Virus record (IMG/VR): IMGVR_UViG_3300013093_003863
Location: 1 to 64,000 of that record
Source: a virus
DNA: 64,000 bases
Direction: 5' to 3' (one strand)
The position numbers were made by a program, and so were the translations under genes. The notes under the pieces are model-generated. The model was not told the origin of the DNA. It searched no databases and saw only the letters and a list, made by a program, of their open reading frames with translations. This document shows, piece after piece, positions 1 through 64,000 of the stretch. Each line of letters opens with the position of its first letter. Within the stretch, counting starts at the first letter, position 1.

Positions 1-215
1 AGATTCATACTACTGCTGGGATTTGCCAATGTTACAGTTTGCAGTTGACCGTATGCTGATTGATATGCGTTTGTTGCCACTTTGTTTTCTTCCTCTAATA
101 TTATTCGACCCTGTGCGAGCCAATTAAAAAATCGCAATCTCCAACTACGAGATTTTGGAAATAATACACGGTATGCTTTATCATAACGATGTTTACGATC
201 CGCAAGTTCCTTCAT
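1..215 (-). CDS. hypothetical protein, 5' part only (runs off window start)
   Basis: ATG at 215 overlaps the upstream stop (ATGA); frame MKELADRKHRYDKAYRVLF... stays open to position 1. Confidence 0.6.
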   Translation of the reverse strand, partial: MKELADRKHRYDKAYRVLFPKSRSWRLRFFNWLAQGRIILEEENKVATNAYQSAYGQLQTVTLANPSSSMN

Positions 216-544
216 GACTTGATCATTTCCATTGCTACAATTTGTCCAACCTGAGCAGAAATGTCTTGGTCATCGTGTATGACATTTAAGATCTCAATAG
301 TCTCGTCCTTTTTGGGATCATAGCGTCTTGTAATTAACACAACACCACCACGGCCCACACTGACATCAAATCTAAATGTTCTGGGAATGTCGTGGTTGTC
401 AGGGCCTGCAAGTACCCCTGCACGATGGCCTTTGCGTCTAGTAGGGTTACCACTAGCAAGTCCGGCAGTGGCATACACTTCTTCATCACATTTGCCGTAC
501 TCTTGACCCCATTGTACTATTTTATTACATAACCATTTGATCAT
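212..544 (-). CDS. hypothetical phage protein
   Basis: 110-aa ORF, translationally coupled to both neighbours. Confidence 0.7.
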   Translation of the reverse strand: MIKWLCNKIVQWGQEYGKCDEEVYATAGLASGNPTRRKGHRAGVLAGPDNHDIPRTFRFDVSVGRGGVVLITRRYDPKKDETIEILNVIHDDQDISAQVGQIVAMEMIKS

Positions 545-909
545 TTTAATCCTTTGTCTGTTAGTGCTACAATGACCTGTAGTCGGTCCAAACTTTCCTT
601 TGCAGTGGCCAGGGCATCTGCAACTGCCACATGGTCTTGAGCAAGTTGTTCAATATGCCGTTCCATTTCGATCTTTGCACGTACCCAGTTAATTGCTTCA
701 ACGGCGTCGGGGGTTAGGCTTACTGACCCATATGGTCCATAGATCTGGGTCCAATAATTTCCATCCCATGTTTCTATGCGGGCGTTATTAAATCTCAGAG
801 CACCCCTGGCTGGGGCAGGCACCGGAGTATCGGCATTGATATATGGACCGCCAGCGACTTCATTGCCCGAGGTATTAATGTATTGACTTCCAGTTAGCCC
901 ACTAAGCAT
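541..909 (-). CDS. hypothetical phage protein
   Basis: 122-aa ORF with C-terminal coiled coil, overlaps neighbours in operon. Confidence 0.7.
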   Translation of the reverse strand: MLSGLTGSQYINTSGNEVAGGPYINADTPVPAPARGALRFNNARIETWDGNYWTQIYGPYGSVSLTPDAVEAINWVRAKIEMERHIEQLAQDHVAVADALATAKESLDRLQVIVALTDKGLK

Positions 910-1441
910 CCACAGTCTCCAATAGTTCCGGAGCTTTGGACTTGATCAATTCCTTTAGTGCCATTTGTATGTAATCGTTCACAGTCATATCTAACCTATG
1001 TGCACGACGATAAATCGCCATCTCTAGATCACTGTCAAGTTCCAATTGTATCATAACTCGTGTGTCGTACTCTCGGCCATTAACAATAGCAGTGGCCTTT
1101 TCCACAAAGTCTTCTTCAACGTCTAGATCTGTGTAGTCAACACCGTCCCATGCTGTGTTCATGTCGATACTACGTGTGGCAGCTTCTTCGGCATGTGCTT
1201 TTGCATACAGGGGATTGATCATTCGATATGCACGTTCGTTGGTAAAGTCATGTGCTGAAACTTCGTATACTGTTTGCGTTTTTGTATCAAATACAATGTC
1301 AATGCTGTACCCACCTCGTCCATGTATGCCATTCCAATTGGCCAACATAAATGTGTCCTTGCCGTAGCAGTTCCACAAATAACGGTCACCTTCTGTGATT
1401 CGGTAATTGGCCAGCTCTAGCCATTGCTTTAATGTAATCAT
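902..1441 (-). CDS. hypothetical phage protein, possible C-terminal ribbon-helix-helix
   Basis: 179-aa ORF; tail IQLELDSDLEMAIYRRAHRLDMTVNDYIQMAL looks RHH-like. Confidence 0.7.
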   Translation of the reverse strand: MITLKQWLELANYRITEGDRYLWNCYGKDTFMLANWNGIHGRGGYSIDIVFDTKTQTVYEVSAHDFTNERAYRMINPLYAKAHAEEAATRSIDMNTAWDGVDYTDLDVEEDFVEKATAIVNGREYDTRVMIQLELDSDLEMAIYRRAHRLDMTVNDYIQMALKELIKSKAPELLETVDA

Positions 1442-2433
1442 TTCTTCTCCGGATAACTTGCTGATAAAAAGTCCACGTAACCTTGAATGTTTTCACTGAT
1501 GCGTTTCAAATCATACTTGCCACAAAACTTCAAAAACTTGGTACCAATTTGTGGTATGTCTTTTGGTACGCTATTTTCTGCGATAGTTTTTGCTATGTTC
1601 ATTTTAACATCATCGGGCTGAGCAGTCAAGTCCACAATGGTCACATTACGATGATAGTCATCTAGAACCTTGTGTTCAACTCCGTTATGGTCAGTCCAAC
1701 GTTGAAGCATGAGATTGTTCCACGCAAATCCTTTGTTGTTTCTATCTTCAAATGCTTCTTGTAGGCCCACTCGGTTTTTAGTGCCTTTGGTACGCACACC
1801 TGGATAAGCACTAAACACATTGTCTGTAGCATCACCACGCATACATTTTTCAAACAAGATCCATTTGGGGTCAGGAATTTTCTTAGGCTCTTTAGTTTTC
1901 TTGTCAATAACTAATCGGCCTTTTTTATCCAATATGCCCGCCAGTGTATGCAGCTCGTCGCTAATGCCATTGTACTGCACAACATTGTCGGCAAGTAATT
2001 GATAAAAGTCTGTATCTGAACTTACAATAACGTGCGAATCCTCAGGGTGTGCTTGAATCCATCCTGCCACCAAGTCATCTGCTTCCAGTGCTTCGTGCCG
2101 GAGAACAGTACAATTGCTTTTTTCATAGAAGAACGTTTTGAGTTCGTCAAAAGTTTCCCAAAATAGTCGATCTTCTTCGGCTTCTTTTTCTGTAAGTGCA
2201 GCTCGTGCAACTGCACGGTTTTTCTTGTAGGGCTCATAATAGTCCTTACGCCAACTACGTCCTTCCAAACAGATCACAACATGATCTGCTTTTTGTTCTC
2301 GGTATGCTTTGGCAATAGAGTTGAGTGTAACGTGAGCAGCAAAGCCCAATCTGTCCCAAGTGTCTGCTTGGCGAGCGGCTGAGTGACGTGCACGGAAGAA
2401 TGTATTAGCTGTGTCAACGATTAAGTATTTCAT
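1438..2433 (-). CDS. rnh: T4-like RNase H / 5'-3' exonuclease (FEN/PIN fold)
   Basis: LIVDTAN, YKKNR, EADDL, SSDTDFYQL and GDATDNV motifs. Confidence 0.9.
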   Translation of the reverse strand: MKYLIVDTANTFFRARHSAARQADTWDRLGFAAHVTLNSIAKAYREQKADHVVICLEGRSWRKDYYEPYKKNRAVARAALTEKEAEEDRLFWETFDELKTFFYEKSNCTVLRHEALEADDLVAGWIQAHPEDSHVIVSSDTDFYQLLADNVVQYNGISDELHTLAGILDKKGRLVIDKKTKEPKKIPDPKWILFEKCMRGDATDNVFSAYPGVRTKGTKNRVGLQEAFEDRNNKGFAWNNLMLQRWTDHNGVEHKVLDDYHRNVTIVDLTAQPDDVKMNIAKTIAENSVPKDIPQIGTKFLKFCGKYDLKRISENIQGYVDFLSASYPEKK

Positions 2434-2439
2434 AGCATA

Positions 2440-2468
2440 ATAATAGCATATTATGATTTATTTGTCAA
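2440..2468 (-). promoter_or_regulatory. sigma70-type promoter, probably leaderless transcript of rnh
   Basis: TTGACA-17nt-(TGc)TATTAT, then 6 nt to ATG, no SD. Confidence 0.75.
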
Positions 2469-3221
2469 GAGAATTTGGACATAATATTGCATTAAAAACT
2501 CGGCCCAAGCCCGGTGAGCATCTGCCCCAAAATGGTAAGAATTGGGATTTACCGTTTTGAAACCTTTTTGTATGCACCAATTGTAATAGGTTAAATTACT
2601 GTCATACGGACCCACATAGTTTAATCCCCAATCATGCTCATTGGGTACAACTTTTGTTGCATCTGTTGTTATTTGACGACTACGAATATTTGCAAAGTCA
2701 CTGTAGGTGTTAAAGAATATATGCGGAATATTTTTGTTTTCTAACGCTTGGTGCAAACGCCAAATTTGATCATGCCAGCCAAGTAGTTTGCGTTCCCTGG
2801 TCACGTGTGTTTGATCTACGACCCATTCTCGATAACGTTGTTGTAATTCTCGAGGCACAGTATCTGTACCACTGGCAGTGACTTGGTAGTAGGTGTTATT
2901 GTGTAGCCATTCCTCTCGCTCCCAAGTACTCCAGCCAATAATAACGAGATCGGGTTTTTCTCGTACAAATCCACCTTGTACACTTTCTATGTGTGGCCAA
3001 GTTGTACGCATTATGCGATCATTACTGGCTGCACTTTCGGCATCGCATTCTAGTACTGCGTTCAATTCGTTTGCAATCAAGCATCCGTAACTTAATTTTA
3101 AATTGTCGGGATGTGGCCGGCGTCCCAAGTTTCGATACAAGTAATCGTCTTCGGCAAAACAGTAGGGGTTTGCTACTTCGGCACCAGCACTGTGGCTGTC
3201 GCCATTGACATAAACGATCAT
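2451..3221 (-). CDS. SGNH/GDSL hydrolase-like protein
   Basis: N-terminal VNGDSH, SNDRI block, C-terminal YHFGADAH. Confidence 0.65.
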   Translation of the reverse strand: MIVYVNGDSHSAGAEVANPYCFAEDDYLYRNLGRRPHPDNLKLSYGCLIANELNAVLECDAESAASNDRIMRTTWPHIESVQGGFVREKPDLVIIGWSTWEREEWLHNNTYYQVTASGTDTVPRELQQRYREWVVDQTHVTRERKLLGWHDQIWRLHQALENKNIPHIFFNTYSDFANIRSRQITTDATKVVPNEHDWGLNYVGPYDSNLTYYNWCIQKGFKTVNPNSYHFGADAHRAWAEFLMQYYVQILLTNKS

Positions 3222-3457
3222 TCGCGATATGCCGGATTGGGAAATTCTAGTTCAAACACATGATAAGTGCCGGTATTTTCTTTGTCTCTGAGTATTTCCA
3301 TTGTGCGATTTTGTTCGGCTTCGTCCAGAGTTTTAAATATACCGCTTCCGATAGTTCCTGTGCCCATGCCAGCCGGAGAGATATAAAGACCACCACTGAT
3401 TGACAGTTTGGTCAATTGATAAAATTTCAGTATGCGTGGTGGTTTTAAACTTTCCAT
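3218..3457 (-). CDS. hypothetical protein
   Basis: 79-aa ORF coupled to neighbours. Confidence 0.6.
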   Translation of the reverse strand: MESLKPPRILKFYQLTKLSISGGLYISPAGMGTGTIGSGIFKTLDEAEQNRTMEILRDKENTGTYHVFELEFPNPAYRE

Positions 3458-3867
3458 TAGCTTACCTCGGTCCGTCCGTTACCAATGTCCTTTTTGTCAA
3501 TGACTCGGGGGCGATTGTCGTAAGGTTGATTGGCTTCCCATTGCTCGTAGTTTTCGGCAAGTACATTTCGGCACACATCGGCAAACCACTGATCCACCAT
3601 GTCTGCATCAGTTTTGCCTTTGTAGCCCGAACGTGCTAGATTGGTAATAAACTTTTCATTCCAGTCTAGTTCAAATGCACCATTGCCAATATTTTCTGGA
3701 TCTAGTTCTACTTGAACTACACTGACCCAAGGTTCGCCTTTTGCATCTGCAATTTGTCGTGGAGTCATTCCAGTAAAGTCTATTTTCTTTGTTGTCTTTC
3801 GAGCAGGAGTCTTTTTAGCTGGAGCTTTTTTAACTTCGGGTTCTGCTCGGGGTTTTCTTGTTGCCAT
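3457..3867 (-). CDS. phage protein with basic N-terminal tail
   Basis: AAGGA SD; K/A/P-rich N-terminus followed by GAFELDWNEKFI core. Confidence 0.75.
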   Translation of the reverse strand: MATRKPRAEPEVKKAPAKKTPARKTTKKIDFTGMTPRQIADAKGEPWVSVVQVELDPENIGNGAFELDWNEKFITNLARSGYKGKTDADMVDQWFADVCRNVLAENYEQWEANQPYDNRPRVIDKKDIGNGRTEVS

Positions 3868-3881
3868 ATTTGTCCTTTATT

Positions 3882-4112
3882 TTATTTAACGGGTCGTGTC
3901 AACAACCATAATAAATGTTCTTCACCGCCGTGCCAATGATGTTCGTATACGGGTTCACCGGGACCGGTGTAAGTAGCAGTGCCTTGGTAGGCCTTTTCAA
4001 GCCATATACGGCGACCCGATTGTACACAACGTCTAGGCCACAGTGCAAACTTTGATTTCCACTCGGCCCGGTAGTAAAAGTGATCAAGGTCGCTGAGTAT
4101 ATCTAGTGGCAA
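3882..4112 (-). CDS. hypothetical protein
   Basis: 76-aa ORF (TTG start) filling the gap in the operon. Confidence 0.55.
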   Translation of the reverse strand: MPLDILSDLDHFYYRAEWKSKFALWPRRCVQSGRRIWLEKAYQGTATYTGPGEPVYEHHWHGGEEHLLWLLTRPVK

Positions 4113-4895
4113 TTAAGTGCCCCACTCTGTTATTAAATTGTATCCTGCATCTCTTATTTTATCTTCGTACATCAAAGTCTTCTCGTATAAATCTTTCATT
4201 GGTATCTTTACTACTGGGTGAATCATTTCTGGGTCATAGGTTTGTGGGCATCCGTGCCAAAATCTTCCATGATATAAAAACACTGTATTTGAATTTGGAT
4301 CATACCCATCAACTCTATATTTTACTTCTGGTAACCAATATTGGCGTTCGGGTACATTTAGCGAATCTAACCATCTTTTTTCTGCCTTTGATACAGGAGT
4401 AATTTTATGAGACGCATGAAATACCCCCTTTCTTAACGCCATTAATTCTTTAAAATTTTCTTTTTTACAAATTGGGCACGGTGTACAATGTTGTTTTGTT
4501 GAAATTCCAGTAAAAGATATACCTATATGTAAACTACATTTTATATTATTAAATTTATTTCTTGTATTAGGCATTAGAGTTGCATCTGTGAAATTTAATT
4601 CAGGTCTTTGACTTTTGTACCAATCAAGTCGTTCAGCTGAAGAAACTATCAACGTTTTTCCAATATGATTTGATGTATATTCCTTTGGGCAACAATATTT
4701 TCTTTTTTTAGTAAATGAATAACTGATAGCTTGTTGCTCTCCGTGAATACATCTATATCTAATCTTATGATCTACTCCAGTATATTCTGATATGAATTCT
4801 ATTTTATTAACTAATTCAGGATTCATTAACTCAAATAATTGAATAAATTCTTTATGTGTTCTTTTATTTACAGGATTCGTCACGTAGTTCCCCAA
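4113..4895 (-). mobile_element. free-standing homing-type endonuclease, Vsr/PD-(D/E)xK-like C-terminal domain
   Basis: YRVDGYD...FLYHGRFWHG...GYNLITEW motif, Zn-finger-like C/H motifs (CIHG, CPIC), AT-richer than flanks; start uncertain. Confidence 0.7.
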
Positions 4896-4943
4896 ACGTT
4901 ATTAAATATATTTATGCTATTTAATAATAAATGGGGAATTTAA

Positions 4944-5792
4944 TTACGTAGACCATGCGTTCTTAAAAAGCGGAACTTGAAGTCTATCACTATAACGCCA
5001 TCCACGTTGCATTGTTGCAAGTGCCACGTTCTTTGCATTTAACGTATAAACACTTTCAACACCGCCTACAGGCATTAAGTATACGTGTCCAACAAAGCCG
5101 GCATCACGATATTCTTTTACCGCACGTTCTGCATCCGATATGTCTTGTTCTGTGGCCACTACAAACTTTAGATATGCAGTCCCAAACCATTCATATTCGC
5201 ATACAATTCGAGGTTGTATTGCGTCCGCCCACGATTCGCCACTTGCCGGTAACTTGGCACTTACACTGAAAGTAATCTCTCTATTTCGATTTTGTCGTTG
5301 CCATTTAAACAAATACTTCTTGAAGTCATCGGTCAACTTTTGTGTGCCATTTGTTTCAAATGTAATCTCCTTAAGACCCTGCATATCAGGATGATCCAAC
5401 AAGTCTGGATACTGTCGTTGCCAACCCAGCAAAGGTTCGCCGCCTGTGATTACGAGATGCTCGTCCTCCCACCCCTTGTGAGGTAATATGTCCATAATCT
5501 GATGGGCAATTGCGTCAGTATCAAGCATGGGACTAAGATGCTTAAACCTAGGATCCCAACTAGCATAACTGTCACATCCAGTAGATACCAAAGGCAATTG
5601 TTTATAATCGTTGAACATGTGGACCACTTGAGCAATATCTTCGACTTCATTACTAGTTTCTCCTCGAGGCATACCAAATCCGGCACATTTAAAGTTACAT
5701 CCAAACACACGTAAGAACACAGAAGGAACACCCATGTAACGTCCTTCGCCCTGTACACTATAAAATAATTCTGCTACTTTTAATTTACTCAT
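4944..5792 (-). CDS. queE: 7-carboxy-7-deazaguanine synthase (radical SAM)
   Basis: ELFYSVQGEG, VFLRVFGCNFKC, ITGGEPLL and ETNGT motifs; start set at MSKLK. Confidence 0.88.
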   Translation of the reverse strand: MSKLKVAELFYSVQGEGRYMGVPSVFLRVFGCNFKCAGFGMPRGETSNEVEDIAQVVHMFNDYKQLPLVSTGCDSYASWDPRFKHLSPMLDTDAIAHQIMDILPHKGWEDEHLVITGGEPLLGWQRQYPDLLDHPDMQGLKEITFETNGTQKLTDDFKKYLFKWQRQNRNREITFSVSAKLPASGESWADAIQPRIVCEYEWFGTAYLKFVVATEQDISDAERAVKEYRDAGFVGHVYLMPVGGVESVYTLNAKNVALATMQRGWRYSDRLQVPLFKNAWST

Positions 5793-6126
5793 ATATTTTT
5801 GACCACTTCTTAAGTTTAATTTTTTTGTTTGATTTGGCAACATCTAGTTCACTCTGTGTGAATAGGCCTTGCTCGATCAAAATGTCAATCATGGCCAAGA
5901 CATCACCAACTTCTTTTGCAAGATTTTCGCGTTGTGTGCCTTCGCCATTTAAGTATACATTGTCCACGCCAAAACGTCTACACTTGCTGACATTTTGTAT
6001 AACTTCGGCACATTCTTCTTGCAATATGCCCAAGGCTTCAAGAATTCGGTCGTTGTTGTGATCGATTGGTGTAATTTCTTGCATGGCACGTTTTTCTATG
6101 TGATTTTTCATTTTTGGTACTTGCAT
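5785..6126 (-). CDS. MazG-like nucleotide pyrophosphohydrolase
   Basis: LQEECAEVIQ...KEVGDVL all-alpha NTP-PPase motif. Confidence 0.75.
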   Translation of the reverse strand: MQVPKMKNHIEKRAMQEITPIDHNNDRILEALGILQEECAEVIQNVSKCRRFGVDNVYLNGEGTQRENLAKEVGDVLAMIDILIEQGLFTQSELDVAKSNKKIKLKKWSKIYE

Positions 6127-6143
6127 AAATTGTCCTTTGTTGA

Positions 6144-6172
6144 ATTATACTATATATTTTTAAATGAAGCAA
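6144..6172 (-). promoter_or_regulatory. sigma70-type promoter
   Basis: TTGCTT-17nt-TATAAT upstream of AAGGA SD and ATG 6126. Confidence 0.7.
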
Positions 6173-6695
6173 GTCTATTTTCAAGTTGACTATACCTTTC
6201 TAGTGATTCATTATACAAACTGACATATTCGGGATGAATGGAAATATTTCGATTTAGATAATCTCGAATCGGCAAAGAAAAATGAAAACAGTATCGGCCT
6301 TTAAAGTTTAAATATTTAGATTTTTCCAATCGTTCAGGAACAAATCCTTTGTTCTCTTGAAACCACAGAGCAACGTCGGGGTGATGTTGCCAATCGGGAA
6401 TGACATAAGCATTGTCGTTGAGCAAATGATTCATCATGCTACCATTGATAGAAATATTTTTAATATCTATAAAAGTGTCGTTTTCTAATTGGCCATTGAT
6501 GCGGTATTCATTGGTGCTGTGTTTGTCACATAATTCGATCCATAGCACATGCTCGTTATCGGCCAAGTCACATTCAAATTTCACATGATCCAAGGGCATA
6601 ACAGTATCGAGCACAACTGTGTCATCAATACCAATCTGTACCACTTCGGGCATACTAACGTAATTGGTGTTTAAAAATAGTTCAAACTTAACCAT
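6150..6695 (-). CDS. hypothetical protein coupled to the B12 radical SAM gene; paralog of 37932-38378
   Basis: start reassigned to ATG 6695; HVLWIEL/IDIKNISING/GRYCFHFSLP resembles HMLKIRL/LNIKKITIDE/GAWELPFACP. Confidence 0.65.
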   Translation of the reverse strand: MVKFELFLNTNYVSMPEVVQIGIDDTVVLDTVMPLDHVKFECDLADNEHVLWIELCDKHSTNEYRINGQLENDTFIDIKNISINGSMMNHLLNDNAYVIPDWQHHPDVALWFQENKGFVPERLEKSKYLNFKGRYCFHFSLPIRDYLNRNISIHPEYVSLYNESLERYSQLENRLASFKNI

Positions 6696-8211
6696 GGTGT
6701 TCGGCAATGTCGTCCTCGATAATGATGCCCCTTTCCAACTGATCCAGCTTTTGCTCAAAGTAGGCGATAACATCGTTGTCACCGACCCAACTGTTGTATC
6801 CCAGTTGCCTAATCAGTCGTTCGGCACGTATTCTGCGTTGTACTCGTATTTTAAAATTGCTATTTTCGTTTTTCCAATATATACCATTGTCGGTGTGTCC
6901 GGGAAAGGCCGATTGTATGTTTAACTGCTCTTTCAGTGACTCCAGTGGTGATCCCGGTATAATGCCCAGGGTAAACCCTAGGGCCACAGTGTCTATGGTT
7001 CGATCCAGGGCCATGGGTTGATATCGTGTCAGTAGATCCAATGTTGATTCAAAATCCTGTTCGGTTTCGGTGGGATAGCCAACAATCAGTAACCAAGTGC
7101 ATCTAATGCCGTACAACTGTATTTTGGTCATGGCATAATCTATATCACTGTTACTGAATTTCTTTTTCATATGGTCACGTACCTGTTCCGACCCACTTTC
7201 TATTCCAATATATAAACTACGTACTCCGCTGTCTTTTAAATTGATCCAATCTTTTTCTTTGTAAGTAATTGCCGGCTTGATTATGTAATAGCCGCTCCAA
7301 TGTATTTTGTTATCGCTCCAGCGATTGTAAATGGCCAATACATTGATAAAATCTCGGAATGCGCGATCACTGCCGTTTACCAAACTGTCATTAAAAAAGA
7401 AATGCTTTACATCATACTGTTCTTTTAGTTTGATCAGTTCATTGGCCAGTTTGACACCGTCCTTGAACTTGTACTTGTCCCAAAAACTTCTTATATCACA
7501 AAAGGTACAATTTCTTACACATCCACGGCTACCTTCTACACCAATGGTGATTCCGTGTACACGTGAATTTATATATTGTTCCAGCCGGAATCCGCTATAA
7601 TCGGGAATGGGAATTGAGTCAAAGTTTTGCAGCGACTGCCCCACACTGTTGACTCCGGGAAACGGCAACCGATCGCTTAGTATAGCTCGCCAAGACAATT
7701 CGCCCTCGCCAATGGTGTAAAAATCGATCAAACCTTTTTCGTATAATTTTTTTCCGTAGTCACTGGAATTGGCTCCGGCTCCGCCAACTACCACAATGCC
7801 CGACATTTGTTGTCGATAGCGTTCTAAAAACCACGTGGTGTATGCAAAACTATGAATGCTAAACACACTGATCCCAACAACTTGGGCTCGAAATATTGTA
7901 TCCAAGTCAAGTGTTTGTGTAAAAGCTTCGACCAAATCCAATTCATCTGCAGACAACTCTTGCTCAAGTTCGCACCAATCATTTAACAGTCGATTGTTGT
8001 TTGCGAAATAAGTTTGAAATTCCAAATTGATATCTATAAAATCTACACTGCATCCCATGGACTTGGCAATAGACTGTAACAGTGCTGGAGCCATGGGAGG
8101 ATTATTCAAACCCAATTTGGGTGTATTAAGTAACACAACCGATTGATATTTGCTCTTGGCAAGCACTAAATCGGTTGTGTTATTGGGTTCAATCTTGTAA
8201 ACTTTATGCAA
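6688..8211 (-). CDS. B12-binding-domain radical SAM protein
   Basis: GISVFS..VVGGA..IGEGE cobalamin domain; SRGCVRNCTFC; GIESGS; IVGYPTET. Confidence 0.88.
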   Translation of the reverse strand: MHKVYKIEPNNTTDLVLAKSKYQSVVLLNTPKLGLNNPPMAPALLQSIAKSMGCSVDFIDINLEFQTYFANNNRLLNDWCELEQELSADELDLVEAFTQTLDLDTIFRAQVVGISVFSIHSFAYTTWFLERYRQQMSGIVVVGGAGANSSDYGKKLYEKGLIDFYTIGEGELSWRAILSDRLPFPGVNSVGQSLQNFDSIPIPDYSGFRLEQYINSRVHGITIGVEGSRGCVRNCTFCDIRSFWDKYKFKDGVKLANELIKLKEQYDVKHFFFNDSLVNGSDRAFRDFINVLAIYNRWSDNKIHWSGYYIIKPAITYKEKDWINLKDSGVRSLYIGIESGSEQVRDHMKKKFSNSDIDYAMTKIQLYGIRCTWLLIVGYPTETEQDFESTLDLLTRYQPMALDRTIDTVALGFTLGIIPGSPLESLKEQLNIQSAFPGHTDNGIYWKNENSNFKIRVQRRIRAERLIRQLGYNSWVGDNDVIAYFEQKLDQLERGIIIEDDIAEHHG

Positions 8212-8222
8212 ATTTTTCTCGA

Positions 8223-8426
8223 TTATGATTTCAATCCATTATTAAATTTTGCACATCTTCCCTCAACAATGGTTATTGAAGGATCTTGTCGAAACTTTTC
8301 TTCGGCCTTGGCCACATCTGATTGACATTCGGCTCGATTTGCGTAGGGAGTCTCGACCGACATTGCACCACATTGTGTTCCTTGACAAAAGAACACAATG
8401 GCCAGATACATGATGTTAATATCCAT
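8223..8426 (-). CDS. small Cys-containing hypothetical protein
   Basis: ATG overlaps queD stop (TAATG); hydrophobic N-terminus, 4 Cys. Confidence 0.6.
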   Translation of the reverse strand: MDINIMYLAIVFFCQGTQCGAMSVETPYANRAECQSDVAKAEEKFRQDPSITIVEGRCAKFNNGLKS

Positions 8427-8917
8427 TAGGCAAACAAGTCCTCGCCATCTTCTCTGTGACCTTCTCGATAAGCCATATTGCTTTGTGTTTCTCTTACTTC
8501 GACCTTGAAGCACCAAAGTCTTTCTGCTTCACCTGGTCCCCACATATCGGGAATGTAAACTCCATTCACATACTTGTAAAGCATATCTGCTAATCCTTCA
8601 CAACCTAAACGTGGTAGGATAGTCAACTTGGCCATTTTTTTACTTTCCAACAGTTTGAATGTTTCAAGCTCGGGATCGTCTTGTGCTACAAGTAGCGTAT
8701 GATCAAATTGATCTTCTAATACCTTCTTTAATTCTTTTAATCCACCATAGTCAGCTACCCAATTACGTGCATCTAAAGTATCTGTACCAAAGTAAAATTT
8801 CATACTAAATGAATAGCCATGTATGGTATTGCAATGGCTGTCGGCTCGCCACTGTCTGTACGCACACGGAAATGCATCGTGGTATTCTTTTGTACTAGTA
8901 AATCGATAAGTTGTCAT
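8426..8917 (-). CDS. queD: 6-carboxytetrahydropterin synthase
   Basis: HCNTIHGYS, DYGGLKELK, FDHTLLV and VEVRET motifs; AGGAG SD. Confidence 0.88.
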   Translation of the reverse strand: MTTYRFTSTKEYHDAFPCAYRQWRADSHCNTIHGYSFSMKFYFGTDTLDARNWVADYGGLKELKKVLEDQFDHTLLVAQDDPELETFKLLESKKMAKLTILPRLGCEGLADMLYKYVNGVYIPDMWGPGEAERLWCFKVEVRETQSNMAYREGHREDGEDLFA

Positions 8918-8925
8918 GCTGTTTC

Positions 8926-8990
8926 TCCTATGTTAATTATAGCATAGGCTGGCAGAGTTTGTAAAGCGGGATGAAGCCCGAGACCGCTAT
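8926..8990 (-). promoter_or_regulatory. structured queD leader: preQ1-I-like aptamer candidate plus SD-sequestering hairpin, overlapping a possible sigma70 promoter
   Basis: AGCGG-UCUCGGGCUUCAUC-CCGCU-UUACAAACUCUGCC, then CCUAUG/CAUAGG hairpin over AGGAG; also reads TTTACA-18-TATAAT. Confidence 0.45.
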
Positions 8991-8994
8991 AGAC

Positions 8995-9333
8995 TTATTT
9001 AATTAAGTCAAATTCCTGTTTCACATTGTGAGCTTTGACGTTGTCCATAAATTTAAGTAGGAACACACTGGCAGTTGAAGCATCATCACCATTGAAGTTT
9101 ATTTTAACATAACCAGTACCGTCTTGTCTATAGTAACTGGGTTTAGCCTTACCATATTGCACAGTTTTGCGTTTTACAAGATCAGATACTCTTACGGCAC
9201 CATAACCGGGTCCTGGTACTTCGGCAACAGTACCGCCAATCATGCTGAACCATTCGCACATTTCATCCGTGATAGCGTCTACATCTATCCATATACTGTA
9301 ATTGAGTCGACATCCTGGTGGTAATTGTATCAT
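8995..9333 (-). CDS. hypothetical phage protein
   Basis: 112-aa ORF coupled to upstream gene. Confidence 0.7.
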   Translation of the reverse strand: MIQLPPGCRLNYSIWIDVDAITDEMCEWFSMIGGTVAEVPGPGYGAVRVSDLVKRKTVQYGKAKPSYYRQDGTGYVKINFNGDDASTASVFLLKFMDNVKAHNVKQEFDLIK

Positions 9334-10607
9334 ACTGGTTTTGTATAAAAAGTAAAGGTGTTGTTGTTGTTCTGTATCAATAACAAACGCAAATTTCCGT
9401 CACTGTCTTTGTATAACGTGGGTTGACTGTAGTTACCAATGTCGGTGCTCATTTGCGGTTGCATACTGGGTTGAAAACTTCCGTTGGTCAATATCCATAA
9501 ATCTGGCAGAGTACTAAAATTCCAATTGCTATCTACATTGTCTACATAAATTGCCGGACTACCATTGATATTTAGGCTGCGTGTGTAGTATTGAAAATAA
9601 TAATTGTTGGGCTGGCTTGGAAAATATGTACTGGTAACATTGGTAAATGACAATCCGGCATTTATTTGTAATGCAGTAAATGAGCCGGTACCGTTATCCA
9701 ATTTGTTGTCGGTCAGGATCAATAAATTATTACTTGATACTATATTTACTATATCGTGTGCCGTACCTTCTGCACCTGGTAACCCTATTACATTGAGAAA
9801 ATTCATATTTCTGTCAAATATCTGCACCACGGCATTATACCCGGCAACAAGAGCAAATCCCACATTGGTAGTAACTATACCAATATTTCCACTATTGGCA
9901 TCTTTAACTACAGCACATGCCCCACCACTGCTGATAAATTGTGCAGTATGAGTCAGAGTAAAATTACGCAAACCATTATTGATGTAAATATTATTGGCGT
10001 AGGTGTTAGTCCCGCCCATTACAATACTGGGCCCATCGCCATTTAAGTCACCAATACAAACTGCATGAGCCCATACAGTATCGACAAAATCATATCTGGT
10101 AAAAACAGCACCATCATTCCAAAACATCACGCTGGCAACGGGACTGCAACATAACTGATTTGACAGTGATGGACTGTCTTGAAATCCACCTAAAAAGATA
10201 TCGGGTTTACCGTCACTGTCGAAGTCGGCAATAATAATGCGTTGACTTCCATAAATCATGTTGTTGCCAACACCCAACATGGCGTCGGTTTGATCTTTCA
10301 AAGTCCCGTCAGTTTGTTGTATCAGTATTTTTACAGGAACTTTGCCATGCACTGCATTGGCGTATGCGGCAGGCTCAACTGCCCAACCACTTACTACTAC
10401 ATCTTCAAGTCCGTCGCCATTTAGGTCGGCCACTTGAGTATTAAAAATTTCTCCGGTTGCCTCACTATTTTGATAAGTTGTCACCTGAGCTAAAGTTTGG
10501 TTAAGAACGTGAGAAACCGTCGGAGTATTTGCACTAGAGACCGAGCCCCCGCCTCCCCCACAAGCAGTTAATACTAAAGTATACAGAATTAGGATACTAT
10601 ATTTCAC
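9330..10607 (-). CDS. FG-GAP/VCBS-repeat lipoprotein (moron)
   Basis: lipobox LTAC-GGGGG; repeats ADLNGDGLEDV, ADFDSDGKPDI, GDLNGDG; GTG start with AGGAG SD. Confidence 0.8.
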   Translation of the reverse strand: MKYSILILYTLVLTACGGGGGSVSSANTPTVSHVLNQTLAQVTTYQNSEATGEIFNTQVADLNGDGLEDVVVSGWAVEPAAYANAVHGKVPVKILIQQTDGTLKDQTDAMLGVGNNMIYGSQRIIIADFDSDGKPDIFLGGFQDSPSLSNQLCCSPVASVMFWNDGAVFTRYDFVDTVWAHAVCIGDLNGDGPSIVMGGTNTYANNIYINNGLRNFTLTHTAQFISSGGACAVVKDANSGNIGIVTTNVGFALVAGYNAVVQIFDRNMNFLNVIGLPGAEGTAHDIVNIVSSNNLLILTDNKLDNGTGSFTALQINAGLSFTNVTSTYFPSQPNNYYFQYYTRSLNINGSPAIYVDNVDSNWNFSTLPDLWILTNGSFQPSMQPQMSTDIGNYSQPTLYKDSDGNLRLLLIQNNNNTFTFYTKPV

Positions 10608-10635
10608 AGGTGCTCCTGTAGCTATTGATATCCTA

Positions 10636-10664
10636 ATTATAGCATTCAAGCCATTTCATGTCAA
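10636..10664 (-). promoter_or_regulatory. consensus sigma70 promoter
   Basis: TTGACA-17nt-(TGc)TATAAT. Confidence 0.85.
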
Positions 10665-10665
10665 A

Positions 10666-11427
10666 TCAGCACGAGTATTCTTGTTGTAATTTGATATTGT
10701 CAAAGAACTCTTTCTTGACACCGGCGTCGTCCTTGAAGCTGCCTTTTAGTACTGTGGTCTGTGTTAGACTGCTTTTAGCCATAATGCCTCTATTCTCGCA
10801 ACAACCATGCACTGCTTGGATGTAAACGCCCAAGTTGGGTGCACCTGTGGCTCGTTCTATTTCCCGAGCAATATCGTTGCACAACTCTTCCTGGAGAGTG
10901 CCGCGACGAGCACACCACTGAGCAATACGAGTGTACTTGCTAAGACCAATAAGTTTTTGTGCGGCGATGATACCAATGTAAGCGACACCAGTAACGGGCT
11001 GATGATGATGACTGCACATAGAGCGGAGCTCACTACGTACCACCAACATACCTTCGTATCGGTCTTCGCTATCGTTTGGAAACGCTGTTGCGTCAGGTCC
11101 TGCGACATATCTGCCCTCCATTATTTCGTTAAAATACATTTTTGCCAAACGTCTTGCAGTGCCCTTGCTGTTAGGATCCGTCTCTCTATCAATCAGCAAA
11201 CAGTCTAACACTCGTTCAAATGCCTCGGTTGCTTCATCAATTAATTGAGGAATGTGTTCTTCTCGAACATACTCGCTAATATTATCTCCAGCCCAAAAAC
11301 GTTTGCCGTTACGTCTCATCACGGAAGCTAGATATCCGTGACGTGTGCCTTCGCTATAACCACCTTCATCTATTTGATTAACGATGTGTTCTTTTTCTTT
11401 AAAATCTTGTTGTGCTTTATCGTACAT
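10666..11427 (-). CDS. folE: GTP cyclohydrolase I
   Basis: SMCSHHHQP, GLSKYTR, LQEEL and HGCCENRG motifs. Confidence 0.92.
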   Translation of the reverse strand: MYDKAQQDFKEKEHIVNQIDEGGYSEGTRHGYLASVMRRNGKRFWAGDNISEYVREEHIPQLIDEATEAFERVLDCLLIDRETDPNSKGTARRLAKMYFNEIMEGRYVAGPDATAFPNDSEDRYEGMLVVRSELRSMCSHHHQPVTGVAYIGIIAAQKLIGLSKYTRIAQWCARRGTLQEELCNDIAREIERATGAPNLGVYIQAVHGCCENRGIMAKSSLTQTTVLKGSFKDDAGVKKEFFDNIKLQQEYSC

Positions 11428-12013
11428 TTATTTTCCTTAAGTCGGGATATTGATAGTATTTAGGTTCTTGGTCAACAAAACTTAATCTTTCTATGCCTCG
11501 TTGACAATCTTCTAATGTGGGGCAATAGTGATAGCCCTGTGCAAATACTGTTTGTTGTTCCCACGGTGAGATTCTAAGATCTCTACCATCGCTGCGTGCA
11601 AGACTACACCAATCATACAATTGTTTGTCATCTGTTAGTATAGCACCAACACGGCCTATTTGTAAAGGCTTTCCGTGCCCAAAACTTACACATTGCACTT
11701 GTCCGGGGCGATACATACCTAATTTTAAAAGTCTAGCACTGTCCCAAATTCGAGTAGCTTCAAACTTGTATTCGCCAATCCATTGTTGTCTATGCGGTAA
11801 TGAGTCGGGATAGAACTCGTAATTGACGCTAAGTTGCTGCAACATCATGGGGATGCTAAGGTACGTGTATGGAGTCAATGTGGTAGCAACAATACGGTCA
11901 TGTCTAAAACACAATTCTAGAGCATGAGTACATCCATCAGTGACAACCACGTAAGGAGCACCAGTGAACCGGCTGAGCTTTTCTTCAAACTCAAATAATT
12001 TATCAAATGCCAT
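11417..12013 (-). CDS. short DegT/DnrJ/EryC1/StrS-family PLP aminotransferase
   Basis: VVTDGCTHALEL, WDSA, SFGHGKPLQIGRVGAILTDD (PLP Lys); only about 198 aa. Confidence 0.75.
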   Translation of the reverse strand: MAFDKLFEFEEKLSRFTGAPYVVVTDGCTHALELCFRHDRIVATTLTPYTYLSIPMMLQQLSVNYEFYPDSLPHRQQWIGEYKFEATRIWDSARLLKLGMYRPGQVQCVSFGHGKPLQIGRVGAILTDDKQLYDWCSLARSDGRDLRISPWEQQTVFAQGYHYCPTLEDCQRGIERLSFVDQEPKYYQYPDLRKINVR

Positions 12014-12986
12014 TTCTTGTATACCATTTGTAAGCACTATCAATGATAGTTTCTAAATCGCTGAACAACGGAGTCCAACTCAATTGTTTTCGTGCTTTAC
12101 CGGCATCAGCATATAACTGTGCCGGATCGCCAAAACGTCTTGGGCCATATGATATTTGTTCCATCTTGCCGTATCGGGAAGTAACATAGCTAATGATTTC
12201 CAAATTGCTTGTACCTTTACCGGTACTGAGATTGTAAACGTGTGCACCCATTTGCGGATAGTCGTCCAACATCCAACTTGCACCTAGCACATGTGCTCGT
12301 GCAATATCCCACACATGTACATAGTCACGTACCGCAGTATGATCGTCGGTGCCAAAGTCAATACCATTCAAAACAAATGCAGTACCTGAGAGTTTGGCTT
12401 CTAACAATCGTGCCACAATATGTGTAGCACCAGGTTCTTGTCCTAGATCAAAGTTGACAGGTTCGGCACCAGCAGCATTGAAGTATCTAAAGCACATACT
12501 TTGTAAGGCATACGCACCCCAATAGTCACGTAGTATACTTTCAGTCATGGCTTTTGTATTGCCATATGGACTAATAGGCTTTACGGGATCATCCTCTACT
12601 AAAGGCAGTCGATCGGGCTCGCCGTATACACTGGCACTACTAGAAAACATAATGACAGGTTTTTTGGCGATATCCTTGACAACATTAAGCAATTGAATTG
12701 TTTTTGCTATGTTATTGTTGTAGTATTCTCCAGGATCTTTCATGCTGGGTCCTACTAAGCTAGTGCCAGCACAATGCACAACAACATCAGGCTCGTTCAT
12801 GCGAATAAAACTCAAGGCCTCATCGCTAACAAAGTCATTTATGACCCACCCATCCATATTTTGTAATGTATGATCTCGTTGTACTTGATCAATAATGTAT
12901 ACAGTATCGCCACGTTGTTTGAATGCACGAGCCACATGACTACCAATATAACCACACCCACCAGTCACTACGATTTTTCTAATCAT
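12003..12986 (-). CDS. galE: UDP-glucose 4-epimerase
   Basis: VTGGCGYIGSH, FSSSASVYG, SPYGNTK, RYFNAAGA, RDYVHV. Confidence 0.9.
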   Translation of the reverse strand: MIRKIVVTGGCGYIGSHVARAFKQRGDTVYIIDQVQRDHTLQNMDGWVINDFVSDEALSFIRMNEPDVVVHCAGTSLVGPSMKDPGEYYNNNIAKTIQLLNVVKDIAKKPVIMFSSSASVYGEPDRLPLVEDDPVKPISPYGNTKAMTESILRDYWGAYALQSMCFRYFNAAGAEPVNFDLGQEPGATHIVARLLEAKLSGTAFVLNGIDFGTDDHTAVRDYVHVWDIARAHVLGASWMLDDYPQMGAHVYNLSTGKGTSNLEIISYVTSRYGKMEQISYGPRRFGDPAQLYADAGKARKQLSWTPLFSDLETIIDSAYKWYTRNGI

Positions 12987-13983
12987 TAAACATTTCCTTA
13001 ATTCGTTGCAATATCAAATTTTCAACTCGGTTACTGTTAACAAGTTTATAATTATGTTCTATTTCTTTTCTATGACTAAAGTAAAAATCTTCTATATAAT
13101 CTCGTCCCTTACTTACTATTGTAACAATACTATCAATTTTTTTCAAAATTGTCATATCATCATATCCATCAGGCAATAAATCTTCCAACATTTCAAAACC
13201 TAGTCCTTTTAAGTATGCAATATGTCCTCGTGCACCTAAAATTAAAGGTATTTGCCCGCTGCGAAATGGCTTATAACTCTTTTCGGTCACCACAGGAAGA
13301 TTGATATTTCTACCGTAAGGATATTCTTCGGATTCCGATTCGGTTACAATATTACAATAAGCATTATTGTAAGCCAAGTTATTAATTGAATGATCGTTTA
13401 CAAAATTTTTTACTTGAGAAGTTGATTCAATGGCACGAATAGGTAGTAGATCTAGATAACCTTGAAAGTCTGGAAGTGTATTAATTATATCTGGTGCCGG
13501 CAATTTATTTACCCACCAACTGTTATAATCATTCTGAGAAAAAATAATACTCCCTAATAAATTATTTTTGTAAAAATTATAACCTAAAATTAAACGATGT
13601 AGTACACCAGCATTATTGTTCAAACAACTAAATCCATATGGCAAATTGGCATTTAATAATTTAAAATTTATACTACTGATTGTTCTGGACCAATAAAATA
13701 TTGGATATGATATTTTCCAATGCAGATTATCAACTTTGGTGTTGTTGTATTCTAATGTTTGCATGAAAACATTTTTATTGACTAATGCAGGATGATTAAA
13801 AATATTTGCCTCGTTGCTAAAATATCTCCAAACATCCGAGTTAGTCAATACAACAGTATCCTCGGGTATACTTAATTGATTTAAAATTGTTATTATTGTG
13901 CCAGGATCTTTACTACTGATATTGACAATTTTTTTATTTGTGCCAGGTAGTACATCAAGCAAAGGCTTAATATTTCGATTCAT
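12979..13983 (-). CDS. AT-rich hypothetical protein, glycosyltransferase/exostosin-like C-terminus
   Basis: CNIVTES...VTEKSYKPF...G..GHIAYLKGLGF; lower GC than flanks; start reassigned. Confidence 0.55.
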   Translation of the reverse strand: MNRNIKPLLDVLPGTNKKIVNISSKDPGTIITILNQLSIPEDTVVLTNSDVWRYFSNEANIFNHPALVNKNVFMQTLEYNNTKVDNLHWKISYPIFYWSRTISSINFKLLNANLPYGFSCLNNNAGVLHRLILGYNFYKNNLLGSIIFSQNDYNSWWVNKLPAPDIINTLPDFQGYLDLLPIRAIESTSQVKNFVNDHSINNLAYNNAYCNIVTESESEEYPYGRNINLPVVTEKSYKPFRSGQIPLILGARGHIAYLKGLGFEMLEDLLPDGYDDMTILKKIDSIVTIVSKGRDYIEDFYFSHRKEIEHNYKLVNSNRVENLILQRIKEMFND

Positions 13984-15172
13984 GTGTGTGTTTACGATAG
14001 TCAACACTATTACGAGACCACCGGTTGTGTTCCCACCGCTTGTGTCTATTGTTACTGGTACCTTCCAAGATATCAACAACGCGATCAATAGTACCATCAG
14101 TCCAATCAGAGATCCGACCCATGTTAGGACTTGGATCATTTAACAATGGATACAATTTGTTGATAGCATCATCTATGCTCCAAGGCACATACAATCTTGT
14201 ATGATCGTTAGCAAAGGTCTCAGGGAAACTCCTATAAGCAGGATATAAAACATTACATCCGAGAGTATCTGCTTCACTGACAGTGTTGGACACCCAATCT
14301 TGAAGAGCACAATTAAATAGCACCCGAGTATCGTTAAGTAAAGCGTAATAATCATTTTTCTCTAAGTCCTCGTGCAGGGTTAACAATCCACGTGCCTGCA
14401 TGTCACGTGTACGGTTCATGTAACTGTCGTTATTGCTTTTTAGTTTAGCACCACTAAACACACAAAACTCTACGCCTAGATGTGGATAACGTCTCGTCCA
14501 TTCTTCAATAAAGTCCATGTAAAAGTCTGGTTGCTTTTCTTGATCCCAACGTGCCGCAAAGCCCACACGTAGTGCACGTTCTCGAAACGGCTTTAAGTCA
14601 CCAGGAACTCGTGCACGTACTTCCTCCTTGCCAAATGCCAATCCCGAAATATTATATACGGGGGCTTCCCAGCCTGCGATCTTCATGTGCATTACCATTT
14701 CTTCATTTGAGGCTAGGACGATGTCTGCGAACGAGTCCACCATTTTCTCATACAAGCCCATCCATTTCGACATGCCCCATACATGTACGAAATCGTCAGG
14801 ATCAATACTTTGAGCAAGACAGCGAACAGCAACACGGGGCCGAAAATCAGGGGCAATTTGGTCAAAAATATATGGCAAACTTTCGATACCGGGCTGGAAC
14901 ATGTCTTCAAAGTAAATGACATCTTCATTGGTTACATCTCCTGCTTTAAGTCGTCGAATTAAATTCATTAACTGGCTCATACCAAAGTATGTACGTCCAT
15001 GTGCGTCTAACACTTGTCCTGTAACAATAGCTTGGTCGTTGCTGAGAGTTTCGCCGGTTACTAATTCATAATTAATACCACGACGTTTAAATACTGCTTC
15101 GTTCCAATCTTGCAGTTGTAATGTATATCTTGCTTTATAAGGCTCTAGGCCCATGTACCATAGTTTTCTCAT
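13967..15172 (-). CDS. GT-B fold glycosyltransferase
   Basis: FAARWDQEKQP, NCALQDWVSNTVSEA, YPAYRSFPE GT-B-like C-domain. Confidence 0.75.
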   Translation of the reverse strand: MRKLWYMGLEPYKARYTLQLQDWNEAVFKRRGINYELVTGETLSNDQAIVTGQVLDAHGRTYFGMSQLMNLIRRLKAGDVTNEDVIYFEDMFQPGIESLPYIFDQIAPDFRPRVAVRCLAQSIDPDDFVHVWGMSKWMGLYEKMVDSFADIVLASNEEMVMHMKIAGWEAPVYNISGLAFGKEEVRARVPGDLKPFRERALRVGFAARWDQEKQPDFYMDFIEEWTRRYPHLGVEFCVFSGAKLKSNNDSYMNRTRDMQARGLLTLHEDLEKNDYYALLNDTRVLFNCALQDWVSNTVSEADTLGCNVLYPAYRSFPETFANDHTRLYVPWSIDDAINKLYPLLNDPSPNMGRISDWTDGTIDRVVDILEGTSNNRHKRWEHNRWSRNSVDYRKHTHESKY

Positions 15173-15173
15173 A

Positions 15174-15545
15174 TTACGCTTTCTTTAAAAATGGTTCAAG
15201 TTCAGGAGCAGTCCAACCTAGAGGTTTAAGAACCTTGCCATCTTCACGTTTACGAACCTTGCCGGTATCTCGATCAATCTTTTCAAAGTTGGTACGCATA
15301 ACTTCTTTCCAAGCACCTTCAGCATCAGCACCCATACTGTGTATAGCACCGATTGTAACAACTAAGATATCAATTAATGCATCTAATGTTTCGACCGGAT
15401 CGCTATTGTTCATAGCAACAGTTAATTCATCGTGTTCTTCTTTGATCAGCCCTACGTACATACCAAACTGTTGAGTATTGATGTTGTCAACAGTTTGATC
15501 GCACGCCCTCATAAACTTTTCTTGGTCTCTAAAAGGATTAGTCAC
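15174..15545 (-). CDS. MazG-like/dimeric dUTPase-fold NTP pyrophosphatase
   Basis: IKEEHDEL..DALIDILVVTIG..EVMRTNFEK..REDGKVLKP. Confidence 0.8.
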   Translation of the reverse strand: MTNPFRDQEKFMRACDQTVDNINTQQFGMYVGLIKEEHDELTVAMNNSDPVETLDALIDILVVTIGAIHSMGADAEGAWKEVMRTNFEKIDRDTGKVRKREDGKVLKPLGWTAPELEPFLKKA

Positions 15546-15816
15546 GATTTTGTTCCCTTACTCGCCAATTGGAATTGGTATCACGTGGCCTAAATGTAGT
15601 ACGTTCACGATTGGGAGTACGCCAATGATCCCACGGTTCTTTGCCCTTGGTATACCGTACAAACTCACCATATGGTGTACGCTCGTTGTAGAGATGACGT
15701 TCATCAAAAACGTATCCGTAGTCTACGCAAAATTGCTTGTAAACTTCTAGGTCTTCAAAAATGTTTTTGACTTCTTGTTTCATGGTCAAATATTTTTTCA
15801 GATTTTCGTTTGCCAT
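15538..15816 (-). CDS. hypothetical phage protein
   Basis: 92-aa ORF with AAGGA SD. Confidence 0.7.
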   Translation of the reverse strand: MANENLKKYLTMKQEVKNIFEDLEVYKQFCVDYGYVFDERHLYNERTPYGEFVRYTKGKEPWDHWRTPNRERTTFRPRDTNSNWRVREQNRD

Positions 15817-15825
15817 ATATGTTCC

Positions 15826-16269
15826 TTAAATTACTATGGATTGACTTGGACGGGTGAGGTTGTAGTTAATGACGCATCCGTTTTCACCGTCCTCGGATAC
15901 TTCAATTGTGACGTCGCGATTGGGATAACGTCCGGCAATTTGTACATACAAATCATCTGCGATCATTTCGCAACTCTTGTAGTCTAATGCTAGTATACTA
16001 TCTTTATATAAGTTTTCCAACCAACGCTTGAACTGAATAAATTCAATGTCGCGATCATTGTGGAATACATCAATTGCCACCCTAAAGTGGAATATATGAC
16101 GATGAGGAGTGCCCAAAAACGATACATCATATTCATCTCCTGTTGCTAGTTGTGGGTCTGTTGCAGCAGCTGGATAGCAATGAATGCCTTCCTTTTGAAA
16201 CGTTACAAATATTGTACGTCCAGCGGCAGTTTTAATTCGTTCTACAGTTTCTCTTTCGGCTTGAATCAT
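15826..16269 (-). CDS. second QueD/PTPS-like T-fold protein (possible DpdL-like)
   Basis: EGIHCYP, HRHIFHFRV, SCEMIA, VSEDGENG. Confidence 0.65.
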   Translation of the reverse strand: MIQAERETVERIKTAAGRTIFVTFQKEGIHCYPAAATDPQLATGDEYDVSFLGTPHRHIFHFRVAIDVFHNDRDIEFIQFKRWLENLYKDSILALDYKSCEMIADDLYVQIAGRYPNRDVTIEVSEDGENGCVINYNLTRPSQSIVI

Positions 16270-16778
16270 AATGGTGAGTCTTTAGTATATTGTGACCAAT
16301 CAGTAAACACTGTTCGATCACGTAGGTTGTGTAAACTATGACACCAAACTCCGGGATTGGATTTTGCAAAGTCTTTGTCATCTAGTTTGAGTACTGCGTT
16401 ATACCCCAGTAACTGAATATACGGCAGTTTAACCGATATCATGGGGATAAAGTTGTTGAACTCTACCAGCCCACTTTCGGCTAATCCTTCTACACAAGTG
16501 CTATCTATGTCTAGAGTGCATAGATAACCTCGTTGTAAAAATGGTTGAATCATGTCTTCCCATGGTTGCCAAACGCCAATGTCGTTAACATCGCACTTGG
16601 GAAAGCTCATGTTGGCACCAAAGTAAATATGTTCAATTTGATTCAACGATAACGCTTTTGTAATTGCTTCGTCAGTTTGTACTCCAACTACAAACAATGT
16701 TCTTTTTCCATGTGCCGGAGTATGTTCTACTTCGGTGCCATAGAAAAAATCCACATCTTCAAAGCCATCTCTGATCAT
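16266..16778 (-). CDS. hypothetical protein in deazaguanine cluster
   Basis: 170-aa ORF, FYGTEVEHTP...NPGVWCH. Confidence 0.7.
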   Translation of the reverse strand: MIRDGFEDVDFFYGTEVEHTPAHGKRTLFVVGVQTDEAITKALSLNQIEHIYFGANMSFPKCDVNDIGVWQPWEDMIQPFLQRGYLCTLDIDSTCVEGLAESGLVEFNNFIPMISVKLPYIQLLGYNAVLKLDDKDFAKSNPGVWCHSLHNLRDRTVFTDWSQYTKDSPL

Positions 16779-16962
16779 CGGGTTCCCCTCGTGCTATTTG
16801 TTCTTTTATTTTAACAATATCTTCTTTGACATGCAACCTTTGTTTCTTCAGTTTGGTCATGTGTTCATCGGTAAACATACCAGTTTGTTCCATTTTGTCA
16901 ATTTTTTTATCCAAAGTGGCATGTTCTTTTTCTAGATGTTTGAGTCGTCCGGGTAAGGTCAT
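16759..16962 (-). CDS. DUF465/YdcH-like small coiled-coil protein
   Basis: LEKEHATLDKKI...LKKQRLHVKEDI pattern. Confidence 0.65.
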   Translation of the reverse strand: MTLPGRLKHLEKEHATLDKKIDKMEQTGMFTDEHMTKLKKQRLHVKEDIVKIKEQIARGEPDDQRWL

Positions 16963-18479
16963 TGTTCCTCCAATTCGTCAAGTCGGTTGTTGTCTAATTC
17001 GGGTTCTACATACTCAAACAATTGATTAAACATAGTGGTGCTGTTACGTGCTTTCTTGCCAGTGTAGCCACGTCCACCAACGATCTCCATCCAATAGTCA
17101 TCGTATTTTTTAATTATTGCTTCGCTGGCTGCTCGGGTAGGAGCCGCAAATATACTTTCCACAACATCTTCAAATTTGGCATAGTCGCCTTCGCTGCGTT
17201 GCATCATGCCGGGTCGTTCGCCTGCATCAAAACGTCTATTGGCTTCTTGTACCGCAGTCAAATGCATCCAAACATTGTGGCTCATCAGTAACATATAACT
17301 AAAACTGTCCCACGAACTACGTCCTTCTTTGCCGTTTTTGTTCAAGTCACCGGGCTTATATATACAGATGTCTCGCATAGTTAGCAAATCGCTCACCGGA
17401 CTGGCTTGCCAAGTTGGATAGTAGCCATCGGCAACTACAGCTTGTCCGTATGGACGTGTGTCGGTGCTGTATTTTTTATCATCAGGACCGGCCGCCATCT
17501 TGTAACTCCATTTGCCTTGGTCGGGAAATGCGTTTTCGTAATAGACCTGTCCGTTTGCAGTTGCCAGGAAAGGACTTGCACAATCAAACGATATAGTAAA
17601 ATTGGGGTTGGCATACCGGCGAACATTGCGTTGGATAACTGTGAGCAATACTGCCCATTCCAGTTTACTAGTGCCCAAAAAGTGCATCCAATCATGAACA
17701 CCTTCTTGTAACAAACCATCGTACTTTAACGCAATCAATCGATCCAGTATTAGATGTACATCGCACATGTTTTGTCCGCCCATGCCCCAACCATTAAAAT
17801 GCGTATCGGGATACTGTGCTGGATCACAATAGTGTTTCATGGTTTCGTACCAATCGTCGGCTTCTTTGTGACTAGCACCTTGTAGCACATTCAAGAATCT
17901 AGCACCACCGTTACGAATGCCTTTGCGATTGTTTATGAAGTATTCGTTATTGAATCGAGTGGCATCTACTGCTTCTTGGTGCTTGGTAATTTTACATTTG
18001 CTTTTGGCAAATTCGTCACGCACAACCCAAGTGGGAATATCCAGGCCCATGCCGTACGTGGCACTGCCATCCAGCCATTTAAGCACACTATCACGCATCT
18101 TTTGTGCTCGAGGACATCCCGAGTTGGCTTTCCAATCGCCTTCCCACAAGCCCTTGGCAATTTGGAATCCGCCCGAGTCGCCAACCAGTGTAGTGCCCTT
18201 TTCACGTTTACGCATCATGTTTTCGGCCGGCACTTCCTTGGTCAAATCCAAGTTGGCATGTCCGCCTGAATGTAGACTCCACTTGTACGGAAACAGTGCC
18301 TGCTGACTGTTGAGCCAATTCAGTTGCTCCATGCTGGTCAATCCAGCGGGAAAACGTTTGGGGTCTACATAGTCATTGTTGACCTGTTGCTTGCCCACAA
18401 ACGTAGCATAAAAGCCACTGATAGCGGGCAAAAAGACTGCATAGTCGTTTTGTTTTTGTGTTAAGTTATCTTGTGCCAT
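16959..18479 (-). CDS. dpdA: TGT-fold 7-deazaguanine transglycosylase (DpdA-like)
   Basis: GDSGGFQ, LDIP, NVLQG, GWGMGG, HFLG and SFDCASP TGT motifs; no CxCxxC Zn site; clustered with que genes. Confidence 0.75.
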   Translation of the reverse strand: MAQDNLTQKQNDYAVFLPAISGFYATFVGKQQVNNDYVDPKRFPAGLTSMEQLNWLNSQQALFPYKWSLHSGGHANLDLTKEVPAENMMRKREKGTTLVGDSGGFQIAKGLWEGDWKANSGCPRAQKMRDSVLKWLDGSATYGMGLDIPTWVVRDEFAKSKCKITKHQEAVDATRFNNEYFINNRKGIRNGGARFLNVLQGASHKEADDWYETMKHYCDPAQYPDTHFNGWGMGGQNMCDVHLILDRLIALKYDGLLQEGVHDWMHFLGTSKLEWAVLLTVIQRNVRRYANPNFTISFDCASPFLATANGQVYYENAFPDQGKWSYKMAAGPDDKKYSTDTRPYGQAVVADGYYPTWQASPVSDLLTMRDICIYKPGDLNKNGKEGRSSWDSFSYMLLMSHNVWMHLTAVQEANRRFDAGERPGMMQRSEGDYAKFEDVVESIFAAPTRAASEAIIKKYDDYWMEIVGGRGYTGKKARNSTTMFNQLFEYVEPELDNNRLDELEEQ

Positions 18480-19092
18480 AAAATTGTACAGAGTTTATTA
18501 GTTTGTAATCTTCTTCGAAGTAGTTTTGTATTTGTTCAAGGTATTTAGATTCGTTAAGATAGTGCTGAAATATTTCTTTAAACCGTCGGCGTTCGGGACT
18601 GTGTTCGCTTACGTGTTGCGGTTCATATGCGGCATAGCGATTGGTACCATAGTACCCGGCAATTAAATCAGCAAAGTTCTTGGAATAGTTTTCATCACAC
18701 CGCAAGAAAGTACAACGATCAGTATCAAGTCCGTGTACAAATTTTACTTGTTTTTCTGTATGGTCGTCAAATACTACTCTATCAAATACTAGTTCAACAG
18801 TTTCTCGATCATCGAATTCAAATTCAGGATGATACAAAAACATACACTCGGCAATACCACTTAACCAACGATCCACGGGATCACGTAGTGCAATGATGGC
18901 ATGTTTGTCAAGTGCATCAGTATGGTAATTGTAAAATTGCCAGCCCCAATCTTGCAAATTGGGTTTGGTCCACGACGTGGCATTCTTGGGAATGTAAACG
19001 TACATTAAATCACTGTCAGGGTGACTCATGCACTCACCATAACGGTGACCTTTGTTTTTCCACTCGTCCAAGAAGCCGGCGTCGACGATCAC
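18466..19092 (-). CDS. sulfotransferase-family protein
   Basis: YIPKNATSW (5'-PSB-like), RDPVDRWLSG (3'-PB-like), terminal EDY. Confidence 0.7.
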   Translation of the reverse strand: MIVDAGFLDEWKNKGHRYGECMSHPDSDLMYVYIPKNATSWTKPNLQDWGWQFYNYHTDALDKHAIIALRDPVDRWLSGIAECMFLYHPEFEFDDRETVELVFDRVVFDDHTEKQVKFVHGLDTDRCTFLRCDENYSKNFADLIAGYYGTNRYAAYEPQHVSEHSPERRRFKEIFQHYLNESKYLEQIQNYFEEDYKLINSVQFYGTR

Positions 19093-19829
19093 TTGGTTTG
19101 TGCAGGAATAATGTAGTCGTATTCGATAAGTCCACTGTCTACAGTGATCTTACTTGCACCTTCGTCACTCATTTTGAATGTTTTGTCTCCGGGCAAGGCC
19201 AAGATAGCCAACACCACGTTAACGGGCCAATGCCAACTTTGCTTGGTAAAGCTACCAGTAACTCCGGCTTGGAAAACAAAGTTACCGGCATGGCTAGTTG
19301 GGTCACCAAAGTAAAATACCAAATTGCCATTGCTGTCAGTCTTGGCCGTAAACGTAGTTTCTTCACTGTTGGCACTGGCTTGATAACGAAGTCGTGTAAC
19401 ATTGGCAACTGCGGGCACAAAATCCACACCCCACTTGACACCTTTAAACTTCACAGTCTTTAACTTGTCATTGATCACATTGGCATCCATGAACCGATAG
19501 TCGTTTTTGAAGTCGCCCACTTTGTTTTCAAAGTGAATACCACAAGGCACTGTATCGCCTGTGCTGTTGGTTTGAGTGTTAATGGTAATCTTGGCATTCT
19601 CTCGATATTCTTCAATGCCCAAAATAGTTTTTAGTTTGCCTAAATTTGGCATACCAAATGTACCAATAAAGTCAGAATGTGGGCTTTTAAAACGTGCTTC
19701 TAAAATAACAGTTCTATCTTCGCTTACGCTATTGATCAGCGTTTCTGTTTCGGTACCGGTAATTTTAATTAGGTCAATATTGCCCAGTCCGTTGGTGTGT
19801 TGTACGATGTCTTTTAAATAATCTTGCAT
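19089..19829 (-). CDS. probable DNA sliding clamp (gp45-like)
   Basis: 246-aa alpha/beta protein near PolB, ends YDYIIPA; clamp loader also in window. Confidence 0.6.
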   Translation of the reverse strand: MQDYLKDIVQHTNGLGNIDLIKITGTETETLINSVSEDRTVILEARFKSPHSDFIGTFGMPNLGKLKTILGIEEYRENAKITINTQTNSTGDTVPCGIHFENKVGDFKNDYRFMDANVINDKLKTVKFKGVKWGVDFVPAVANVTRLRYQASANSEETTFTAKTDSNGNLVFYFGDPTSHAGNFVFQAGVTGSFTKQSWHWPVNVVLAILALPGDKTFKMSDEGASKITVDSGLIEYDYIIPAQTK

Positions 19830-19847
19830 AATTTCTCCTATAAGTTG

Positions 19848-19876
19848 ATTGTAACAGATGTATTTAGATTTGTCAA
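19848..19876 (-). promoter_or_regulatory. sigma70-type promoter with nested late TAAATA
   Basis: TTGACA-17nt-TACAAT; TAAATA at 19861-19866 inside the spacer. Confidence 0.7.
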
Positions 19877-20880
19877 TTTGTTTTTATAAATTTCTTTAAA
19901 AACGGTGAAATTGTCACGTGTGATTTTTCGGCCACCAAAGCCAACTGTTGGCACATGGTCGAATGCATTGGATGTGAAGCACGGCTAACGTCCTGACTGT
20001 CAAAGTTGTCAAAAGTTCCCCAATTGTCTAGTTTGGTGTATTCGCCCGTAAAACCGTAGCGTTGGCACAGATCAGCAAACGGCACAATACTGGACACATT
20101 CATTGCCGACACCACAAACAACAGAGTGACTTGAGCATTACGGGGTCGGTTGTTGCGTAACCATTCTAAATTTTCCAACAATGCATCAAACTTTCCGGGT
20201 CTACGAACCACCTCGTATACCGATTCAGATCCGGCGTCGACACTGATATGAAACTCGCTGATGTGTTCAAGTATGCTTGATGTTGGCAACAGTTTTTTCA
20301 TTAACAAACCATTTGTGTGTAGCTTGATGGTTTGATGGTTTTTGGGTTGCCAATTCAACAACAACGGACGCATGATTGCACTGGCCAAGGGATCGCCATT
20401 GCCGCTCATGACAATATGCACTGGTTCTGTGAATTGATTTACAAGATCGATCAAATGCATTACCTTGGCCAATCTAGTGTGGTATAGCGGGCCCGAGGTG
20501 TGGTTAATGGACTGCCTACGACAACTAGGGCACGATAAGTTGCAACTTTCGTCGATATTGATGCCAATTTGGTATCGATTCATAACATGATCGGCATTGA
20601 TAATGCCACAATGTTGTACAGCACAATAGGTATAACTGCGATCCAGTATTGTTTGTTGTAACTTGATGGCAATAGGATTGGTCCATACGTCTTGCAAACG
20701 ATCAAAGTCGGTAATATTGCCCACACTGACTGGAAGATGTGCTTCGCATTGGCAAACATAACAGTCACCTTCAAGATCGATGTTGACCACTCGGAACGGT
20801 TGATCACAGTGATTGTTGATAGGCGTGGGCCAGTCCTGTCCACGCGGATAGTTGGCAAATATTATGGGGTTATACTGCAT
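19873..20880 (-). CDS. radical SAM protein with N-terminal SPASM/twitch-like Cys cluster
   Basis: CDQPF..CYVCQC; SCNLSCPSC; GNGDPL; HTNG; SVDAG. Confidence 0.85.
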   Translation of the reverse strand: MQYNPIIFANYPRGQDWPTPINNHCDQPFRVVNIDLEGDCYVCQCEAHLPVSVGNITDFDRLQDVWTNPIAIKLQQTILDRSYTYCAVQHCGIINADHVMNRYQIGINIDESCNLSCPSCRRQSINHTSGPLYHTRLAKVMHLIDLVNQFTEPVHIVMSGNGDPLASAIMRPLLLNWQPKNHQTIKLHTNGLLMKKLLPTSSILEHISEFHISVDAGSESVYEVVRRPGKFDALLENLEWLRNNRPRNAQVTLLFVVSAMNVSSIVPFADLCQRYGFTGEYTKLDNWGTFDNFDSQDVSRASHPMHSTMCQQLALVAEKSHVTISPFLKKFIKTN

Positions 20881-21814
20881 TGTTTCTTGCTACAATTTTG
20901 CCCATGGCCTGATGTGCCTTGATTGTGTGCAACACCCCGGGACGTTGAATCTCTAACCAGCTGATGTTTGGGGCAAAGAAAAAATCTTCAACAATTTCAA
21001 ATCCCACGCTTTCGCAGGTGGGAATCAATAGACTTTTTGGCATGTAGGTTTGAGCAAAGTTTTCGGCCATGCCGGCACCGGCCGGAGTATCGCCGTCGTT
21101 GTAACTGAACAAAAACACTCCTCCAGGTCGCATAACAGTTTGCAGTTGCTTCAGCACCTGTGTCACAGTATCTAAACTAACGTAATTGAAATGTCCCCAA
21201 CTAAACACAAATGCAAATTGATTTTTTGGCAATGCACCGAGATCGTAATTTTTTAACGGATACTTTCTTAATCGATTTTGATATGGTGCAGGAAATCGAC
21301 TGTTGGTGCTGTCTAAAAATTCAGGAAATGGATCCATGATATAAAGCGGATCGGCAGCTACCAAAAACTGTGTCCATTCGCCGTCTCTACATCCTATTTC
21401 CAAAGCCGGATAACGCCAATTGGTGTGCAGCAGTATTCGTTGCTTGACAGTTTGCTCGACATCTTCACGTAGTGCAATTTTGCGATTATTACGCACATTG
21501 TCAATTCCGCCAGTGCGTTCTTCCAGTTCGTAACTGTCGCTGAACAATCGATGTGCAATATCGGTTATCTTGTTTGTTAAATGAGTCAGTGTGACTTTGT
21601 TTTGCTCCAAGGGCAATTGAGTTTGAGTCAAGATATTGTCGTAGTGTGCAATTAAAGTATCGATATACTTTTCGTATTCGGGATCGATACTGTTGACCTG
21701 TAATCGAATATTGCCTAGTTTGGTTTTTAATTCGTTAATGGATGCAACCACCGGGCCAATATCCAGTTGTTGGCTCAACGACTGTTTTAACGAAACTAGA
21801 TCGTGCAACGACAT
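20870..21814 (-). CDS. coiled coil plus class I SAM methyltransferase
   Basis: ALEIGCRDG motif I, MRPGGVFLF; start reassigned to MSLHDL. Confidence 0.7.
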   Translation of the reverse strand: MSLHDLVSLKQSLSQQLDIGPVVASINELKTKLGNIRLQVNSIDPEYEKYIDTLIAHYDNILTQTQLPLEQNKVTLTHLTNKITDIAHRLFSDSYELEERTGGIDNVRNNRKIALREDVEQTVKQRILLHTNWRYPALEIGCRDGEWTQFLVAADPLYIMDPFPEFLDSTNSRFPAPYQNRLRKYPLKNYDLGALPKNQFAFVFSWGHFNYVSLDTVTQVLKQLQTVMRPGGVFLFSYNDGDTPAGAGMAENFAQTYMPKSLLIPTCESVGFEIVEDFFFAPNISWLEIQRPGVLHTIKAHQAMGKIVARNNAV

Positions 21815-21815
21815 C

Positions 21816-24479
21816 TTATTCCCAACTAAACAAACTGTCAAATGTGCTACTGATATCGGTATTGGCTTCAATATCCCAGCCTAATACTCCCAACAAATTT
21901 TCTACCTTTTGATCCACAATAGTACTTTCCATAAGTCCGTTGTCAAACGGCAAGTCTTTGAACCACTGTGGAATATGTAACACGTCTGTGGGATAACCAA
22001 CACTGGTATAGCCTAAAGGATTGTCTTTTAATTTGCACACAATGGTTTTCATACCATCAACAATAGCACTACTATAGTTATCTCCGTGCATACGCTTTAG
22101 ATTATTCCAGTTCATTGCGGCTCTAACGTGTCCGGGCATGTTGGCTTTGCCTAGTCGTTGTTCTTCGGCAGTGTACTTGGTTAGGTTGTTGACACGTTTG
22201 GGAGTGCCCTTTTCCCAAGCCGGACGATCTTTAAAAGCAATCTTGAACTCTTTTACCTTTTCAATAACGGTGTCACGTTCGGCTCCAGTTAGCACATCCA
22301 TCAAGATCTCGCTCAAAAAGTTTTGCACCACCTTGGGAGTGTCACTTCGCTTCAAGTCCAAGCCCATGGCTTTTACTTTACCTGGGCTACCATGTGTGTC
22401 TAAACGTTTGCCTTCTTTGTCTACAATAAGAACTGCATAGCGTTTCTTTTTAATAAACAAGCCTTTACTAGCAACAAGTTCTCGACCGCCCTTGATGATA
22501 GCTCCCATTTCTCTAGGACAATGAAATGCACGTTCCATAAATGCCGGGAATGATTCGTTTACCGAGTCAGCAATGGTATCATATAACTGTATAGCGATGT
22601 CTTTGTTCCATTCCATTTTACCAGCTTCAACTTCTTCACGCACCATGGGCCAAGCCGAGAAGTAAACCGAGTCAGTGTCACCGTATATGATTGCCTCGCC
22701 CACGTGATCGTACCGGCCAGTTATTGCTTCATTGACATGGCCATCCATGTGGTGTGCAATTCCGCGTCCGGTAAGTGTCGTTGATTGTCCAATACGCTTG
22801 TCAAAAAAACGACAACCAGGGTTGAGTAAAGCACCATATAAACTATTAAGATTAATTTTCTTAACCAGTTGTCGTTTATCCCAATAAGCCTTATCTTCAT
22901 CTGTTTCTGCTTCTTTAAGTTTGGCCTGCATTTGTTTGCGTTCGGCATACCAACGTTCTAGCAACGCTGGTATAATACCTTTACGGTCATACTTGAATAT
23001 GGTACCATTAGCACTCAGCGTCCAAGGTTGATTACTGTTAAAAACAATATCCCATACCTGTTTGGCACTGTGTACGGTTTCTTTTCCATCTTCCCAGTCT
23101 ATTGTGATCTCGGTACCCACTTCACCTGCCATGACAGCAGTATATTCTAAACTGCCAAACAGGCCCTCCCATGCATCTGCAAAGTTACCACCGTTCTCAC
23201 GCATCTTGTTTGCAATGTAGAGATCGGTCATTACGGGCCGGAGTTGCCCGATGATGGTTTCCGGTCCCATGTTAAGGGCTCGAATAGCCGAGGGATAGAG
23301 ACTGTTGATGTCGATTGCCCCGATGTATTCGTGCATGCCTCTTTTGGGATAAGCAACATAGGCACCTGCGGCTTGCGTTTGTTCTTTGTCATCACGACCC
23401 TTTCTGTTAGGAACTACCATACCACGTTGATGAGCATCGTTAATAATCGCCTGCTCGGTCACTGCCACTGCACCCATTGTAGTGGCCAGCAATACTGTGT
23501 TATCATGTGCCAATTCGTTTGCAAGATCCAAGAAGCGCAGTTTCTTGTCAAATTTTGCAATCAGCATTGTGTCCTGTCGGTTATACTCAATAAACTTGGG
23601 AAAGTCCATGTTGTACAATTGATCCAGTGTTCCTTCATAAGGCGTTTTGCTTTCGCCCAGTTCGTATTCGGCAATAGCATCCAAGCTATAACTGTGTCGT
23701 TCTTCGTATGTGTACTTGCGGTACAGTTGCATATAGTCCATATGCACACGACCAATCAAGTCAAATGTAATATTTTCTGCACCAAAGCGTTCAAATGTAC
23801 GCTCTTTAGGCATTTGATTCCACAAACACAAACGTCTTAGGTCATCTCGGCTCAGAGCTTTCACAATACGTCCCACAGTATAGGGAATATCAAAGCCTTC
23901 ACTGTTCCACCCACTTAGTATGTCGGCGTCTTGTATAATATCCAAGAATGTATTGATCATGTCTTCTTCACGTTCAAAAAGAAAACAATTGTCAAACTTA
24001 CTGCATATCTCTTTGGCAGTATCCCAACTTATTGATTTTGGAGGAACTACTAGAGTAACTAATTTATCCAACCAATCTAGGTATAAAGAGAACGCGGTAA
24101 TTTTATTAAACGGATCTTTTGTTGGGGCATAACCTTTAGTGGGATCAAAATCAACCTCAATGTCAAAAAATGCAGTTTGTAACTTAGGCGAGTTCGCTCC
24201 CAAGTAATTTGATTCAAGACAACGAAATATGGGATTGATATCACTTTCCCATAGTCTTTTACCTGAATTTATTTTTAGTTCTTTATGATATTCTTTGCTA
24301 TTCCTAGTATGGAATCGCGAAACCGGAGTATCAAAGATGGTGCGGTGTCGGCCTTTGGGATCGTCGTAATAAAAAACATACTCGGCAGCATATTCTTTAT
24401 AAACTCGTTCACCATCAACACGTTCAACAACGTGTATTCGATCTTTTGCTCGGTCAAAGAGAGCGTCTACATAACTCAT
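21816..24479 (-). CDS. family B DNA polymerase (T4 gp43-like)
   Basis: ExoI FDIEV, ExoII GWNSEGFD, DINSLYPS, KINLNSLYG, YGDTDS, KKRY. Confidence 0.96.
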   Translation of the reverse strand: MSYVDALFDRAKDRIHVVERVDGERVYKEYAAEYVFYYDDPKGRHRTIFDTPVSRFHTRNSKEYHKELKINSGKRLWESDINPIFRCLESNYLGANSPKLQTAFFDIEVDFDPTKGYAPTKDPFNKITAFSLYLDWLDKLVTLVVPPKSISWDTAKEICSKFDNCFLFEREEDMINTFLDIIQDADILSGWNSEGFDIPYTVGRIVKALSRDDLRRLCLWNQMPKERTFERFGAENITFDLIGRVHMDYMQLYRKYTYEERHSYSLDAIAEYELGESKTPYEGTLDQLYNMDFPKFIEYNRQDTMLIAKFDKKLRFLDLANELAHDNTVLLATTMGAVAVTEQAIINDAHQRGMVVPNRKGRDDKEQTQAAGAYVAYPKRGMHEYIGAIDINSLYPSAIRALNMGPETIIGQLRPVMTDLYIANKMRENGGNFADAWEGLFGSLEYTAVMAGEVGTEITIDWEDGKETVHSAKQVWDIVFNSNQPWTLSANGTIFKYDRKGIIPALLERWYAERKQMQAKLKEAETDEDKAYWDKRQLVKKINLNSLYGALLNPGCRFFDKRIGQSTTLTGRGIAHHMDGHVNEAITGRYDHVGEAIIYGDTDSVYFSAWPMVREEVEAGKMEWNKDIAIQLYDTIADSVNESFPAFMERAFHCPREMGAIIKGGRELVASKGLFIKKKRYAVLIVDKEGKRLDTHGSPGKVKAMGLDLKRSDTPKVVQNFLSEILMDVLTGAERDTVIEKVKEFKIAFKDRPAWEKGTPKRVNNLTKYTAEEQRLGKANMPGHVRAAMNWNNLKRMHGDNYSSAIVDGMKTIVCKLKDNPLGYTSVGYPTDVLHIPQWFKDLPFDNGLMESTIVDQKVENLLGVLGWDIEANTDISSTFDSLFSWE

Positions 24480-24489
24480 ATGGTTCCTT

Positions 24490-24536
24490 TATGTGATTTT
24501 GAGCTCACACATACTCTACATGTTGGTTGAGCCAAC
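24490..24536 (-). promoter_or_regulatory. tandem hairpins just 5' of the polymerase SD (candidate translational operator)
   Basis: GUUGG-CUCAA-CCAAC and UAUGUG-UGAGCUCAAAAU-CACAUA, both containing GCUCAA. Confidence 0.5.
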
Positions 24537-24540
24537 GACT

Positions 24541-24846
24541 CTATATGCTTTTACTTATCATTCTGACAAGCCCCACACTGTCAATTGTTATCAAAAAAAC
24601 TGCATTGGCCATTAAGCCAAAACTGCCTCGAGTATAACAACTCCACGCACTGGCACAACATCCCGATATAAAAATACAGTACAAGGGTATAATGGGAATA
24701 TCCGGTGCCGTCACAGCAAACATTACAGCACTGACCACACTGCAAAGCCAAGCAAATGCTTCGGCACAAAAACGCAGTGGATTGCTTGCCCAATCTCGTT
24801 GAATGTACTGGATAATATTTTTGATCATGCGGTCAAGTTGGTCCAA
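24541..24846 (-). CDS. small membrane protein
   Basis: three hydrophobic segments. Confidence 0.65.
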   Translation of the reverse strand: MDQLDRMIKNIIQYIQRDWASNPLRFCAEAFAWLCSVVSAVMFAVTAPDIPIIPLYCIFISGCCASAWSCYTRGSFGLMANAVFLITIDSVGLVRMISKSI

Positions 24847-25832
24847 AAACGAATACTGTTGCGTGCCCAGATGTCAAGCAAACGTCGATCGTATTTGGCA
24901 GTGCTTCGTAATTTGGCATCGATTACGGCATACAATTCGGCACCGGTGGCACGTAGTACGCCCAAGTCCGTCACATGTTCGGTCCATTGATACTGACTGT
25001 CAACCACTGTGGGAATGAATTGAGCCGACTCCAATATGGCCAAACTAAAACATTCGTTCTTGCTGGGCACAAAAGCAACACGGCACTCACTGATCAATTT
25101 GAACATTTCGTCTCGTTGATCAAGACCAAATGTGTACACATCTGCACCGGCAAATAGTTCACTGTCAGGCTCGTGTGTGATCACAGTCGGGGTCACTGCC
25201 AATGCCCGTGCCATGGCCATGAATTCTCTGGCACCTTTACGATCGGTAGTGTCGCCGATGTATAACAATCCACGTGTTTGATTGGATCCTATTAGGCCTT
25301 GTGGCACAAATGGTGGCGGAGTGTAAACGGGTCTTTTGGGATGAACTTGATGACTGTAAGGAGCACACATGCCAACTCGCCATTCGGTACTGTTCACAAC
25401 ATCAATCTGTTGTTGCAAATATTCATCACTCAAGAAACTGTAACGCCCGTCGTTGTTCATTACATCACTCTCGTGTTGTACAAATATGCCATTATGGTAA
25501 TTGGCCGATGCAGCAAGGTAACTGTGCAAGTCGTGTGCAACAACCAAATCAGCCATTATACAATTTTGGTTACAGACTTTGTCTATATCTTGTATAATTT
25601 GCGGATCCACCTGCAACCAAACGTGTCCGTCTCGCATGTTGGGTTGATAAGTACTGACATCGTTTGAGTATAATACAGTATCTGCACGTATCGCCTGAGT
25701 GGGCCGTGCATCGGTAATAAACACAGTTCGATACCCCATGCTCTTGTGCAAATCTAATACAGTATTGATATAACGCACAATGCCGTTGGGACGTACTAAT
25801 ACACTACTACAGGTATGAACAATAGTCTTCAA
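24825..25832 (-). CDS. GT-B (GT4-like) glycosyltransferase
   Basis: NGIVRY, YIGDTTDRKG, VPSKNECFSLAILE (ExxxxxxxE). Confidence 0.78.
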   Translation of the reverse strand: MKTIVHTCSSVLVRPNGIVRYINTVLDLHKSMGYRTVFITDARPTQAIRADTVLYSNDVSTYQPNMRDGHVWLQVDPQIIQDIDKVCNQNCIMADLVVAHDLHSYLAASANYHNGIFVQHESDVMNNDGRYSFLSDEYLQQQIDVVNSTEWRVGMCAPYSHQVHPKRPVYTPPPFVPQGLIGSNQTRGLLYIGDTTDRKGAREFMAMARALAVTPTVITHEPDSELFAGADVYTFGLDQRDEMFKLISECRVAFVPSKNECFSLAILESAQFIPTVVDSQYQWTEHVTDLGVLRATGAELYAVIDAKLRSTAKYDRRLLDIWARNSIRFWTNLTA

Positions 25833-26095
25833 AGTGTTTTACCAACTGTTTCCAAAATTGTGTTCAATTCGTCATGATCTCTATTGGTTTCACCTAAACG
25901 TGCTTTGTGTGCAATTTTGATTGCCTTCTTTAGCGTGGCCGGTTTGATTTCTAGCTCTTCACCAATTGCCTTGATTGTTTCATTAAGCCCAGTGTTCAAG
26001 TCTTCTACTTCTTGCATTACTTGGCATCCCTCATTTATAAGTTGAGTCAATTTAATTTTTGCATCACCATTAAACGTTCTGTTGTAATCGGACAT
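25829..26095 (-). CDS. small dsDNA-binding protein (T4 DsbA/GapR-like)
   Basis: 88-aa helical protein EELEIKPATLKKAIKIAHK; AGGAG SD. Confidence 0.6.
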   Translation of the reverse strand: MSDYNRTFNGDAKIKLTQLINEGCQVMQEVEDLNTGLNETIKAIGEELEIKPATLKKAIKIAHKARLGETNRDHDELNTILETVGKTL

Positions 26096-26114
26096 TTGTT
26101 TCTCCTAAAATTGT

Positions 26115-26143
26115 ATTATACGGGAGATGTTGTAGAAATGCAA
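26115..26143 (-). promoter_or_regulatory. sigma70-type promoter
   Basis: TTGCAT-17nt-TATAAT. Confidence 0.75.
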
Positions 26144-26149
26144 TAGTAG

Positions 26150-26263
26150 AATGCTCACTTTGTACAGAATCTGGCGTAACTCATGTACTGGGCAGCAGCC
26201 GCCCACTTGACGCCTGGGCTTGCGCCCTAACCGTTGCGACAACGGAACCTAAGGTAGGTGTCT
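26150..26263 (-). ncRNA. candidate multi-stem structured RNA overlapping the ACP stop codon
   Basis: GACACCU/AGGCGUC closing CCGUUG/CAACGG and GGGC-GCAA-GCCC; UGGGC/GCCCA; GUACA/UGUAC; possible loop UGCU to 3' AGCA pseudoknot. Confidence 0.6.
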
Positions 26264-26476
26264 GTTGACCAAATCCAATACTTCTTGTAATGTGCTTACT
26301 GCGATATCATCATTGGGGATTGTGATTTTATATTCGTCTTCGAGTCTAAACACCAACTCCATTCGAGCTAGACTGTCTATACCCAAACTGTCCAAAGTGG
26401 TGGATAAAGTCCAATTGGTGGCATCAAGATCTTGGTCCTGGGCTATAAAATCAAACAATTGTTGTGGTGTTATCAT
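26249..26476 (-). CDS. acyl carrier protein
   Basis: LDSLGIDSLARMELVFRLEDEYKITI phosphopantetheine Ser motif; 75 aa from ATG 26476. Confidence 0.85.
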   Translation of the reverse strand: MITPQQLFDFIAQDQDLDATNWTLSTTLDSLGIDSLARMELVFRLEDEYKITIPNDDIAVSTLQEVLDLVNRHLP

Positions 26477-26483
26477 ATAAATA
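26476..26483 (+). promoter_or_regulatory. T4-type late promoter
   Basis: exact TATAAATA, 4 nt upstream of a closed RNA stem. Confidence 0.6.
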
Positions 26484-26487
26484 CTTA

Positions 26488-26597
26488 GTGCCGTTGCGAT
26501 ACGGACCGATAAAGATTTGAAGAACCTGAGGATTTTCCGTGTCTCTCCTCTGGGCAACAACGAATTGGCAGACGAGCTTCATTAATTATCACGGCAC
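26488..26597 (+). ncRNA. candidate 110-nt small RNA
   Basis: terminal stem GUGCCGU/ACGGCAC, nested GAUAA/UUAUC, UGAAG/CUUCA, GAGGA/UCCUC; fills the whole intergenic gap. Confidence 0.6.
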
Positions 26598-26600
26598 GCT

Positions 26601-29600
26601 TTATGCACCACGCCACTGTGCATACAATCCAGTTACGTACATCATATCGTATTCACCATAATAGAGTTTGTTTAATTCGGTTTTTACTGCTGGAGTCAAT
26701 GATCCGGTACCGGGCACCACGTCAAAAGCAAAAATCATATTGCCATCTTCGTCGTCTCCAAGATAGTCACCGCCCAATCGTCCCATTACAATATCAATAT
26801 TTTTATCAACTATCGCGTTTCTTCTTTTTGCCCTTGCAAGATCATCGGCATTTTTTTGTTTGTGTAACTTTTTATATTTAAGATCACTATTTTCCAATTC
26901 TACGTAGCCGCGAACTTCAACCCCGGGAATTTGTGCTAGACTCATCCAATTACGTTTACCGCCGGGTGTTTGTTGTGATCCAGCAAGCAAGGTTATTTTT
27001 AATATGCTTAGTGCAACACCATACAGGGCTTTGGCAATGCCCTGTCCTCGATAATCTTCATCCACTGTGACGGTACTCACTTGGTATGCATTATTGATAG
27101 GAAAACCTACCCGCATCAATTTCAATTGTCCGACGGCTTCTTGCCCTGATTGATCTAATATTCTTATTTCTAAAAAACGCCCAGTGTCAATGGTGGCATA
27201 ATTTAATCCACTGCCACCCGGTAACGGTTTTATATTCTTTTGGCTTACTGCCCTGGGATCGGTATACCTAGGATGTTTTAACACATCTTTACCACCTGTA
27301 TATTGATATGATTGTAAATTTTCAATTTCGGTTATCTCGTCTTCGCTTATGGCACCGATACCTATACCAATACCGGCACTAGCCAATGTATATTTTACAG
27401 TGTCGATCCAGTTTTTGCCGTTGACTCGACTCACCACAGTAGGTATAACAGTATTCAATACTGCCTGTAACAACATGTTGGTCTGTGCTGGAGAAAGTTG
27501 TACATTTTGCGCTATATGCAACAAGCCACCAGTTAATAGTGTACCAATGGTTGTTATTACACCACCTTGTATATAAGGATTTGTTTTGGCTTTGACTAGA
27601 ATTTCTTTAACTTGTCCACGAACTGAAGGATCGGCTTTGGCTAATAATGCTTGTGCTTGTTCAACGTAATTGTCAACAGGTTGTCGAGCGACTTCGCCAA
27701 CCTCATCTTGGTAAAAATCTATTACAGCATCAGTAACTTGATTAGCAACTTCGGATTCAAATAAACTTTCATCTACGGCACGTGCATACTCTGTAGCATG
27801 TCCACTGCGGTCTACATGCCAAGCATAAAATCTAATATCAGGATATTCTTGGTGTAACTTTAAAAATGATTCCAAATTGGGCTTTGAATCATCGTACATA
27901 ATTGCTTTGTTATAAGGATATCCTGTTAACAATCTACGTATAATACGTGCTTTCTTTTCATCAATTGGCACAGGATCTTGATCATTTCCTGCACGGTACA
28001 CATGTACCTTGTTCATATCTATGTGCCATTGTTCAAATGTTTTTAAGAATATTTCTTTATTGTTAAAGTCACTTCTAGCAGTAACCATTACAACTTTATT
28101 ACCGGTTGCAATATCATTTTTCAATTGCTCAATCATGGGTGCAATTGGTTGTGCATGTTTGAAAAAGTCTTCGGCATCTCTAAATGCACCAAAGTCAAAT
28201 TCTTCGCCGGGTTGCTTTTTGTACAATGTAAACTCGTGACTGTCTAGGGTCTTGACAGTTTTACCATTGCGAACTACACCAACTCGAGTATTAGTAGTTA
28301 CTAGCGTATCGTCAATGTCAAATATAACTAATTTCTTTTCGCCAACAGCTTCGTCAACGCCTTCTTTGGCATGTTTCTTTTTGCCAGCTTTCATATTAGC
28401 CAACCAGTGTGCCATACGAGCTTTCTCTCCCGTACTATGTTTGGCCGTTTTACGTAGGCTACTTACACTTGCTTTAGTATTAACACCACTGCGTTTAGCC
28501 AATCCTTTGCGTCCAGGATGCTTACCATCGGCAAAGTTTTCGCTCATGATCCAAGTGTCGGGAATTTGTTTATACTTTTCTACCCAGAGATCATGCATTT
28601 TTTGTCCGCTTATACCATGACTCTTGGCTACACGTGTCATGATCTTGTCTATGATATCGTATACTTTGTCGTCATTGTCGTCGACTGCTTGTATCTGTTT
28701 TTTATGTGCTTCCAATGCGGCACGTAATTCTTCTACGGCATCTTTATCTTTGTCATGATCCATGTTTTCGTCTACTTTGTTTTGACTTTGAACATAGTCA
28801 ATAGCGGATTGTACTATGACTTGATCTATCCCGAGACAGTTTTTGCGATCGCTATAGCCCTGTTTATCCATTGCGTGGAGATAGGGATATATTCCTTGGA
28901 TTTTTGGGAATAGTCCCATTTGCCAGGCCAGCTCAAAACTTATTTCTCCCCTTGGACTATACCATTCGGGATCATGACGCCATTTAATTCCAAAATTGGG
29001 TTTGACACCGTTGGGCCCTTTCACTGGTGGACCGTTATAAAATACTCCGGCACTGTTAAATTCAAGACGTGTATTATTGAAGGTCATCATGTATTCGCCA
29101 TCACCTTTAGACCACATGCGATAATTCATTTTATTTAACAGTGCCACAACTGCGGGATCTTGTGAGGGATCTTGTGCGGGTGCTTCTTTAAGAGGTGGAG
29201 CCGGTCTAAATTCAAACATGTCGGCTTCAACGTCCGAATACTTGCTGACAAGTTTTGCTATAACAGGATCCATTGCCTTGTAGGGAATGTTGTGTGCTAT
29301 TTGAATTGGTTTAGCGTTGGGTCGGCGTAGATTTAGATAAAGATTGATTCTGTCAGGATGTATGATTTTACCTTCGTCGACATCATTTTCCCAGACATTT
29401 TGTTCGGGACGATGTTTAGCCCAAAAGCCGGCGCCAGCATCAGTTTGTTGCCCACTGCGGCGGATTTTATAGCCTTTGCTTTTCACATAGTCATACATGG
29501 TTTGAGCAATGCCTTGCCCACGATAGCGTTCTTCAACTTCTAGGTCTTGTGGTAGTAATTCGTCACCATCAAAAGCAAATAACACATGACCCAACTCACG

Positions 29601-30101
29601 ACCGTTGCTTGTAGCCGTAACATACATTACTTGATTATCGTAATCGTCATCATCAACGTATTCATCGTCTTTTTGTATTTCAATAGAAATATCTATACCG
29701 TTAAATGCTTCTTCAGTTATGCCACTTTTTTTTAAACCAAAGTATTCGGGATTGGCCTCGGCAAAGTCACGCATGACAACACCGGCATTGGCATTGGCTT
29801 CGTTTTCTTGTGGAGTACCAGTTTCGCCTGCAGCTGCAGTCAACTCTCCGGCTAAGTTTTGTTTATGATGTGTTAGTTCGTGTGCAAGAGTGCGTAGCAC
29901 ATCTATGGGATTGCGATTGGCAATGACAACATTTAGTGTTTTTGTTTCTGGGTTATACTGCCCAAAAGTTGTATCAACAGGAGCATCTAGCAATGTGATT
30001 TCAGGAAGTTCTTTAATTCCCAATTGCTCAGCGATCCAAGGAATGTACTTTTGTACAAATGCCCGGTTGTCGCTTTCTTTAGAATACTCTTTTGCTCGCA
30101 T
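26601..30101 (-). CDS. 1166-aa multidomain polyprotein (HExxH peptidase-like, GNAT, HAD phosphatase, second GNAT), probable internal head protein
   Basis: LAHELTHH; VEERYRGQGIA; FDIDDTL..VTAR..YDDS; VDEDYRGQGIA; modules separated by [LIVM]xE sites; late promoter. Confidence 0.75.
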   Translation of the reverse strand: MRAKEYSKESDNRAFVQKYIPWIAEQLGIKELPEITLLDAPVDTTFGQYNPETKTLNVVIANRNPIDVLRTLAHELTHHKQNLAGELTAAAGETGTPQENEANANAGVVMRDFAEANPEYFGLKKSGITEEAFNGIDISIEIQKDDEYVDDDDYDNQVMYVTATSNGRELGHVLFAFDGDELLPQDLEVEERYRGQGIAQTMYDYVKSKGYKIRRSGQQTDAGAGFWAKHRPEQNVWENDVDEGKIIHPDRINLYLNLRRPNAKPIQIAHNIPYKAMDPVIAKLVSKYSDVEADMFEFRPAPPLKEAPAQDPSQDPAVVALLNKMNYRMWSKGDGEYMMTFNNTRLEFNSAGVFYNGPPVKGPNGVKPNFGIKWRHDPEWYSPRGEISFELAWQMGLFPKIQGIYPYLHAMDKQGYSDRKNCLGIDQVIVQSAIDYVQSQNKVDENMDHDKDKDAVEELRAALEAHKKQIQAVDDNDDKVYDIIDKIMTRVAKSHGISGQKMHDLWVEKYKQIPDTWIMSENFADGKHPGRKGLAKRSGVNTKASVSSLRKTAKHSTGEKARMAHWLANMKAGKKKHAKEGVDEAVGEKKLVIFDIDDTLVTTNTRVGVVRNGKTVKTLDSHEFTLYKKQPGEEFDFGAFRDAEDFFKHAQPIAPMIEQLKNDIATGNKVVMVTARSDFNNKEIFLKTFEQWHIDMNKVHVYRAGNDQDPVPIDEKKARIIRRLLTGYPYNKAIMYDDSKPNLESFLKLHQEYPDIRFYAWHVDRSGHATEYARAVDESLFESEVANQVTDAVIDFYQDEVGEVARQPVDNYVEQAQALLAKADPSVRGQVKEILVKAKTNPYIQGGVITTIGTLLTGGLLHIAQNVQLSPAQTNMLLQAVLNTVIPTVVSRVNGKNWIDTVKYTLASAGIGIGIGAISEDEITEIENLQSYQYTGGKDVLKHPRYTDPRAVSQKNIKPLPGGSGLNYATIDTGRFLEIRILDQSGQEAVGQLKLMRVGFPINNAYQVSTVTVDEDYRGQGIAKALYGVALSILKITLLAGSQQTPGGKRNWMSLAQIPGVEVRGYVELENSDLKYKKLHKQKNADDLARAKRRNAIVDKNIDIVMGRLGGDYLGDDEDGNMIFAFDVVPGTGSLTPAVKTELNKLYYGEYDMMYVTGLYAQWRGA

Positions 30102-30107
30102 AATGAG

Positions 30108-30113
30108 TATTTA
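30108..30113 (-). promoter_or_regulatory. late promoter TAAATA
   Basis: CTAAATA 6 nt upstream of ATG 30101; same motif precedes many genes in the window. Confidence 0.65.
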
Positions 30114-31307
30114 GTGGAACATCAAGAAGCTATTCATAACATCACGTCGATTAGCTGCTCTGTCGCCGTGTCCGCTGGCAAATACTACCACATTCCATTT
30201 ACGTACTGGTCCTACTGGAATTTTCAACATTTCATCGTAGCTGATAATAGTATTGGGACGTATAGGTTGACTACTTTCCGCACCAAACGTTTTAATTAAA
30301 CGTTGTTTAAATTCTTCCCAAGCTTCGGGTGATTTAAATTGTGTACGCCCTTCGGCATCCTTGATGGCCTTGCCTTTGGGATTGGTTACAATCAAGTCTC
30401 TAAACATATCTTTAGGCACTTCAAATGCTTGTTTAACTGTACCGCCACCGGCAATGTGTTGCTTGATTGGTTTGACTTCGCGACTTTTAGCTCCGCCACT
30501 GTGCTGAATTTCAAAGTTGTCGGGCAAGTTGGCCAATGCTGCCATGGCCATCTTGGTATAAGCATAAAAATCCACATCCGGATAGTCACGTGCTACTTGT
30601 AATGCCATGTCTAAATATTCTTTACTGAAGAAGTCACCAGCATCATGCCAACGTACTACAAGTTTCATTCCTTTAGCAGCAAGTCCGCTTTTGATTTTAT
30701 CAATGTTGGCTCGTAACATAGCAAACCACTCTTCGGGATGATTAATCAAAAAGTTAAGACTACGAGCAGCACTCATGCTACTGGCCGGGAACATTACATA
30801 GCCGCCTTTTCGTGCATAACAAAACAGTTGACAAGCACCGGCTCCGGGACAGGTTACAATTTCCACAAAGTCACCGGTCGCTTCGTCCATGATAATTCCG
30901 GCCAGCGCAGGTAGTGTTAGGTCCAATACTACCTCGCCCTCAGTGGCACTTTTTAACATTTTGGCGTTGGGACTGTCCAGTATGCTTTTGGGTCTAGCCA
31001 TTATTTGTCTAGCCAAGTCATCTAAATCCCATTCATTGACCGGATTGCCTTCATCATCCACTTGATCATCTTTGGTAATGGCCTTGATATTACTGCCATG
31101 TATTATACCAGCAAAACGATCTTGTTTGGTTTGAGTGTCGGTCTTGATTCGTTCAGCGCGACTTTGCATTGTGCCACGATCAAGTCTACGATGCGGAGCA
31201 TTTAGTCCAATGGCTTCATCAACTTCGCCGCCGATGTGTAGGGGCTTGACTGTGAATCCACCTAGTTTGGTGCCCTTGGATTCGATTAAAAATTCACTTG
31301 CTCTCAT
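30111..31307 (-). CDS. GP88-family (radical-SAM-like) protein with capsid-targeting-like N-terminus
   Basis: TCPGAGACQLFCYARKG, VRWHDAGDFFS, FYAYTK; starts MRASEFLIE. Confidence 0.7.
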   Translation of the reverse strand: MRASEFLIESKGTKLGGFTVKPLHIGGEVDEAIGLNAPHRRLDRGTMQSRAERIKTDTQTKQDRFAGIIHGSNIKAITKDDQVDDEGNPVNEWDLDDLARQIMARPKSILDSPNAKMLKSATEGEVVLDLTLPALAGIIMDEATGDFVEIVTCPGAGACQLFCYARKGGYVMFPASSMSAARSLNFLINHPEEWFAMLRANIDKIKSGLAAKGMKLVVRWHDAGDFFSKEYLDMALQVARDYPDVDFYAYTKMAMAALANLPDNFEIQHSGGAKSREVKPIKQHIAGGGTVKQAFEVPKDMFRDLIVTNPKGKAIKDAEGRTQFKSPEAWEEFKQRLIKTFGAESSQPIRPNTIISYDEMLKIPVGPVRKWNVVVFASGHGDRAANRRDVMNSFLMFH

Positions 31308-31741
31308 TTTGCTGTTGCTCGTAGCATCCATGCATGTTTACGGAACGCATCAATACGTTCGGCCAAAAAGTTACTGAATCCATGTTCGCCAGCCGATTCG
31401 GCCAAGTCATAGACAACTTTGATTATGCCTATCATGTGTTCGGCATCTTCTAGTAATACGAGCACCATTTCTTCTGGTGGAAGAATTTGTGTTTCGTCTG
31501 CAATTTCGGTTAATGCACTGAAGCGTGTGTAACTGGCTGGAACATATCCACCACTTTTGCGAATGTTTTCGGCAAAATCGTCAATGCTACCGTAAACTTC
31601 CTCGTATATTTTTTGAAATAGTTTGTGGTATTGATAAAATGCAGCACCTTCTACGTTCCAGTGAAAGTTGTGACTTTTTAAATAAAAACTAAAACTGCTG
31701 GCAAAAGCAATTTTAGAGGAGTTAATTAATTCTTCGTTCAT
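31304..31741 (-). CDS. dps: Dps / mini-ferritin
   Basis: HNFHWNVEG..YHKLFQKIYEE..DDFAENIR..G; HAWML. Confidence 0.9.
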   Translation of the reverse strand: MNEELINSSKIAFASSFSFYLKSHNFHWNVEGAAFYQYHKLFQKIYEEVYGSIDDFAENIRKSGGYVPASYTRFSALTEIADETQILPPEEMVLVLLEDAEHMIGIIKVVYDLAESAGEHGFSNFLAERIDAFRKHAWMLRATAK

Positions 31742-31747
31742 AATGTA

Positions 31748-31753
31748 TATTTA
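31748..31753 (-). promoter_or_regulatory. late promoter TAAATA
   Basis: CTAAATA 6 nt upstream of dps ATG. Confidence 0.65.
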
Positions 31754-34195
31754 GTCAAAGTATCCGGCACGTCGCATTTCGGCCAAACGCACTGCCATTA
31801 AACGTTGTTGGCGACGTTCAGCAATGCCCATGGGCTTTTGATATTGGCTGGTCATTGGAGTAGGCCCGGACAATTTAGAAACATTTACACGTTGATTGCC
31901 GGGCGGAACTGGACTTGATGAATCATCGGGACCGGCTCCCACTGCAGGATCTGCAGCATTGTACTCGTTCAATTCAATTCCGTAGTGTTTGCATACTTTT
32001 AACAATTCGTCGTATGTGAGTAATTCTAAATGACTTACATCCACTTTGTGCTTTAACTGGTCAATCAAGGACTGTCTACTGGGACCATCTTCGTCAAGAC
32101 CGGGTGTTCCGGGAATAGCACTTGTACTATCGTTTGGAACCATATGGCCATCCGCATATTCCATTACTTGCCCTTGGCCATGCCAAGCATCACCTTCACC
32201 GTGCCATGAATCTTCGTCGACGTCGTTTTCGTTCATGCCCATGGCATTGTCGATTCTGGTTTCGGCTTTGGTTTTATAGTAGTATTTGGGTCCGCCTTCT
32301 TTGGGATCAACAGCTCGCCACATGAACAATTCTTTGCCGTCTACGTTCATCAACTTGGCAGCACCCGGCACTGACATTTCTCTTGGGGCATGATGAAACG
32401 AATAGCCTTTATAGTCAATGTCTTGGTTGCCCATCATGCCAGCAACACCGGCTGCACCCAATGTAAATGCACCCAGTGCGTTTGCAAATTTGCCTTCTTC
32501 TACACCTTCAACTGTTGGTGGTTTGCCAGTAATGTACATTTTCCACTCTTTTCCAGTTTGTGCAGTTTTACGAGCACACATCTCTCGCATCTTTTGTTTT
32601 TGTTCAAACCATGCTTTACTGTTTTCGGGACCGGCACCGGGAAAAATCTTCCAAGTACGCCCATTGATCTGTATTTCAATGTTGGCAGTGCCCATTGGCT
32701 CGTCCTGACCTTTTTTGTGGCCTAATACTTGTTTACCAAATTTGGCAGTGTGTGGTTCAAATTCTGCTTCAGCTACACCTTGCTCTTTAATTTTTAAATT
32801 TTTAAATTGATTCATGCTACTGCCAAACATATTGTCAATTGCAGCTCTTGTTCTTTCTTGGTCTTGCCGTTTTTGCTCGCGTCTATCTGCGGTGGCTTGT
32901 TTTTTGGTGCCCGTTTTAATAGTCGTCATCATGTGGTCAAAAGGCTTATCGCCTGTGGTCTCAGCCACATCTCGCTCGTATCCGGTTTCTTCAGCTGCAC
33001 CGCCAGCGTCGTGTGCCAATTGTTGTATAGCCGCCCAATACTTACGTGGAGCCGTCATGTCATCGCCATGCCAGCTGATCGCTTTGCCGAATTTGGCCAT
33101 TACTTGATTGTAGGCCTTTTCACTGTCAACGCCAAATGTTACGGTATCATATGATCCTTCCGCCACATCCTGTTGTTTAAGAACAAACACACGTGCAGGA
33201 CTAATAGGTGATTGACCTGCTCGTTGTGATTTTACTAAGACTTGCCAACTTCCAGTCATCATTTCTGGTTCACTAACTACTACACCTCGGTCCCAATACT
33301 GTTTATCATCTCTTGGAGGATTTGGTAGCATGTCTTTTGGGCCTAACCATAACATTACATGAGTTCCTGGTTGTAGTCTTGATTGTGACCCTTCCGCTAC
33401 GCCCTGTTGTTCTCTAACTGCAGGATTGTCAATCTGTTGTGCCACTGCAGTCAAGCCTTCGTTGCCGTTGGTGATCTTTTTGTACATCCATGCTTCTAGT
33501 GGTACGCCCTGTTTAACAGATCGGTAAATCTTTTTTGCAGCCTCGGCTATGGCCCGTAGTTCGCCCAGTGCCATACCGTCCAGTTGTTCATCTTCCATGG
33601 CATAGGCTTCTGTGCCTCCGGTCATCATGGCTTCTTCTACACTCTCACCTAAATCACTGCCTTGAAATTCTATGTGGTCATATGGACTCCAGGGTTGGCC
33701 TGTACGACTGTCTACCTCTTCACCGTTCTCGCCATCATCAGCATATTCATAGTAATCATGACTGGCCATGTCTACACCATCAAAATCTGCGTTGTAGTCA
33801 ATGTAGTATTTTCTTACCTTGCCATCAGGACAATGTACGCCACGACTCAATATTTTTTCCACTGCCACTTGTGCATCAATAACCTTCTTCATTGGGCTAC
33901 CACCTTTTCGGGCTATGTCTGCCAATAGGCTCAGATCCTGTGTGTACCAAGCCTGTGCCAAAGCATGTAGATAACCCATACCATTGTCACCACCGCCGTA
34001 TTCGGGACTGGGTGCAAATTCTTTTAAAGGTTTATTTTTAACACAGTTATTGACCTTGACCTCTTTGCCATAAGTGGGACTGGCCTTTGATCCTTCTTTG
34101 TGCCAACCGGTGCGGCAGTGTTCACGATTGCGTTGTGCTTGAGTGCGTTTGGCTTCTGCAATGCTCATGGCATCTACAATATCATTTAAAAACAT
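31751..34195 (-). CDS. 814-aa modular polyprotein with repeated (Q/E)GVAE linkers
   Basis: QQGVAEG, QQDVAEG, RDVAET, EQGVAEA and EGVEEG separate short domains. Confidence 0.75.
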   Translation of the reverse strand: MFLNDIVDAMSIAEAKRTQAQRNREHCRTGWHKEGSKASPTYGKEVKVNNCVKNKPLKEFAPSPEYGGGDNGMGYLHALAQAWYTQDLSLLADIARKGGSPMKKVIDAQVAVEKILSRGVHCPDGKVRKYYIDYNADFDGVDMASHDYYEYADDGENGEEVDSRTGQPWSPYDHIEFQGSDLGESVEEAMMTGGTEAYAMEDEQLDGMALGELRAIAEAAKKIYRSVKQGVPLEAWMYKKITNGNEGLTAVAQQIDNPAVREQQGVAEGSQSRLQPGTHVMLWLGPKDMLPNPPRDDKQYWDRGVVVSEPEMMTGSWQVLVKSQRAGQSPISPARVFVLKQQDVAEGSYDTVTFGVDSEKAYNQVMAKFGKAISWHGDDMTAPRKYWAAIQQLAHDAGGAAEETGYERDVAETTGDKPFDHMMTTIKTGTKKQATADRREQKRQDQERTRAAIDNMFGSSMNQFKNLKIKEQGVAEAEFEPHTAKFGKQVLGHKKGQDEPMGTANIEIQINGRTWKIFPGAGPENSKAWFEQKQKMREMCARKTAQTGKEWKMYITGKPPTVEGVEEGKFANALGAFTLGAAGVAGMMGNQDIDYKGYSFHHAPREMSVPGAAKLMNVDGKELFMWRAVDPKEGGPKYYYKTKAETRIDNAMGMNENDVDEDSWHGEGDAWHGQGQVMEYADGHMVPNDSTSAIPGTPGLDEDGPSRQSLIDQLKHKVDVSHLELLTYDELLKVCKHYGIELNEYNAADPAVGAGPDDSSSPVPPGNQRVNVSKLSGPTPMTSQYQKPMGIAERRQQRLMAVRLAEMRRAGYFD
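33156..33409 (-). repeat. imperfect 20-bp direct repeats flanking a 234-bp in-frame cassette
   Basis: CAACAGGGCGTAGCGGAAGG (33390-33409) and CAACAGGATGTGGCGGAAGG (33156-33175); related copies at 35659-35678 and 32766-32784. Confidence 0.6.
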
Positions 34196-35106
34196 TATTT
34201 GACTCCTGCGGCAGCATTTTGTTTTTGTGTTGCCTGTTTAACTGCTGTAGCAATTTGTTGTGATGCTTGTGGATCTAGTAGTGCCGGCCCAAGTTCATCA
34301 GTTACAGTGGCAGCAAACTTTTTAGCTTGTGGGCTCATGCCTTTTCCTGTTGCAGGATCAGCATTGGGAGTGTTTAAAAATTCAGCTCCACCGTTTGCCG
34401 CAGTAGGAACACCACCTACGGGCTTTTTACCAGTGGCTTGAGAAATTTTTTGTAAACCGGTTGTTATTGTTTGTTTTTGCTTTGCTGCCACCTGTGGATT
34501 TTGTTGTTGTCCACCTTGGGCTGGATTACTGGCTCCTGCTTCTTGAACGTAGGCCTTCCACTCGCGTGCAATAGCCTCTTCTATGCTTTCTTCGCAACCA
34601 CCAACACCTTGTCCGGGACGAGGTGGGTTCTTGTCGGTGCCCTTCCAGTAACCACCAAATTTGGCACCACGTGGATTATGTTCAGCCGCCGCCATACTGT
34701 CTTCGTTCTTGGGACGGATGTGATGTTTTTTCATGTTGATGGCCTTGGCAGCCTGTATCTGTGCCGGACTAGCAGCTTCTGCTTGTGTCTGGGCCTGTTG
34801 ATTTTGTGCAACTTGTTGGCTGGGTGGAGTTGTTGCCGGTGGTTTGAATGCAGTTGAGCCTATTTCTTTTTGCACTGTGTATGTTTTACCATCACTAGCC
34901 TTCATTTGCGTAAATGGTTGCAGAGCAAGTTGTTTGGCTACGTCTTGAGGATTGAACCCGTATTTTTTTGCAGCCGTATCCACATCCAAGTAATCCAACT
35001 GCTTGCCAGTTTGTGGATCGGATATGGCCACTGCCTTCATGCCCTGCGGAGCCATTTCATCTAACCGTTTGAATGTGTTTATGATATTGCTAAAATGCTG
35101 ATCCAT
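34195..35106 (-). CDS. Q/A-rich hypothetical protein, probable internal head protein
   Basis: RLDE, SIEE and VQE sites; GGYWKGTD module; in late block. Confidence 0.7.
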   Translation of the reverse strand: MDQHFSNIINTFKRLDEMAPQGMKAVAISDPQTGKQLDYLDVDTAAKKYGFNPQDVAKQLALQPFTQMKASDGKTYTVQKEIGSTAFKPPATTPPSQQVAQNQQAQTQAEAASPAQIQAAKAINMKKHHIRPKNEDSMAAAEHNPRGAKFGGYWKGTDKNPPRPGQGVGGCEESIEEAIAREWKAYVQEAGASNPAQGGQQQNPQVAAKQKQTITTGLQKISQATGKKPVGGVPTAANGGAEFLNTPNADPATGKGMSPQAKKFAATVTDELGPALLDPQASQQIATAVKQATQKQNAAAGVK

Positions 35107-36350
35107 TATTTTTTGGCCTTTGGTGGTTTGATATCGTGCTTGACGTTGCTTTGTCTATTGGAATAGCCTTGCAATCGTTTTTGCACTTGTGCCTTGGTCA
35201 TGCCACCAGCACCCAATTCAGTAACAACGGTAGCAACTGAACTGCTTACAGTGGCACCAGAATCTTCACTTAGTCGATTTAATTCTTGTTTGAGTTGTTG
35301 TCTTAACGACTTTGTTTCGTTAACACTCTCGCCTGCATGTTTAAAATATTGTACTTGACGTTCACGTTTTTCTGCACCGGCTCTAGTGGGATACTTGCCC
35401 AAATTCTTGTCGCCATGTTTGCTCTTTAACTCGTAACCGCCTTTGACTTTAACAATGTGCTCCTCCACACCTTTCTTTAAAAAGTTAGGTATCTCTCCTG
35501 GTGCTTTACTTTTGTTCACGGGCTTTTGTGGTATATTATATTTAGGACCATCAAGTCGAGTGGCAAGTGGACCAAAGTGTTTACTGGCTTTGGGATCGAC
35601 TTCTATACGTTTGCGATTGGGATAACTCAGTGATGTCTTTTCGTCGGCCCAACGTTGGCCTTCCGCCATACCTTGTGGTTGTTGTGCTGACTGATATAAT
35701 TCGGGGTACGCTTTTCTAATATCAATAATAGCATCTTTTACAGTTTTGTTAGTTCTGTCGCCAACTTCTTGGCCTAGTACCTGTCTATTTTGTTTTACAT
35801 ACGTTAAAATATTTCTAACAGTATCAGCATCACGGCCCACTAACTCAAGTGCGTGTGCTCCGTCTCCGTGTGGATATAGTGCTTTTGACCAATTATGCCA
35901 GTCTGATTCTACAGGATTGTAGCCCTCTTCTATGCCTTCCCAATCACTTGGATCGTGTTCGCCATAATAGTAGTGCTCCATGGCCTCTTGACGGCTCCAG
36001 TGATATTTTTGCATTAGATGTTGTATTTTTCTTTCTGCTTCGTCTTCGTCATCAAGCATTTCATTAACAGTTTGTTCAGCATTGCCAATATTGAACGCAG
36101 GCAATCCGTCTTCGTGTTCTTTGTCCATTTCGTGTTGGCTCAATGCATAGTCCATGACAGTGACCATCATTTCTTTAATAGCTCCGAGTTTTTCCTCGAC
36201 CCATTCAGGTAAATGTTCGTTGTCGCTTAACGCACCTTCTAAGTGACTGGCTACACGTACAATGGTGTGCAAGGTGTTTTTGGCCATAGTTGCATCAGTG
36301 CCATCACTGGGTGCATCGGTAAATTCTTGTAAAAATTCTGTGGGTTTCAT
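35106..36350 (-). CDS. 414-aa modular protein with capsid-targeting-like N-terminus
   Basis: MKPTEFLQE; VNE, GIEEG, QGMAEG, GVEE and LSE boundaries. Confidence 0.75.
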   Translation of the reverse strand: MKPTEFLQEFTDAPSDGTDATMAKNTLHTIVRVASHLEGALSDNEHLPEWVEEKLGAIKEMMVTVMDYALSQHEMDKEHEDGLPAFNIGNAEQTVNEMLDDEDEAERKIQHLMQKYHWSRQEAMEHYYYGEHDPSDWEGIEEGYNPVESDWHNWSKALYPHGDGAHALELVGRDADTVRNILTYVKQNRQVLGQEVGDRTNKTVKDAIIDIRKAYPELYQSAQQPQGMAEGQRWADEKTSLSYPNRKRIEVDPKASKHFGPLATRLDGPKYNIPQKPVNKSKAPGEIPNFLKKGVEEHIVKVKGGYELKSKHGDKNLGKYPTRAGAEKRERQVQYFKHAGESVNETKSLRQQLKQELNRLSEDSGATVSSSVATVVTELGAGGMTKAQVQKRLQGYSNRQSNVKHDIKPPKAKK

Positions 36351-36372
36351 CGTGATTCCTGAATATATTGTA

Positions 36373-36378
36373 TATTTA
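36373..36378 (-). promoter_or_regulatory. late promoter TAAATA
   Basis: CTAAATA upstream of AGGA SD and ATG 36350. Confidence 0.6.
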
Positions 36379-36381
36379 GCG

Positions 36382-36660
36382 TTAAGTAGAAAACGTTAAA
36401 TCTTGTGAATCTACAGTTTTGCTATCAACAGTTAAATTGCGAGGTCTAAATACAGTTTCAGCTCCGCAACTTTCTATACGAACTTGGTGTGTGCCGGATT
36501 CGATATCGACTTCTAAGTTTTCTTGTATGAATATTTCGTATGCGGGCCAGATCCAACTGCGTTCGGTCAATAAGTCATTGTCCACATACACACGATATGC
36601 CGGAGTACCGTGTTGTGTTGTATCACAGTAAACATCGAGCGTGATCACTGTGCGGGCCAT
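36382..36660 (-). CDS. hypothetical all-beta protein
   Basis: PAYRVYVDNDLL..GTHQVRIE, loosely like 37932-38378. Confidence 0.7.
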   Translation of the reverse strand: MARTVITLDVYCDTTQHGTPAYRVYVDNDLLTERSWIWPAYEIFIQENLEVDIESGTHQVRIESCGAETVFRPRNLTVDSKTVDSQDLTFST

Positions 36661-36661
36661 G

Positions 36662-46007: not shown

Positions 46008-46865
46008 TTAGGTTACAAAAGTATTTAGCAAGGAAACAGTTTCTTTTTCGTTTGTAACAATTTTGTTATCTACTAGAAAGTCGACCCACTGCTGAATTTG
46101 ACTCGGGGATAACAGTTTATAGGTGCGTCGATGTATGCTGGCCGTGAGCAGTTTGGGATTGGATTTTGCAGTTTCTAGTAGATGGTCAAAATTGTCGGCT
46201 TCCCAATCGGCTATGTTTAAAACATTGTAGTAACTGTACAAATTATACAATTTATCGTAGGTGCCACATTGTGAAAGCACAAATCCCGAATACAAATGAA
46301 ATTCTGTAACCAAATTGGGATACCGTACATTGGTTTGAAAAAACTCGGGAAAATCACTCACACTGTCTACTAGATTGCGTACAGTGTCGGTATGAAACAA
46401 AAAAGGTACACCGGCCGGACCCAGCACCCGTGGCATAGCGATGTTGTAGTAGCGTTCGACAAATTTTTGGCTTGATTCAAACACGGGAAACACATTGATA
46501 GCTCCGGTTCTCGGTCGACCTTGCGGGTCAAATAGATTGTCAAACGATTGCACAAACCAAGTCTTGGCATCCAGAACCATGCTCCATGTCATGGCAGATT
46601 CTCCGGCGGCCAACAGTTTTAACAGTTGTTGTTCTTCCCAACCGTTGATTCGGCTTTGATAATTCCATTTGCTTTTGGGAACAACACGCACCAACGAGCA
46701 CAACGGTCCCCACCAATTGCAATCAATTTTGTGAACAATACGGTCATGATCGTTGACCACAACGGTGATACAACCTACGTTGTTCACGTGTTGTTGTATG
46801 CTTTGTGCTTGTATTTTTAGTAAGGGTAGTTCGGGTTCAAATACTACAGTAATGAGTTCTAGCAT
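46008..46865 (-). CDS. GT-A-like / DUF6492-like protein
   Basis: GWEEQQLLKL, VLDAKTWF, TEFHLY. Confidence 0.55.
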   Translation of the reverse strand: MLELITVVFEPELPLLKIQAQSIQQHVNNVGCITVVVNDHDRIVHKIDCNWWGPLCSLVRVVPKSKWNYQSRINGWEEQQLLKLLAAGESAMTWSMVLDAKTWFVQSFDNLFDPQGRPRTGAINVFPVFESSQKFVERYYNIAMPRVLGPAGVPFLFHTDTVRNLVDSVSDFPEFFQTNVRYPNLVTEFHLYSGFVLSQCGTYDKLYNLYSYYNVLNIADWEADNFDHLLETAKSNPKLLTASIHRRTYKLLSPSQIQQWVDFLVDNKIVTNEKETVSLLNTFVT

Positions 46866-46873
46866 AGAAATAC

Positions 46874-47434
46874 TTATAGTATTCCTGCGGCTGCCTTTAA
46901 ACTTCGAATATATTCAGTATTGGCCGATCTAGCCGGTATCGGCAAGCCGGCAGCACTACGCATCTCGTCCAAGGACTGATTGCCAAATTTGGCATCGTAG
47001 TCTTCGGGAGTGCACGGAATCATTTCCTTCAACGAGTCAACATCAAAGTAAGTTTCTCTATTGTCTTTTACATAACGAACACGCCAGTCCTTGAGTTTTT
47101 GCTTGGTCACGTTCATCATGTCCTTCATGATTGTTTCTATATTGTCTACCACTTGTTCGTTGCGATCCAGTTCCAAGAACACAAGATAATCGCCGTCGTC
47201 CATTTCGCCGGTGCTGGTGTCGGCATCAATAACACAGTCGTAGCCCTTTTCAAGAAAGTTAACGAGATCGGCAGCCGGTTGTTTGCCGGCGACTTTGAAG
47301 CTCAGTACAACAATGTCTCGGTCCTCGCCAATCTTGCTCTTGAATTCGTCGATGTGCAATTCGGGATGCACTAGACGTTTCAGATCGCCTGGCTCTAGTC
47401 CTTCAAAAATATTATTGTGTTGGTTGTTCAGCAT
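46874..47434 (-). CDS. hypothetical phage protein
   Basis: 186-aa ORF, IDEFKSKIG..DLVNFLEKGY. Confidence 0.72.
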   Translation of the reverse strand: MLNNQHNNIFEGLEPGDLKRLVHPELHIDEFKSKIGEDRDIVVLSFKVAGKQPAADLVNFLEKGYDCVIDADTSTGEMDDGDYLVFLELDRNEQVVDNIETIMKDMMNVTKQKLKDWRVRYVKDNRETYFDVDSLKEMIPCTPEDYDAKFGNQSLDEMRSAAGLPIPARSANTEYIRSLKAAAGIL

Positions 47435-47969
47435 CAGCTTCTCCGCCCAAGGATTGATTGTCGATATTGGTAGTTTGATTTAGAGTTTGATCTCCGCCTT
47501 CTTCGTAGGCCTGATCAATATCTTCCATGTCCACTGTGCCCGATGCCAATTCCAATGCACCCTGCTCGATGTCTTGCATGAGTTTTTTGGGCATGATGAT
47601 TTCTACCAACCAAATTGGACTTTTGATCAGTTTTGGTACTTTTGTACCAGGTTTGTAATCGTACGGTGTTTTTACTTTTTTGGGATGTTCAAAGTAGTCA
47701 CGTTTGTAATTTACTTCGCAATCAAATTCCACTAACCGTGCAGCTCCACGCGGGTCGGGCATTTTTTTGTAAGGCCACATAAATGTGCAACCCACAAAAT
47801 ACTTTTCGTATACAGGTCCTTTGACCAGTTCGCCCTGTTTCCAGTTCGCGAATGCATAAACATCTAGTTCGTCTACCACACGCTCGAAGTCTAGCAGTGT
47901 GTTGACTGCAGAGTCGGTCATGAAGATATCTTTGGTGTTGTCTAATAGTTCTTTAATATTTGCCGGCAT
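47412..47969 (-). CDS. hypothetical phage protein
   Basis: LLDFERVVDELDVYAFANW..MPDPRGA; TATAAATA at 47977-47984. Confidence 0.75.
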   Translation of the reverse strand: MPANIKELLDNTKDIFMTDSAVNTLLDFERVVDELDVYAFANWKQGELVKGPVYEKYFVGCTFMWPYKKMPDPRGAARLVEFDCEVNYKRDYFEHPKKVKTPYDYKPGTKVPKLIKSPIWLVEIIMPKKLMQDIEQGALELASGTVDMEDIDQAYEEGGDQTLNQTTNIDNQSLGGEADAEQPTQ

Positions 47970-47989
47970 AGTAGTGTATTTATACAATC

Positions 47990-49174
47990 CTAGAACTTGT
48001 AATGGTTGTTGATTCCGGTGTCGTGATAGTCGGCAGATCCTAGACAGTAAAACGGGCTTAAAAATCCCACAAATCCCACGGGTCGTCCCAGCTCGTTATT
48101 GAAATACTTGGGATCTATGGTTTTGACCAAGAGATTTTGTCCGGCCTCTTGAATACGAAAAGCAGCGGTATTTTGAAAGTTGTGATAAAACCAATAGTCC
48201 ATTTCGTTGTAAAAACTGTTGGTGGGTTTACTGGTTTGAAACGTAGCCGGATCGTAGTCGGGATAGATCAAGGGTTTGACCACTTGTTCATAGGCACTGC
48301 GATGTGCAATGCTGTAATTGGGCCAACGCACTAGATACTGTAGATGTTTGTTGGCCGGCAAGCTGAACCAGGTGCGTATTATGTGTGCTTGTTTTTGCAC
48401 TATTTCGGGAAAATCTGGAGTCCAATAAAAATATTCGTTCGTGATATTGTTGTAATCGTAAACAGTATTACTATGATTGGCCTGCAAATCCATAAAATAC
48501 ACATACCATTTGCCGTCCTTGATGCACATCTTGGGCTTGTCAATTCCGTACAACACACAGATTTTTTTGCCGGTATCGGCAAATTCACGATGTTCTTTCA
48601 TGGCCACAGCATCGTGCTTGCACACATGAGCCAATTGAAAATAGTCTTTGCCTCGAAAAACCCAAGTTTCATCAGTGGCACTGTCCAAGATAAATTCACT
48701 GTAGTCGTGTATGGTAATTCGCACTCGAGGAAAATGTGTTTGGACCCAATTCAGTAACGGTCTAGCAGCAAAATCGTATTCGCTAAGAGTATTTTGGGGT
48801 TTGGTATTGAACGGATCACTGCTGACTCCTTTTTCGCCCTGTTTGGGATAGCGAAAAACTATTTCATCTATGTGTATGCCGTTGCGTAAAAAACTGTAAA
48901 TAGCAGTAGTACTGTCGCCACCGCCGGACGCTTCAACTCGAATCCAATCATAACGTTCGCGTAATTGTTGTGCACGTTGTCTATACAATTCACGCAAGTC
49001 TGTTTCGGGTTCTTGTTCCCATGCCATGGCATCAAATATTGGTCTATTAAAATTCCATTCGGGAAAACGATTGGTCTTGGTGGCAGTAATCAGTGCCTGC
49101 ACTTTGTTGTATATTTTTTCATCACCAAGTTGGTAGTACCCCAACTTGGTATTTTGTTCAATGCCTTTAATCAA
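47990..49174 (-). CDS. PP-loop (adenine nucleotide alpha hydrolase-like) protein
   Basis: ASGGGDST PP-loop; GIDKP; EYFYW. Confidence 0.6.
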   Translation of the reverse strand: MIKGIEQNTKLGYYQLGDEKIYNKVQALITATKTNRFPEWNFNRPIFDAMAWEQEPETDLRELYRQRAQQLRERYDWIRVEASGGGDSTTAIYSFLRNGIHIDEIVFRYPKQGEKGVSSDPFNTKPQNTLSEYDFAARPLLNWVQTHFPRVRITIHDYSEFILDSATDETWVFRGKDYFQLAHVCKHDAVAMKEHREFADTGKKICVLYGIDKPKMCIKDGKWYVYFMDLQANHSNTVYDYNNITNEYFYWTPDFPEIVQKQAHIIRTWFSLPANKHLQYLVRWPNYSIAHRSAYEQVVKPLIYPDYDPATFQTSKPTNSFYNEMDYWFYHNFQNTAAFRIQEAGQNLLVKTIDPKYFNNELGRPVGFVGFLSPFYCLGSADYHDTGINNHYKF

Positions 49175-50060
49175 TTTTTACACCAGTGCTCAATTTCTTC
49201 CACTGGGCCTGTTGCGATTCGTACCAGGCATGCAAGTCTTGATCTTTCATTTCGCTCATGCTGTAACAATGATCGATCAAGTAGGATTTTTGCACCGATT
49301 CGGCTCGAGCAGCCTGTACCAGTATCTTACGCCATTCGCGAAATTTTTCATCCGGCACCGATTTTGGTACAACCAAATGATGCGGGGCATCCATGTTGGA
49401 CACTATTTTTGCAAATCCCTCGCCGGCCAAGATCGGATGATGATTGACCGATTTGGGGCCAGTGGTTCCCAGTATGTGTACCTTGTCGCCCCAGGACTCG
49501 CTTTCGCCTAGAAATCCCACGTGCAAGTCAATGTTGCCCGACATCATGGACAAAATGCTGTCGTTTGTACTCTTGAACGGCACAACTTGAACATTGGGAA
49601 ATTTAGACACAATCTGCAACGAAGTCAAATGGGTAGTCACTCCCAATCCGCTTGTGCCAATATTGAGTGGTTTGTCCTTGGGAACATCGGCCCAGGTTTG
49701 ATACTTGGTGCTACTGATTGCTATTGGTGCATTACATTGTGGCATTAGTTCTTGAAAATCGTTGACATTGTAACTTTCATTGGGATAAAAATTGGGTCGG
49801 ATAAAAAATGCACTGCTGGTGGCCAAAATAGTATTACTGTTATTTTTCACAAAATTAGCAGCAATGGCATTGCCAGCACCGGGTTTGGTATCAAACACAA
49901 AGGTGTATTTGTCCTGTATATGGTTGGCTTCCTCGACCAAGGTCCTACTGTATGCAGCCATGGTGTCTGCGGGACTAAAAGCATAATAAATTGTCACAGT
50001 TTCTTTAGCCATGCTCGTGATTGCAAATGCAGAAAGAACAACGGCGAGTAATTTTTTCAT
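49167..50060 (-). CDS. Bug/TctC tripartite tricarboxylate transporter substrate-binding protein
   Basis: signal peptide, KPGAGNAIAA, GTSGLGVTTHL, VPFKS..GNID. Confidence 0.8.
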   Translation of the reverse strand: MKKLLAVVLSAFAITSMAKETVTIYYAFSPADTMAAYSRTLVEEANHIQDKYTFVFDTKPGAGNAIAANFVKNNSNTILATSSAFFIRPNFYPNESYNVNDFQELMPQCNAPIAISSTKYQTWADVPKDKPLNIGTSGLGVTTHLTSLQIVSKFPNVQVVPFKSTNDSILSMMSGNIDLHVGFLGESESWGDKVHILGTTGPKSVNHHPILAGEGFAKIVSNMDAPHHLVVPKSVPDEKFREWRKILVQAARAESVQKSYLIDHCYSMSEMKDQDLHAWYESQQAQWKKLSTGVKID

Positions 50061-50107
50061 AGAAATTCCTTTGTAAGTGTTTGTATTTTATACTAAAATT
50101 GTCAATC

Positions 50108-50250
50108 GAGCAATCGTAATTGCCCATTTGCTTGTAGAGAAAATCTACTTACGGGAATTGGCGTTCCAGGCATATCATGCTAGTAAAAGGGTTTCGCTAC
50201 CCTAGGCGTCAATGTGCAGTCCGACGTCAGAATCATTTCCGGCGTTGCTA
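50108..50250 (-). ncRNA. candidate structured leader/sRNA upstream of the Bug gene
   Basis: starts below TATAAATA (50254-50261); stems ACGCCGGAA/UUCUGACGU, AGGGU/ACCCU, GCAU/AUGC, CCCGU/AUGGG, GUAGA/UCUAC, closing AGCAA/UUGCU. Confidence 0.55.
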
Positions 50251-50263
50251 CAGTATTTATAAT

Positions 50264-50917
50264 TTATTTTTGCAGTCGATTATTTCTGTCGGGTCGACAA
50301 CCGGCCAGCACATACTCGTCAAGCCAGTGCTCGTCAATGTATTTTACATACTTGTGATTGGCATCTTCACTGATAAAACTCATTAATTTTTCCGGATCAG
50401 TTTCTACAGGAAATTGAGTTATAGTTCCAACCCACTTCATGTAGTGTTCGCGGTGCAGGAAAAATGCCTCATGATCCAAAAAATGCACAAGAAAACCGCT
50501 GGGAATTAAAATATTGTAATAGTATTCTTGTGCAATAGGCGTTGTGTGTTGTTTACGTACACGCATCTGTTGCACTTGATTGATATTTTGATCTCGTACA
50601 ATAATGGCCACTTGCACATCAATACCAAAACTTTCAGCACGACGTGCAACTCCTACTATGTCGGGAATCCTACGCTCACCATCAAAAAAGAACGGACAAC
50701 TTACGTTAGCAAGATGATAGTCCCGGTTGTCAAAATGGCCGGCTTCTAGTTTTTTGGGATCGACCCAATACTCGGCAAACGGTTCTTGATCACTAGGTAC
50801 CCAATAGTTAGAGAGCATTTCGTCCCACCCGGCTACCGCAGGATGTTGACTTAGTACACGACTAAACAAATGATTTCCTGACCCTTGCGGCCCGGTTATG
50901 ATTAGTAAATGTTTCAT
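50264..50917 (-). CDS. P-loop sulfotransferase/kinase-like protein
   Basis: ITGPQGSGNHLFSRVLSQHP; IIVRD. Confidence 0.65.
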   Translation of the reverse strand: MKHLLIITGPQGSGNHLFSRVLSQHPAVAGWDEMLSNYWVPSDQEPFAEYWVDPKKLEAGHFDNRDYHLANVSCPFFFDGERRIPDIVGVARRAESFGIDVQVAIIVRDQNINQVQQMRVRKQHTTPIAQEYYYNILIPSGFLVHFLDHEAFFLHREHYMKWVGTITQFPVETDPEKLMSFISEDANHKYVKYIDEHWLDEYVLAGCRPDRNNRLQK

Positions 50918-51585
50918 AGTATTAGCGGAGTTCGCTTGAGTTCTTTCAAGAATGCTTTGGTCTTGTCTGTTATAATACCAGTTAACTGTAGCGTAACTCG
51001 GGGATGGAATCCGGCATTGGCGGTACTGTGTGGCATGTTACGCCAATCAAATGTATGTACATCTCCAGCACGCCATTGTGTATGTGTATAGTTACCGTAA
51101 CTCCAAAACTGTCCCGGTTGCCAGTCAGTTAGTGCGATAAAGTATCGGCCAACACGTTCAGGTTGTTCGGGGAACCATTTGTATAGTTTGTCAATATGCA
51201 AGTGCCACAACTGACCGGGTTGTTGTACATGGATACGTTCCATGTTGTCTTCTAACGCAAATGCATCACTTATTGTCTGCAACTTCTTGGGCAGTCGCCA
51301 CGCCAAGTTTGTAATGATAACTTTGGGATCAATTCCCACACGCTCCAAGTCATATTCCTCATCCACTAGTTCGGGACGTGGAACATCCACTCCCTCGCCC
51401 TTGAATCCACGTGTTTCCCAATTGGCCGGCTTTGAATTTGCAACAATCTTTTTAACTTCTCGAGAGAAGTCTGCTTCTATTCGGCCCAGCTCAAAGTACA
51501 CATCTCGTTTCTTATCAACAACGGTGTTGTCAAAATGATATGTGCTCGCTTTGCGTAATTTATCCCAACTGCTTTCTTTTTTCAT
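50914..51585 (-). CDS. 2OG-Fe(II)/cupin oxygenase
   Basis: QQPGQLWHLHID (HxD), WRAGD, PHSTAN, RVTLQLTG. Confidence 0.75.
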   Translation of the reverse strand: MKKESSWDKLRKASTYHFDNTVVDKKRDVYFELGRIEADFSREVKKIVANSKPANWETRGFKGEGVDVPRPELVDEEYDLERVGIDPKVIITNLAWRLPKKLQTISDAFALEDNMERIHVQQPGQLWHLHIDKLYKWFPEQPERVGRYFIALTDWQPGQFWSYGNYTHTQWRAGDVHTFDWRNMPHSTANAGFHPRVTLQLTGIITDKTKAFLKELKRTPLIL

Positions 51586-52214
51586 TTTATTACCTTTACT
51601 GTTACGTCATTCTCAATATAATTTTGCTTGTATTCCGCGGGAGGAGTTGCTATCGCCAACGCTCTGCACAATTGATGATTGTTTGTTGGCATTGCAAGAT
51701 TTTGGTCATACTCGGTCCAGGACTCTACTAGATTTGTATTCTGTTGATGTATACGTCGAGCCATTGTTTTTAAATCCACATAATACTTATGGTATAGCGG
51801 ATACGTGATATCAAAATGTCCGCATTTGACCCACCAACCCAAACAAGCATCATCACTGCGGTGAACTAATACAACGGGACACTCGGGCCAAGTTTTACGT
51901 AAAAAATCTATGTGGTTGCAAAAGATGTGACTTTTAATAATACGTATACCATTGTTGTCTCGTGCAAAGGGTGCATCAAATATGGCTTCTAAACTGGCCC
52001 GGCCATGAAAGTCCACCGACTCGGGCAAGTCCGATTCCATTCCGGGATCAAAGTACGCACCCAAGTGCATCAAGTCCATGGTACCGCTAGCATCGTGATA
52101 ATAAGTCCATTCCGCACGATAGTCACTGCGATCTATATCGGGACTGTAATAAATGTTTTTAACAACACTGCTCCATTTTGAGCCCGGAGCACCGGCTACA
52201 AAAATGTACTTCAT
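51582..52214 (-). CDS. P-loop sulfotransferase/kinase-like protein
   Basis: FVAGAPGSKWS; IIKSH; VLVHR. Confidence 0.6.
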   Translation of the reverse strand: MKYIFVAGAPGSKWSSVVKNIYYSPDIDRSDYRAEWTYYHDASGTMDLMHLGAYFDPGMESDLPESVDFHGRASLEAIFDAPFARDNNGIRIIKSHIFCNHIDFLRKTWPECPVVLVHRSDDACLGWWVKCGHFDITYPLYHKYYVDLKTMARRIHQQNTNLVESWTEYDQNLAMPTNNHQLCRALAIATPPAEYKQNYIENDVTVKVIK

Positions 52215-53194
52215 TAGTCTTTACTGATATCAATCTTTTCCAACATGGGTAAAAATGTATCACGTAGACTTTGTGCATGTCGAACCAATCCTGCAGGAGT
52301 CAATTCTGCATCATCGGTAAACACCACATTGTCATAACACCATTGTTGATACTGTTTACTGTGTACGGCGGCACTAAATGTCTTGACATACCAGTCAACG
52401 ACTTCTTGTGGTGTGTTGGGTGGCAATGCAATACTCCAAGCGGCATATACATTTACTCCGGGGGCAACACCGTTCAACAAAGGTACATTGGGATACTGTG
52501 CCATCTTGTGTGTTCCACTAAATCCAATTGCTTTGACTTTGCCGGCTTCGATCAAGGGTTTGGCCACTGCAATGGGCATGATACCAAACTCTGTGCCCAA
52601 GTTACCATCAAACTGTGCCACACTAGTAACTGCTTGCAATGGTCCATTAAATTTAACTGTTTTAACTAACTCGGTATTACCGTGTCCTTTAACCATTAAG
52701 TATTCAAACACTGTGCGATGTGCCCCTCCGCCCACCGCTACACTAATGGGGCGGTTGGTTGTGCTGATCAACTTTACAAATTCTTCAGGAGTATTAATTG
52801 TACTTCGAACACTGGCCACTAGCACTTGTGGACTCTTGCCCATGGTCAACACATGAGTAAATTCATTCCATTGCCATTTCTTTACAGACTTTTCCCAAAT
52901 ATCGTTTGTGACAAATGTGCTCATATGGCTTAACGCATTTATAGTATATCCATCTGGAGTGGCTTTGTACAATTCGTTCATTGACACCACACTGTCGGCT
53001 CCGGGCTTGTTTACCACATACCACTTGACCGTGGGTTGTGTTTGATTCACAATGGCCATTAGTTCTCTAAATGCCAGTTCATTACCAGCACCAGGATTGT
53101 TGCCTACAATTACTTCAATGGGCTTGTTGGGACTGGGTTCCCATGCAAATGCTAATGCAGGCAGTAGTAATAATATTGTTAAAATTCGTTTCAT
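52214..53194 (-). CDS. Bug/TctC substrate-binding protein
   Basis: signal peptide AFAW, PNKPIEVIV, VVNKPGA, PDGYT, GKVKAIG, PNVP, PPNTPQEVV. Confidence 0.85.
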   Translation of the reverse strand: MKRILTILLLLPALAFAWEPSPNKPIEVIVGNNPGAGNELAFRELMAIVNQTQPTVKWYVVNKPGADSVVSMNELYKATPDGYTINALSHMSTFVTNDIWEKSVKKWQWNEFTHVLTMGKSPQVLVASVRSTINTPEEFVKLISTTNRPISVAVGGGAHRTVFEYLMVKGHGNTELVKTVKFNGPLQAVTSVAQFDGNLGTEFGIMPIAVAKPLIEAGKVKAIGFSGTHKMAQYPNVPLLNGVAPGVNVYAAWSIALPPNTPQEVVDWYVKTFSAAVHSKQYQQWCYDNVVFTDDAELTPAGLVRHAQSLRDTFLPMLEKIDISKD

Positions 53195-53195
53195 G

Positions 53196-53750
53196 TTAAA
53201 GTCCTATTAATTGATTTATTTCATCGGGCATCCAAGCAACAGGCATGCGTTCTGGATGCCACACAACTCCGGCTAAGGCTAGCCTACTATCTATCCATGC
53301 TTCACAGTTTCCGGTTTCGTCTGTTGCTAATACAGTGGCATTTGGGTGTAATTGTTCTATGTATAAATTATGATGACTGTTTACTGTTTTTGTTTCACCA
53401 AAATAATTTATTTCGTGCAGTACATCCAAGTGTCCATCTATGGTACTTACTTTACCGCCTAATGCATCTACCAACAAAAAACATCCATGACAAATACCAA
53501 TTATTGGCTTGCCCTGTTTCATTACTTCTGTTGCTAGTTTTAATTCTGTGTTACGTCTAATTGCACTGTCATCACCACCTGTGATAATTAATGCATCAAT
53601 TGAAATTGCTAATTGTTTAAAATCTTGATCGTTTCTATTGGGAATAAAAACAAGCGTATGCTCTCGTAAATATGAATACCATCCATGTTCAATTGAGTCA
53701 TACGCTCGACTTTTGTGATATAAAACTCGTTGTGTGAGTCCTATCTTCAA
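53196..53750 (-). CDS. class I glutamine amidotransferase / peptidase C26 (PuuD-like)
   Basis: ITGGDD, GICHG, VNSHH, WHPE triad. Confidence 0.85.
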   Translation of the reverse strand: MKIGLTQRVLYHKSRAYDSIEHGWYSYLREHTLVFIPNRNDQDFKQLAISIDALIITGGDDSAIRRNTELKLATEVMKQGKPIIGICHGCFLLVDALGGKVSTIDGHLDVLHEINYFGETKTVNSHHNLYIEQLHPNATVLATDETGNCEAWIDSRLALAGVVWHPERMPVAWMPDEINQLIGL

Positions 53751-53751
53751 A

Positions 53752-54447
53752 TTACCATCCGTAAGCGTCGGCTACTAGTTCTTTACCAGCTTCTGCGGCT
53801 ACGGTATTCTTGCAGGAAATTTCATACAAGTCTTTACGCATAGCTTCTACTAGTGCAAAGGCACGAGCTTGAGCTTCTGGAGTTGTTACTAGTTGTTCTA
53901 ATTTACGTGCACCAATTTTACTGTGGAAACCTTCGTCCTTGGCAATCTTGGCATAAGCACCAGAGATAAATTCATCTTCAATACATTCGGCCATTTGATT
54001 CCAAACTGCTTCAGCACGTCCTTCAGCAACTAACTGATAAGCTGCCAATGCAATTGGATCATTCTCGGCATCGTACTTGGCCAATAAACCAGCACCTTTG
54101 GCAGTTGGCTTAGCGGCTTCGCGAGCAATAGCGGCTTGTACATCAATTGGACTACCTTGGATGTGTTCGATAACTTCTTTAACTAAACGGAAGTGTACTG
54201 CTTCATCGTGTGCTTGTTGTGTTAACAGTTGCAGTTCCACTGGATCTGCGTCAGCACCTAGTTCGGAAACTTGCTTGCTGATTTCAACCATGTTCATACG
54301 CTCGTTTACCATACGACCAATAAAGTGATCAACTAGTTCTTCTTGAGCAGGCTTGCTGTCAAAATATGCTTTAACATTGTGTTGACTTGCTTTAAATAAC
54401 GCTTGATTGTCGGCCACGATTTTGGCAACAAATTGTTTTGAGTCCAT
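53752..54447 (-). CDS. ferritin-like di-iron protein
   Basis: two ExxH motifs (DEAVH, DEGFH) plus upstream Glu in VNE and AEG; AAGGAG SD. Confidence 0.75.
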   Translation of the reverse strand: MDSKQFVAKIVADNQALFKASQHNVKAYFDSKPAQEELVDHFIGRMVNERMNMVEISKQVSELGADADPVELQLLTQQAHDEAVHFRLVKEVIEHIQGSPIDVQAAIAREAAKPTAKGAGLLAKYDAENDPIALAAYQLVAEGRAEAVWNQMAECIEDEFISGAYAKIAKDEGFHSKIGARKLEQLVTTPEAQARAFALVEAMRKDLYEISCKNTVAAEAGKELVADAYGW

Positions 54448-54520
54448 ACTATCTCCTTAAATATATTTAATAGAATTTGCATTTCTGCAAAAATATTTAT
54501 CCAAAACAAAGAAAATTTCA

Positions 54521-55246
54521 ATGAATACCAAAATTTTTAACTTAATCAAAGAAAATTTGCACTCTGCATTTAATTTACCCAAATATGCCAATATCGTTAT
54601 AGACGAAAACACTCAAGTGGATCAACTGCCCTGGACTCCGGCACGCTATCGCAAGTTTCGAGATGCAGTAGAATCAGAACTGAGTTTACCTTGTGATTAT
54701 GTTGGCACCTTGCGTAGCATAGTAGATGATCTCAGTGAACGATATATCCTACGCTTTTTTAGCGAGATTTGGAAACCACGCACCAATGATTATGATTACA
54801 CCGGTTGGGCACTTGTTGAAGAAATTAATGCCCAAAATCCTCGAGCAGTACTAGATGTAGGTTGCGGATACCATCCGTTTAAAGGACGTATACAAAATCT
54901 AGTGGGAATTGATCCTTACAACAATTGTGCCGATTTTGAAGTTGATATATTAGACTATAAGGTAAACCAAAAGTATGATCACATACTTGCACTAGGATCA
55001 ATCAATTTTAATAGTCGTGATGATATTGAAGCAAGATTCAGTCATTGCGTTGATCTATTAGAATCGGGAGGTAAATTTTATCTACGTGCCAACCCTGGCA
55101 TTGTACACAAGAATGGGCCTTATGTGGAAATATTTCCTTGGAGCTTTGAGATAGTAAGTGAATTTGCCGAGCGATACAATCTAAAGTTGCTGAAGTATAA
55201 ACAAGATGCCAATGATAGATTGTACTTTGTATATGAAAAATTATAG
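54521..55246 (+). CDS. class I SAM methyltransferase with ACP-like N-terminal region
   Basis: VLDVGCG, GIDP, LESGG; N-terminal 75 aa has ACP-like spacing. Confidence 0.75.
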   Translation: MNTKIFNLIKENLHSAFNLPKYANIVIDENTQVDQLPWTPARYRKFRDAVESELSLPCDYVGTLRSIVDDLSERYILRFFSEIWKPRTNDYDYTGWALVEEINAQNPRAVLDVGCGYHPFKGRIQNLVGIDPYNNCADFEVDILDYKVNQKYDHILALGSINFNSRDDIEARFSHCVDLLESGGKFYLRANPGIVHKNGPYVEIFPWSFEIVSEFAERYNLKLLKYKQDANDRLYFVYEKL

Positions 55247-55329
55247 TGCAGTCTAATACTTAGTCCTTAGATAAATTTCATTAACACTAGTAAAACCTTT
55301 TTGGGTTGGTTCTTAAATACTTGCGTGAA

Positions 55330-55355
55330 CATACTGTTGTTCGCAACACAGTATG
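55330..55355 (+). promoter_or_regulatory. 5' leader hairpin of phoH late transcript
   Basis: CAUACUGU/ACAGUAUG stem with UUCG loop, downstream of TAAATA 55314-55319. Confidence 0.5.
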
Positions 55356-55388
55356 GAACATGATGACACAAACCCCAAGGAGGTACTC

Positions 55389-56150
55389 TTGTCCAAACGT
55401 AAGAATCGATTAGTAGAAACCGTTCAGTATCAACAACCCAAACAAAAAAGACATATCCAGCCCGACTTACGAGTAGTAACCGAGGAATACGTACAACGAA
55501 GTCGACGTGTAGAATTAAAGCCTAAGAGTTTAAATCAAGAAACTTACATTGATTTATTGACCAATTCTCAGAAACTGATTATATTTGCAACAGGACCTGC
55601 TGGCACAGGCAAAACCATGTTGGCTGTAATGGCCGCCATCAAAGCCTATCAAGAAGGAGACTGTAAAAAGATTGTCGTCACTCGTCCGGCAGTGGGCGTA
55701 GATGATGAACAACATGGATTCTTGCCCGGAACGCTAAATGAAAAAATGGCACCCTGGACAAGACCCATAATGGATGTGTTTGCCGAGTATTACCGACCGG
55801 CTGACATTGCTCGAATGCTAGACGAACAAGTTATTGAGGTTTCTCCCCTAGCGTTCATGCGTGGACGGACATTTAAAAATTCGTGGATCATAGCTGACGA
55901 AATGCAGAATGCCACACCATCTCAGATGAAAATGCTGTTGACACGTTTAGGCGATGCAAGCAAAATGGTAGTAACCGGAGACACACAACAAGCGGACCGT
56001 AAAGAAAACAACAACGGATTAATTGACTTCAAACGTATTGTGGGACAATACGAAAATAGTCGCTATGTCGCAGGTGTTGAATTCGAAGGACGCGATATAC
56101 ACCGTCATCCTGCGGTATTTGAAATACTTAAAATGTACGGGGAGGTATAG
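55389..56150 (+). CDS. phoH: PhoH-family ATPase
   Basis: GPAGTGKT, GFLPG, FMRGRTF, DEMQN, GDTQQAD; TTG start after AGGAGG. Confidence 0.92.
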   Translation: MSKRKNRLVETVQYQQPKQKRHIQPDLRVVTEEYVQRSRRVELKPKSLNQETYIDLLTNSQKLIIFATGPAGTGKTMLAVMAAIKAYQEGDCKKIVVTRPAVGVDDEQHGFLPGTLNEKMAPWTRPIMDVFAEYYRPADIARMLDEQVIEVSPLAFMRGRTFKNSWIIADEMQNATPSQMKMLLTRLGDASKMVVTGDTQQADRKENNNGLIDFKRIVGQYENSRYVAGVEFEGRDIHRHPAVFEILKMYGEV

Positions 56151-56164
56151 CCAATAAATATTAG

Positions 56165-57181
56165 ATGTTCAAATATGGCGATATACGCAAAGTACATCTA
56201 GAGATAAGTAGTCGTTGCAATGCTTCGTGCCCTGAGTGCCTTAGAAACCTCAGGGGCGGAGACATTGAAGATCACGGTGATTATGTAGTACATGACATGA
56301 GTTTGAGCGAGGCTCAAACTATCTTTCCGGTAGACTTTTTACAACAACTTGATATTTTTACAATCAATGGCAACTTTGGTGACTTTATTACCTGCCGTGA
56401 CGGATTGGAAATTGTACAATACATCAGTGACGCCAATCCCCGTATGTCAATTGAGATCAGCACCAACGCCAGTGGCCAACCCAAGATCTGGAGCCAACTT
56501 GGTAAAATCAAAAACCTACAAGTAATATTTAGAATTGATGGATTGGCCGATACACATCACTTGTATAGGCAATATACCGATTTTGATTTGATAATCAGTA
56601 ATGCCAAACGGTTTATTGCTGCGGGCGGAAATGCAGCCTGGTACATGATCGAATTTGACTTCAATCAACATCAACGTGATACTGCACGACAAATGAGCAA
56701 GGACTTGGGATTCAAAGAATTTCGACTTATCAATCACGGAAGAAACAACACTGTGGTGTTTACACGAGACGGTGAATTTAGCCATACCATTGGTACTCCC
56801 GATCCCGATATCAGAGATTATCAAGTATTATTGGACATGCGTGAATTTGTTAAGACTCGTGAAGGAGGTAATCGAGTCTACTACGAATCTCGAATCAGCA
56901 AAAAGAAAATCCGTTGTCAAGTGCAGAATCCGGCCAGCATTTATGTACAAAGCAACGGACAAGTATATCCCTGTTGTTGGGTGGGATTTGCACCCGATAC
57001 TAATAAAATAACTCCGGGAATGGATCAAACTGCTGCCATTGCCAAGAACAACAACGCACTAGATGTTGGAATAGAATCGGCCATGTCTTGGTTCGCCGAG
57101 CTGGAAAAAACTTGGTCTATAGATACTGTGCTGAACGGAAGACACTACAAGTGTAATTCTATTTGCGGGTCAGACGACTGA
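56165..57181 (+). CDS. radical SAM/SPASM protein
   Basis: CNASCPEC; GNFGD; C-terminal YPCC and CNSIC. Confidence 0.85.
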   Translation: MFKYGDIRKVHLEISSRCNASCPECLRNLRGGDIEDHGDYVVHDMSLSEAQTIFPVDFLQQLDIFTINGNFGDFITCRDGLEIVQYISDANPRMSIEISTNASGQPKIWSQLGKIKNLQVIFRIDGLADTHHLYRQYTDFDLIISNAKRFIAAGGNAAWYMIEFDFNQHQRDTARQMSKDLGFKEFRLINHGRNNTVVFTRDGEFSHTIGTPDPDIRDYQVLLDMREFVKTREGGNRVYYESRISKKKIRCQVQNPASIYVQSNGQVYPCCWVGFAPDTNKITPGMDQTAAIAKNNNALDVGIESAMSWFAELEKTWSIDTVLNGRHYKCNSICGSDD

Positions 57182-57401
57182 CTGCATTGTGTAGTTCGGA
57201 TAGATATGCTGTTTGATTTCTAAATTTATTTTCAAGTTCGGCAAGTCGATGTTTTAGCATGGCAATTTCGTTATCGCGTTGATCATTGGACGATTTGACA
57301 TCTTTAAGAACTTTTTCGTGACTGAGCAAGTTGGGACGAGGCGGTGCATTGGGGTCCACTGCACGTTTCTTTTTGACTTTGTACATGTCTAACATACTCA
57401 T
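57159..57401 (-). CDS. small coiled-coil protein
   Basis: PNAPPRPNLLSHE followed by heptad repeats. Confidence 0.65.
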   Translation of the reverse strand: MSMLDMYKVKKKRAVDPNAPPRPNLLSHEKVLKDVKSSNDQRDNEIAMLKHRLAELENKFRNQTAYLSELHNAVSRLTRK

Positions 57402-57403
57402 AT

Positions 57404-58561
57404 TTATTTCCAATAGGGTTCAAACTCGGGAACTATATCCAAGACATTTTCTTTGCGTACACGATCAAGTTCATTGGTTCGGTTCATTACCACGTTCCAT
57501 TCGGTCAACGGAATTTGATTCATGTAATTGATTATGCCCTGTGCTCTGGGATAGTTCTTGAGTCGTTGTTGTGCAAGATCTTTAAGTTCTGGAGGCAAAT
57601 TTGTAATGTTTTGCTCCACCGGGTAATTGGCAATACTTAAATCGTATTTGTCAAATCCATTGGAGTCAATGAAATCCAAGACTTGATGCAATGATAATAT
57701 ATTGTAAATGGTCACAACAATATTGAATCTAATATTGACCTTGAACTTTTTTATCAAATCGAGATTGGCCACGAACCGACTCCAATTGCTGCCACTGCGA
57801 ATATATTCAAATACCGATCCTAGGCCGTCCATGCTCACTATGAACAATACGTTGGTAAAATAGGTCAAATAGTCTTCGATATTGTAGGTTCCCAGGGTCA
57901 AACGTGTTAAATTTGTCACGTATGTGAGTCTAATATCTCGCATGCCCAACTGCCGCAGATGTTCTAACATAGCCCAATGTTCTTGCTGAAAGAACACTTC
58001 GCCACCGGCAAAGTAAACTTCTCGTAATTCACCAAGATCACCGTACTTGGCAATAATGTCTTCCCACACTGTGGTATCGTGTGCTTGTATTATGTAACTG
58101 CCATTTACAGTGGCGTTTAATTCTTGGGCCCAGGTATGACTGTATCCGGGCCCGCACATGCGGCATTTCAAATTACATACATTGCTGAATCTAGCGTCCC
58201 AATACTGCATTTGAAAATTGTGCAAGGTACCATCGGGTTCGGTTTTGGCCAGTAACCAATCTAGATTACTTTCGGGTATGTTGATATTTTTGCTGGTTCT
58301 AAAACTTTCAAGACCGTGGCGTTCTTGTCTATAACAATTGGCACAGGCTTCGTGTTCGTGTCCCTGCATCATGGCCCGACGCACCGACTTCATTTCGGGA
58401 ACATTTACTATGTCTTGAGCAGTAGCAAAATCTCGTATGTTTCCAAACTCGACTGCTTGTTTATCGGCACTGCAACAAGGACCAAACTTGCCGTTGGGCT
58501 CGTGAAAGAAATGAACCCATGGCAAGATGCAAAAAGTCTTACTCGGCAACAACTGAGTCAA
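57404..58561 (-). CDS. twitch-domain radical SAM protein
   Basis: CILPW..PCC..CANC; CNLKCRMC; FAGGE; YIRSGSNW. Confidence 0.87.
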   Translation of the reverse strand: MTQLLPSKTFCILPWVHFFHEPNGKFGPCCSADKQAVEFGNIRDFATAQDIVNVPEMKSVRRAMMQGHEHEACANCYRQERHGLESFRTSKNINIPESNLDWLLAKTEPDGTLHNFQMQYWDARFSNVCNLKCRMCGPGYSHTWAQELNATVNGSYIIQAHDTTVWEDIIAKYGDLGELREVYFAGGEVFFQQEHWAMLEHLRQLGMRDIRLTYVTNLTRLTLGTYNIEDYLTYFTNVLFIVSMDGLGSVFEYIRSGSNWSRFVANLDLIKKFKVNIRFNIVVTIYNILSLHQVLDFIDSNGFDKYDLSIANYPVEQNITNLPPELKDLAQQRLKNYPRAQGIINYMNQIPLTEWNVVMNRTNELDRVRKENVLDIVPEFEPYWK

Positions 58562-58925
58562 CTGTGGCTGCCTCTGCGTCTACTGCAGGTTCTTCTTTGG
58601 GAATAAACTGCTCAAGGTAAGCAAGATCCAATTGTGCCATTACATTGATAACATATTTGGGATAGGCTTCCAAAAAGTATTTGAATAGCTTGTCAAAGTC
58701 GCCATCATAAGCATTGAAACGATTTTTAACAATGGTCTTCTTGCTTAAATTTAGTACTACACCGGCGTAACTGTGGTCATTGGGCTTTAGGCCTTTAGTA
58801 AACTCAATGCGTTCGTCGTATTGATGATTGTTGGGATCGCTCATGTATCCTCTAACATGTGTCATTTTGGGATCTTTGGGCTTGATCACGTAAAACGCCA
58901 AGAGGTGTAAATCTTTAATTTTCAT
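58539..58925 (-). CDS. hypothetical phage protein
   Basis: 128-aa ORF coupled to clamp loader. Confidence 0.7.
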   Translation of the reverse strand: MKIKDLHLLAFYVIKPKDPKMTHVRGYMSDPNNHQYDERIEFTKGLKPNDHSYAGVVLNLSKKTIVKNRFNAYDGDFDKLFKYFLEAYPKYVINVMAQLDLAYLEQFIPKEEPAVDAEAATVDSVVAE

Positions 58926-59851
58926 TCGTGTCCTATCTTTGATAATTCGGTTATGATTGCTGATACATTGATTTCTGCGTCGGACACCAGTGTATGATTG
59001 GCATATCCACGGCTTATAATTATAATTGCTTCGTCCTGTCCTTCGGGCGTTGAACTCCAGATATCCAAGTTATCGTACATCCAACGAAAGAAACTTTCCA
59101 TGTCTTCGTTGGCAATTTGACTGCAAATTAATCCACGTGCTTCGCGAAATTTTCCAGCCTTGAACAATGCCACACTGTCCAGTTTCCAATCTTTGACACT
59201 GGAATCGGTTTGTCCGGGATTGATCAAAGTACCAGTAGTGGTACTTCGTTGCAACAGGTTCAAACACTTGCGTAAATCGGGATAGGTTGCTTTGACATAG
59301 CTGTCTAAAACATCTAGATCAAATTCAATACCTTCGGTTACCAACACAGTGGCTGCTCGTGCAGTGAATTCGGTAGCATCGGTTTTGTCAATGTGGAATC
59401 CTTGACATCTACTGTGTATGGGCGGAAGTATTTTGTTGGGATAGTTACAGGTCAAGATAAAACGTACATTTTGACTGTAGTCTTCCATCAAGTTACGCAG
59501 TGCCGGTTGTACACTATTGGGATTCATATAGTCGGCTTCGTCAATGAGCACAACTTTGAACTTGCCAAACGGCATGGTTTGGCAAAAATTAATTAGCTTG
59601 TCGACCCACTCGACTTTACGTGCTTCTTTACTGCCGTTTGCATACATTACATCGTATTCTTCGATACCCAGCTCGTTGATCAATATCTTGGCCAGTGTTG
59701 TTTTACCGGTACCGGGACTGCCGCTCAATAACAAATGCGGGATAATGCCATCCTTGATCCAGCTTTCGACTGTTTGTCGTTGTTCGGGATCGGTAAAAAC
59801 ATAATTTTCTACTGTGTTGGGTCGGTACTTTTCGGTCCAAAGTTCTTTCAT
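58922..59851 (-). CDS. clamp loader ATPase (T4 gp44/RFC small subunit-like)
   Basis: WTEKYRP, GSPGTGKT, IDEAD, SRC, DLRK. Confidence 0.93.
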   Translation of the reverse strand: MKELWTEKYRPNTVENYVFTDPEQRQTVESWIKDGIIPHLLLSGSPGTGKTTLAKILINELGIEEYDVMYANGSKEARKVEWVDKLINFCQTMPFGKFKVVLIDEADYMNPNSVQPALRNLMEDYSQNVRFILTCNYPNKILPPIHSRCQGFHIDKTDATEFTARAATVLVTEGIEFDLDVLDSYVKATYPDLRKCLNLLQRSTTTGTLINPGQTDSSVKDWKLDSVALFKAGKFREARGLICSQIANEDMESFFRWMYDNLDIWSSTPEGQDEAIIIISRGYANHTLVSDAEINVSAIITELSKIGHE

Positions 59852-60039
59852 TTAATATTCCAATCTTGTTTTGCTTGTTGCCATACTTGACGCGGATGCG
59901 TTATGCACCATACAGGAATTATAACGCAGGCTGCAAGTAATAGCAACCAAGTTGGTGTAGTTGCAGGGTGATGTGGACAACGCCCTTGACGATAGTCGCA
60001 CCCGGGACTATACTCGTGTCTACAAGTGGTACATTTCAT
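59848..60039 (-). CDS. small Cys-rich membrane protein
   Basis: CTTC..C..CP plus hydrophobic segment; ATGA couplings on both sides. Confidence 0.55.
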   Translation of the reverse strand: MKCTTCRHEYSPGCDYRQGRCPHHPATTPTWLLLLAACVIIPVWCITHPRQVWQQAKQDWNIK

Positions 60040-60272
60040 TGTTTAAGTATCCTCATAATGCGATCTTGCTCTTGTTCTTTGAGCCATTCTTCCTCGCCGG
60101 CATAAGTGCTACAAGCCGCCAAACTTTCATCTACAAGCCATTTGAGCCGGTACAACTCTTGTTTGGTGTTCCAAGTAACAAATCCATCATTGCGAGGATT
60201 GACGCATTCGGCACGCATCATCCAAATGCCATGTCGTATGGCATTGGCATCCCAGTCACGTCGGTATCCCAT
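60036..60272 (-). CDS. hypothetical phage protein
   Basis: 78-aa ORF, NDGFVTW..KQELY. Confidence 0.7.
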   Translation of the reverse strand: MGYRRDWDANAIRHGIWMMRAECVNPRNDGFVTWNTKQELYRLKWLVDESLAACSTYAGEEEWLKEQEQDRIMRILKQ

Positions 60273-60273
60273 T

Positions 60274-60648
60274 TTACCAACGTGTTTTAGAATCGACTAA
60301 TTTGCCGGTGTTGTGTGTGTCATCTCCGGTGGGTTCGGTATCGGATACCAACAAGATATCGTTGGGGTCAATTCTACGAATTGTTCGTTCGCCGTCGTGA
60401 TCCTCAATACCAACTCCACGTGTCCAACGACCGTGGGCAACCATGACCCATTGTCCCACTCTAATATCTTCTTGCTCGGGTCCAATGGCATATACCTGTG
60501 CCCATCTTGGACGAACTCCAGCGGTTCTACCGTCGTCGCCGAGTAAGTACAATCCACTACTGGTTTTCCTCTCTTTGAAGTTCATATCGGTCACCAGCAC
60601 ATGATCTTTGATGGTGCGTATTTCTTTGATTTTAATTGGTTTTAACAT
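60274..60648 (-). CDS. groES: GroES-like co-chaperonin
   Basis: IKDHVLV..ERKTSSGLYL..VYAIGP..IRVGQWV..DILLV; start reassigned. Confidence 0.8.
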   Translation of the reverse strand: MLKPIKIKEIRTIKDHVLVTDMNFKERKTSSGLYLLGDDGRTAGVRPRWAQVYAIGPEQEDIRVGQWVMVAHGRWTRGVGIEDHDGERTIRRIDPNDILLVSDTEPTGDDTHNTGKLVDSKTRW

Positions 60649-60649
60649 A

Positions 60650-61087
60650 TCAAATTCTAGTAGGTCCTTGTGATTTTTTTTGCTCTTTAGCGGTGGGTAT
60701 AGGTTGTTGTACCACTGATGCTGTTTTGGCCGCTGCTGCTGCCAAACTGCCACGTGCCGGTGGCTCAGATGGTGTTGTTGGCTCCAATGGGCCACTGTTG
60801 GTAAGATTGTTTACCATGTTATGTAATTCTTGTGCTTGGCTTTTTTCAATTAATTTTTGTTGTGCCATGACCACTGCCGGGTCATTGGGACTGTACGGAG
60901 CATCGGCAACTGCATAGGCCTGATCCATGATTTGATTTCGCCCCATGGCCACTTCACCGTTGTTGCCCAATAAATCACCACGTGCATTGACACGCATGTT
61001 GCCAACGGCTGTGACATTTTCGTTGGTTAATTTGACTCGATCAATATCAACCATTTTGCCACGTGCGGTTTTGTATATTTTTGACAT
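60650..61087 (-). CDS. hypothetical phage protein
   Basis: YKTARGKMVD..AVGNMRVNARGD; AAGGA SD. Confidence 0.75.
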   Translation of the reverse strand: MSKIYKTARGKMVDIDRVKLTNENVTAVGNMRVNARGDLLGNNGEVAMGRNQIMDQAYAVADAPYSPNDPAVVMAQQKLIEKSQAQELHNMVNNLTNSGPLEPTTPSEPPARGSLAAAAAKTASVVQQPIPTAKEQKKSQGPTRI

Positions 61088-61096
61088 CGTTATTCC

Positions 61097-61615
61097 TTAT
61101 TTTAAAAATTCTCGTATATCAAGATCATAATACATACTATTGATCTTGTGTACGCCCAGCAAGTATAACACATAACTGGCTACACTACTACCACGACCCA
61201 ATCCCCATAATACTGAATTAGCTCGCATGGTGTCTACAAAGTATTTAAGATATTGTAGCAAGGAGAATAGGTTTCTTTCCTGATACAACAATAGCTCTTG
61301 TCCCACACGTTGTAGTTCGGCATCGGTTTGGCACAAATTTAATACATGTTGTGCAATATCCAAATCTTGATATTCTTCGGGCATGTACCATGTTTGTTGT
61401 TGTCCCCAGTGAAACAGTTCCAAGGAAACGTCCTCTTGGGGAACTGTATATTGTCGCAGTTGCGGAAATCCGCTAAAGGTCTGCATCACTGCTGTGTTAT
61501 AAGGCAAACTGTCCACGACTCGAAACTTTGACAAGTCCAAGTCAGGATCGAGATAAAGCAAGTCGCAAAGTTCTCGAGTATCGGTATAGGCCTGTCCGTA
61601 GGGATCGTAATTCAT
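61097..61615 (-). CDS. DNA polymerase III alpha (DnaE)-like fragment
   Basis: RVGQEL..WGLGRGSSVASYVLYLLGVHKIN..YDL; ends before the catalytic PDxD region. Confidence 0.75.
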   Translation of the reverse strand: MNYDPYGQAYTDTRELCDLLYLDPDLDLSKFRVVDSLPYNTAVMQTFSGFPQLRQYTVPQEDVSLELFHWGQQQTWYMPEEYQDLDIAQHVLNLCQTDAELQRVGQELLLYQERNLFSLLQYLKYFVDTMRANSVLWGLGRGSSVASYVLYLLGVHKINSMYYDLDIREFLK

Positions 61616-61851
61616 TTAATATCAATTAGCTTGTCGAAGTTGGGATTCTTTTTGGCCATTTCTTCCATTTGTTTTCGAGTGCGTTCGTTTAATTCAAATT
61701 GGTAGTCGTCCAACATCATGTGTATTTGTTGTACTATGTCTCCTCGACCCCAGCGATAAGCCATACTCAGTCTAGAGTTGAGCTCGCTTATTTTCTTTGA
61801 CAGCTCTTCTTGAGATAAAGAACTTAATACAGGTGTGAGTGGATGTCCCAT
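61612..61851 (-). CDS. hypothetical helical protein
   Basis: 79-aa ORF coupled to the DnaE-like gene. Confidence 0.7.
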   Translation of the reverse strand: MGHPLTPVLSSLSQEELSKKISELNSRLSMAYRWGRGDIVQQIHMMLDDYQFELNERTRKQMEEMAKKNPNFDKLIDIK

Positions 61852-61857
61852 ACTCGT

Positions 61858-61886
61858 AGTATATGTGAATGTTGTTTAAAAATCAA
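61858..61886 (-). promoter_or_regulatory. sigma70-type promoter, probably leaderless
   Basis: TTGATT-17nt-TATACT, then 6 nt to ATG. Confidence 0.65.
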
Positions 61887-61895
61887 GTCTTTTGG

Positions 61896-63344
61896 TTAAC
61901 TTAGATACCAAGTGTTCGCAGCCGAAATATAGGTCAATTGAGCTGTTACATTACCGGCACTGAACTTGTTGCTTGGAACCCATTTGACTGTGGATGTCGA
62001 GTATACATTTGCCGAAACAATGGGAGCTACCGATACAATTTTGAATCGTTGTCGATCAACCGGACTAGGCGGCAATATAATATTACCGCTAGAAATTGAC
62101 GCCGACCCAGTGCTGTCGATGATCACGGTGCTTACTGCATTATTGGCAGTGAACACACTACCACCACTGGTTACAAAATTTGTAATATAAGTACCGCCTT
62201 CTACTATGCCCGATTTGGTATAGAAGTTGCCGTACACATGAACGCTCTGGTCGTTTTCAATGCCCATGCCCTGTAGTACAACATTACCGCTATTGCCGCC
62301 ATCGTCGGCAGTAAAGAATGCAATATTACCACCTAGACCGTATGTGACATTGGATCCGGTCGCATAATGCACAATGGTTGACAATTGCTGGAACACATTG
62401 CCAGTACCACCGGTGCCGGTATAGGCAACAGCATTGCGATATCCAAGATAATCACCGCTTTGTACCGGAGTAATTGTGGCAGTACTCAAATTACCGCGTG
62501 CAGCAGTAAGAGTATAACCGCCAATTTTGGTTGTATCAAGTTGTGCATTTGTGGTGCTGGCCAAACTCAAATTACCAAGTGCCACTGAATTATACGATCC
62601 CAGGGCACTGACAATGTTTTGTCCTTGATCGCCGGCCAGTGCCACTCCCAATGCTGTTTGGCCGCCATTGTTTTGACCATAGCCCAAGAACAATGTGGGA
62701 GCTGCAGTGATTGCAGGATTGAAATAGATCTGTGGGTCACGCAAACTGTTGCGATTGCGAGTAACATCAAATATCAAATAGTGTGATCCGCCGTCGATTG
62801 AACTAAAATCAAATACATAATTGCCGATTGCATCAAAAGTAATAGTACTTGTGCCGGCATTGAATCCAGCAATATCGCCGTCGGCAATGCTCACACTAGA
62901 GGGAAGTGTTACAGTATATGCGGTATTGGTCACATTGATCCAAACTCGCATCAAGCCATAGCCCAATGCACCCGATCCAGTACTAGCTGGCCAGTTAATA
63001 AAACTCAAGCTGATTGAGGCATTTGTGGTTAACTTTTGAAAGTTGGCTTTTGAAAAATCCAGCTGAACTGCACCGCTTGCTGTACCCAAATCCAATAAAC
63101 TCTGTGTCCAAGATGCCAATTGCGGAGCAATAATCTGTGCCCCGGCCATGTTGTTGTTTAAGGTTTGTCCATTTAAGGCACTGGTTGTAATGACTTTTGA
63201 CTGTAGATCAGAAATTTCGTTTTCGGCATAGATAAAGTTATTCTTGATATTGGTAAAATTATCTCTGAATCCTTGGCTGGAATTATCTTGCCCAGCAATC
63301 GGGAAAGTGCCGTCTACGTTGTATGGATTGATGTTGCTTGACAT
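61896..63344 (-). CDS. virion structural protein (tail fibre/baseplate-associated)
   Basis: G/S/T/N-rich beta protein with PIAGQDNSSQGFRDNF N-terminus; TATAAATA at 63374-63381. Confidence 0.7.
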   Translation of the reverse strand: MSSNINPYNVDGTFPIAGQDNSSQGFRDNFTNIKNNFIYAENEISDLQSKVITTSALNGQTLNNNMAGAQIIAPQLASWTQSLLDLGTASGAVQLDFSKANFQKLTTNASISLSFINWPASTGSGALGYGLMRVWINVTNTAYTVTLPSSVSIADGDIAGFNAGTSTITFDAIGNYVFDFSSIDGGSHYLIFDVTRNRNSLRDPQIYFNPAITAAPTLFLGYGQNNGGQTALGVALAGDQGQNIVSALGSYNSVALGNLSLASTTNAQLDTTKIGGYTLTAARGNLSTATITPVQSGDYLGYRNAVAYTGTGGTGNVFQQLSTIVHYATGSNVTYGLGGNIAFFTADDGGNSGNVVLQGMGIENDQSVHVYGNFYTKSGIVEGGTYITNFVTSGGSVFTANNAVSTVIIDSTGSASISSGNIILPPSPVDRQRFKIVSVAPIVSANVYSTSTVKWVPSNKFSAGNVTAQLTYISAANTWYLS

Positions 63345-63395
63345 GTAATCTGCGTCCTAAATATGATATCAAGTATTTATACTCAAAGAGTCATA

Positions 63396-63692
63396 TTAAA
63401 AACTATTGCTGACTGCGGCTCGTACCCAAGTGTTTGTGGCAATACATAGATAGATGTAACTAGAATTATAGGCTATTTGTCCGGTGATTCCGGGTGCACT
63501 AGAACTGACCGGCACTGTGGTTGACGATATATAGGCCGAACTATTGGCCTGCAATGCCGAAATCTCAGTGGCAGCAACAGTAAAGTTTTCTTGTATGACA
63601 GTAAAATTGGTTCTAAAACCCTGTGTATCATTGTCTTGCCCGGCAATGGGGTAAGTGATATCTATATTGGTTGCATTGATGTTTGATGCCAT
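63396..63692 (-). CDS. short virion protein sharing the N-terminal domain of 61896-63344
   Basis: PIAGQDNDTQGFRTNF; C-terminal GQIAYNSSYIYLCIATNTWVR fibre module. Confidence 0.72.
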   Translation of the reverse strand: MASNINATNIDITYPIAGQDNDTQGFRTNFTVIQENFTVAATEISALQANSSAYISSTTVPVSSSAPGITGQIAYNSSYIYLCIATNTWVRAAVSNSF

Positions 63693-63716
63693 TTGATCTT
63701 TACTCCTACAGTATAT

Positions 63717-64000
63717 TTATGGAAAAGCACCGTACTGCGGGAACTTTAAATATTGATCTTGTGATCCTGGGACGTAATATTGATCTCGGTCCGAGAAGAA
63801 TCTAGTGGTCCCGCCATTGAATGTTGTTTGTGTGCTATTGGCCAATTGTGTGCTATTGGTTTTATACGGCACATAATAGGGAACTGTGTGTCCCAGCGTA
63901 GTATCTAGTGTGTAAATCAAAATACTTCCGTTGTAGGTTTGGCCCATGGCCACTTGTATTTTGCTGTTTAACACAACGGGTTTGACAAATATCAAATTTA
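63717..64000 (-). CDS. C-terminus of a large structural (probably baseplate) protein, partial
   Basis: frame open to window end; TTFNGGTTRF..DQYLKFP. Confidence 0.6.
   Translation of the reverse strand, partial: NLIFVKPVVLNSKIQVAMGQTYNGSILIYTLDTTLGHTVPYYVPYKTNSTQLANSTQTTFNGGTTRFFSDRDQYYVPGSQDQYLKFPQYGAFP

What the first reader, a model, noticed from the sequence alone, without database searches (positions are those of the whole stretch)
32495..35678. Recurrent QGVAEG linker conserved at DNA level: possible in-frame cassette-shuffling site
Seen on the minus strand: CAGGGCGTAGCGGAAGG (33390-33406), CAGGATGTGGCGGAAGG (33156-33172), CAAGGTATGGCGGAAGG (35659-35675, a different gene) and CAAGGTGTAGCTGAAGC (32766-32782), with weaker copies near 32960, 32500 and 35461. 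Two copies bracket an exact 234-bp, 78-codon beta-rich domain. Three copies share GCG GAA GG. Inference: the linker may serve both as a protease site and as a short recombination site that inserts or swaps domains in frame, like a protein-level integron.
Basis: partly seen in the sequence, partly recalled or inferred. Interest (0 to 1): 0.8.

Follow-up and report, generated by a model that had tools for sequence, protein, structure and literature searches.

The report
In-frame swap joint in phage polyproteins
A giant uncultured lake phage builds long proteins from small unrelated modules joined by one short linker whose DNA is kept even at silent positions, where related phages swap or lose modules, and which also looks like a cutting site for the phage's head protease.

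Summary
All four DNA copies are at the stated places (4 hits against 0.16 expected). Two lie 234 bp apart.

The motif encodes Q-G-V-A-E-G, the standard joint between small modules in two mosaic genes (31751-34195 and 35106-36350, minus strand). The phage is an uncultured T4-superfamily jumbo phage of about 350 kb from fresh water.

- **Shown:** relatives carry the same modules in other orders and other genes. Homology breaks at the joint. One lake contig lacks exactly one module, in frame.
- **Shown:** the joint DNA, GGTGTGGCGGAAGG, is conserved at silent sites. Ala is GCG in 38 of 45 joints, against 7% elsewhere in the same genes.
- **Shown:** the exact 17-mer occurs in at least 130 viral contig stretches, between about 95 different flanks.
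- **Inferred:** V-A-E|G is cut by the T4-type prohead protease, releasing head-packaged cargo proteins.
- **Inferred:** exchange runs through ordinary short-homology recombination. No recombinase or attC-like structure was found.

This scan reached the same reading earlier on other genomes. I found no publication describing it.

The parts
31751..34195 (-). 814-aa mosaic 'cargo polyprotein': a leader, about 6 internal modules and a C-terminal part
   Evidence: ORF. It has 80 homologs, each covering only part of it (8-46% of the query). HSP ends cluster at the joints. AF2 gives confident blocks separated by low-confidence joints.
34154..34195 (-). N-terminal leader MFLNDIVDAMSIAE|A, resembling the T4 capsid-targeting sequence and ending in I-A-E
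   Evidence: The same leader heads P0001, P0027 and P0031. The T4 CTS is MKTYQEFIAE (PMC8442874, passage read).
33629..33643 (-). joint S-V-E-E-A (non-consensus DNA AGTGTAGAAGAAGCC)
   Evidence: 28 internal HSP ends lie within 8 aa of it.
33389..33406 (-). joint Q-G-V-A-E-G (CAGGGCGTAGCGGAAGGG)
   Evidence: 15 HSP ends. Lake contigs diverge from the window at 33388/33390.
33158..33391 (-). 78-aa module (aa 269-346), SH3/Tudor-like beta barrel by structural leads
   Evidence: TM 0.6-0.7 to SH3/Tudor-type clusters; leads only. Module family 6 has 8 members, with 8 downstream and 7 upstream partner families.
33155..33172 (-). joint Q-D-V-A-E-G (CAGGATGTGGCGGAAGGA)
   Evidence: 9 HSP ends. Loose contig ends at 33151 and 33164.
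32960..33157 (-). module aa 347-412, missing in frame from one lake-metagenome contig
   Evidence: a run X6 contig joins 32957 to 33157 (skips 199, with 1 letter between, so 198 nt or 66 codons), with 62 letters on the shorter side.
32957..32971 (-). joint D-V-A-E-T (GATGTGGCTGAGACC)
   Evidence: 14 HSP ends. Loose ends at 32956 and 32964.
32765..32782 (-). joint Q-G-V-A-E-A (CAAGGTGTAGCTGAAGCA)
   Evidence: 19 HSP ends.
32492..32506 (-). joint G-V-E-E-G (GGTGTAGAAGAAGGC)
   Evidence: 7 HSP ends.
35106..36350 (-). 414-aa second mosaic protein with T4-like leader MKPTEFLQE
   Evidence: Its positional ortholog in G001 (134412-136367, 651 aa) has 3 joints and carries a module that sits in the 814-aa gene here.
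35658..35675 (-). joint Q-G-M-A-E-G (CAAGGTATGGCGGAAGGC)
   Evidence: A lake contig diverges at 35655.
35922..35936 (-). joint-like G-I-E-E-G
   Evidence: Its role as a boundary was not tested separately.
26601..30101 (-). neighbouring 1166-aa multi-enzyme protein (HExxH region, two GNAT, HAD/PNK-type phosphatase) with V-D-E joints; split into separate genes in G001
   Evidence: All HExxH hits are below the curated cut-offs.
30111..31331 (-). GP88-family protein with a T4-CTS-like stretch MRASEFLIE|S starting at Met9

Best explanation
The motif is the standard joint of head-cargo polyproteins in a clade of uncultured freshwater jumbo phages of about 350 kb in the T4 superfamily.

Each such protein has three parts. 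It starts with a short T4-like capsid-targeting leader. It then strings small, unrelated, independently folding modules of about 50-170 aa, some resembling host-takeover parts (sigma-70 region 4, RMF-like, zinc finger, GNAT, SH3-like). It ends in a C-terminal module.

The modules are joined by Q-G-V-A-E-G/A. The joint works at two levels.

- As peptide (inferred): V-A-E|G matches what T4-type S77 prohead proteases cut, namely after Glu with a hydrophobic residue at P3. One leader would then load the whole string into the prohead, where it is cut into separate small proteins that travel with the DNA.
- As DNA (conservation and breakpoints shown, mechanism inferred): the 14-17 nt GGTGTGGCGGAAGG is held constant even at silent sites. 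It gives every module boundary the same in-frame stretch of homology. The phage's own replication-recombination machinery can therefore delete, duplicate or exchange modules between joints and between co-infecting relatives, and the reading frame and cleavage site survive each time. Modules flanked by intact joints stay exchangeable, which would keep the DNA word uniform.
For: Identity of the phage: PolB is 51% identical to Sinorhizobium phage Phosso and 44% to Atu_ph07. Relatives of 338-354 kb carry a T4-type Gp23 capsid protein and an S77 protease.

Modularity:
- 80 homologs each cover only part of the 814-aa protein (8-46%), at up to 93% identity.
- 93 of 174 internal HSP ends lie within 8 aa of the 7 joints, against 14.4% expected (p 1.6e-33).
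- Cutting 109 proteins at the joints gives 460 pieces in 233 families, often of a single fixed length.
- Of 30 families with at least 4 members, 21 have 2 or more different downstream partners and 20 have 2 or more upstream partners. Leader families are always first.
- Of 349 joints, 183 are GVAEG and 50 are GVAEA.

Orthologs differ: the window's 814-aa protein and G001's 705-aa protein share only the ends.

DNA level:
- In 45 joints with distinct flanks, Ala is GCG in 38 (7% elsewhere in the same ORFs, p 6e-37). Val is GTG in 34 of 42 (20% elsewhere). Gly is GGT in 41 of 45 (42% elsewhere).
- In a stricter set of joints with unique flanks, GCG is used in 29 of 35.
- Outside joints, [VIL]AE tripeptides use GCG in 4 of 162.
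- Invariant Ala and Val columns inside a conserved module use mixed codons in the same loci.
Variants with the preferred codons occur in 33 and 50.
- In the 80 loci fetched, 98 of 99 copies are in frame, between 94 distinct upstream and 95 distinct downstream 8-mer flanks. Unselected neighbouring joints use GCG in 33 of 40.

Breakpoints:
- 21 joint pairs share only the downstream flank, and in 20 of them homology starts at -5 to 0.
- 47 pairs share only the upstream flank, and in 33 of them homology ends at +8 to +20.
- Some flanks are 98-100% identical in DNA next to unrelated sequence.
- A lake contig lacks one module in frame, and 8 of the 19 loose ends shown sit at joints.

Protease side:
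- Leaders MKPTEFLQE, MRASEFLIE and ...SIAE|A resemble the T4 CTS MKTYQEFIAE.
- T4-type and giant-phage prohead proteases all cut C-terminal to Glu (PMC5694885, passages read).
- All six joints lie in segments with pLDDT under 50, between confident blocks.

T4 recombines at 6-10 bp microhomology (PMC9391042, passages read).
Against: - No cleavage, packaging or recombination event has been observed directly.
- The window's own contig is about 25% complete and holds no protease or capsid gene.
- One relative, called 99% complete (G004, 343 kb, PolB 73% identical), shows neither an S77 protease nor Gp23. Its contig may simply lack the head genes.
- In total, S77 was found in 7 of 13 records searched. 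Most of the misses are fragments.
- The capsid protein's likely maturation site in G001 is M-L-A-E|N, not GVAEG, and the alignment to T4 there has a gap.
- The window's own joints all depart from the consensus 14-mer by 1-3 letters. The contig has no exact copy.
- Joints of consensus peptide did not have significantly more partner families than non-consensus joints (median 6 against 4, p 0.10).
- The joints used for module cutting were defined by a regular expression, so the peptide counts are partly circular.
- Many loci may come from related lakes or time series, so the events are not independent.
Confidence: 0.6

Rival explanations
1. A dedicated enzyme acts on the DNA word. A site-specific recombinase (shufflon or integron type), or a homing-type nuclease that cuts GGTGTGGCGGAAGG, drives the cassette exchange. 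General recombination would not be the driver.
For: The DNA word is unusually uniform: exact in 22 of 45 joints and in at least 130 viral contig stretches. That is more than microhomology would need. T4-type phages are rich in homing nucleases; for example, segD lies beside gene 23 in T4.
Against: Pfam found no recombinase, integrase, HNH or GIY-YIG domain in 78 ORFs of the window. PHROGs named none in the 28 ORFs scanned. The word is not palindromic and no inverted repeat accompanies it. It occurs only inside the polyprotein genes, with no separate att-like site. Only 64 kb of a genome of about 350 kb was scanned for such enzymes.
Confidence: 0.12
2. The silent-site conservation serves an RNA or translation signal, such as a ribosome pause that helps the preceding module fold, or a binding site. 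Module boundaries coincide with the joint only because selection keeps domains whole.
For: GCG is the rarest Ala codon (6%) and GTG is a minor Val codon. Rare codons at domain boundaries have been proposed to slow translation (recalled, not checked in a paper).
Against: The other joint codons are the common ones (GGT, GAA), so this is not general rare-codon use. No Rfam family matches. The flanks differ completely, so no conserved RNA fold can form. DNA identity of 98-100% ends within a few letters of the word, which is what crossovers inside it would give.
Confidence: 0.1
3. The joint is a recombination joint and a flexible linker, but the prohead protease does not cut it. Either the proteins act uncut, or another protease cuts them, for instance the HExxH region at the start of the neighbouring 1166-aa protein.
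For: An HExxH region lies next door, at 29712-30101. Polyvalent phage proteins often carry their own metallopeptidase (PMC5512222, passages read). G and A at P4 and P2 could be by-products of the DNA constraint. G004 shows no S77 protease.
Against: Variant joints with other DNA keep the pattern hydrophobic-x-Glu (SVEEA, DLSEG, DLDES, GIEEG). The same proteins begin with T4-like leaders ending in I/L-x-E. All HExxH hits fall below curated cut-offs, and no solved relative was found.
Confidence: 0.2
4. Only the peptide is selected. The DNA likeness reflects codon bias, recent duplication or chance.
For: Glu is GAA in 40 of 45 joints, which matches the background of 78%.
Against: GCG, GTG and GGT are enriched with p values from 6e-37 to 5e-12. 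Context-matched tripeptides use GCG in 4 of 162. Conserved residues inside a module vary freely at silent sites in the same loci. Codon usage predicts that the preferred-codon spellings should outnumber the GTG-GCG spelling about tenfold. The reverse is seen: 33 and 50 against at least 130.
Confidence: 0.03

Closest known systems
T4 internal proteins IPI, IPII, IPIII and Alt (capsid-targeting sequence plus gp21 processing)
   Same: Both have a short N-terminal leader ending in hydrophobic-x-Glu (T4: MKTYQEFIAE; here MKPTEFLQE, MRASEFLIE, ...SIAE). Relatives carry a T4-type S77 protease. The cargo is diverse and fast-changing and probably acts early in infection (PMC8442874, PMC3012670, PMC5694885, PMC9391042; passages read).
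   Different: A T4 internal protein is one protein cut once, next to its leader. Here one leader precedes up to about ten modules, each followed by the same candidate cut site. That site is also fixed as DNA.
PeSL cassettes of T4-type phages (Arbiol et al. 2010, PMC2839356, abstract and outline read; Comeau et al. 2014, PMC4122927, search listing only)
   Same: A short conserved DNA element repeated at the borders of variable segments mediates modular shuffling by homologous recombination in T4-type genomes.
   Different: PeSLs are intergenic promoter-plus-stem-loop units that move whole genes and form mini-circles. The element here is 14-17 nt, lies inside a reading frame, has no stem-loop and moves protein modules in frame. 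Circles were not tested.
Glycine-rich motifs of T-even gp38 adhesins and conserved motifs of tail fibre genes (Trojet et al. 2011, PMC3157838, passages read; Tetart et al. 1996 and 1998 as cited there)
   Same: Conserved in-frame motifs separate variable segments, and exchanges often occur within or near them.
   Different: The gp38 motifs form the structural core of a single domain, and their order is fixed. Here the joints separate independent domains whose number and order vary freely. Silent-site conservation with a rare codon was not reported in the passages I read.
Polyvalent proteins of phages and conjugative elements (Iyer et al. 2017, PMC5512222, passages read)
   Same: Many unrelated effector-type domains lie in one phage polypeptide, which is thought to be packaged, delivered and sometimes processed. 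The neighbouring 1166-aa protein (HExxH, GNAT, phosphatase) fits that description.
   Different: That paper has no occurrence of 'linker' or 'shuffl'. It describes no uniform cleavable joint and no DNA-level conservation at domain borders.
Integron cassettes (attC plus IntI) and shufflons (sfx plus Rci)
   Same: Variable cassettes are delimited by a repeated site. Shufflon sites also lie in frame, inside a gene (recalled).
   Different: No recombinase gene was found, and there is no palindromic or attC-like structure. Modules are translated as one chain.

Membership tests
T4-type head-internal (CTS-bearing, protease-processed) proteins | N-terminal leader of about 10-20 aa ending in hydrophobic-x-Glu | tested here: met
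   MKPTEFLQE (ORF 35106-36350), MRASEFLIE from Met9 (ORF 30111-31331) and ...DAMSIAE|A (ORF 31751-34195). Only 2 of 132 ORFs of the contig match the leader pattern, and both lie in this locus.
T4-type head-internal (CTS-bearing, protease-processed) proteins | The phage encodes a T4-type (Peptidase_S77) prohead protease and a Gp23-type capsid | tested here: inconclusive
   Neither is present in the window's own 88.8-kb contig, which is 25% complete. S77 is present in 7 of 13 records searched, and Gp23 in G001, G002 and G005. Both are absent from G004.
T4-type head-internal (CTS-bearing, protease-processed) proteins | Cleavage after the Glu, and presence of the product in virions | not testable with these tools
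   This needs proteomics or co-expression. Only RNA-free assembled DNA contigs were available.
Polyvalent proteins (Iyer et al. 2017) | 2-15 unrelated domains in one polypeptide of a phage or plasmid, in a virion or early-delivery context | tested here: met
   There are about 7 pieces in the 814-aa protein and up to 11 in homologs. Domains include Sigma70_r4, GNAT, a DnaJ-type zinc finger, DUF6321 and RMF-like. The delivery context is inferred.
PeSL-type shuffling elements | A conserved DNA element at the borders of exchanged segments | tested here: met
PeSL-type shuffling elements | The element is an intergenic early promoter plus a terminator stem-loop | tested here: not met
   The element is in frame inside ORFs in 98 of 99 copies. 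No inverted repeat lies at the joints.
PeSL-type shuffling elements | Excised mini-circles | not testable with these tools
   All 24 runs were served as assembled contigs, not raw reads.
Integron or shufflon | An adjacent site-specific recombinase (IntI or Rci type) | tested here: not met
   Pfam found no recombinase domain in 78 ORFs of the 64-kb window. The rest of the genome was not scanned.
Integron or shufflon | A structured recombination site (attC imperfect palindrome, or sfx with inverted orientation) | tested here: not met
   The word is 14-17 nt, non-palindromic, and all copies run in one orientation.

The most novel reading that the evidence does not exclude
The joint is a self-maintaining, in-frame cassette exchange system, in effect exon shuffling without introns. 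A module flanked by two perfect copies of the 14-17 nt word can hop between polyprotein genes and between co-infecting phages, so the word is kept by selection at the level of the cassette. A nuclease that cuts the word may help. Because the word also spells the head protease's cut site, every new combination is automatically packaged and released as separate injected effectors. This would give these phages a combinatorial, rapidly re-dealt arsenal against host defences.
Probability: 0.3. Interest if true: 0.85.

Novelty: new variant of a known kind. Interest (0 to 1): 0.75.

Why it matters
The finding would show how a virus makes new multi-protein cargo sets without breaking reading frames. 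One short sequence would serve both as the recombination joint in DNA and as the processing site in protein.

It turns a question about phage genome plasticity into a testable one: how are anti-host effectors re-dealt so fast?

- The joint gives a search key. The exact 17-mer finds at least 130 viral contig stretches, flanked by about 95 different modules. That yields a ready catalogue of small candidate host-takeover or anti-defence proteins with exact borders.
- The principle, a leader plus cleavable uniform joints, could be reused to load several proteins at once into T4-type capsids.

Tried and rejected
- **Chi-like or genome-wide DNA signal.** Rejected. In the 354-kb relative, all 4 exact 14-mers lie in one polyprotein gene, on one strand.
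- **Cultured relatives.** tblastn of the 814-aa protein, the 414-aa protein and P0043 against 50,697 phage records found no match.
- **PHROGs, Pfam and NCBIfam.** None has a family for either mosaic protein.
- **Fold searches of the whole AF2 model.** Nothing usable. PDB gave 0 matches at E<=0.001. BFVD gave one match, at TM 0.06. The model is multi-domain with mean pLDDT 57, and the 78-aa module was modelled poorly (pLDDT 30-36).
- **First module clustering.** Single linkage with coverage of the shorter piece chained 302 pieces into one family. I redid it with 75% coverage of the longer piece.
- **Do consensus joints have more partner families than variant joints?** Not significant (p 0.10).
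- **Other joints.** Several had short sides (20-30 letters) or extra letters (33394/32778 with 7 letters between; 33388-36324; 32797-34719). I did not use them.
- **Depth differences between modules** (15.9 to 224 in X4). These are sums over contigs of any organism, so I do not use them as evidence.
- **Rfam.** No family in 26000-38000.
- **PDB sequence search of the HExxH region.** No match.
- **Literature.** A full-text search for 'GVAEG' returned 4 unrelated papers. 'jumbo phage / polyprotein / prohead protease' returned nothing describing this.
- **Complex prediction.** Not used, because protease-substrate pairs are a poor use of that test.

Full report
**1. The observation**

The degenerate pattern with up to 2 mismatches finds exactly these 4. 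Shuffled sequence gives a mean of 0.16, and 0 of 100 shuffles reached 4. The repeat finder recovers the three best copies on its own as a 26-nt family with the 234-nt spacing.

The copies lie in two open reading frames, 31751-34195 (814 aa) and 35106-36350 (414 aa). There they read QGVAEG, QDVAEG, QGVAEA and QGMAEG. Weaker copies read RDVAET (32957-71), EGVEEG (32492-506) and ESVEEA (33629-43).

**2. What genome this is**

The window is part of an 88.8-kb viral contig at 42% G+C. CheckV rates it about 25% complete.

- Its family-B DNA polymerase is 51% identical to Sinorhizobium phage Phosso and 44% to Agrobacterium phage Atu_ph07.
- Metagenomic contigs of 338-354 kb have polymerases 73-81% identical to the window's.
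- Two of these contigs carry a T4-type Gp23 capsid protein and a Peptidase_S77 prohead protease.
- The stretch was found in runs labelled freshwater or lake-water metagenome.

It is therefore an uncultured freshwater jumbo phage of the T4 superfamily. The two mosaic proteins have no Pfam, PHROGs or NCBIfam family. They have no match in 50,697 deposited phage records.

**3. The motif is a joint between modules**

A search of 5.8 billion proteins gave 80 relatives of the 814-aa protein. Every one covers only part of it (8-46%), often at 75-93% identity, and they occur in proteins of 455-1413 aa.

BLAST maps 97 local matches. Of the 174 match ends not caused by a protein terminus, 93 lie within 8 residues of one of the seven joints. 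Length alone predicts 14.4% (p 1.6e-33).

The homologs are full of the same peptide, with up to ten copies in one protein, nearly always as [KEQ][QKEP]GVAE[GA]. I cut 109 non-identical proteins at the joints:

- This gave 460 pieces in 233 families. Many families have one exact length, for example all 52, all 67 or all 105 aa.
- Of the 30 families with at least 4 members, 21 have two or more different downstream partner families and 20 have two or more upstream partners.
- Leader-bearing families are always first, and some families are always last.
- Among the 349 joints, 183 are GVAEG and 50 are GVAEA. The joints were found with a regular expression, so this count is partly circular. The HSP-end test is not.

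An AlphaFold2 model built on 56 aligned sequences has mean pLDDT 57. It shows confident blocks at residues 1-30, 70-190, 209-255, 432-465, 611-651, 700-740 and 790-814. All six joints lie in segments with pLDDT below 50.

Modules in homologs include sigma-70 region 4 (E 3e-17), DUF6321, an RMF-like piece, a DnaJ-type zinc finger and GNAT. This set is consistent with host-takeover or anti-defence parts.

**4. Orthologs do not have fixed content**

In the nearly complete 354-kb relative G001, gene order around the locus is conserved: ClpB, DnaJ, glycosyltransferase, cytidylyltransferase-like and Dps-like genes. The positional ortholog of the 814-aa gene is 705 aa with five joints. It shares only residues 1-59 and 656-729 with the window's protein.

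The window's module at residues 201-276 sits in the neighbouring gene of G001, at 75% identity. In G001 the joint peptide is confined to these two adjacent genes: 8 of the 17 loose pattern hits among 431 ORFs, and all 8 of the GVAE/GMAE hits.

**5. The joint is conserved as DNA, not only as peptide**

I collected joints from the window's contig, from G001 and from 29 fetched loci. This gave 85 joints, 56 unique 51-nt contexts and 49 with distinct flanks.

In the 45 G[VM]AE[GA] joints with distinct flanks:

| Position | Codon in joints | Share of that codon elsewhere in the same ORFs | p |
|---|---|---|---|
| Ala | GCG in 38 of 45 | 7% | 6e-37 |
| Val | GTG in 34 of 42 | 20% | 3e-17 |
| first Gly | GGT in 41 of 45 | 42% | 5e-12 |
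| Glu | GAA in 40 of 45 | 78% | not significant |

GCG is also the rarest Ala codon genome-wide, at 6%. The exact 14-mer GGTGTGGCGGAAGG is present in 22 of 45 joints. A stricter set with unique flanks on both sides gives GCG in 29 of 35.

Controls:

- [VIL]-A-E tripeptides outside joints use GCG in 4 of 162.
- At invariant Ala and Val columns inside the well-conserved helical module, the same loci use mixed codons, with GCG in 0-3 of 17.
- Three chance G-I-A-E hits in unrelated genes use GCT or GCC.

Collection-wide results:

- The exact 17-mer CAAGGTGTGGCGGAAGG occurs in at least 130 stretches of IMG/VR contigs.
- Two spellings of the same peptide with the preferred codons occur in 33 and 50 stretches. 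Codon usage would predict them to be about ten times commoner.
- In the 80 loci fetched, 98 of 99 copies are in frame in an open frame, between 94 different upstream and 95 different downstream 8-residue flanks.
- Forty neighbouring joints that were not selected by the search use GCG in 33 of 40 and GGT in 39 of 40.
- With a window of 100 codons either side, 88 of 99 copies are open. The two controls give 17 of 33 and 42 of 51.

The word is not a genome-wide signal. In G001 all four exact 14-mers lie in one gene on one strand.

**6. Exchange happens at the joint**

Among 55 unique joints with 90-nt flanks there are 1485 pairs. In 47 pairs only the upstream flank is similar, in 21 only the downstream flank, and in 6 both.

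- In 20 of the 21 downstream-only pairs, homology begins 0-5 nt before the first joint codon.
- In 33 of the 47 upstream-only pairs, it ends 8-20 nt after that point. In the other 14 it ends earlier.
- Several pairs are 98-100% identical in DNA on one side and unrelated on the other, for example in L033, L036 and L003. This indicates recent events.

I laid assembled contigs of four lake metagenomes on 31700-36400. One contig in run X6 joins 32957 to 33157. That is an in-frame loss of 198 nt, exactly the module between the DVAEG and DVAET joints. Eight of the 19 loose ends shown sit at joints. Their overhangs contain the reverse complement of the joint word followed by other modules. These are contigs, not reads, so rare forms and circles cannot be seen.

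**7. How it most likely works**

*Peptide level (inferred).* T4, phiKZ, 201phi2-1 and SPN3US prohead proteases all cut C-terminal to Glu. T4 internal proteins and Alt carry 10-20-residue leaders that load them into the prohead and are then removed (PMC5694885, passages). The T4 leader is MKTYQEFIAE (PMC8442874, passage).

- In this locus the 414-aa protein begins MKPTEFLQE. The GP88-family protein has MRASEFLIE from Met9. The 814-aa protein has ...DAMSIAE|AKR.
- Only 2 of 132 ORFs of the contig match this leader pattern, and both lie in the locus. In G001, 9 of 434 ORFs match, 3 of them in the locus.
- In G001 the scaffold protein has AIAE|A. The capsid protein has KMLAE|N in the region that aligns with the T4 gp23 site ...FLTE65|A, although that alignment has a gap there.

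V-A-E|G therefore fits. That T4's preferred P3 residue is Leu or Ile is recalled, not checked.

*DNA level.* T4 readily recombines at 6-10 bp of microhomology (PMC9391042, passages). A 14-17 nt identical in-frame word at every module border is therefore enough for deletion, duplication and exchange. I found no recombinase or homing nuclease in the 78 window ORFs scanned with Pfam, no palindrome and no Rfam family.

Why the word stays uniform is inferred. Modules bordered by intact words remain exchangeable and spread. Repeated crossovers also copy the word.

**8. Evidence against, and open points**

- Nothing shows cutting, packaging or an actual recombination event.
- The S77 protease was found in 7 of 13 records searched. 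Most misses are fragments.
- G004 (343 kb, rated 99% complete, polymerase 73% identical) shows neither a protease nor Gp23.
- The window's own joints each differ from the consensus word by 1-3 letters.
- Consensus joints did not have significantly more partner families than variant joints (p 0.10).
- An HExxH region in the neighbouring 1166-aa protein is a weak alternative protease candidate.

**9. Comparison with what is known**

The closest systems are:

- T4 internal proteins (leader plus gp21 processing).
- PeSL cassettes (PMC2839356).
- The conserved motifs of gp38 and tail fibre genes (PMC3157838).
- Polyvalent proteins (PMC5512222, which has no occurrence of 'linker' or 'shuffl').

The new element is the combination: one uniform, in-frame, DNA-fixed joint that is also a candidate cleavage site and that delimits freely re-dealt modules.

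Full-text searches for the peptide and for jumbo-phage polyproteins found no description of it. Earlier notes of this scan on other genomes reached the same reading. I saw them after my own tests, and they are not independent evidence.

**Verdict.** I class this as a new variant of known kinds, with interest 0.75.

Noticed in passing
window 4944-11427 and 53196-53750 (minus strand): A set of 7-deazaguanine/queuosine-type genes: GTP cyclohydrolase I (10666-11427), 6-pyruvoyl-tetrahydropterin synthase/QueD-like (8426-8917), radical SAM proteins (6688-8211, 4944-5843) and a glutamine amidotransferase (53196-53750). This suggests that the phage modifies its DNA bases.
   Followed up: no
window 19873-20880, 56165-57181, 57404-58561: Three further radical SAM proteins, two with SPASM domains, lie beside a methyltransferase (20870-21871) and an acyl-carrier-like protein (26249-26560). 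This could be a peptide- or sugar-modifying pathway in a phage.
   Followed up: no
window 40173-43303: The phage encodes a full-length ClpB-type disaggregase (759 aa) and a DnaJ with J and C-terminal domains. Both are conserved at 78% and 65% identity in the 354-kb relative.
   Followed up: partly
window 49167-50060 and 52214-53194: Two TctC-family (tripartite tricarboxylate transporter receptor) solute-binding proteins are encoded by the phage. The family is typical of Betaproteobacteria (recalled), which may hint at the host.
   Followed up: no
window 26601-30101: A 1166-aa protein strings together an HExxH region, two GNAT acetyltransferase domains and a HAD/polynucleotide-kinase-type phosphatase, with V-D-E joints. 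In G001 the same parts are split over separate genes of 127 and 654 aa.
   Followed up: partly
window 36662-37903: A cytidylyltransferase-like (NMNAT-type) enzyme carries a C-terminal extension. In relatives (P0039, P0044, P0061) the same enzyme is fused through joints to modules that occur in the 814-aa protein here.
   Followed up: partly
G004 (record of locus L093): A 343-kb contig rated 99% complete has a polymerase 73% identical to the window's and an exact copy of the joint word. It shows no Gp23 capsid protein and no S77 protease. Either the head genes lie beyond the contig ends or they are too diverged to detect.
   Followed up: partly
L004 / G002 (170-kb contig): A T4-sized (170 kb, rated 100% complete) phage with its own Gp23 and S77 protease carries a close copy (84% identity) of the 78-aa SH3-like module. 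Modules therefore seem to be shared beyond the 350-kb clade.
   Followed up: no
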